From Antedon mediterranea (taxonomy: Eukaryota; Animalia; Echinodermata): a stretch of DNA of 64,000 bases. This document shows positions 1 through 64,000 of the stretch, piece by piece. The stretch covers positions 13,720,871 to 13,784,870 of the forward strand of contig NC_092676.1 of the NCBI RefSeq assembly GCF_964355755.1, in the 5' to 3' direction. The notes beneath the pieces were generated by a model, which was not told the origin of the DNA, ran no database searches, and saw nothing but the letters and a program-made list of their open reading frames with translations. Within the stretch, counting starts at the first letter, position 1; each line of letters begins with the position of its first letter. The position numbers and the translations under genes are program-made.

Positions 1-280
1 CATGCGCTACGCACGTAATTGTATTGCCATATGATTCATGCCCTGAAATTTATGAGTACCAAATTTTATTTAATTGTGATTCATGGTTGTGAAGATATGA
101 TTACAAACGTGATTTCGTTAAATCGTGCGTAGACCGCGTAATTTTTTATTGCGCACCGTGAAAACATAACCACATCGATTCCTGGCCATAAGGAATATTC
201 TGCGAAAAATTGACTTAGCTAGATTAAACTGATATCAAGATAAGGTCAGAAAGCGATAAAACGCATAGTGATACCGGACC

Positions 281-311
<31 letters not shown>

Positions 312-360
312 CAACCGACCGACATAGTGAACTATAGAGTCGCGTCCACGCGAATAAAAA
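1..360 (-). mobile_element. Partial non-autonomous Helentron/HINE-like element (family D) with (GTCT)n microsatellite
   Basis: Reverse complement of about 62966-63322; terminal cgcgtg...cgactct inverted motif. Confidence 0.75.
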
Positions 361-539
361 CACCAAAAAGGGATCGCTATAAAATATATATTTAGATACA
401 TTGACGACATCTTCATGATCTGGACCCATGGTGGAGATAATTTGGAATTTTTTCTTCTCAAGATTAATTCAGACCACCCAACTATCAAATTTACAGTTAC
501 CAAATCCACTAGTAGCGTTGATTTTGTGGACACTATAGT

Positions 540-813
540 AGGGAGGTTTCGCAACCTTACGAATACGATAACGAAAACGGATACGTCACACATTTGTGAA
601 ACTTTTGAGCTGATCCCCATTTCATATTCGTAAAGCGTATTCGTGTTGACGAATATCACCAGTCATATTCGTAACTACAAAACGAGTATTTTGGACGGCG
701 CCCTCAATATTTCGTTCCCATGCGAAACAGATTTTTACTGGCTTACGAAAACGAATACGTGTGCGTGATGTATCCGTTTTCGTTATCGTATTCGTAAGAT
801 TGCGAACCTCTCT
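540..813. mobile_element. MITE (PIF/Harbinger-group-like) inserted in the Penelope RT
   Basis: About 50-bp TIR AGGGAGGTTTCGCAACCTTACGAATACGATAACGAAAACGGATAC; 3-bp TSD AGT; removing it restores the reading DTIVTIENG. Confidence 0.88.
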
Positions 814-1960
814 AGTGACCATAGAAAATGGTACAGTACTCTAAAAACTGACCTATTCCGTAAACCCACGGATAAAAATATGTACCTGCTCCCTTGTCAT
901 CCCCAACACTGTACTAAAAACATACCGAACATGCAGTAAAGCATTACGTATCAGACGTATCTGTTCTTCAGATTTAGATTTTCGAAGAACTAACCGGACA
1001 TCTCCGGAATAGAAATTACAAGAAGGAATACATCGAAACTACTATAAAGAAAGCAAAAGATATTCCTCGATTTCAAACACTGACGTACAAACCACGTCAG
1101 CAAAGTTCGACCAGAGTGCCATTGGTCACAACCTATCACCCTAGGTTGCCTCCATTACGGGCTATTAAATTGAGAAACATATGCCAATTCTACAGTCCAC
1201 AGAACGTCTCATGACTGTTTTTCCGGAACCACTCATTATTGCATTTCGTAGACCTCCCAACCTTCGTGATATATTAGTCAGATCCAAATTTAAGAGTGAA
1301 ATTAACTCTCATGACAGTCAAAATTTGGGCAGTCACCTTTGCGGCAAATCTTGCCAAACTTGTTCATTGGTTGATTCTACTGAAAAATTTAGAGTAACCA
1401 AACTGGCCGCATTTTTCGGATAAGACAATCAATATTGTCTAACCAAAAACGTCATTTATCTCATATACTGTAATATTTGTGGCAAACAGTACGTCGGAGA
1501 AACAAAAAACACACTCCGTATGAGAATGACACAACACAGATCAGCTATCAAAACATTAAAGCTTGATCAACCTGTAGCCGAACATTTTAATTCAGCTGGT
1601 CACTCGATTGCAAATTTCAGAGTTATGGCAATATTCCATGATGTCAAATGGAGCGACAAAACTCGCAAAGACAAGGAAAACCACAAAACATTTTGTACTT
1701 AACATTAGAAACATACTCCCAGGTTGGTAAAATTATTCCATTGTCTACCAAAATTTAAGTTTCAATATTAACCACCATTTAAGCTGTTTTTTTTAGTTTC
1801 ATTCCAAAATTGTTTATACTGTATCTCTACCAAGCTACCTTCTTTCTACTCTTATTCAGACTCCACCCTGTCTCTCCTTTTGTTGTATTTCTTTTATTCC
1901 TGTCCACCCAGGCAGCACTTGCCAGTTCTTATACTATGAAGTTATCCAAATTCCTTCACT

Positions 1961-2000
1961 TGCAATGATGAAGGGCTAGTGTTGCCCGAAAGCTCTGCTA
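1961..2000 (+). ncRNA. Degenerate minimal type I hammerhead ribozyme of the Penelope element
   Basis: tgca-aTGATGA-a-GGGC tagtgtt GCCC-GAAA-gc-TC-tgc; the first C of the CUGANGA core is replaced by A. Confidence 0.65.
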
Positions 2001-2529
2001 ACGTTTCTGGCTGTTTTACTTTATCCTTTTGATTTAGCTTTTCACTTTTTTTTTTGTATCTCCATTGAGATTCAGCCACTGATACCCACAGCATTGTCAT
2101 TTTTTCAGTTATTTGCCTTTGGATTTATATAATATATAAATATATATAGAGGATTAAGATTATAATATACAGCATTTAAAATTACCAACTATTAATTAAT
2201 CAAATCACTTTTGATTAAGTTACTACAATCCTGAATTTGATTAAGGTGATTACTAAGCTTTCTCTTAAAATAGGTCGCAAGAGTTACAGACGAATGTATC
2301 TTTGACATTCAAATTAAAAGGCAAGGAATTCCAGATCCTCACAAATCTAGCAGGAATGCTAAATTTACCCAAATCCGTACTTGTTTATATTTGGCTTATA
2401 TAAGTTTGAAGTGAAACTCTTAAACTATTTTTCCCTTTAAAATAATAATTTTCAATTGTTTTGTGTTAGTTCGATTAAAGTTAAACTTTATTCAATTAAA
2501 CATGTTGTTTTAGGTGTTTTTCTTTTGCT

Positions 2530-2925
2530 GTTGGTGGTATCTACAATATCTAAGCTAGGCCATACTCGGGGTAAATGGGGTCTTTAGTCGAACTTTAGAG
2601 GGGTCTGCCAGGGCCAAGGCAGTGTACAGATAGTCTGAAATAGGTCATTTGGTATTGCTTACCATGTGCTAAATCATATAACATTGGTTGCTGGTGGTAT
2701 CTACAATATCTAAGCTGGGATAGTTGGGGAAAGGGTCTCTAGTCTAACTTTAGAGGGGTCTGCCAGGGCCAAGGCAGTGTACAGATAGTCTGTAATAGGT
2801 CATTTGGTATTGCTTATAATGTGCTAAATCATATAACATTGGTTGCTGCTGGTATCTACAATATCTAAGCTGGGCTAGTTGGGGGAAGGGGGGGGGGGGT
2901 CTCTAGTCTAACTTTAGGGTGTCTG
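2530..2925. repeat. Tandem repeat, about 157-bp unit, about 2.5 copies
   Basis: ggtatctacaatatctaagct recurs near 2536, 2696 and 2851; more diverged echoes continue to about 3370. Confidence 0.85.
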
Positions 2926-3264
2926 GCACTTGCGGTGCAGCAGACAATTAGTCTGTTGTTATCCATTTAGTATTGTATGAACACAACTTGTTCATTTGGC
3001 ATTAATTTTGAGTGGTACCTCACTCATCTATGCTAACCCCATTTTAGGCCCTCCCTCGGGTGGTCTGGCGGGCCTTTTGCAGCAGAGAAAAAGTCTGTCG
3101 TTTGTGATACTGGTATAAGGATGCCAATGGGCATCCCATGGTGGTAAAATTAGGTGGTATCTCTCTCATCTAACCTGGGCCGATTTTTTAGCACGTTTCG
3201 GGGTACCCCCGGTCTAGACGCAGCAGGGGGTACCCGGCAGACTCCCATTTTCATTGACTTCAAG

Positions 3265-3307
3265 CATGGAACTATAATATAAGATTATATAATATTATAG
3301 TTCCATG
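3265..3307. mobile_element. 43-bp miniature TIR element
   Basis: 16-bp TIR CATGGAACTATAATAT flanked by a 7-bp direct repeat CTTCAAG. Confidence 0.75.
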
Positions 3308-3839
3308 CTTCAAGTGACCCCCAACAAACTTAAATAGTCAGATATTGGTACCTAGCTCATCTAACCAAATGTCTCTGGGCTGCCGGTCTATAGCCTAATT
3401 TAGATCAAAAAGGCATTTTAAATTAACTTTAGCTCGTTTTTTTAGGATTTTGATTAATTAATGGGAACAACTCTACCAGACGTGGAATCGTTGGAAAAAA
3501 CGTAATTAGCGTGGATGATTTCTAGCTGCCTGTCGAAGTTTCGTATTGCTGTCTTCCAGGCCTCCCTATAGGCGCAGCCTGTTGTGTTAGTATTATGCTA
3601 GGCCTAGGCGTTTTAGGCTTGCTAGGCCTAGGATTGTTTGATCGTTTGTTGACATAATTAACACTAACAAGTAGGTGTATTTATAAAATCCATATAAATA
3701 ATAATACTATCTAATATAATTATTAAAAACCAAATGTTACGGTTTTAATCATTGTGAATCAAATGTAAGCCTTGGCTAGGCCTACTTTTTTAACCTTTCA
3801 TCATTCACCTCATGCCATTATTTGTACCATTACACTCAT

Positions 3840-4190
3840 AAAAATTCATTATTTGTATACCATACGACTCCGGATTATTGCATCTCATAAAGTAATCTAA
3901 TTTCGTTATCTAAATTTATTAAAAATTTAAATACACTAATTTACTTTATTGTTTGTTTATTAAAGCTTTTGTGCTAATATTTAAAATTACATTTTAAAAT
4001 GTTTGAATGAAAAAAAATAAATAAAAATTCATTATTGTATACCATACCACTCCGGATTATTGCATCTTATAAAGTAATCTAATTTCGTTATCTAAATTTA
4101 TTAAAAATTAAAATACACTAATTTACTTTTGTTTATTAAAGCTTTTGTGCTAACATTTAAAATTACATTTTAATATGTTTGAATGAAAAC
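3840..4190. repeat. Tandem duplication, about 185 bp x2
   Basis: ctccggattattgcatct...tgtttgaatgaaaa occurs twice. Confidence 0.85.
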
Positions 4191-4258
4191 AAAAATGTAA
4201 CAAATTAATGATACTGTGCAAATTGTAACTAATAAAAAAATACATGACCCAAAATAAA

Positions 4259-6777
4259 CTAGGAAGCCACTCAGAGAGTGCATACCTCCGCCTACTGTAA
4301 AATTTTCCTACATAAGATTTCTCCGGGAAAAAATATATATATTATTTGTGTGTGTCTTAATGCTGTTTGTGATTTAGGCTCATTTCACTATAAGCATGTA
4401 TGCGAGTTTGGCGTAATGGTTTATGTAACAAGCCTTTCAATTAACAATAGCTTCAGTTGACTAACAATAGAACAGCAACGCGAAAACCAAACGAGTGAAT
4501 TTGAAAAGAAATAGGTTTTTTAAACTACTCGCATCAAAAAAGTGCACATTAAATCAAATTATGTTTTAAAATTACAAATCACAAATTATAACTCTTGCCT
4601 CTTGTACAAAAATGAAGTTTTTTGGACAAGTAGTTCTCGAGAAAATGCAATTTTAGTAGTTTACTTGTTAATTTAAGACTGCTCACCGGATTTTGATAAT
4701 TCTGTCCAATCTTTTAACACTAGCAGGTATGAACATAATTTTTAAAAGTGGTCCAGAATTGGGACCGTGGTCCAGATTTTAACCAAAATTGGGCAGTGTC
4801 GTCCTTGCACCAGGTGACATGTATGGTAGTAATTTGGAGTCATTCGAATCAAAACTGTGAGCGCTAGAGTGATGACAAACAAACAAACAAACTAGCCTTC
4901 GCGCATAGCGCGATACTTGGCCAAATCAAAATTGGCCTCCTGACATTGACCCAATTTGCACCAAAAGTGTGTGTCTTATGCTGTGTGATTTAGGCTAATT
5001 TCACTACTATCATGTGTATACGAGTTTGGTGTACAGGTTATGTAACCAGCCTTTCAACGAACAATAGCTTCAGTCGGCTAACAATAGAACAGCACGCGGA
5101 AAAAACACACGGGTGAATTTGAAAAGAAATAGGTTTTGTAAACTACTCGCATCAAAAAACCTGTACATTAAATCTAATTCAGTTTTAAAATTACAAATCA
5201 CAAATTATAACACTTGCCTCTTGTACAATAATGAAGTTTTTTGGACAAGTAGTTCCCGAGAAAATGCAATTTAAGTTTACTTGTTAATTTAAGACTGCTC
5301 ACCGGCTTTTGATAATTCTGTCCTATCTTTTAACACTAGCAGGTCTGAAAATAATTTTTAAAAGTGGTCCAGAATTGGGACCGTGGTCCGGATTTTAACC
5401 AAAATTGGGCAGTGTCGTCCTTGCACCAGGTAACATGTATGGTAGTAATTTGGAGTCATTCGAATCAAAACTGTGAGCGCTAGAGTGATGACAAACAAAC
5501 AAACAAACACACAAACCGCACCAATCAACATACTTGGCCAATTTTCAATTTGGCCAAGTAACAAACAAACACACACACAAACCGCACCAATCAACATACT
5601 TGGCCAATTTTCAATTTGGCCAAGTAACAAACAAACAAACACACACACAAACCGCACCAATCAACATACTTGGCCAATTTTCAATTTGGCCAAGTAACAA
5701 ACACACAAACCGCACCAATCAACATACTTGGCCAATTTTCAATTTGGCCAAGTAACAAACACACACAAACCAAACAGATCAACATACTTGGCCAATTTTC
5801 AATTTGGCCAAGTAACAAACAAACAAACAAACACACACACAAACCGCACCAATCAACATACTTGGCCAATTTTCAATTTGGCCAAGTAACAAACACACAA
5901 ACCAAACAGATCAACATACTTGGCCAATTTTCAATTTGGCCAAGTAACAAACACACACACAAACCAAACAGATCAACATACTTGGCCAATTTTCAATTTG
6001 GCCAAGTAACTAGCCCTCGATCGCGCATAGCGCGATACTTGGCCAAATCAAAATTGGCCTCCTAAACACACTTGACCCGATTTTCACCAAAAGTGTGTGT
6101 CTTAATGCTGTGTGATTTAGGCTAATTTCACTACAATCCTGTGTATACGAGTTTAGTGTACAGATTATGTAACCAGCCTTTCAACAAACAATAGCTTCAG
6201 TCGGCTAACAATAGAACAGCAACGCGAAAAACACACGGGTGAATTTGAAAAGAAATAGGTTTTGTAAACTACTCGCATCAAAAAACCTCTATATTAAATC
6301 TAATTAAGTTTTAAAATTACAAATCACAAATTATAACTCTTGCCTCTTGTACAAAAATGAAGTTTTTTGGACAAGTAGTTCTCGAGAAAATGCAATTTAA
6401 CTTTACTTGTTAATTTAAGACTGCTCACCGGCTTTTGATAATTCTGTCCTATCTTTTAACACTAGCAGGTCTGAAAATAATTTTTAAAAGTGGTCCAGAA
6501 TTGGAACCGTGGTCCGGATTTTAACCAAAATTGGGCGGTGTCGTCCTTGCACCAGGTGACGTGAGCGCTAGAGTGATGACAAACAAAACGAACAAACAAA
6601 CACACAAACCAAACAGATCAACATACTTGGCCAATTTTCAATTTGGCCAAGTAACAAACACACAAACCAAACAGATCAACATACTTGGCCAATTTTCAAT
6701 TTGGCCAAGTAACAAACAGACAGACAGACAAACAAACCCACGCGACCGATTACATATACCTCCTTGGCGGAGGTAAA
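4259..6777 (-). mobile_element. Nested HINE-like cluster: outer element W (body 4259-4890, cap about 6740-6777) containing elements X1 (from 4892) and X2 (from 6010)
   Basis: Three copies of the same approximately 600-bp body. CTAG plus hairpin 3' ends. Sub-terminal repeats TACCTCCGCC (W) and TACTTGGCCAAAT (X). (CAAA)n microsatellite. Confidence 0.8.
5520..6010. repeat. Array of 8 palindromic 37-bp element caps (2 more at 6619-6713)
   Basis: CAACATACTTGGCCAATTTTCAATTTGGCCAAGTAAC separated by variable AAAC/AC microsatellite linkers. Confidence 0.9.
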
Positions 6778-8305
6778 TAATTTGCTTAATAATCATTATT
6801 ATCATTATAGTAAAAAATAAAATAAAATACAAACACATTAATATAGTTCTAATAATAATAACAATACAGTCTTCTTCTTTGTATAATACAATTCCGTTGA
6901 GTGTGGCGATCTACTGAGCAACAACATTGAGAATTATACTTATAGATTGTGTGTAAGATACTGTAATCCTTTCAAAATGTTGATATCTAATAAACATTGA
7001 AAGTTCATGTGAAATTGTTGATGTGGGCTATGCCAGGTATGTTTACAAAACAAGTCTTCCTTTTTTAAGGCAAATCCAATATATAAATTTCTAGATTGCT
7101 TGGACGCAGATTAGATCGATCATTCATACATATTCTTATTATTATACTGTGTATATATATATATATATATACTCAGGTTGAAATTTTCAGACCGTTTGGA
7201 TAGAGTGCTCCAATTTATATATTACTATAGTTTATATTATCTGATATTAAACATAATTTTTAATTACACAATACGCCATATATGGCTTGGAAAACAATTT
7301 GAGAATTGTGTCCTGCAGTAAATTTAATTTAAAAAGAAAAATGTCTTTAAATGTATTTGTTCGTAATTTACAAAGCTAATTTAATTAACATTTTTATCCT
7401 CACAACCTGCAATTATATGCTTGTGAAATTTGTCTTATAAGTAGGTATAGAAGATATGAAAATATCCTATTTAAAATATACAATAAAATAATGACAATTT
7501 TTTTAATAAATTAAACTTTTCATTAATTATCATAAAACCGGTTTCCCCTAAAAGTAATTTACAGTGTAATTATTTTTTTTCTTATTTTACAACTTCAATA
7601 AACTAAGGTTTGAACATTTTGTAAAAAATAATTAATTACCAGAGATGGTAGGATAAACATACATTAAATATCACTAGTACTTTATGAAAAGAAAATACAA
7701 TTCAAAAAGTTGAATGAAAATATTCTGAAAAATTAAATTACATGATTCTCTTTACTTTAAAATTGTAAATGTAATTGTATGTTGTATAATTTGTAAAATA
7801 TATAAATTAGATTTTGATTGATGAAAGGTCAGTACAAAACAATATCATTAACCCTCATTAACTAATTTGGTTGTGTTTTTGTTACAAGGTAAATACAATA
7901 AAACAGAATCATGTAGCAACACCTAATGAAAACCCATTTGTATTTGTGTTTTAATAAAACTAGATTTATATTGGGTACCAAACTATCAACAATTCCAATC
8001 TGTTTCATTGCACTGTGACTTGTTCTTTTGGAATATTTGTGAAGATTTATATTGTCTATGATTACATAATTTTAAGGTCTATAACTAAGAGACTCTTTAA
8101 TAGAAATGTTAAAATACAATTATGTAACAAACACATTTTCTATTATTATGAATGTGTACACAGCAATTAAAATATGATGTTTAATCTGTAGCGCTAAATG
8201 CTAATTCCTAGCCAAATCTATTGCTTACAAATCAGCTCGGTTGAGGTTTTTCAGTCAAACTTGACCAGCACTTATTTGTTAACCTTTATCTCTTCATTTC
8301 ATAAT

Positions 8306-8439
8306 CTAATCATCATATTCATTGATTAGGAACTGATACACAAAAGAAGCCTTCTTCCTTGCCACACTTAAAGATGTTCTTGCAGATTTATCATTACTTG
8401 CATTTGGATTTCTCAAAAAGAGACCACCAAACATAGTTG
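8306..8439 (-). CDS. OCRL: OCRL last coding exon: (S)[11 protein letters not shown]...[12 protein letters not shown]
   Basis: atcag acceptor; TAG stop at 8306-8308. Confidence 0.92.
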
Positions 8440-11400
8440 CTGATATTAAAAAGAAAGATAAAAATAAGTCACTGATAACATTTTTTTAAACATTTTCTTC
8501 ACAATTCAATATTTTTAAACCTTTTTTTTTATTAGGTGGGGTGGTTGTCTATATTCGAACAGGGCTGGTATTGGAATATATATATATATATTAAATATTT
8601 AAACAGTGTACTTATTGGTACAGGGCGTGCACAATAAAAAAAAAGCTGGTATAAACAGGATGAACATTCAAACAGGGCTGGTGTTAAAATAGGGTGTACA
8701 GTATATTTAAACAATGGCACAGGGCACACATTGAAGCTTAAATTATATTTAAATGATACATACATAATGTCTTTGCATCTAGTTTGTTATCATCTGAATT
8801 AAAGAGAAGTTCCCTGATGAATGCTGTTAAGTACTTGAATACATTTTTATGACAAGGAGGAATCATTGCCAATACCTACAAATAAACAATTAAAATATAG
8901 AGGTTTAATAACTGAAGTTGAGAAAGTAAGTATAATAATAAAAAAGCTGGATTTGAGTTTATTTAAGTGAAGATATTAAAAATGTGAACACTGTCTCTCT
9001 TTTTAAGAAACGGTAAACTCATAACTTCATGTAGCTTAATTAAAGTGTATTCAATGTAGTGTATTATTCAATTTTGTAGTTAGTAAGTGTATCATTGTTT
9101 TATTTTATTCCATTGTAATTGTTTTTTTTATCTGCTTTAATAGTCTTTTAAATTTGTTTTTTTGGTGTTTTCTATTGAGCACGGCCTTACTAAAAAACAG
9201 CTTTCAGTTGAGTTAACTGTCCGTGAATACGTACCGCAGGATTATAATACATTGTCGTTTACAGAAATGAATAAATAGACACAATGATATATGTAGTCAA
9301 TTAAAATTAGGTCCCTGGGAATTACAAAATGAGTCTAAATTTTTGATTTTGACTCATTTAAACAAACCCAATTTGTGTTTTGTAGTAACATTAGGGTTGA
9401 GGGATGGGGAAGAGGAAGGGGTACAAAGAGGAACAATTTTTAAATATATTCTTTATCCACTCAGTAACGAAATATTTTTTCATGTTTTATAGGCCTATAA
9501 ATATACCACTAAATACAGAAAAACATTTGCGATTTAATACTTTGTTAATACTGTCCCCATCATAGATGTGGAAATGTGACCGAAATGTTTCATCGCTGTA
9601 ATGTTAAAAAGGCGACCATGGGCACGGTTTTGTACCTAGATTCTGCGATCAACAAGCGGGTATTTTTCAAGATGAACATCCACTAGACAGTGTATACCAC
9701 ATCGTACAACACCCCTATTTGGGGCAAATCGTTGAACCTAAATTCGTTTTAATTGTCAATAACTAATTATCTAACTCAATTTAATTAGTAAACAGGGTTA
9801 CATCAGGTGGTTAAAATCAGTACAGAAAGTACGAACCAACTTTATATACCACCGAGTAAACATTCTAGAAATTTTGCCCTTACATAAATTTATATATAGA
9901 TTATGCTGTACCATTTTCACATTATAGAAAAATAATCTCACAGGAATATGTTACTAGCTATCCCTAGCCCAAAACAAATAAAAAAAAGTGGGTTTTGGGG
10001 CCGATTTATCCCGGATGGCTTCACTCCAGTCAAACGTTTGTATTCTAATAGTGACACTTCGGTAAGGTAATTTAAAGCTCAGGTACAGGCATGAATTTTA
10101 AATATAATATCTGGTTAATTGTACATAAATTAAATATTTGTAACAGAAATCAAGACAAAAAACATGAATTTCCCTTAATATGGTCAAATACAAAATTTGG
10201 AAAAATTCTGCCATAAAAACCAGGAAGACTTTTTTTCAGTAGTTAGGTAGTTAGTTTAACCTAATGTAATAACATGTCTGGTGACTCCCTAGAAGGTGAA
10301 AAAAGGTGGTGGATATACGGTGGATAATTTTTGCTATGGCATGAAAATATAAATCTGAAGTTGAATAAAAATACCAGAAATGTAAAATTCAAGTTATACT
10401 GTATTACCTATATTTAGTCACCCTTTATTTTTCATAGCTTTTTAAAACACCTCTCTATTTACAAAATTTGTGTACAAAAGAATAGAGATTTTACTGTGTA
10501 ATTTGAACTGATAAGTGCTTATTTTAAACAAGCTTGTGTAACTCAAATAAAATCCCAAAAATTATGAAACATATGGGAAACTATAGATCAATAATTATTG
10601 GAATGTATGATCAATAGAAATTTTTTGCCCGCACCTGGCCTTTAAACTAGGACCCAGAACATGTGTGTCAGATACATTCTCAAAGTTCATTCTAAATTCT
10701 ATAAATCTACAATACAATTTCAATTTATGCTGGATGCCCAATTAAAAAAAGTAATTGATTTACCTGCTTGCACAGAATGAAGTTGTTTGAGCTATCAAGA
10801 CATTTTTGGTAATACTTATATGGAATTACAGGTTCACGCAATGATTCCAGGAACAACATCAATGTTTCTGCTACAGAATGAATACTTCCAGCTAAAATAA
10901 TTTTTAAGGAAAACTCACAATTAATTTAAATATCTATGCTATGCAGTTTTTTATGTATGTTATGAGTCAATTATAATTGTTTGTGTGCATAAAAAACATT
11001 TGAATTAATAAAATCTTAAATAAGATGAGATGATAATAATAATAATAATCTTTATTGGAATAACGACACCTTTGTAACGGTGGCAAACGGTGCATCCAAG
11101 AACATGAAAACAAAATTTTAAAAAGACAATAAATATACAAAAGTAAATGAAAAGTAAAAAAAAAATAAATTTAAAAAAATAAATAATTATGTACTGTAAG
11201 ATTAAACTTATAAAGAACACAACAACGCAAAAATTACTTATGGCATCGAGTCATCAATCAATAAAGATGATCGTTTTTTCCATAGCATTTTACAAATGAT
11301 TTACAAAATGTGTTTATTTGAGCACTCCTGATTATTGCACATTAGTAACCAAATAAATTATTATTATTATTAGTTAAAAAGAATAATCTTTCTTGATTTT

Positions 11401-14400
11401 ATTTCATTTCTTGTTTAATTTATTTTATTTATCTTTATTTATTTTATTTTATTTCTTGTTTTAATCAAATGAATATTGTGATTACCATAAATTTATTTTG
11501 CTGCTCACTGGCAATTGCATGCATTTTAATTAGAACAGGCAAGGTTTACCTATTTAAATATATAACATACCAACACCAGATACCTACCAGAGCAACAAAT
11601 CCTACCACCAGAGAGCAGCCACCTGTTTGAAATGTATTATTAATGGTATATTACAAATTCCAAAGCTTTCGGAAACTGAAAAAATTGAAGTTAAAAGTGA
11701 ATTTCTCGCCGTCGCAATTCCAGAATCGAATGCGTTCGATCATCATAACAGTAACGAAACGAACGCGTTCATCCGTGTCTATTGTGTATTGTATTCAGCG
11801 GTCAACTGTGAGGCGCTACCGATGCATTTATTTGGTCAAATAAATCACTATAACATTTCAAAATAAATAACGCTTTTGTTGCTCAGTCAATGCTCTCACA
11901 GCATTTATTTGGTCAAATAAAATCAGAAATTCTTTTTGTACACTATAACATTTAAAAATGAATAAAACTTAATGCAACTATATGTTCACACAATTTGTCT
12001 TTTTTTTGTAGAAATGTATTCTTTGGTTGATATTTTGTTGGTCCTTTTTTAATGAAACCATAGAATTGGCTACGGTCATTCCAGTAATCCGACACGCCCT
12101 TCTGTCAGTGATGGTATTCTGTTTAATAAATATTCTTCTTTATTATTTTAAGCTGCTCGTATAGCGTTATTGTAAGTCGGAATGGACTCAAATTTGGTGA
12201 ATGTACTAAGGATTGCGAGTAGAATGTGATTTATACATCACATTTTATTTTTTACCCTAATTTTTTGAAACACGCAAATGGCCTAATTCATGCTCTAAAT
12301 TGATAAAAACTTAATTTTTAGCTTTTTAAATTGTTAATGCGCGATTTCACGCGCATAACCCTGCATGTGTTTTTATTTCCTAATATTTCTACCCTTGACC
12401 TGAAGTTTACGTGTAGTGAATTTCATTAATATGTGATAATGAATTATGGAGATATGATTGATAATGTGATTTCACAAAATGGCGTATAAATGACGTCACA
12501 GATGAGTGATCACGCTGAAAAGCTTATTAGGACTAAGTTAAAGTATTTGAAAGAAAGAAATTCTTGTGATCATTGCCATTCAACTTTTTGAGATAATTGA
12601 CACACAAAATCTGTACAGAAAGAAATAAATAATATTGATTTCATACAATAACAATAGGTGATCATTTTATTCTAAATGATCACCTAATTAAAAATGATTG
12701 TGTTAATTGTAATTTTTAGTCAAGAGTTTCATCTCACATTTTCTGTCTACGCTATCTGGAAAAAAATGTACGACATCTTCAAAAAATTGGTACAAAAAAA
12801 TACACCAATCGATTGCGCGATTTCTTTCATTACGGTTATTATGTTTTTATCATGTTTTGTATGGCAAAAACGGTACGATAACATAACAAATAACATACAA
12901 TAAAAGTAAACGTGTAAGTTTATCATACAAAAGGGGTAAAATGGCTTGTTGGTTTCACGATTCTTTATCTTGTCAATCAGGGTGGCTACTTTTAATGTTT
13001 TTCAGTCATTTGCTAATTTTAATATATTGTTAATGCACTTGCTAGAATTTTTCTTCCAATAGAACGGCAAACCATGTGTTTGATTTTTGTACCAATTTTT
13101 TGAAGATGTCTTTGTACATTTTCTCCAGATTGCGTAATTACATGATAATCGAAAATGATAACATTTAGATTGTGTCTGAATAAATACTTTGGGTACAATT
13201 TTAGATGATCAAAAAGACACACGCATTATTAAACAGAATACCATCATTGACAGGCATGTCGGATTTACTGAAATGACCGTACTAGTCAATTCTATGGTTT
13301 AAAAAAAAAAGAAAAAAAAGTGTGTGAACATTGTATAGTTTTATTTATTATTAAATGTTATAGTGTACAGAAAAGAAATTCTGATTTTATTTGACCTAAT
13401 AAATGCTGTGAGAGTAGACTGAGTAACAAATAAGTTATTTATTTTTAAATATATAATTCACAATTACAATATAATTCCCTTGAGTAATAACAACAACTCC
13501 AATATTAATCGTTTCTTTCCATTCTATTATTTAACCTGAAATATCATTTTTTTTATCTTCAATATCATCTTGTTTTAATGATTTAAATTTTTTATGTAAA
13601 GTAGTTTTTAACCAGCCTGTTAGTGGCGAATACAATACACATTAGACATGGATGAACGCGTTCGTTTCGTTACTGTTATGATGATCGAACGCATTCGATT
13701 CTGGAATTGCGATTCGGCAAGAAATTCACTTTTAACTTCAATTTTATCAGTTTCTGAAAGAATTAACCTTTGAAATTTGTAATGATTAATAATCAATTCC
13801 AAACTGGTAGGTATCTGGTGGTGTTTAGTAGGACCCATATAAATACATTTTAAACAGAATCTATTCTGTAATAAGGGCAACCGTCCAGACAGATAAAATA
13901 ATCCTTAAAAAATTAAATGAAAATAACTGAAAAGGAGAACTACTAAATAAAGGATACGAATTTCCTCAGGTATTCCAAAGTCCAAGCAGTTTTTGATATC
14001 AACTATTTCAAGTTTAAGGCCTTCTTGACGAAACAGATCCTCCTATTAAAAAATAAAAAACAAAATTAGTACTCTAATTTGTTAAAGCCCCATTCCCTAC
14101 GTTTTTTAGATCTAATTTAAGATCACAAACTATATTTAATGTAAAAATAATACTATATGGTCCTATTGCGATAACTTTTTTCGTCTTTAAACGGTTAAAA
14201 ATGTGAAAAATAAATCGATTTTAATAATTATAGCGGCCCGCTATAAATCCCAAAATGCATTGCGCGCGGATTGATATTGTTGTTTTTCACCTGTAATTCG
14301 CCCACTTTTCGATCGATCGTGAAGCCAAAACAAATGGAAGACTCCTAACTTTTCAGCGAAAATACCGGGTTTTCCCCAATTTGTATCAACGGAGTCTGGC

Positions 14401-17400
14401 AAAAATAGAAAGACAATTAATGCAGCAACTATACAACGTCAGGCTAGGTATATAGCTAGCGTACGATGTTCGTACGTTACCGATGTTTACCAGCTAGGCC
14501 TACAAAACTAAGCCTAGCTAGGCTAGGCCTGAGATCGTCCACGAGAGGTCGATCGCCGCGAGCTACTTAGGTAGTGCATTGTTTCTCACTTTTTATCATA
14601 ATTTACCATAAAACGTACATTTAAGACAAGGAATGACATGGTTTAATGTTTTTAAAGTGATATATATGTATTATTTTCCAAAAAACGTCCAAAATTGCAG
14701 GGAAGGGGTCTTTAATAGAATTGATTAATTGTACTATAAAATGTTTACATATATTGTTCATAAGAATAAACATGAGATTGGTTGACAAAAAATAAAAACA
14801 TTAAACTGCCATTTTTATTGCTTTTGTCCAGACATAATTAAAACATTGAACTAAATTACAATGTAGGCCAAACAATCCTTCACAAGTCGATGCCTCCCGA
14901 ATTCTTTCTATTTAATACTGTAGTGGTTTTTTAATCATATTGATGCAAATTTTTATTTTGTATTTGTATGAGTAACACTTCGTTCTGGCTGTGATAAAGG
15001 TTTTTGATTATTCTATTTGTTTATTTGTATTTTAATTTTTCTTTTATTTATTTATTTTTTGTCTTTTGTGAGATACACTCACCTTTATTTCCATTTCTCT
15101 ACATTTAAAGAGAAAAACAAAACCAACATTTCTTTGCAACCGAAATTGCTGTTTTTGTTTCTTTTCTTATATGTTTTTTGTTATATAAGTTTCATTCTTA
15201 CAATAATAAAATAAATATGTACATATAAATATACATTGTATTTTATTGAGATACTCACAGCATTGTGATTTTTCAGTAATTCAGATTTTGGATTTGTATA
15301 TTTGCTTCAGAGAATTCCAAATAAACAATACATCAACACCACCTCACAGTTGAATTCAAAATAATGTGAAACCAAAACTTTTGAAAAATAGTATGCACAA
15401 CTAATAGATAATTGAAGGATAATTAAATGTTGATATAGTAAGTAATATCTACTGTATATATGTTAATAATGGTTCTTTAATACAATAGTACTTTAGAAAC
15501 AAAAAAAGTAAACTCAAGATACATTTTCAATGCTACTCAAAGGAATACATAGCTTTATAAATTAGACAATTTAAAATTTTCATCACAACACTAGTATAAA
15601 TTTATGCGAGCATTTCAAAATTTCCAAAAATTGTCCATGTACCATGGTCGGTATGTAGCGTAGATAGACCATTTTTGGACTTTATTTGATTTCTTCACAC
15701 CTTCCATAATAAATTACATCTATTCAATAAAGTCACATCTTTGATTCAACAAACAAAGATTATGCTATTATGACCTGAAGAAAATAGTGCTGAATTCTGT
15801 CTATTTTGTGTAATAGTATATACAGTATACACAGTATATACTGTATACAGTATATACTGTGCTACAGTATAGCATAGGTGAAATTATGGGACCCACCTTT
15901 TATTCTAATTTTTAACATGATACCGTCATCAAGATTACAATTTCGGAAGATAATTGTCTGAGCAACAACATATTAAAGTGTTAAAGAAATTTGGATACAG
16001 TATGTAGAATCATGATGCATGTTCTTTTAAATGTGATGAACTGTGACGCAAAAGATGAAAATCCGACTTTTTTACTTCAACTATAGCCATATGATGATGT
16101 CTCGGCAACCGATAGGCTAAATTTTTACATAAATTTCTAACTACAATTCAACATGAATATCACTTTCAACTTGGAGGAGCTATAAGCCATGGAAAAATAC
16201 TGTAATGATGAAATTAAGTAATAATACAAGTTAATATTCAAATTTTTGGACATTATGACGTCATCAAAATATTTGTAACTTATACAAAAGATAATTCATT
16301 GAGCAAAAAATAGACATGATTGACAATATTTTGTAACTTTTTAATTGTTTATTTCAAAGTGTTTGTTTGTGTTTGTTAAAGTGGAAATGGTCTCATTTAA
16401 AAAAAAATTACTAACAAAGGCTGGAAAAAAATATTCCAAGAGAGAAAAATATTTTTCACACTCTGGGTGCACTGTACGCATAATAAAGTTTGCGTGTGGG
16501 AATTTTTGACATGCGCGATATTGTTGTATGTGGTGGAATGGAGGGGTTTTTTAATGAAAAAAAAGAGAGACAATGGAAAAAGATAAAAGAGAGAGAAGGA
16601 GTGCTATGTTGAGCAAGGAAAGGGTAGGAGAAAATTTATATGGGAAACTAAGGAGTACAGGAGCTGCAGCCTGAAGGAATTAGAGTAAAAGAAATAGTGA
16701 GTTGGAAATATTAGTATAAGGATGAACTTGAAAATATGGATTCTTGCAAGGTTGCATAACATTATCGAGAAATATTTTAACTTTTATCTTTCCTAATTTA
16801 TTTATATGTATATAAGTTTCGGAGACGGGAGAATACAAGAAGTAACAATATTGTGGACTTTGATTACATACTCATTAATTTATTATTCTAGGGTATGTAA
16901 ATGTACTTCTTGGGGGTTTTCTGGGCTGTGTTTGATAATACGGACTTTACAAAGCAGGACGGTAGGAGAGGACGACGCACATCGTGTGTTCGCTAGAGCG
17001 TTAAAGTCATATACAGTCGACATAGCTGTTTTATTTGTTAGGCACCCTTGCGCAAAGACGACGACTGGCAGTTTCTCTCTCCCTTCTCTCTGTCTCGCGG
17101 CGCGGCCCTTCTAATGGCTTGGTACTGGTTATTAAGCAAATAAGCCTTCCTAGCAGGGGCCTCACATTCAAACGCCGGGCAAAGTGTATTGCTTTTAACA
17201 CAGCCATTTTAACCCAATAAAAATGTTATTTCGTTAAACAATTAAATTAGAAGTTCAAATATTATTTAGAGTTTTGAAAATTCCATGTTTAAGTGTAATT
17301 TGAACTGTATTTTAAGATTATATGTAAATTATTTCTAGTCGTTCTCCGTAAACGGGAAAATGGCAACTTTATCGTCCTCAAAAAGTTAAGACGACAGAAT

Positions 17401-20400
17401 TTCATGCTAAGCTCCGCATAAATTATTCATGAGCACCGTCCTGTGGCTTCCAGTCGTGTTTTGTAAAGTCCCAAATAAGAAAATAAGTAAATATTTTGGA
17501 AGATTGGGGATTTATAGAAATTGGGCTTGTTGGGGGTTGATTATTGCTTGGAAATTGGGTTGGGTTTTTTTTTTGCAGGATTCAGAAAGAAAATTATTAT
17601 TTTGCCAAACGTTATATTAAATTTACTATTATATATAATTGAGAGTTGTGACTATTTTCCTTTTTCACCGATGGTTCAAATAATTTATATGTCCGAATGA
17701 GTTGTAGTTGCGGCTGTATGACAGACAGAAAGAAAGAATAATACAGAAAAAAGGGATAGGCTAAGTGCGGATAACTAAAAAATTGTCAATTAAAACAAGT
17801 TTATTCACCTGTTTCAGGCCTTTTCTGAACAAGTGATCAACGATCATCCAAATCTCTTTTGGAATATCAAATCTTTGAGTGTTATTGCTTTCACTCGATC
17901 CTTGTTCCTAAAATAAGAGAAATATAAGTATTGATTAACAAGAGAAAGACTGTTAAAAACATTTTAGAATCAATATAATTTTCGAATGGAATGATATAAC
18001 TAGATTTTAACTCGTCATTTTAACTCGTCACTTTGAAGAGTTAGTTATCAGCACGACAAACCCCATATGCACATCATATGACCTGAAGAATATATGTTAG
18101 TGCTAAATTCTGTCTATTTTGTGTGATATAGTATATGCAGTATACATGCTTTATACTGTATACATACTACATACAGTGTAGCATGTGAAAATATGGGACT
18201 CACCTTTGATTCTAATTTTTAACATGATGACGTCATCAAAATGAAACACAAAGATAGCAATTTCGGAAGAAAATAATTTGAGCAACAACATATTAAAACT
18301 GTTCAAGAAATTTGGATACGTATATTATAGATGCGACGTGCTCTTTTAAATGTGATGAACTATGACGCAAAAGATGAAAATCTGACTTTTTAAATTCAAC
18401 TGGCCATATGACATCACAACATCCGATTGGCAACATTTTTACATGAATTCGTATCTACAATTCAACAGCTTCCAGAAAACGTTTTAATCATGAGTATCAC
18501 TTTTTATTCGACGAGTTTTAACATATTGAAATTTACTGTAAATATGAAAATAAGTGACGCACGTTGTTCAAATTTTTTGACCTTATGACATGATCAACAT
18601 TAAAATATTTGTAACTCATGGGGAAGATAATTGATTGACAATATTAAAATCTGGGGGTAAATAAAATATGAAAAAGCAAGATGTGCTCTATTAAATGACC
18701 TATGACAAAAGAGACAAAAATACTATATTTTATATTCGGGTGGCCATATGACGTCGTCAAAACAAGAGGTAAATATTCTGCATGAATTCATATCTACAAC
18801 GTATCTGGTCTAAAAAATATAATTCAAGTGAAAAAACAACAATACGTCGTGCGAAATATGGCATGATTCGTATAAAAAGTTCATTAGAAATTAATTTTGC
18901 GCATTTTCAAATTTAAAATGTGCATGGATGCGTAACTTTGTGTACTAAACGCCATTTAACTTTTACTAAGTTAAAAAATAATGTTTTTTTTATCATAAAG
19001 TACATGTAATGATTCACCACTACAATGTTATTTTGTAATTATTAATCAATACAATTAAGCAACTGTCAGTAATAAAGTTTATTTGTATAATTATGTGTTT
19101 AAAGAGCACCCACACTCACAGTAAGAAATTTGAGCTTCAAATGGCGATAAAAAATGGTTTATGTATTTATTGTCAAAAGGATTTAAGTTTATCCCCCAAT
19201 AATTATACTGGGAGACTGAGAGATTAGAATGTTCCATTCATCGCCAAGCAATACGTTTTTAAAAACGTATATTAAATCTATCAAAATAGTATTTTTTAAA
19301 GAATATCGGCTTGTCTTCAACATTATGATGCTGTACTCGAGCTGTTTAACCAATTTTCAGCTATTAAAATCAATTATCGTAGAAGGAGATAGGTAAATGC
19401 GAAGCATCCTCATATTATTGTATGCGGATATTTTTCACCAACAACATCCATTAGACAGTGTATAGCATGATCGGAAAACACCCCTGTTTGGGGCAAATCG
19501 TTGAACCTCAATTCATTTTAATCGTCAATAACTAATTATCTCACTCAACTTAATTAGTAAACAGGGTTACATAAGGTGGTTAAAATCAGTGCCGAACATA
19601 TGAACCAACTATATATACCATCGAGTAAAAATTCTAGAAGTAACGCGATTGACCAAATTTATATATAGATGTTTGGCAAGAGTGGGAAGACCAGAAAAAG
19701 TGTAGCACTGACATGGCCACCTATGAAGGCAAGACAAGAGTGGGAAGACCAGAAAAAGTGCAGCACTGACATGGACACCTATGAAGACAAGAGTGGAAAG
19801 ACCAGAAAAAGAGTAGCACTGACATGGCCACCTATGAAGGCAAGACAAGAGTGGGAAGACCAGATAAAGTGCAGCACTGACATGGGCACCTATGAAGACA
19901 AGAGTGGAAAGACCAGAACAAGGGTGTACTGACATGAGCAGATAAGGAAGTATGGAGGACAGAAGTAATGGGTCCTATTCTGCACAGAGAGATAATGAGA
20001 TATAAAATTAAAGCTAAAAATATACTTACCAATGCAATAACATCTTTTGGATCCATGTCTCTTATTGGGCAATGCATCTTCGTAAGTGCTTCTATAGAAG
20101 CACCAAAGCAGCTTGGGATGTAATTGCCATTTATTGTGATGTGTTAATTGGTTAAGGTTTAACATTTATAATTATTGATTTTAGACTGAATAGTTAAACA
20201 ATTTTACAGTGCAAACAGCACAGAAAGTTATTCTTTACCCAAGCTGTGTAGTTTTATTTCATTTCAAACTAGAAAGGCACTCCGAGAGAGCACACCTTCA
20301 CCTACTGTAAAATTCTCCTACATAAGATTTCTCCAGAAATATATATATATATATTTTGTTGTGTTTGTCTAAAATGCTGTGTGTGATTTAGGCTAATTTC

Positions 20401-23400
20401 ACTACAAGCATGTGTATGCGAGTTTGGTGTAGGTTATGCAAACCAGCCTTTCACCTAACAGTTTCAGTTGACTAACAATAGAAGAGGAACGCCAAAAACA
20501 CTAAAAAGTGGTCAAGAATTGGGACCATGGTTCGGATTGCCTCCAGAATTTAATGGAGTGGTCCTTGACCACATATCTATCTGTATTTTCATTTTGCTAA
20601 TCTATCTAACAAACAGACAAACAGGCACATGTGATCGATTACATACCTCCTTGGCGGAGGTAAATTAGAGAAAAATTACAAAACTATACAAAATACCAAG
20701 GATTGTCAAAGGGACCTTAATCACTTTCACTAACTTTCCTCTAACAGAAATACAAATATAAATACAAACTAGATTTGAACTATGGACGAGTTAGGTTATC
20801 CGCCGCGCAGAAGCCATGTGCACGTCATACACTAGGATATTGTGCACAAAAAAACGATTATGCCATTGTAACCTGAAGAAAATAAATTGTTAGTGTGCTA
20901 TAACATATTTAAATTTACTGAAATGATGAAAATAAGTGACCAAGGTTATTCACCCTTTTGAACATGATGACGTCATAAGATAAAAATATTTTTAATTAGT
21001 TAAACAGTTGATTGACCTAGATAATATCAAAATCTGGGGGGAAATGGAATACGAATAAGTGGAGATGCGCTCTATCAAATGTGATGAGCTATGACGAAAG
21101 AGACAAAAATCTTTTATATTCGGGTGGCCATACGATGACGTCACAATGTTCGGTTAGCCATATTGATGCATGATCCGATATCTGCATCTCATCAACTTCC
21201 AGAATATGTAATACAAATAACTTTCACCATTTAGTTTAGAAACTACGACAGTTTAAAAAAAAGCATAATTTTGACGAATTTTTGAACTTTTTCATAAAAA
21301 AACGCATGAAAATTGTCCATTTCGATGTGCTTGTATGGCATTTTTAACATGCTCAAAAGGACAAGAAACGCGTAGAAAGTTGATTAGAAATTGTTTTTCG
21401 CATTTTCAACATTTGTGTGTGTGTGCGCGTAACTTTCTGTGGAACATTACATTTTTTTTCAATATAAAGTTAGCGCATGATATAAATTTAACTTTTGCTA
21501 TAAAGTTTCAGTTAAAAATGTTATTTGGTTTTCGACCTATGTTAAATACGTGTAATTCATAAAATCGCGCGCAAGTCATGTTGCGCAATTGTAAACGTCA
21601 TGAAAATTTTGCACAACTTCATGTGAATGACGATATGTTGAGAAAGTTACGAAATGTTATGTTTGTAAGTTTTAAAGACACAAAAATTACAGAAAGAAAG
21701 AAGAATAAAAAAAACTAGAATTTAATTCCTCACTTTGACGAATTATAGGTGATCATTTTTATCATTTTAATGAAATTAACATTTTTTAAATATGCACGTA
21801 CGTTAACATACGATCGTAAAAAGCTGATGTACGCCATCCTATGACATGATGCATATACACTTATAGTGCTGAGTTGTACCTATTATGTGTCATATACAAT
21901 ATGCACAGTATATACTGTATATCTATATACAGTGTAGCATAGGTGAAATTACGGGACCCACATCATGTTCAAATTTTTTGGTATGATGGAATTATCAAAA
22001 TAAACTCGAAGATGACAATTTCGAAAGATAATGAATTGAGAAAATAAATATAAGGATTGGAAGAGAATTTGACACGCAGAAGCGCAATGCACGCTCTTTG
22101 AAATTTGTATAACTTCGACTAAAGAAATTTAAAAACAACGTTTTAACTTCAACTGGCCATATAACATCACAACATCCGATAGGCTTAATTTTTATATGAA
22201 TTCAAATCTACATTTCATCAGCTTTCATAATAAGTTATAATCTTCAAGGTCACCTTTAATTCTGAAGAGCTATAAGATATTCAAATGTATGGTGTAGCTG
22301 AAATTACACGACCTAGGTTATTCAAGTTTTTCCGCGTGATGACGTCATCAAAATAAAAATGTTGACAACTCATGAGAAAGATAATTATTTGAGCCAAGCA
22401 CATACTAAAATTTCTGCGAAAATCGGGCTCAAATAACGGAGAGGCGCTCTATTGAATGTGAAAACTTACACAAAAAGAAAAAAATTACTAATTTTTAAAT
22501 TGAAGTGGCCATTTGATGACGTCATACCATTTTGTACGTCTAATGTGTACATGAATATGTATCTACAACCCAATGGCTTCCCGAATAAGTTAAAAAAAAT
22601 TGGGGGTCACCTGCCATTCTGAAGAGTTATATTCATTTTAAAAAGGTCTTATTTTTCACCATTTTCATCACTTTGATGCAATTAATTTGCGCATTTTGTC
22701 ATTTTTAACCTGCTCGTATAGCGTTATTTTAAGTCGGAACTGACTCAAGTTTGGTGAATGTACTAAGGATGGTGAGTAGAATGAGATTTGTTAAAAAAAT
22801 TCATATTTTTTACGCTTTTTAAGTATCGCGCGCGCAAAATTTTTTTTTCCGCAGTAATTTTTTGAAACACGCAAATGGCCTAATTCATGCTCTAAATTGA
22901 TAAAAACTTAATTTTGAGCGTTTTAAATTTTTAACGCGCGATTTCACGCGCATGACCCTACGTGCGCGTGCGTTTCTATTTTCTAATATTTTTACCCTTG
23001 ACCTGAAGTTTACGTGTAGTGAATTTCATTAATATGTGATAATGAATTATGGAGATATGATTGATAATGTGATTTTGCAAAATGGCGTATAAATGACGTC
23101 ACGGATGAGTGATCACGCTGGAAAGCTTATTAGGATTAAGTTATATTATTTGAAAGATATTCTGAAATTTTGGTAATCATTGACATTAAACTTTTTGAGA
23201 TAATTGTTACACAAAATAGTGTACAGAAACAATAAAAAGACTAGACATGAAACTCGTCACTTTGACGAGTTAGTTATCCGCACCACGACAAACGCCACGT
23301 GCACGTCATACGTTGGAATATTGCACACAGAAAAAGATTATGGCATTATGACAAGAACTGAAGAATATGATATGCTGTTAGTGCTGAATTCTGTCAATTT

Positions 23401-26400
23401 TGTGTCATATAGTATATACATGCAAACAGTATAATCTGTATACATATTACATACAGTGTAGAATAGGTGAAATTACGGGACCCGCCATTTATTCCTATTT
23501 TTAACATGGCGACGGTATCAAAATGAAACACTTAGATAGCAATTTCAGAATGAAATTATCTCAGGAACAACATATTAACGTGTAGAAGAAATTTGAATAC
23601 GTAAAATATAGATGCGCACCCTTTTAAATGTGATGAACTATTACGCAAAATATGAAAATACGACTTTTTTTATTCAACTGGCCATATGATGACGTCACAA
23701 TCTGCGATTGGCAAAATGTTTACATGATTTCGTATCTACAATCCAATAGCTTCCAGAAAACATTTTAATCGTGATTATCACATTTTATTCTTACGAGCTA
23801 TAACAGATTAAAATTTACTGTAAAGATGAAATTAATGCCACACGTAATTTAAAATTTTAGGCATGATGACGTTACAAATATTAAAATATTTTTAACTCAT
23901 GCGAAAGGTAGTTGATTGACCTAGACAATATTAAAATCTTGGAGAAAATGGAATACGGATAAGCGTGATGCGCTCCATTGAATGTGATGAGCAATAACGA
24001 AAGAGACAAAAATCCTATATTTTATATTCGTGTGGCCATACGATGACGTCAAAATGTCCTGTTAGCCATATTAATGTATGATTTGATATCTACAACTCAT
24101 CAACTTCCAGAATATGTAATAAAAATAACTTTCACCGTTTAGTTTAGAAACTACGACTGTTTAAAAAAAGGCATAATTTTGACGATTTTTTTAGCTTTTT
24201 GATCAAAAACGCGCGTAAATTTTCCAATTCGACGTGCTCGTATGACGTAATTTAAAGTCACAAATGGTTTTAAAATGGTAAAATTACTCTAGAAGGCTGG
24301 AAAAACATAATTCATGAGAAAAAAAGATGTTTTTCACGGTACGTGGCCACCGCGCGCGTAAAAAAATGCGTGCACGTGGGAATTTTTGACATGCGCGAAA
24401 TGTCATGAGTCGTGTAAAAAGTTGATTAAAAATTAATTTTACGCATTTTGAAACTTTAAATGCGCGTGCGCGCGTAACTTCTTGTAAAACATGCCATTTT
24501 TAATCAATAAAAAGTTTGCACTTGATATGACTTAAATTTTCACAAAGTGTCAAAACTAAATTATGCTTGGTTTTTAGTCTATGAGCAATCATAAAAAATC
24601 ATAAAATCGCGCGTAAGTCACGTTGCGCAACTCTGACGTCATTCAAAAATAGGAGGTGCACAACTTCACGTAAATGCCCATATGTTGACAAAGTTATGAA
24701 ATGTTATGTTTACCCATTTTAGAGATACGCTCTGCACAAAAAGTGAGGGAGAAAGACAGAAGAATAATATAAAATTGAAACAGGACGATTACAAGGAGTT
24801 ATCCGCTACTAAGCGGATAACTAACTAGACATGTAACTCGTCACTTTGACGAGTTTGGTTATCCGCCGCGCAAGTGGTGCAACATTAACATTAAGGGGAT
24901 AGGTTGAGGACAAAAGGAAGTGTTCACGTTGGCATTATGACCTGAACTGAAGAATATGATATGTTGTTATTGCTGAATTTTATTATTTAAATTCATATAT
25001 AGTATACACAGTATAATCTGTATCCATATCACATACAGTGTAGAATAGGTGAAATTACGGGACCCGCTATTTATTGCAATTTTTAACATGTTGACGGTTT
25101 TAAAATGAAACGCGAAGGTAGCAATTCCGAAAGGAAATTATCTCAGCAACAACGTATTAGCGTGTAGAAGAAATTTGAATACATGAAATATTGATGCGCG
25201 CTCTTTTAAATGTAATGAATTATGACGCAAAAGATGAAAATACGACCTTTTTTATTTAACTGGCCATATGATGACGTCACAACATCCGATTGGCATCATT
25301 TTTTCATAATTTCGTATCTACAATCCAATAGCTTCCAGAAAAAGTTTTAATCGTGATTATCACATTTTATTCTTACGAGCTATAACAGATTAAGATTTAC
25401 TGTAAAGATGAAATTAATGCCACACGTGATTTAAATTTTTAGGCATGATGACGTCAAAAAATTAAAATATTTTCAACTCATGCGAAAGATAGTTGATTGA
25501 CCTAGACAATATCAAAATCGGGGTGAAAATGGAAAACGGATAAGTTGAGATGCGCTCTATTCAATGTGATGAGCTATGACGAAAGATACAAAAATCCTAA
25601 ATTTTATATTCGCGTGGCCAGACGATGATGTCACAATGTCCAGTTAGCCATATTAATACCTGATCCGATATCTACAACTCATCTACTTCCAGAATATGCC
25701 ATCCACAAAAAGTTGACCGTCTAGTTTAGAAATTACGACTGTTTAAAAAAAGGCATATTTTAAACGAATTTTTTAACCTTTTCATAAAAAACGCGCGCAA
25801 ATTGTCCAATTCGACGTGCTCGTATGAGGTATCTTTTAGTCGAAATTGTTAAAAATTTGGTAAAATTACTAGAAAAGGCTGGAAAAATATAAATCACGCG
25901 AAAAAAATACGTTTTCAATGCTACGTGCGTACCGCACACGTAAAAATCTGCGCACGCGTGGGAATTTTTGACATGCTTAAAACAACATGGAACGCGTAGA
26001 AAGTTGATTTTAAATTAATTTTGCGCATTTTGAAATTTTAAATGCGCGTGCGCGCGTAACTTTGTGTAAAACACGCAATTTTTTTTCAACAGAAAGTTAG
26101 CGCATGATATAAATTAAACTTTTGCAAAGTTTCAAGTTGAAATGTTATTTGGTTGTCGAGCTATGTTAAATACGACAAAATCGTTAAATCGCGTGTAAGT
26201 CACGTTGCGCAATTGTAAACCTCATGAAAAGCTTCGCTGCACATCTTCATGTGCATGACGATATGTTGAGAAAGTTACAAAATGTTATGTTTGCAAGTTT
26301 TAGAGAAAAGCGTTCCACAAAAATCATACAGAAAGAAAGAAGAACTAGATTTGAACTCGTCACTTTGACGAGTTCGGGTTATCCGCGCAAACGTAACATG

Positions 26401-29400
26401 CACAAACTTAACCATATGAACCTCGACAATTATTATTCCATCCTATGACATGAAATAAATATGTTTACAGTGCTGAATTGTACCTATTTTGTAGCATACA
26501 TCATTACAGTATTTACAGAATACGCTGTATATGTTATATACAGTGTAGCATAGACGATATTACGAGACCCATCTTTGAAATCCAATTATTAACACGATGA
26601 CGTCATCAAATTGACGTATAAAGATAACAATTTTAGAAGATAAGTATCTAAATAATTACATTAATACAAATTTTAAGAAATTTAAATCCGTAAAATATAG
26701 ATGCGCGCTCTTTTAAATGTGATGAACTATGACGCAAAATATGAAAATACGACTTTTTGTATTCAACTGGCCATATAATGACGTCACAACATCTAATTGC
26801 CAAAATATTCACATGAATCTGTATCTACAATCCAATAGCTTCCAGAAAACGTTTTAATCATGATGATCCCTTTTTATTCTGACGAGCTATAAAAGATTGA
26901 AATTTACTGTAAAGATGAAAATAGGTTACCCACGTTATTTACATTTTAAACATGATGACGTCATAAAAATTAAAATATTTTTAACTCATGCGAAAGATAG
27001 TTGTTGACCTAGACAGTATTAAAATATCTTAGGAAATGGAATACGTATAAGCGATATGCGCTCTATTTAATGTAATGAGCAATAGCGAAACAGTCAAAAA
27101 TCCAATATTTTACATTCGTGTGGCCATACGATGACGTCATAACATCCGAGGGGTAAAGATTCTGCATGAATTCATATCTACAACATATCTGCTTACATAT
27201 TAAATTAAAAAAATTGGGGGTAACGGTTGATCCTGAGGAGCTATAATAGATTCAAAGTAGGCATAATTTTGACAATATTTTGTCACTTTTGCAACTAAAA
27301 GGCACGCAAATTGTCTAAATCAACGTGTTCGTATGACGTCATTTTAATTTGAAATGATGTAAATCTTTTTTAAAATGACTAAGAAAGGCTGTAAAATCAT
27401 TATTCAAGAAAAAACACATGATTTTCATGCTCCGTGCGCACCTTACGCGTAATTTTTTTCGCGCGCGTGGGAATTTTTGACATGCTAAAAATGTCATGAT
27501 CAGCGTAGAAAGTTGATTAGAAATTAATTTTGCGCATTTTGAAATTTTAAATGCGCGTGCGCGCGTAACTTCTTGTGAAACATGTCATTTTTAATCAATA
27601 GAAAGTTTGCCCTTGATATGACTTAAATTTTCACCAAGTGTCAATACAAAACGACTTTTGGTTTATAATCTATGACGAATCATTGAAATTCATAAAATCG
27701 CGCGTAACTTACGCTGCGCAACTCACGCTGCGCAACTCTAACGTCATATAACAAAGTTTCTTGCACATCTACAGCTGCAGGTTAATCTTTTGACAAAGTT
27801 ATACAATCTTATGTTGACAAGGATGAGAGATATGCGACGCACAAAAATCCGGGAAAGAAAGAAGAATAACAAAGAAGATGAAAAAAAAGATATTTACAAT
27901 CACAAGGGTTATCCGCAACTTCTAAGTTGCGGATAACCAACTAGACATGTAACTCGTCACTTTGACGAGTTTGGTTATCCGCCGCGCCGCGCAAGTGGTG
28001 CAACATTAACATTAAGGGGATAGGTTGAGGACAAAAGGAAGTGTTCACGTTGGCATTATGACCTGAACTGAAGAATATGATATGTTGTTATTGCTGAATT
28101 TTATTATTTAAATTCATATATAGTATACACAGTATAATCTGTATCTATCACATACAGTGACATGCATAGAATAGGTGAAATTACGGGACCCGCTATTTAT
28201 TGCAATTTTTAACATGTTTACGGTTTTAAAATGAAACGCGAAGGTAGCAATTCCGAAAGGAAATTATCTCAGCAACAACGTATTAGCGTGTAGAAGAAAT
28301 TTGAATACGTGAAATATTGATGCGCGCTCTTTTAAATGTAATGAATTATGACGCAAAAGATGAAAATACGACCTTTTTTATTTAACTGGCCATATGATGA
28401 CGTCACAACATCCGATTGGCAACATTTTTACATAATTTCGTATCTACAATCCAATAGCTTCCAGAAAAAGTTTTAATCGTGATTATCACATTTTATTCTT
28501 ACGAGCTATAACAGATTAAAATTTACTGTAAAGATGAAATTAATGCCACACGTGATTTACATTTTTAGGCATGATGACGTCAAAAAAATTAAAATATTTT
28601 TAACTCATGCGAAAGATACTTGATTGACCTAGACAATATCAAAATTGGGGTGAAAATGGAAAACGGATAAGTGGAGATGCGCTCTATTCAATGTGATGAG
28701 CTATGACGAAAGATACAAAAATCCTAAATTTTATATTCGTGTGGCCATACGATGACGTCACAATGTCCGGTTAGCCATATTAATACCTGATCCGATATCT
28801 ACAACTCATCTACTTCCAGAATATGCCATCCACAAAAAGTTGACCGTCTAGTTTAGAAATTACGACTGTTTAAAAAAAGGCATATTTTAAACGAATTTTT
28901 TAACCTTTTCATAAAAAACGCGCGCAAATTGTCCAATTCGACGTGCTCGTATGACGTATCTTTAAGTCGAAATTGTTTAAAATTTGGTAAAATTACTAGA
29001 AAAGGCTGGAAAAATATAAATCACGCGAAAAAAATACGTTTTCAATGCTACGTGCGTACCGCAAACGTAAAAATCTGCGCACGCGTGGGAATTTTTGACA
29101 TGCTTAAAACAACATGGAACGCGTAGAAAGTTGATTTTAAATTAATTTTGCGCATTTTGAAATTTTAAATTTGCGTGCGCGCGTAACTTTGTGTAAAACA
29201 CACAATTTTTTTTCAACAGAAAGTTAGCGCATGATATAAATTAAACTTTTGCAAAGTTTCAAGTTGAAATGTTATTTGGTTGTCGAGCTATGTTAAATAC
29301 GACAAAATCGTTAAATCGCGCGTAAGTCACGTTGCGCAATTGTAAACATCATGAAAAGCTTCGCTGCACATCTTCATGTGCATGACGATATGTTGAGAAA

Positions 29401-32400
29401 GTTACAAAATGTTATGTTTCGAGTTTTAGAGAAAAGCGTTCCACAAAAATCATACAGAAAGAAAGAAGAACTAGACATGAAACTCGTCACTTTGACGAGT
29501 TAGTTATCCGCACAACAAACGCCACGCGCACGTCATACGTTGGAATTTTGCACACGGAAAAAGATTATGACATTATGACCTGAACTGAAGAATATCATAT
29601 GCTGTTAGTGCTGAATTCTGTCAATTTTGTGTCATATAGTATATACAGTGCAAACGGTATAATCTGTATACATGTTACATACAGTGTAGAATAGGTGAAA
29701 TTACGGGTCCCCCCGTTTATACTTATTTTTAACACGGCTTCGGTATCAAAATGAAACACTAAGATAGCAATTTCGGAAGGAAATTATCTCAGCAACAACA
29801 TATTAACGTGTGGAAGAAATTTGAATACGTAAAATATAGATGCGCGCCCTTTTAAATGTGATGAACTATTACGCAAAATATGAAAATACGACTTTTTTTA
29901 TTCAACTGGCCATATGATGACGTCACAACATCCGATTGGCAAAATGTTTACATGAATTCGTATCTACAATCCAATAGCTTCCTGAAAACGTTTTAATCAT
30001 GATTATCACGTTTTATTCTGACGAGCTATAACAGATTGAAATTTACTGTAAAGATGAAAATAAGTGACCCACGTTATTTTCATTTTCAGACATGATGACG
30101 TCATAACAATTAAAATATTTTAACTCATGCGAAAGATAGTTGATTGACCTAGATAATATAAAAATCGGGGTGAAAATGGAAAACAGATAATTGGAGATGC
30201 GCTCTATTAAATGTGATGAGCTATGATGAAAGATACAAAAATTCTATTTTTTATATTCGCATGGCCATACGATGTCGTCACAATGTCCGGTAAGCCGTAT
30301 TGATGCATGATACATGATCAACAACTCATCATCTTCCAAAATACGTAATAAAAATAACTTTTACCGTTTAGTTTAGAAACTACGACTGTTTAAAAAAAGG
30401 TATAATTTTGACAAATTTTGACAAATTTTTGAACTTTTTCATAAAAAACGCACATAAATTATCCAATTCGACGTGCCCGTATGACGTAATTTGAAGTCGA
30501 AATTGTTTAAAAGTTGGTAAAATTACTAGAAAAGGCTGAAAAAACATAAATCACGCGAAAAAATCTGTTTTTAACGGTACGTGTGCTCCGCGCGCGTAAA
30601 AATTTGCGCGCGCCTGGGAATTTTTGACATGCTCAAAATGACATTAAACGCGTAGAAAGTTGATTAGAAATTAATTTTGAGCATTTTGAAATTTTAAATG
30701 CGCGTACGCGCGTAACTTTTGGTAAACCAAGCATTTTTTTTTCAACAAAAAGTTAGCGCATGATTTAAATTAAACTTTTGCAAAGTTTCAATTTAAAATG
30801 TTATTTGGTTTTTGACCTATGTTAAATAGGTGAAATTCATAAAATCGCGCGTAAGTCATGTTGCGCAACTCTGACATAATTCAAAAATAGGAGGTGCACA
30901 ACTTCACGTGAATGCCCTCATGCTGACAAAGTTATAACATGTTATGTTTACAAGTTTTTGAGATACGTGAGACACAAAAATGGGGGAGAAGGAAAGAAAA
31001 ACTAGACATGAAACTCGTCACTTTGACGAGTTAGTTATCCGCACGACAAACGCCACATGCACGCCATACGTTGGAATATTGCACACGGAAAAAGATTATG
31101 GCATTATGACCTGAACTGAAGACTATAATATGTTGTTATTGCTGAATTCTATTATTTTGATTCATATATAGTATACACAGTGTAATCTGTATACATATCA
31201 CATCAGGGAAAATTTTCATTTAAAAATTTTGTTTAGCAATATTGCTAATAAAACTGATTTTTAAGTCGAGAAACATAGTTTTGTATTGTATTTTTTGCTA
31301 CACAATTTTCAAAATGTGTAGCAATGAGGTTGTTTTGTATAGCTTTTTGCTACGCTACACTGGCGAAAATGTTCTCTGCACATACAGTGTATGTAGAATA
31401 GGGGAAATTACGGGACCCGCTATTTATTGCAATTTTTAACATGTTGATGGTTTTAAAATGAAACGCGAAGGTAGCAATTTTGGAAGAAAATTATCTCAGC
31501 AACAACATATTAACGTGTAGAAGAAATTTGAATAGGTGAAATATTAATGCGCGATCTTTTAAATGTAATGAACTATGACGCAAAATATGAAAATACGACT
31601 TTTTTTATTTAACTGGCCATATGATGACGTCACCACATCTGATTGGCAAAATTTTCACATGATTTTGTATCTACAATCCAATAGCTTCAAGAAAACGTTT
31701 TAATCGTGATTATCACATTTTATTCTTACGAGCTATAACAGATTGAAATTTACTGTAAAGATGAAATTAATGCCACACGTAATTTAAATTTTTAGGCATG
31801 ATGACGTCATAAAAATTAAAATATTTTTAACTCATGCTAAAGATAGTTGATTGACCTAAACAATATCAAAATCGGGGTGAAAATAGAAAACGGATAAGTG
31901 GAGATGCGCTCTATTAAATGTGAGGAGTTATGACGAAAGATACAAAAATCCTAAATTTCATATTCGCGTGGCCATACGATGACGTCACAATGACCGGTTA
32001 GCCATATTAATGCATGATCCAATATCTACAACTCATCTACTTCTAGAATATGTCATCCACAAAAATTTGACCGTCTAGTTTAGAAATTACGACTGTTTAA
32101 AAAAAGGCATATTTTAAACGAATTTTTTAACCTTTTCATAAAAAACGCGCGCAAATTGTCCAATTCGACGTGCTCGTATGACGTATCTTTAAGTCGAAAT
32201 TGTTTAAAATTTGGTAAAATGACTAGAAAAGGCTGGAAAAACATAAATCACGCGAAAAAAATACGTTTTCAATGCTACGTGCCAACCGCACACGTAAAAA
32301 TGTGCGCACGCGTGGGAATTTTTGACATGCTTAAAACAACATGAAACGCGTAGAAAGTTGATTATAAATTAATTTTGCGCATTTTGAAATTTTAAATGCG

Positions 32401-35400
32401 CGTGCGCGCGTAACTTCTTGTAAAACATGCCATTTTTAATCCACAAAAAGTTTGCGCTTGATATGACTTAAAATTTCACAAAGTGTCAAAACAAAATTAT
32501 GCTTGGTTTTTAGTCTATGAGCAATCATAAAAAATCATAAAATCGCGCGTAAGTCACGTTGCGCAACTCTGACATCATTCAAAAATAGGAGGTGCACAAC
32601 TTCACGTAAATGCCCATATGTTGACAAATTTATGAAATGTTATGTTTACCCATTTTAGAGATACGCTCTGCACAAAAAGTGAGGGAGAAAGACAGAAGAA
32701 TAATATAAAATTGAAACAGGACGATTACAAGGAGTTATCCGCTACTAAGCGGATAACTAAAAAAAGTAACAGGACAGTTACAAGGAGTTCCGCTCAATGC
32801 GGATAACTAATAAAAAGTTGATGTTGATGATTTCGTACAATCACAAGAGGTTATCCTGCATGTAACTCGTCACTTTGACGAGTTTGGTTATCCGCCGCGC
32901 AAGTGGTGCAACATTAACATTAAGGGGATAGGTTGAGGACAAAAGGAAGTGTTCACGTTGGCATTATGACCTGAACTGAAGAATATGATATGTTGTTATT
33001 GCTGAATTTTATTATTTAAATTCATATATAGTATATACACAGTATAATCTGTATCCATATAACATACAGTGTAGAATAGGTGAAATTACGGGACCCGCTA
33101 TTTTTAACATGTTGACGGTTTTAAAATGAAACGCGAAGGTAGCAATTCCGAAAGGAAATTATCTCAGCAACAACGTATTAGCGTGTAGAAGAAATTTGAA
33201 TACGTGAAATATTGATGCGCGCTCTTTTAAATGTAATGAATTATGACGCAAAAGATGAAAATACGACCTTTTTTATTTAACTGGCCATATGATGACGTCA
33301 CAACATCCGATTGGCAACATTTTTACATAATTTCGTATCTACAATCCAATAGCTTCCAGAAAAAATTGTAATCGTGATTATCACATTTTATTCTTACGAG
33401 CTATAACAGATTAAAATTTACTGTAAAGATGAAATTAATGCCACACGTGATTTAAATTTTTAGGCATGATGACGTCAAAAAAATTAAAATATTTTTGACT
33501 CATGCGAAAGATACTTGATTGACCTAGACAAAATCAAAATCGGGGTGAAAATGGAAAACGGATAAGTGGAGATGCGCTCTATTCAATGTGATAAGCTATG
33601 ACGAAAGATACAAAAATCCTAAATTTTATATTCGCGTGGCCATACGATGACGTCACAATGTCCGGTTAGCCATATTAATACCTGATCCGATATCTACAAC
33701 TCATCTACTTCCAGAATATGCCATCCACAAAAAGTTGACCGTCTAGTTTAGAAATTACGACTGTTTAAAAAAAGGCATATTTTAAACGAATTTTTTAACC
33801 TTTTCATAAAAAACGCGCGCAAATTGTCCAATTCGACGTGCTCGTATGACGTATCTTTAAGTCGAAATTGTTTAAAATTTGGTAAAATTACTAGAAAAGG
33901 CTGGAAAAACATAAATCACGCGAAAAAAATACGTTTTCAATGCTACGTGCGCACCGCACACGTAAAAATGTGCGCACGCGTGGGAATTTTTGACATGCTT
34001 AAAACGACATGAAACGCGTAGAAAGTTGATTATGAATTAATTTTGCGCATTTTGAAATTTTAAATGCGCGTGCGCGCGTAACTTTGTGTAAAACACGCAA
34101 TTTTTTTTCAACAGAAAGTTAGCGCATGATATAAATTAAACTTTTGCAAAGTTTCACTTTAAAATGTTATTTGGTTTTCGACATATGTTAAATACGAGAA
34201 AATCGTTAAATCGCGCGTACGTCACATTGCGCGATTGTAAACATCATGAAAAGCTTCGCTTGACGACGTTACATAAATGTCAAAATGTTAACATAGTTAA
34301 CAAAATGTTATGTTTGCAAGTTTTAGAGAAAAGCGTTACACAAAAATCATACAGAAAGAAAGAAGATGAAAAAAAAGATGATGATTTCGTACAATCACAA
34401 GAGGTTATCCTGCAACTTTGTTGCGGATAACCAAAAATAAAAAGTTGATGTTGATGATGATTTCGTACAATCACAAGAGGTTATCCTGCAACTTCGTTGC
34501 GGATAACCAAAAAAAATAAAGATTTCATACAATAACAATAGGTGATCATTTTATTCTAAATGATCACCTAAAAAAAGATCTTACACAATCACAAGGGTTA
34601 TCCTGCAACTTCATTGCAGATAACCAATAAATAATTTAACATTAATTAAATAAATACAAATATGATAAAATTGAATTAGTTTAATGACCAAGTTCAATAT
34701 ATATTTCCCAAGTAAAATAACTTCATCAAACTTTCAGGGCACACATAATATTATTTAATTTTTTTAAAGAGAATAAAATAAAATATCAATAGAATTATCT
34801 ATAAAAACAAATGAATTATACAATTTGGGATATCTACAAATAAACCTCTGTTTAGAAGCATTGACTCGGGAAAATTGAACATTAGACATTTTATATTTAT
34901 TTGGTATCAAGCACAATCTTGCCAGGAGCAAACAATAGAAATAGGCCTGAACAGATTTAACCACTCTTGCTCCAACAATAATAATAATAACTTACATTTT
35001 CTTTTGGACTTAGTAAATATTGATCCTATGATGACATTTTAAATTTAACTTAAGAGAAATAAAACGCTACAATAAAAGAATAGAGATAATAAGAATAAAG
35101 GTCTAACATAAAAAATGGACATTTGCCCCCTGAGCTTTTCTTAATGAGTTTCTAAAGCAAAAAATCACACACAAAGGATATATAGTAGTCCTTTCCATTT
35201 TCTAGATGTAAAACTAAGATGTCTTCAATTTTGTCATCACCAGAGTTTAGAGCTGCTGCAGTGTTTTTGTCAACAAGTATTCGAACTGTTAATTCAATTA
35301 GATCCCCTTCAAAAGTTAAACATGAATAATTTATTTAATTCTGCTTAAAAATCTAAACATTAATTTTGAAAAGTTTATGTTTTAAAAGTCTAGCGATCTT

Positions 35401-38400
35401 TTTATCTTTATTTTATTCTTCCAAATGTAATTATGTTGCTAAAATATTAATAGATTCATTTATGAAACTATTAGAAGAATAATGTGCTGTAGTGTAATTA
35501 AATATTTAAGGAGTTTTAATAATACATATTAATAATTTATTAAATTTATTCGACAAGATATTTTAAATTCAAAAATTAAATCGTTACCTGGAAGAAAATA
35601 TGCTTCTGAAGGTTCTACTTTCAACCATGGTTTACAGAAATGTTTATCATCCAGTTTATTAACAAACTTAAAATGAACACCTGTCTGTCCTGTGTTAGCG
35701 AGGCTTACTTTCTTCTCCCTTGGATCCATGAACTTTACATCCTTAAATTCCAGCTTATTAAAAAAAATGATCAAACTGATTATTAAATAGGACTTTAAGG
35801 GGAAGGGAAAAATAATAAAAAGAAAATGTTAAAAACCAAAAATTCCAAAAATGTCAAACAAATATTTTGTCAAATTATTTTCATTTTTCCTTCCATATAC
35901 AAGTCTGTTCTTGATGCATTCAATGCCTTCAGCCAAACTAGCTCAATCACTCTTCCTGCTTATTAATTAGTATCCTAAAGTAATATATGCATTTTTTTAT
36001 ATAATTTCAAGAGAAATGGGATTAAAAATCAGGTACGACGAATGAATTACATCTAACTAAAAATCCAAAAACACCCATTCAAAACACATTCACAATGTCA
36101 ATGGCATGTGTTATTCTAAAAGCTAATTAATGAATGCATGGATTGATTAATGATGCAGTTGTACCTGGTTATTTTCAAGAGTTACTTGTGGTAAGGCCTC
36201 ATTCTCTACTCTATCCTGGTTACGTATTTCTTCTTCTACAACATCTCTGTATTTTTTCTCATCGATAACTTTTACCTACGTAAATATAAGAATATTAAAC
36301 GTGAATAGAAGATGAAAGAATCTACAATAAATTTATTTAAGGGCAAAATTTGGTAAATTTTTACCACGCAATGAAACCCTGTTTAAGTTTTAAATATTAT
36401 TTTTTTAGCTAGGATATACGTTTAATCAGCCAGGCCTAACGTTGGTCGGAATCGTTGTGGGACTAGGGCCTAGGCCTATGGAAACTGATGATTATTGATA
36501 TATTACAAAACAGGTTTGTTGAGTGAAACTTTGTCACTTAGTGAAATACTGATACGATTTGCATTAGACTTCTTATTCAAAATAACGCCATTATTTTTTA
36601 TTCAGATAATAAATCATCATGCCAATTCCAAAAAAAATGTGCAAATACTTCGGCCTAGCTAGCACGGCTGTTATACACAGTGTGCCATGCCATTGCTATG
36701 TGCTAACTGTAATACTGGAGTCAGTTGCATGTTTCGAGAGGTACCGTTTCGACAGCCGTACATAACCAGATTAGTTACTTTCAATTAGGACAACATTTAC
36801 GGTTCAGACTGAATATGTGGCACGAACAAGCCAAACCAGTCACTTGTCGGTAATCCCCGAAATGAGATACAGCCTAGAATAGGTAAAATCATGTTGACAA
36901 AAAAAACATTTTTTAAAATATTTTAATCGATTAAATCTAACCTTTATGTATTCTAGAATCATACTGTGTTTTTTTTTTAATTTTTCAACTAAAACAAGTA
37001 AAAAAATACATTTTGTAAGGCTATGTTTTTGTAAGATGTCGAAAATTTTTCGCCTGTAGAATTGTCTACTCAAAAGATTTGTATGCCGCCATTTTCTAAG
37101 CGAAATCTGGCTTGTTTACTATAAATATATAATAATAATAATAAGCTAATTTAAAGAGGTGTATTTCTATTGGACAATGACTTCAGTTGTTCAATGATAA
37201 TGACTTTTAGTGATATAAACAAAAATTATAATATAACGACGAACATCGTATCCGGTGCTGTAATTGGTAAATTGTGCTCACATGGCCTTAAAGCTCATGA
37301 CTGCTGCGCATGCACAAAGTGTCGTAGCTGTCAAAAATCCATCCACGTGTGCAGTGGTTCGGAGGAGGAAGCAGGACACAACGCGAGAGCAGCTGTGTAT
37401 ACTTACTTTACTGAGATTTTGCATGTTACAAGAGCAATATAAAAACAAAATAATCCCGGAATTTTATTACCATCCGATAACTAGAAAAATAATGTGTTAT
37501 CCGTGTCCTCTTGTCCGTTGCTGCGTTCATTCAGCCTCGCTGTTCAAAGAAGGCCACCACGGCCCAGCATCGCGTCAGTAAATTTTGAATGGACATTTCT
37601 CCGAAAAAACATAATCCAGAGAGTTCTAACACATACATGTTTTAAATTTCACATAACTTTGTAAGTAAAAGTCGGACTACAATAATTTGTTACCATTATA
37701 AAACACATAATTAGCTGCATATGATAAGATGATATTATCTCCAAATTAAATATTTACGCCATGCGACTGATCTGGCTTGTCCCTGCCACATATAATATCC
37801 AAATTTGTAGTACATACCAATTAAATTAACCTTTCTATTGGATTCCATAAAAAAACCTGAACTCGGTGTTTGCCATTCAAAGTGTTAATGTCTTCACCCT
37901 TGATAGACTTGATGGATACATATACAGTAAAGTAGTAATAGAATTATAATATTATAGTCATTTTTAAGCTGTGAATAAAGGAATAAATTTACCACAATTT
38001 CAAAGTTACTGCTGACTGGTTTGTGATCACTTAGTTTTAGTTCTTTGTTGTATTTGTAATCTAGTTGACGTATGTCACGACTGTTAACGCCTCGGTATAG
38101 AATCCGGTCACACCATGCTGGAGCTCTTTGCTTCTCACTTAAATAAACAAAATCAGGTTACATTATATTATACTTTCCAGATAAAAGCAAGAACGCTACT
38201 TATGGTAAGGTAGGCTTTACTTTTTATAAATGGAAACTTTTGGCAAATTAACACAAATACATGTAAACCTTGTAACCCTGGTAAAGTTTTAATACTAAGC
38301 TTAGAAAAATATTTGGGACTAGTTTTCACTATGTACATCCATTTTGAATAAGAATTGCATACTTTTTTCTAGTAAACTTTAAATGGAAATAAAGTGATTG

Positions 38401-41400
38401 TAAATATATCCATCATATTCATCATTACAGTTTAAACACTGTTTTGTCTGGGATTATCTAAACCAGGTTTCATTTTCATAACTTATAACCTTCATTTTAA
38501 TGTAAATATCATGTGATTATATCACACAGTATTTAAACTAAAAGTAAATCTTGTCCTACTGTGTATGACATGTTCACCGTGTCAAATAATTTGCCTAGAT
38601 ACAGTAAATTGAGTTCCGTCTCTCTCTTTATCTTTATTTTAACAGGTACTAATTACGGACGTATACAAATACACAAATTATGGCCCAAGGTTTTGAAATC
38701 CTCACACACAATGCTGGATCCGCCCCTGAATGATTACCTTGAGTCCCATCTGTCCGTTCCAGTGTCATACTTGTATGTTGGTGGAAACGTAATTTTACCT
38801 TCATCAAATCCAACAAACACTTTTTTTTGCATTCTTTGATTATGAAGCTGTAATAAAGAATAGCACATTGTATTGATTAAAAAAAATATTATGTGGAAGT
38901 ATATTAAATGGTTACTAAACGAAAAATATACATTGCAATTCCACCTTTGGATTACAAATCAACTATTGTTATAACCCCCCGCACCCACTCCAGGGTGTTT
39001 TTCAAATGGAGCTTCCTCAGTACAATTCAGGTCATTGTGATACACCATGTGCATGGATGCGTGCAGTAGGAAAAGGAAGTATAACAATCATTGTATAATA
39101 ATCATGTATAATACATTTTTTTGACAAACCTGATCCTTCTGGTACAACCAATCAAACTCTCCTTTTTCAACATACATTTTGACAGCTTCACTGTCATAAT
39201 GATCAATCCTGTAGTTGAGATCTCCAAGCCAAACCAATATACTATCGATAAGGTATAAATAATTGTTTTTAAAAATTGTATGTATTTGTTAAGGATTACT
39301 AATAATAAATTTATCACTGTGCTATCAGGTAGGTGGTAATCCCCCGAACAGGGGCTATTTTGTGAACCACTTCACCGGGTAACCCCCTACATTTGACTTG
39401 CGATAATGTGGGCATGAAAGTATTTTTGAAAAACTTACTCATGATGATAGACACTTAATGATGTTCCATTGTCTCTTTCAAACATCATTCTTTGACAAAT
39501 ATCATAAAAATCCTGAGTTAAGAACAAGACTAAAACTGTTATATCTACAAAGCTCATTTTTTTTTGTTCACTAAAATTATTATATATGACTAGATGGTAC
39601 GCTCGCTTCGCTCGCGTACCATCTAGGTCGTGCCCACAGATGGTTCTCGAATACATAATAATTTCAGCGTTAAAAAACTGGCGATTTCAAATGTACGTAC
39701 CGCAGGACAATAATACATGTCGTTTACAGGAACGAATAAAAAGACACTGATTTATGTACTCAACTAAAATTAGCACCCTGGGAATTAATTAGACCAATTG
39801 TTTAAGTCAAATTTAAACAAACTTAATTTGTGTTTTGTATGTAACATTAGGGTTGAGGGATGGGGAAGAGGATGGGTGCAAAGAGGAACAATTTTTAAAT
39901 ATATTCTTTATCCATTTAGTAACGAAATATTAATTGTTTTCATTTTTTACAAATAATATACCACTACACACAGTAAAACATTGCGATTTAATACTTTGTT
40001 GAAACTATCACCGTCATAGTCGATTGAAATAGTACAGTACATGTAACGATACATCACTACGACGTGTATATGTTTATATAATGTAAAACCATTTGTGAAA
40101 ACCACCTCTATTCGGGGAAAATCATAAATTTGATTTAATCGTCAATAAATATTAAATTATCTAACTCAACTTAATTAGTAGGACTAATGGTTTTCAATTG
40201 TTTCTTAGAGCCAATTCATACTTAAGTTGGTTCCTACCCTACCCACCAAAGTTGTTCTGCGTTTAGGGCATGTGATGTACCGTAGGCCTATCCTCTACTG
40301 GTTTTACAACGCTACTCATGCCAGTGAGGGAAGGGTGATGATGTGGGTGGTTTAACTGCAATAATAAAGATGTGTACATAATATACGGCGAGTGAAAACG
40401 CTAGCTCATTATCCGCTTAAAAAAAAATTATATCCAACCTCTGCAGCACAGATTGAAAAAAAAATGGATCGAATTTCTGTTATGAGTATACAGTACTTGC
40501 CTTTACGACGCCTGAGGGAATAGACGCTTGTGGAACAGAGATTGGAATGTTCCATTCATCGCAAATCAATACATTTGTATAAACGTATATTAAATCTATC
40601 AAAATAGTATTTTTTAAAGAAAATCGGCCTGTCTTCAACATTATGATGCTGTACTCGAGCTGTTCAACCGGTTTTCAGCCATTAAAAACAATTATCGTAG
40701 GAGGAGATAGGAAAATGCGAAGCATCCTCGTATTATTGTCTGCGGGTATTTTTCAAGACGGACATCCATTAGACAGTGTATACCACGATCGAAAAACACC
40801 CCTATTTGGGGCAAATCGTTGAACCTAAATTCGTTTTAATCGTCAATAACTAATTATCGAACTCAATTTAATTAGTAAACAGGGTTACATCAGGTGGTTA
40901 AAATCAGTACCGAAAGTACGAACCAACTTTATATACCATCGAGTAAACATTCTAGAAATAACGCGCGATTTACCGAATTTTGCCCTTACGTAAATTTATA
41001 TATAGATATATCACGTATCACATAAATTCATCTATGACGAATTCAATGTCAGTTCATAGTATATTTGTTTCAGTGTGCAGAAGATGTCAGTGACCTAGTG
41101 ATGTAAATACTACAGGTTGTATTGTCAATTACCATTGGCAGTAAATGCAATCTATTAATTCAGAAGAATTCACATTCTGAATGTGCCAGAATTCAAAATA
41201 ATAATGTAAAAGCTGAATTTAATACTATTTACCTGATTTCTTCTTTCAAATTCTTCAACATGTGCAGCTAAGTGTGTATTAACAAAACAAAATGATGTAT
41301 TGTGAAAATTAAACCTAATAGCCACACCTCCTTTATTGCCCTAAACAAAAAAATATAACAAATGTAATTTATACAGTAATAGTCACAAAATAGGAATTAT

Positions 41401-44210
41401 CAGTCGACTCAGTTCTGATAAAGGAAAGCAAAAATAGCGCTCCTTAATTTGTCAAGACATTGGCAAAAACTAAAAAATGAAAAAAACACTCCACCTAGCT
41501 ATGCTAAGATGATTTTCTTCTTCACAATAATCAGTGGTGTTTATGTTTAAAACAATGGCCTAGAAAATTTAGATTCTGTAGTTATATCGTAGAGGAATTA
41601 GTTTAGTCTAAACTAATTCCTCCATGGTTATAGGTAGCAGTATCAATTCAAACTTTATTGCAATTGGTATAATATACAGAAAGATAAAATAGAAAATGAA
41701 GTCATACAGGGTGAACTTACTCGACACAAAAAACAACAAATACAAAACAACAAGAGTCATCATAAATTCATATACCATATAAATAATCAAGAATTACAAT
41801 AACAAAATCATTGGAATATAAGTAATGCCAGAGCGACTTTGCTCCCCTTACAATTAACATTTTTTAAGCATGCCAGTAAAATGGATAAAATCCTTTGTTG
41901 GTTGGGTGTTTACTTTCGTGTCATGTCTCTGATTGTATGGAGTCTTTTAGGTTGTAGGTAAGACGAGATGATAAAGTCTATGAGGGGGATTTAAATTTAA
42001 TGAATGGCGTGGAAAGCATTTCAACGATTAATTTGAAACACATTAATTCTGTACAAGTGAATAAGTTGGCAGTTAATTAAATACTACTGTGACTTTGATG
42101 AAATGTATGAACTGGCAGTTGGCATACAATCAGACTATAACACAGAATTTAACAAGATAAAAAAAGCAAGATACCATAGGATCTTACCATAAGAAACTCC
42201 CCAAATTAGAAAAAGAAGTCATTTTAGAATAAGTGCAGCAACGTGCTACTCAAAAGTTTTCGAAATTTAAACATTTGCCATATGAAACCAGATTAAGCTT
42301 TTTTTTAAAAGCTATTTCGCGATTGAACAACAATCGCGAAAATAAAGGGCACGCGAAAATCGTGAAATTCCCAAGGATGTTGTTTACATACAGTCGATAA
42401 TAAGTTGTTATGTGTCCATAAAGTAATTATTCTACGTGCATAGTTTGTGGTCCGTTAGCAAACGGCAAAAAAGATTCATCCGGCTGGCGTCGCGTCCCTT
42501 TGTTGTTGTTGTTGTTGTTGTACAATATATATAGAGGTAGAGTATTTTAATTATGGGGGTATCTATCTAAGAGCCTACTAAACATGTGCCTCGCCCACTG
42601 TGTAGCCAAAACGTTTATTTACATTCCTAAATTTACAATCGCGTATTCTCTAATTTTACTGACGCTATTCAATTGTTGTTTGACGTCATCATGGAGGCGA
42701 AATACATTTGCCAATTTGGTTCAACAGATTACACAAGAAACTCAAATCGCGAAAATAAAAGGTCGCGAAATAGTTGAAAATGTAAAATTTTTGGCTTTAC
42801 AGTATATTACTTTAAAAACATAAAACCAGATCATTCCTTGACCTAGTACGTTTTATGGTTAATTATGGTAAAACGAAAAAAAAAACAATTAATGCACTAG
42901 CTCGCATTGAATGTTCTCTTGTAGACCGTCTTAGGCACAACCTCGCTTAGTTTTGTAGGCCTAGCTGGTAAACAGCGGTACCGTACAAACATTGTACACT
43001 AGCTATAGGCCTAACCTGATGTTGCCTTACTGCTGAATTAATTGTGTTTCCTTTTTTGGCAAAATCTATTCATATAAATTGAGGAAGACCCAGTATTTTT
43101 GCTGAAAGTTATGGTTTTTTTATTTGTTTTTCATTCACGATCGATCGAAAGTGGGTGCATCACAGAAACAAACAAAAAATATCAATTTGCACGCGATGAA
43201 TTCTCGTATTTATAGCTGGCAGCTTAAATTATTATTAGAATTGACTTAGTTTTCACATTTTTAACCGTTTAAAGATGAACAAAATTATTGCAATAGGTCC
43301 ATATAGTTTTTATTTTTACATAAAATGTAGTTTGTGACCTTAAATTAGATAAAAAACATAGTGTCTTTAAGCAATATATAAGTTTGTTTTATTTTACAAA
43401 TGTTTCCGTAGTGGCTTCACATATTGTAAGATTTGAACCATATCCTTTGAAATGGCTATCAAACATCTAAACCATTAATGAATGCTGAAGCCAATACACA
43501 TAAAACATACCATTTTGCCCATGATTCCAGTGCCTACTGTTTCTGCCATTAAATTGTTGACAAATGGATAGTGGCTTTCTTGAACAAAGACTATCAACAT
43601 CATACCAACTAATCTAATTAACTTCACCTGTTGTGACAAAATAAACAAGTAATGCAAACAAAACCGTTAAAAAGTATACTTTTACCCACAAATATGTTAT
43701 TACCTATGTTGACAAAAAAGTCTTTAAACTTTACTTTTCAATTTTAGTATTATTATTAATCTCAATGCCAAAGATAGCCAAGTTAGTTTATTCACTGGTG
43801 GTCACTCAGTTCACAAATACACAATGTTCTACACAAACAGTCTTAATATCTTTAAGTGTGTAGGATTAATATTTGTCATGAGAAGAAATCCTCACATCTG
43901 ACAGGATTAATTGAACCCGGGACCCTAGGATTGGTAGCCAAGTAACAACCATTCAACACAATTCCGGGAATTAGTAATAATATTATAACATACCTTTCTG
44001 TAAGTGGCTTTTTTGTGAAGTGCATGTTCTACTGCTTTATACCATTCTTCTTCTTTTGGTGAATCGTTAAACAGGAATGCTTCTTTGCTAAGATCAAGCT
44101 CTTGGAATCCTATCACGTACATGTCTGGTATATGATCAAGTGGAGTAAGCCAAGGATTTAGTTGCTCCACTGGATTCTGTCCATTAACATTCCATGTTCC
44201 TACATATATC
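8306..44210 (-). CDS. OCRL: OCRL/INPP5B-family inositol polyphosphate 5-phosphatase, 5'-incomplete; 16 coding exons, 1954 nt, about 650 aa
   Basis: Exons join in frame with consistent intron phases. Motifs: [47 protein letters not shown], then ASH and RhoGAP-like domains. The acidic C-terminus (FLINEYDD*) has no CAAX box, so it resembles OCRL more than INPP5B. It may be a single pro-ortholog of both. Confidence 0.93.
8764..8875 (-). CDS. OCRL: OCRL exon: [24 protein letters not shown]...DAKTL
   Basis: ttgtag acceptor, gtatg donor, 112 nt. Confidence 0.93.
9228..9901 (-). mobile_element. Internally deleted Helitron fragment (family of 39590-41006)
   Basis: Shares cgtaccgcagg..., ggggcaaatcgttgaacc and the terminal aaatttatatataga. 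Confidence 0.75.
10076..10641. mobile_element. TTAA-flanked non-autonomous DNA transposon (Kolobok-like)
   Basis: TTAA|AG...CT|TTAA; imperfect TIR agctcaggtacaggca versus tgcccgcacctggcct. Confidence 0.6.
10764..10891 (-). CDS. OCRL: OCRL exon: (P)[24 protein letters not shown]...ILCKQ
   Basis: 128 nt, gtaaa donor; RhoGAP helix motif [10 protein letters not shown]. Confidence 0.94.
10892..13957 (-). other. U12-type GT-AG intron, 3066 nt
   Basis: 5' site GTATCCTTTA; branch-like TTTTCCTTAAA about 10 nt upstream of the AG. Confidence 0.88.
11560..13835. mobile_element. Long-arm foldback/TIR element in the U12 GT-AG intron, with a HINE family B fragment inside (about 12150-12690)
   Basis: About 11570-12130 is the reverse complement of about 13220-13830; ORFs 11643+ and 13620- share [21 protein letters not shown]. 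Confidence 0.75.
13958..14042 (-). CDS. OCRL: OCRL exon: [28 protein letters not shown]
   Basis: taatag acceptor; ends at a U12 donor GTATCCTTT; 85 nt. Confidence 0.92.
14086..14711. mobile_element. TTAA-flanked non-autonomous DNA transposon (Kolobok-like)
   Basis: TTAA|AGCCCCATTCCCT...AGGGAAGGGGTCT|TTAA; a related inverted copy lies at about 42815-43370. Confidence 0.7.
15700..17777 (-). mobile_element. Decayed HINE family A element interrupted by about 1.2 kb of unrelated sequence (about 16522-17722)
   Basis: Matches the HINE body (ggtgaaattatgggacc, gggaatttttgacatg); cap remnant gcggataactaa at about 17767. Confidence 0.6.
17809..17907 (-). CDS. OCRL: OCRL exon: [33 protein letters not shown]
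   Basis: ttttag acceptor, gtgaa donor, 99 nt; start of the RhoGAP-like domain. Confidence 0.93.
18000..18970 (-). mobile_element. Decayed HINE family A element
   Basis: CTAG...aactcgtcactttgaagagttagttatc end plus body similarity. Confidence 0.7.
19220..19670 (-). mobile_element. 5' fragment of the Helitron family at 39590-41006
   Basis: Matches about 40540-41006. Confidence 0.75.
19677..19940. repeat. Minisatellite with alternating 58/53-bp units (111-bp higher-order dimer), about 4.8 units
   Basis: caagagtgg starts at 19677, 19735, 19788, 19846 and 19899. Confidence 0.9.
20030..20140 (-). CDS. OCRL: OCRL exon: [19 protein letters not shown]...KDVIAL
   Basis: AC acceptor, gtaag donor, 111 nt. 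Confidence 0.92.
20269..20665 (-). mobile_element. Short, self-contained HINE family W element
   Basis: Both ends match the two separated ends of W at 4259 and 6740-6777 (tacctccttggcggaggta). Confidence 0.8.
20769..34625 (-). mobile_element. 13.9-kb nested cluster of nine HINE/Helentron-like non-autonomous elements of about 1.5 kb (E1-E9) plus five displaced 5' caps
   Basis: CTAG plus AACTCGTCACTTTGACGAGTT-type hairpin ends at 20769, 21715, 23241, 24825, 26345, 27941, 29471, 31002 and (clipped) 32859. Sub-terminal GTTATCCGC or AGGTGATC. Palindromic caps. (GAA)n microsatellite. No TSDs. Confidence 0.85.
31204..31378. mobile_element. 175-bp MITE inside HINE E8
   Basis: TIR CAGGGAAAATTTT versus AAAATGTTCTCTG; 5-bp TSD CACAT; absent from sister copies. 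Confidence 0.8.
35182..35306 (-). CDS. OCRL: OCRL exon, ASH domain: (G)DLIELTV...[16 protein letters not shown]
   Basis: ttgaag acceptor; ends at a U12 donor ATATCCTTT; 125 nt. Confidence 0.92.
35588..35753 (-). CDS. OCRL: OCRL exon, ASH domain: LEFKDVKFM...ANTGQ...[16 protein letters not shown]
   Basis: aataag acceptor, gtaac donor, 166 nt. Confidence 0.93.
36165..36275 (-). CDS. OCRL: OCRL exon: [10 protein letters not shown]...[14 protein letters not shown]
   Basis: acgtag acceptor, gtaca donor, 111 nt; linker into the ASH domain. Confidence 0.92.
36813..37793. mobile_element. Unclassified TIR element of about 1 kb
   Basis: atatgtggcacgaacaagccaaaccagtc versus gactgatctggcttgtccctgccacatat. 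Confidence 0.7.
37993..38137 (-). CDS. OCRL: OCRL exon: (S)[14 protein letters not shown]...[13 protein letters not shown]
   Basis: Catalytic motifs PAWCDRIL and SDHKPV; 145 nt. Confidence 0.95.
38738..38847 (-). CDS. OCRL: OCRL exon: [11 protein letters not shown]...[16 protein letters not shown]
   Basis: ttacag acceptor, gtaat donor, 110 nt. Confidence 0.95.
39130..39241 (-). CDS. OCRL: OCRL exon: (D)[13 protein letters not shown]...YQKDQ
   Basis: Catalytic motif GDLNYR; gatag acceptor, gtttg donor, 112 nt; different frame from the listed ORF 39102..39317. Confidence 0.93.
39439..39512 (-). CDS. OCRL: OCRL exon: [11 protein letters not shown]...SVYHH
   Basis: actcag acceptor, gtaag donor, 74 nt. 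Confidence 0.92.
39590..41006 (-). mobile_element. Non-autonomous canonical Helitron
   Basis: On the minus strand: A|TCTATATAT 5' end, GC-rich 3' hairpin region, CTAG|T end; inserted between A and T with no TSD. Confidence 0.8.
41233..41340 (-). CDS. OCRL: OCRL exon: [10 protein letters not shown]...[14 protein letters not shown]
   Basis: ttgtttag acceptor, gtaaat donor, 108 nt; not in the ORF track. Confidence 0.95.
42310..42805. mobile_element. MITE remnant ending in TACAG|TA (Tc1/mariner-like)
   Basis: Repeated cgcgaaaataaa sub-terminal motifs; right end tttacagta; left end not evident. Confidence 0.45.
43511..43627 (-). CDS. OCRL: OCRL exon: [11 protein letters not shown]...VGTGIMGKM
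   Basis: acaacag acceptor, gtatg donor, 117 nt. Confidence 0.95.
43780..43955 (-). mobile_element. Decayed tRNA-derived SINE
   Basis: Minus strand aatggtt...ggctaccaatcctagggtcccgggttcaat resembles a tRNA head with a B box. Confidence 0.45.
43994..44210 (-). CDS. OCRL: OCRL exon: (R)[11 protein letters not shown]...[12 protein letters not shown]...KATYRK
   Basis: ttattttag acceptor, gtatg donor, 217 nt; start of the 5-phosphatase domain. Confidence 0.95.
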
Positions 44211-44889
44211 CTAAAATAATTAAATATTTTAATATTCTCTGTTACAAATTGAATGTTCAAAACAATCTGTAAATGTGTCATTAAATGGGAATAATAGTAA
44301 ATGTTAAACGATTGTACAAAGGGACACTGCCAGACAAGTGCATACCTAATTTATCTTTACAACAGGATATATCGCATGAAAATTAACTCTATAACATGGG
44401 TTCAAGGATGTAGCCAATCAGACGCGCCGAAATGAGTCACATGTGCGCTCTTTATTTTTTCATTATCATGCACTGGGGTGCAAAAAGTGTGCAGCGAAAA
44501 GTCATAACAGCACTCTGCATGTAAATTGTATTGCAGAATACCGAAGATCATGCTAAGCATGTCGCACTATTGTAAATACCCTCGAGTGCGCCACTAACGC
44601 ACTCCGACTTGTACATTGTTTGTATAACATATTTGGATCTCTGGATAATCTGATGTACACAGCGGTGGGCTGGGATACTTCTAAATATAGTAGTGTAGTG
44701 AATATTGAACGATTCGTACAAAGGGACACTGTACTGACAATTACATACCTATGACCCCAGACCTCTAACCAGGGAACCTAAACTGCCTCCTGTCCCTGAT
44801 GCATTTATATATATATGGCCCAATCCCGTCATGACAGACGATAACCTCAGGTCCAAAATATAATTTAACTAAGCTAAGTACTTCTCTGC

Positions 44890-45890
44890 TACGGATGAGT
44901 TCTGTTGGGTTCATTTATTTGTTATACAGTATATTTCTATACAGTAATTTTATAAGCATCTGCAATTCCGGTTTTACTACTCTGCTAGTGACGAATACTA
45001 CGAAGCCTTTCACATTAGTTACCAATTTAGAACGCCAGGATGTTCGGTTGGAGGCGAGAGTTTCCCCAAGAACCAGTGGGAATATTAAAAGAAAACAGAT
45101 TACACTTAATAACATCTTTAAAACAGAGTTTTGGACGTCCGCGTGGACGAGGTGAGTCAGCCAGTTCAGCCAATATTTTTTGGTAGACGGTAATCTTCCA
45201 GCCGAATAACATGACCAGACCAGCGTAAGCGCCGTTTTCTAAGCATCGTAAAAATATCAGTTGTACCAGTAATTGACAACACAGCACTTGGGTACACGAT
45301 CACACCAAGAAACACCCAAGATAGAGTGCAGACAGCAATAGTGAAAAGAGTTTAGTCTTTTCTCCTGATGACGATACGTGGTCCAGGACTCTGAGCAATA
45401 TAACAGGACACTTAGCACACATGCAATGTAGATGTGAGTCTTCAATTTGATGGTAAGGTTATGGTTGTTCTATACACGAGCATGAAGTTGTCCAAAAGTT
45501 GTTGCTGCTTTCCCAATACGTGTACCAAGCTCAACATCTAGTGAGTTTTGTGTCACTTAGTGTAGAACCGAGATAGGTGAATTTCCTTACAACTTCTAAG
45601 GGTTTACCATAAATTAAAATGTTAGGTGGTTCTTAATCTGCGCCCTGAGCCAGGATTACTGTTTTGCCGTCTGAGCAGGCCTGTGAAAAGGAGCTGCAAG
45701 ATGCCTGTAATTCAGATTGGGAGTGGGCAACAATGGCAGCACCGTCCGCATACAGGAGTTCATACACAAGAACTTGCTTAATCTTTGTCTTCACACGGAG
45801 TCTAGCAAGTTAAAAAAAACACCTGTGCTTCGAGAGTGCAGCATGATACCAGAATGCTCTGGAAAAGCATATTTGAGAAAAACAGAAAGG
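44890..45890 (-). mobile_element. RTE-clade LINE, degenerate RT C-terminal part
   Basis: ELLYADG, IYIACVLSVLLYCSESWT, RPRGRPKLCFKD; frameshifts. Confidence 0.85.
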
Positions 45891-48800
45891 AAAATACCGA
45901 AGAACAGAGAGGAGATGGAGCAGATTATGATACTCTTTTGAGATCATTCGATAATTATTTTAAGGAGAGGAAGAATATACCGTTATCAAGACAAAGATTT
46001 ATCGCAGCAGAACCAAAGCCGGGTGAAACGATAAACAATTTTGCAACACGAATTATGGTTTTAGCCAAGGATTGCGAGTTTAAAGAAGAAGAGGATAATC
46101 AGGTTCGTGATAAAATCATTTCAAAATTAACTGATAAAATTCTTAAAAACAAGGTTTTGAGGCAGGAAAATTTAACTTTAAATAAACTTTTAGAAATAAC
46201 TGCTGTTTATAACAATAGGTCTGTGTCAACATTTGGTGCTGAGTCTAATGTAAACTATGCTGATTATAGACAAGGTGCTCGAAAGGATGGTGCAAGCAAG
46301 GATGATCGGAAGGAGATGCTCTGTTATCGCTGTAATTTAAAAGGCCATTTCGCAAGAAACTGTATTAAATCGAAAAACCACATTTGTAAATTATGTAATT
46401 AAAGTGGGCATTTTGAAGTTTGTTGCCGCACAAAAAAAAATAATAAGAAAAGCGGCAAGAAAATGAAATCTGATGAAGCATGCGTAATTAATAATGAAAA
46501 TGAGGTTATCAATCACCCAATTATTGTTACTGATGATTACTTTGCGTTTGGTATTAACTTTAAAGAACCCATGGATCGTGATCCTTCATTTAAGATAAAT
46601 GATAAATTGGTTGAGAATGTTATAATAGATTCTGGGGCGTCATTAAATATTATGTCTTTTGATACATTTAAATCTATAACGACTGATGTGAAATTGAGAA
46701 ATTGTGAAAATAAGATCTATCCCTATGCCATAAATAAACCTCTTACAAATTTGGGCAAATGTTCTTTAAGGGTAGAAATATTAAATTCTGAAAAACAGGA
46801 GTTTGTTGACTTTATTATAGTTCCAGGGAGTCATGCTACACTATTGGGTCGAAAAACATGTGAAAGTTTAGGTGTATTGAGAATTGGTGTTAATGTTAAT
46901 AATATAAATGTTTGTAATAACCGTATTCTTTTCAATTTAAAACAGAAATATCCAGCAGTGTTTAATGGTTTGGGCAAGATTAAAGATTACCAACTTAAAT
47001 TGCATATTGATTCTGATGTACATCCAGTGGTACAGCCTATGCGTCGCATTCCGTTCAGCAAGCGTGTGAATGTCGAAAAGAAGCTAAATGAATTGGAAGG
47101 GCTAGATGTGATCGAAAAAGTGGAGGGTCCAACATCCTGGTTAAATCCTTTAGTAGTTGTTAGTAAAGCCAAATGGTGATATCCGTCTCTGTGTGGACAT
47201 GCGCCAAGCAAATCGTGCAATTTTACGTGAACGACATCCAATTCCCACAGTAGAAGAAACTTTGCAGGAAATTTCGGGTGCGAAGGTGTTTGCTAAAATT
47301 AGATATGAATATGGCATTTCATCAAGTAGAATTGCATCCATCCTCTAGGGACATAACTACATTCTCTGGTCCAAATTCACTTTATAGGTATAAGCGATTG
47401 ATATTCGGGGCTAATATGGCGACTGAAAAATTCCAACAAATTGTTTCCCAAATAATTAAGGGTTGTCCAGGTGCATGTAACATACATGATGATATTCGCG
47501 TTTATGCTTCAGATTTAAATGAATTATCCCAGCGGGTAGAAAATATCATTAAGCGTTTCAACGATCGTGGTGTAACTTATGAAAAGTGTGTAGTTGGGGT
47601 TGATCATATAGAATTTATGGGCGATATCTTGACTAAAGACGGAATTAAAGTATCGGATGGGAAAGTAAAAGCGGTGGTAGAAGCTCCTAGACCAGGTACC
47701 AAATCTGAATTAAGGAGTTTTCTTGGTTTGGCACAATTTTGTTCTAAATTCATAATTGGTTTTTCTAGTACTGCTGCCCCATTATGGGAATAACCTGGTA
47801 AAACAGCGGAATGGGTGTGGAATAAAAACCATGATTTGGCATTTTCTGAATTAAAATCTAAAATCGCTTCTGCTCCAGTAGTGTCTTATTTTAAAAGGGA
47901 TGCTCCTACAAGAATTACGACTGACGCGTCTCCTTTTGGGTTGGGTGCCGTTTTAGAGAAACGCCATGGTAATGATTGGAAACCAGTTTATTTCATAAGT
48001 AGAAAATTAAATGACACTGAAAGTAGATATTCCCAGTTTGAAAGAGAAACCTTGGGTATAAAGTGGGCTTGTGAGAAATTACAACTTTATCTAATTGGAA
48101 TTAAATTAGTACGAACCGACCATAAACCGTTATTATCCGTGTTAAAGCCAAATTCTAGACCACCTTCAGCTCGAATTGAGCGATGGCTGTTCATCATCAT
48201 TCTAATGATTTTGCCTATAGTGCGATAGTAGATGCTCTACCTAATGCTCGTGAAATTGAAAGGGAAACCGCGAAAGATCCAATTTTGAATAATATTGAGA
48301 ACCTTATTATTTCTGGAGACTGGTCAAATTGTAATGATCCATGGTTCAAAAGTGCTAAAAACGATTTATGGATTTATGGAAGATTAATTATGAATGGTAG
48401 TAGAATTGTAATTCCGAGAACCTTAGTTAGTCGTGTACTTGAACTGGCTCACGAAGGACACCAAGGTATGGTCCGTACAAAGTCACGTTTAAGAAGCAAA
48501 ATATGGTGGCCTAACATGACGAAAGAAATTGAAAATAAATTAAATCTTGTAGACCGTGTCAATTAGTATCTGGTCATCCAAGACCAGAACCTTTAAAACC
48601 TACAGAGTTGCCAGAGGGTCCTTGGAATGATTTAGAAATTAATTTGTTGGAAATTACACCCACTGAAAAATTATTGGTTGTGATTGATTATTATTCGCGT
48701 TGGCCGGAGGCTATTTTGTTGCGTAAAACTGATGCTGCGCATGTTATTAAAGCGTTGCAAGGTGTGTTTAACACGCATGGTCTGCCGTATAGTATTAGAA

Positions 48801-49410
48801 CTGATAATGGTCCTCCTTTCGCGTCCAAAGAATTCGAAGATTTCCTTGAGTATCTTGCTATAACACACGTAAAAGGTGTACCGTTGTGGCCTCAATCAAA
48901 TGGTGGGGTAGAAAGGTTTAACGAAACCATACTTAAACCCATTAGAACTGCAAAACTAGAAGGGAAAGATTGGCATAAAGAGTTCTCAAATTTTCTATTT
49001 GTTTATCGGACAACGCCTCATACGGTTATGGGGGCGAGGCCTGACATGCTCCTTATGCAGCGTGAGCTAAGAGATACCTCAAATTAAATTTGATTGTAAA
49101 CTTGTTGAATCCGATTGGGAAGAGATGGTGCGAGTGCGCGATATGCGTTGCAAAATGCGGCAAAAGCAATATGCAGATAAAAAGCGTAGAGCTGTACCAT
49201 CTGATGTACAACAGGGTGATGAGGTAATGCTTAGGTTTAACCAGAAACCAAATAAATTGTGTTCACATTTTGAAGTTGATCCATATGATGTTATAAGTAA
49301 AGAAGGTAGTGCTGTTATTTTGCAAAACACTAAATCTGGGGTAACTAAAATGAGAAATGTATCTCAGGTTAAAAAGTTAAGTAATAATGAGGATAACAAT
49401 CACCCAATTA
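45890..49410 (+). mobile_element. Ty3/Gypsy gag-pol pseudogene with no recognisable LTRs
   Basis: Gag knuckle CYRCNLKGHFARNC; protease IIDSGAS; RT IRLCVDMR and NIHDDI; RNase H TDASPFGLGAVL; integrase AHEGHQG, IDYYSR, TDNGPPF. Order PR-RT-RH-IN; stops and frameshifts. Confidence 0.93.
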
Positions 49411-49414
49411 ATGT

Positions 49415-49918
49415 CTGTGTCTGTAGCGTAAATAGAGCTGAAGTGCTCCATCCATCATTTAAGTTGATCTGCAGCTTCGGTGAGCATAACACCATCATTT
49501 GAAAGAAGTGGTGTGTTCACATGAAGAGCTGCTAGTAATGTTTCAGCATTTTCAATGAACCAATCTGGCTGCCTACGTGAACATTGTCCAAAAACACTAA
49601 GAGCAATATCTTTGAGTGCTAAACGAAGCCGGGACCACGCAGATATTGGACTACTACTACTAGGCCTAGTTGTTACAAAGTGACCATTAAGAAGGTTTTG
49701 AAACTTGTCGATGTTTAGCTGTTTTTTTGTAGAAGCAACATCAATTGTAGGAACATGCTTTGGTTTGGCAGTGTGATATCTATTTGGTGAAAGTTTGCAT
49801 CCCACAAGAGCATGATCAGAGTTGCAGTCAGCAGACTTTAAGCTACGGCAAATGATTACCTCACATAGCCGACGTCTAACAATATTATGGTCAAGTTGAT
49901 GCCAGCGGCGAGAAATTG
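49415..49918 (-). mobile_element. RTE-clade LINE fragment (end of endonuclease plus linker)
   Basis: SADCNSDHALVGCKL and QPDWFIEN motifs. Confidence 0.7.
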
Positions 49919-49919
49919 T

Positions 49920-63200: not shown

Positions 63201-64000
63201 AACGAAATCACGTTTGTAATCATATCTTCACAACCATGAATCACAATTAAATAAAATGTGGTACTCATAAATTTCAGGGCATAAATCATCATATGGCAAT
63301 ACAATTACGTGCGTAGCGCATGTAACGCATGCGTACGCGCGCTTAACATTTTCAAAATTTATTTTCGAAGAAATAAGAGTACATTTCAGGCAATTTTAAG
63401 CGTTTACAAAATTGCCATGAGTGCGCATATTTTTGCGCGCGCACTGCGCGTTAAATGTTATTGCGCACTCTTTTTGCCCGATTTCTGTTTTCTTGACTTA
63501 CTTTTCAACTCGAAATTACGTTATACGAGCACGTCGAAAGTGACAGGCTACGCACGTGTAAATTTAAAAAAAATAAATGTTTTTAAACATTTCAACATTT
63601 TTAAACATGTTCAGTAATTTCGGTCAGTATAGTTCACTATGTCGGTCGGTCGGTCTCTCTGTCTGTCTGTCTGTCGGTCTGTCTGTCGGTCCGGTATCAC
63701 TATGCATTGTAGCACGCGACTTAATGGCTGTTGGCCTTGTTATTGTTTCTGTACACTATTTTGTGTAACAATTATCTCAAAAAGTTTAATGTCAATGATC
63801 ACCAAAATTTCAGAATATCTTTCAAATAATATAACTTAATTCTAATAAGCTTTCCAGCGTGATCACTCATCCGTGACGTCATTTATACGCCATTTTGCAA
63901 AATCACATTATCATTATATTAATATCTCCATAATTCATTATCACATATTAATGAAATTCACTACACGTAAACTTCAGGTCAAGGGTAAAAATATTAGCAA
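54296..64000 (+). mobile_element. Second HINE cluster in the opposite orientation: F1 54296-55898, F2 55900-57396, F3 57398-61377 (chimeric, LINE-interrupted), F4 61384-62961, F5 (family D) 62966-63740, F6 from 63745
   Basis: Hairpin plus CTAG 3' ends at 55898, 57396, 61377 and 62961; reverse-complement similarity to E1-E9. Confidence 0.85.
58272..60400 (-). mobile_element. 5'-truncated L2/CR1-group LINE inserted in HINE F3
   Basis: RPISLT, VDFSKAFD, GVPQG, KFVDDLT, IRPIIEYACPTW; two frameshifts; A-rich tail inserted at a T-run of the host element, which resumes at about 60405. Confidence 0.9.

What the first reader, a model, noticed from the sequence alone, without database searches (positions are those of the whole stretch)
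20769..34625. Six-deep last-in-first-out stack of self-targeting Helentron-like elements
Seen: nine co-oriented elements. E3, E5, E8 and E9 carry their own 5' cap. E1, E2, E4, E6 and E7 break off in their (GAA)n microsatellite, where the next element's CTAG end begins. Exactly five orphan caps follow, at about 32761-32810, 32811-32860, 34440-34508, 34520-34570 and 34575-34625. They close the open bodies in reverse order with matching subfamily. The caggac..ttacaaggag cap fits E7. The two tttcgtacaatcacaagagg caps fit E6 and E4. The only AGGTGATC cap fits the only AGGTGATC body (E2). The last cap falls to E1 by elimination. The parse is E1[E2[E3,E4[E5,E6[E7[E8]],E9]]]. Known: Helentron-associated elements such as DINE-1 have sub-terminal inverted repeats, a 3' hairpin and a microsatellite, and insert at TT without TSDs. 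Inference: each element carries a landing pad for its relatives, giving an orientation-locked safe-harbour system whose layout records insertion order. I do not know of a description of such balanced stacks, but cannot check the literature here.
Basis: partly seen in the sequence, partly recalled or inferred. Interest (0 to 1): 0.9.

Follow-up and report, generated by a model that had tools for sequence, protein, structure and literature searches.

The report
Helitron2-type transposons nested six deep
Nine small protein-less elements of the rolling-circle transposon type lie nested six deep, all facing one way, in one intron of an OCRL/INPP5B gene, likely because each new copy lands in a T-rich tract that its relatives carry near one end; such self-insertion was proposed before for fungi and maize, and here the nested intermediate is preserved.

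Summary
The parse is real. Five bodies break in their A/GAA-rich tract and five orphan 5' caps follow in reverse order. That pairing ranks 2 of 120 by subfamily typing (first is the swap of two same-type caps) and ties 3rd-4th of 120 by a distance test. E4 plus its cap rejoins without duplication to match an intact copy. Three of the joined body-cap types occur multi-copy in public contigs. Corrections: the second cap and E9 are fused by a 27-nt deletion, and sibling order cannot be read. Added here: 5 of 7 breaks lie exactly 29 nt from a conserved body motif, and the stack fills 92% of a 15-kb AT-AC (U12-type) intron of OCRL/INPP5B. The elements are non-autonomous Helitron2/HINE-type. Self-insertion 31-85 nt from the 5' end was proposed for Fusarium Helitron2, and this scan noted similar nests in two other genomes. 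An adaptive safe harbour is not shown. New variant of a known kind.

The parts
20769..21714 (-). E1 body, outermost; internally deleted, decayed 3' hairpin; broken 36 nt from the CACAAA motif
21715..23240 (-). E2 body, AGGTGATC subTIR family; broken 31 nt from the motif
23241..24824 (-). E3, complete, AGTTATCCGC subTIR type
24825..26344 (-). E4 body, GGTTATCCGC type; starts head-to-tail at the E3 cap; broken 29 nt from the motif
26345..27940 (-). E5, complete
27941..29470 (-). E6 body, 98.4% identical to E4; starts head-to-tail at the E5 cap; broken 29 nt from the motif
29471..31001 (-). E7 body, AGTTATCCGC type; broken 29 nt from the motif
31002..32760 (-). E8, complete, innermost; mosaic (E3-like ends, E4-like middle); carries an unrelated 180-nt insert at 31199-31378
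32761..32810 (-). Orphan cap A, closes E7
   Evidence: 13 of 13 subTIR match; joint 31000>32759 in three runs
32811..32860 (-). Orphan cap B, closes E6 (or E4); second hairpin arm deleted
32861..34434 (-). E9, complete except for its terminal CTAG, lost in the same deletion
34435..34510 (-). Orphan cap C, closes E4 (or E6)
   Evidence: rejoined junction matches the intact copy at 54295-55898; joint 26343>34435
34511..34571 (-). Orphan cap D, AGGTGATC hairpin, closes E2
   Evidence: joint 23239>34512 in run X14
34572..34627 (-). Orphan cap Z, closes E1
   Evidence: weakest pairing
20141..35181 (-). Host intron, 15,041 nt, AT-AC ends with ATATCCTTT donor and CCTTAAC branch-like site (U12-type by consensus); 92% of it is the stack
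35182..35316 (-). OCRL/INPP5B exon upstream of the intron (its 5' boundary was not fixed)
   Evidence: matches OCRL chain 2qv2_A residues 69-108, E 7.5e-09
20030..20140 (-). OCRL/INPP5B exon downstream of the intron
   Evidence: matches 2qv2_A residues 110-145, E 1.1e-06

Best explanation
This is a nest of nine non-coding ~1.6-kb elements with Helitron2/HINE-type ends in which five copies are split near their 5' end and their caps are stacked in reverse order, most likely built by repeated insertion of one copy after another by a Rep/Helicase supplied from elsewhere in the genome. Shown: anatomy (5' TT plus hairpin holding the subTIR, T-rich tract, 3' subTIR plus stem-loop, CTAG), co-orientation, reverse cap order, seamless rejoining, a T directly 3' of all eight intact CTAG ends, and breaks clustered 29 nt from a conserved body motif. 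Inferred: a single-strand HUH strand transfer joins the element's 3' end to a T on a T/pyrimidine-rich strand. Each element carries such a tract 50-95 nt inside its 5' end, on its own sense strand, so relatives land there in one orientation and push the host's cap outward. A second preferred site is the junction at a resident copy's end, which gives the exact head-to-tail joins (E3|E4, E5|E6, formerly B|E9). Later mobilisation from an outer cap to the first 3' end would yield multi-cap single-body copies like those at 4892-6712. Self-targeting is most likely a by-product of target preference; a selected safe-harbour role is possible but not shown.
For: Parse and typing. E4+C restores the junction of intact F4 (54295-55898) without duplication. 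Joined body-cap forms exist at many times single-copy depth in public contigs: 26343>34435 at 11,476 in X10 and 2,175 in X11 (flank about 290 and 60); 31000>32759 at 2,336, 486 and 430 in X10, X11 and X14; 23239>34512 at 3,992 in X14 (sides only 24-25 letters). The outer boundaries are bridged by single-copy contigs (20638-21067 and 34551-35523 in X10). 7 of 7 measured breaks lie in the zone; 5 of 7 share offset 29, P 0.0003-0.004 if 8-16 sites were equally likely. Runs of T followed by pyrimidines are strand-biased in the element: 11-22 sites on the sense strand against 0-3 on the other. Two further same-strand nests occur in the window. Two insertions of other classes (LINE at 58285-60400; 180-nt insert in E8) lie elsewhere in the bodies. 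A cap-D-to-cap-D joint occurs at depth 3,564 in X10. The literature model is in PMC5148889.
Against: No long reads, and no listed contig bridges the inner junctions, so a misassembly of the interior is not excluded (no piece spans the stretch). Divergence does not fall with depth: of the 40 differences listed (of 356), E5, E7 and E8 hold 7, 4 and 5, while their hosts E4 and E6 hold none. A joint 21714>32768 (depth 3,717 in X10, 1,503 in X14; 22-letter low-complexity side, 12 letters between) links an E1-like end to an A-type cap, and no E1-to-Z joint is among the 15 shown of 592. In the distance test two other assignments score slightly higher. E8 is a mosaic and shares 99-100% of its cap-proximal 300 nt with E3, so conversion or template switching also acts. 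With TT given to the element, 3 of 8 target sites read A^T rather than T^T. The breaks are not independent samples and the window was chosen for its stack. No autonomous partner was seen.
Confidence: 0.8

Rival explanations
1. The stack was partly assembled elsewhere and moved as composites: multi-cap copies (for example E8 with cap A, or E9 with cap C) arrived ready-made, and the 5-to-5 balance is partly coincidence.
For: Multi-cap single-body copies exist in this window (8 and 2 caps, two alternating cap types) and are reported to transpose in Fusarium (PMC5148889 section 10). Inner copies are not less diverged than their hosts.
Against: Every open body needs its own cap and none is left over. 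Types match in reverse order (2 of 120). E4+C restores an intact junction.
Confidence: 0.1
2. Rolling-circle concatemers, unequal crossing-over or integration of single-element circles by homologous recombination made a tandem array that only looks nested.
For: Exact head-to-tail joins at E3|E4 and E5|E6. E4 and E6 are 98.4% identical and break at the same base. E8 is a mosaic.
Against: Neighbours are of different subfamilies (66-87% identical). Each head-to-tail join links the 3' end of one type to the cap of another, which a single-element circle cannot give. Concatemers would not pile displaced caps at one side.
Confidence: 0.05
3. The interior is a misassembly of a high-copy repeat.
For: The family is very abundant (summed depth about 170,000-820,000 against about 290 on flanks in X10, not a copy number). 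Inner junctions were not verified.
Against: The copies differ by 2-34%. A correct reverse-order, type-matched cap stack up to 13 kb away from the bodies is not what a collapse would build. Outer junctions are bridged by single-copy contigs.
Confidence: 0.05

Closest known systems
Fusarium oxysporum FoHeli (Helitron2) with multiple 5' termini; Chellapan et al. 2016, PMC5148889 (passages and section 10 read) and PMC13342296 (passages read)
   Same: Asymmetric inverted repeats with hairpins at both ends; extra 5' termini of 31-85 nt, explained by self-insertion; up to five 5' termini on one copy.
   Different: In the passages read the multi-terminus copies carry one 3' end and nesting is the inferred precursor. 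Here all five host bodies remain, across several subfamilies, in an animal. FoHeli1/2 end in ATTTT, these in CTAG.
HINE / DINE-1 non-autonomous Helentrons; Thomas et al. 2014, PMC4067079, and oyster Cg_HINE, PMC7492417 (passages read)
   Same: No coding capacity, subTIRs, 5' inverted repeat, microsatellite near the 5' end, 3' stem-loop, T-rich targets, no target duplication.
   Different: Neither set of passages describes insertion into the element's own microsatellite or stacked caps. The 3' end here is CTAG followed by T, as in proto-Helentron, rather than only Ts.
Maize Helitron1 with multiple termini from nesting; PMC3288121 (passages read)
   Same: Nested Helitrons as the source of multiple termini; Helitrons reported to insert preferentially near others.
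   Different: Canonical Helitron1 ends; no microsatellite target or fixed offset in the passages read.
Lepidopteran Helitron-like elements that disrupt (GAAA)n microsatellites; Coates et al. 2010 (title only, seen in reference lists)
   Same: A GAAA-type microsatellite as target.
   Different: By the title the targets are microsatellites in general; the paper was not read.
Paramecium telomeric Helitrons; PMC13085455 (passages read)
   Same: A strand-specific repeat target is proposed to lock orientation.
   Different: The target is the host telomeric repeat, not a tract carried by the element.
Xenopus HelenXT233 with two left termini; PMC11417382 (passages read)
   Same: Two non-identical 5' termini in direct repeat on one HLE2.
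   Different: One autonomous element; no nest described in the passages read.

Membership tests
Non-autonomous Helitron2/HLE2 (HINE) | Asymmetric subterminal inverted repeats of about 11-15 nt | tested here: met
   13 of 13 for E7/A, 12 of 13 for E2/D and E4/C; 10 of 13 for decayed E1/Z
Non-autonomous Helitron2/HLE2 (HINE) | 5' hairpin or inverted repeat that includes the subTIR | tested here: met
   5 of 5 caps folded give z -4.0 to -9.2; cap B not folded (arm deleted)
Non-autonomous Helitron2/HLE2 (HINE) | 3' stem-loop between subTIR and end | tested here: met
   3 of 4 ends folded give z -2.6 to -3.3; E1 has lost it
Non-autonomous Helitron2/HLE2 (HINE) | No target site duplication | tested here: met
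   E4+C matches intact F4 across the junction; tested directly for this junction only
Non-autonomous Helitron2/HLE2 (HINE) | Insertion between T and T | tested here: inconclusive
   T follows CTAG at 8 of 8 sites; 5 of 8 read T^T and 3 of 8 A^T if both 5' Ts belong to the element
Non-autonomous Helitron2/HLE2 (HINE) | No coding capacity | tested here: met
   No stop-free frame of 100 aa or more inside 20769-34627
Helentron in the strict sense | Autonomous partner with Rep/Helicase plus endonuclease sharing these ends | not testable with these tools
   No genome held; no such ORF recognised in the window's ORF list
Canonical Helitron1/HLE1 | 5' TC start, no inverted repeats | tested here: not met
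   Caps begin TT and subTIRs are present; only the 3' CTAG agrees
U12-type AT-AC intron (host) | AT..AC ends, RTATCCTTT donor, CCTTAAC branch consensus (consensus recalled), between contiguous exons | tested here: met
   human and mouse INPP5B are listed with a U12-type intron in PMC1557818 (table passage); whether at the same position was not checked
U12-type AT-AC intron (host) | Spliced in transcripts | not tested
   No RNA reads laid

The most novel reading that the evidence does not exclude
These elements carry a nucleotide-precise landing site for their own transposase: the cut is set about 29 nt from a conserved motif in the element body (or at a resident end), works across subfamilies and subTIR families, and channels new copies into old ones, so that about 14 kb can pile up inside one intron of a conserved gene without touching an exon or splice signal. 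That would be a self-encoded attachment site in a eukaryotic rolling-circle transposon and would give a direct handle on how Helitron2 transposases choose targets.
Probability: 0.25. Interest if true: 0.75.

Novelty: new variant of a known kind. Interest (0 to 1): 0.45.

Why it matters
Target choice by Helitron2/Helentron transposases is described in the papers read only as a preference for TT or T-rich sequence. A preserved nest shows the intermediate that the Fusarium self-insertion model requires and points to a testable rule (fixed offset, strand-locked). It also explains short tandem arrays of 55-75-nt caps that repeat finders would call minisatellites, and shows a way for a roughly 1-kb intron to grow to 15 kb. 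Such nests give a partial insertion order of subfamilies. It is not a new class of element, and this scan has noted the same behaviour in two other genomes.

Tried and rejected
Whole genome: none held, so genome-wide counts, solo-copy searches and divergence from consensus could not be done. Pattern scan of metagenome contigs: 0 matches. Pattern scan of genome contigs: 2 bacterial matches to a 21-mer palindrome (L001, L002), taken as chance and not examined. A junction alignment score was dominated by cap length (cap C won for every body) and was dropped as uninformative. The target-site row for the inner element of the 4259 nest was off by one base and was not counted; two host-site rows of that other family were also left out of the 8-site count. 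The three head-to-tail junctions and the breaks after 63737 were not included in the 7-break offset count. Depth against age: nearest-neighbour identity within the window shows no trend (E1 82.5, E2 89.5, E3 90.1, E4 98.4, E5 93.0, E6 98.4, E9 98.0, E7 87.3, E8 90.1) and is confounded by subfamily sampling. Integration of single-element circles was rejected because the joins cross subfamilies. Literature: ten full-text searches and passage reading of 12 papers found no description of a fully balanced multi-subfamily cap stack; subscription journals are missing from the library and supplements (for example Table S6 of PMC5148889) were not opened and may bear on this. PMC3630058, PMC12001565, PMC11934779 and PMC4344730 (passages read) added nothing on self-insertion.
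Full report
Observation. The region 20769-34627 was read in full and its ends located by script. In element sense (the minus strand) each unit runs: TT, a hairpin that contains the subterminal repeat, a T/pyrimidine-rich tract, about 1.5 kb of non-coding body, the second subterminal repeat, a stem-loop, CTAG. Which end is 5' is assigned by analogy with HINE/Helitron2 anatomy (PMC4067079, PMC5148889; passages read). Nine units are present. E3, E5, E8 and E9 keep their caps. E1, E2, E4, E6 and E7 stop in the tract against the next CTAG. Five orphan caps follow (A, B, C, D, Z). One correction: cap B has lost its second arm and E9 its CTAG, which fits a 27-nt deletion between two CA dinucleotides of a join like E5|E6.

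Is the order more than chance? With bodies typed by their 3' 60 nt and caps by their own sequence, the reverse-order assignment ranks 2 of 120; rank 1 swaps B and C, which are the same subfamily. A distance-matrix test with five intact copies added ranks it tied 3rd-4th of 120 for both body segments used. The two assignments above it give cap D to E1 and cap A to E2, against the subTIR match, and no intact AGGTGATC copy was in that set. Rejoined E2, E4, E6 and E7 are 1580-1596 nt, the length of intact copies. E4 plus C reproduces the junction of the intact copy at 54295-55898 with no duplication. In public contigs the joined forms exist at many times flank depth: E4/E6-type body to cap C (11,476 against about 290 in X10), E7 to cap A (three runs), E2 to cap D (X14) (15 joints shown of 592, sides 20-29 letters). 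Against: a joint linking the E1 end to an A-type cap, on a 22-letter low-complexity side, and no E1-Z joint among those shown. Single-copy contigs bridge the left flank into E1 and caps D-Z into the right flank in X10 and X11 (one sample); inner junctions were not verified.

Target site. All 7 measured breaks (five here, two at 55899 and 57397) fall in the 5' tract, which holds 13-23 of 226-263 TT sites per intact copy. Under a stricter T-rich null the zone's share is 10-41% and the chance of 7 of 7 is at most 0.002. Five of 7 lie exactly 29 nt from a conserved CACAAA motif of the body (others 31 and 36), while cap lengths vary from 50 to 76 nt; P 0.0003-0.004 if 8-16 sites were equally likely. 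These events are few, related and chosen by the window, so this is a lead. T-then-pyrimidine runs are almost confined to the sense strand of the element (11-22 against 0-3), which is enough to explain co-orientation if the target is strand-specific. A T follows all 8 intact CTAG ends in the stack. A second class of site is the exact end of a resident copy (E3|E4, E5|E6, formerly B|E9; also 6009|6010).

Other nests. At 53909-64000, on the other strand, three AGGTGATC bodies are open and six caps of that type are piled at 53909-54294; the window ends before balance can be judged. A different GACA-microsatellite element sits in the same tract at about 62965-63740, in the orientation its end motifs suggest is the same. 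So balance is a property of this stack, not a rule, and the multi-cap single-body form known from Fusarium is present in the same window. A LINE and a 180-nt insert lie elsewhere in bodies.

Order and age. Nesting gives E1 before E2 before E4 before E6 before E7 before E8, but siblings cannot be ordered. E1 is the most decayed, and E1 pieces and cap Z occur at about flank depth also in X14, a run of another study and organism code, a weak hint that E1 is old. Inner copies are not less diverged than their hosts, and E8 is a mosaic, so divergence is no clock here.

Host context. The stack fills 13,859 of the 15,041 nt of one intron (35181-20141, minus strand) between two exons that match consecutive residues of OCRL (69-108 and 110-145 of 2qv2_A); a catalytic-domain exon lies at about 44,000. 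The intron has AT-AC ends, an ATATCCTTT donor and a CCTTAAC site 17 nt from the acceptor, the U12-type consensus as I recall it. Human and mouse INPP5B are listed with a U12-type intron (PMC1557818, table passage).

Mechanism. Shown: anatomy, order, rejoining, strand bias, clustering. Inferred: a Rep/Helicase in trans copies the element as a single strand and joins it before a T on a T-rich strand; the element's own tract and ends are preferred targets; remobilisation from an outer cap yields multi-cap copies. The simplest reading is a by-product of target preference. A selected safe harbour would need a genome-wide excess over matched sites and evidence that the tract is conserved for this.

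Prior art. Chellapan et al. (PMC5148889; passages and section 10) report 5' termini of 31-85 nt repeated on Helitron2 copies and propose self-insertion. PMC13342296 (passages) finds up to five. PMC3288121 (passages) derives multiple termini from nested maize Helitrons. PMC11417382 (passages) shows two left termini on a Xenopus HLE2. PMC13085455 (passages) proposes orientation locking by a strand-specific repeat target. A 2010 paper on insertion into (GAAA)n was seen by title only. Ten searches found no account of a balanced multi-subfamily stack or a fixed offset; supplements were not opened. Two earlier notes of this scan describe like nests in other genomes; searches by sequence and place found none.

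Verdict. Real, well parsed, a clear animal example of Helitron2 self-insertion with the intermediate intact and a possible nucleotide-level targeting rule. New variant of a known kind; interest 0.45.

Noticed in passing
window 20141-35181 (-): The host intron is AT-AC with U12-type signals in an OCRL/INPP5B gene and is inflated from about 1.2 kb to 15 kb by the stack.
   Followed up: partly
window 53909-64000: Second nest on the opposite strand: six AGGTGATC caps, three visible open bodies, intact E3- and E4-type copies, a deletion fusing an E5-type piece to an E2-type body at about 60480, and a LINE (RT frame 58666-59772) inside one body; it runs off the window.
   Followed up: partly
window 4259-6776: Third nest, other family: an outer copy holds two inner bodies with 8 and 2 caps (58-74 nt, two alternating types), the multi-5'-terminus form; a solo relative of the outer family lies at 20269-20664.
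   Followed up: partly
window 20269-20664: A contig of run X14 matches the flank to 20267 and then has 39 unmatched letters, a hint that this element is absent or different there.
   Followed up: no
window 31199-31378: 180-nt insert in E8 with short imperfect terminal inverted repeats and a 5-nt direct repeat at its sides (read by eye), likely a small cut-and-paste element.
   Followed up: no
window 62961-63740 and 1-363: GACA-microsatellite element of another family inserted in the tract of an E2-type body; a 94% identical copy lies at the start of the window.
   Followed up: partly
window 45806-49502 (+): Broken Gypsy-like LTR retrotransposon frames (gag zinc knuckle, protease, RT, RNase H, integrase by motif reading).
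   Followed up: no
window 820-1700 (+): Degraded frames that look Penelope-like (RT and GIY-YIG-type motifs read by eye); not tested.
   Followed up: no
window 12139-12687, 15749-16521, 17700-17778, 18001-18957: Decayed solo fragments of the same superfamily; together with the nests the superfamily covers about 36% of the window.
   Followed up: partly
window 19677-19936: 58/111-nt tandem repeat just beyond the downstream exon, unexplained.
   Followed up: no
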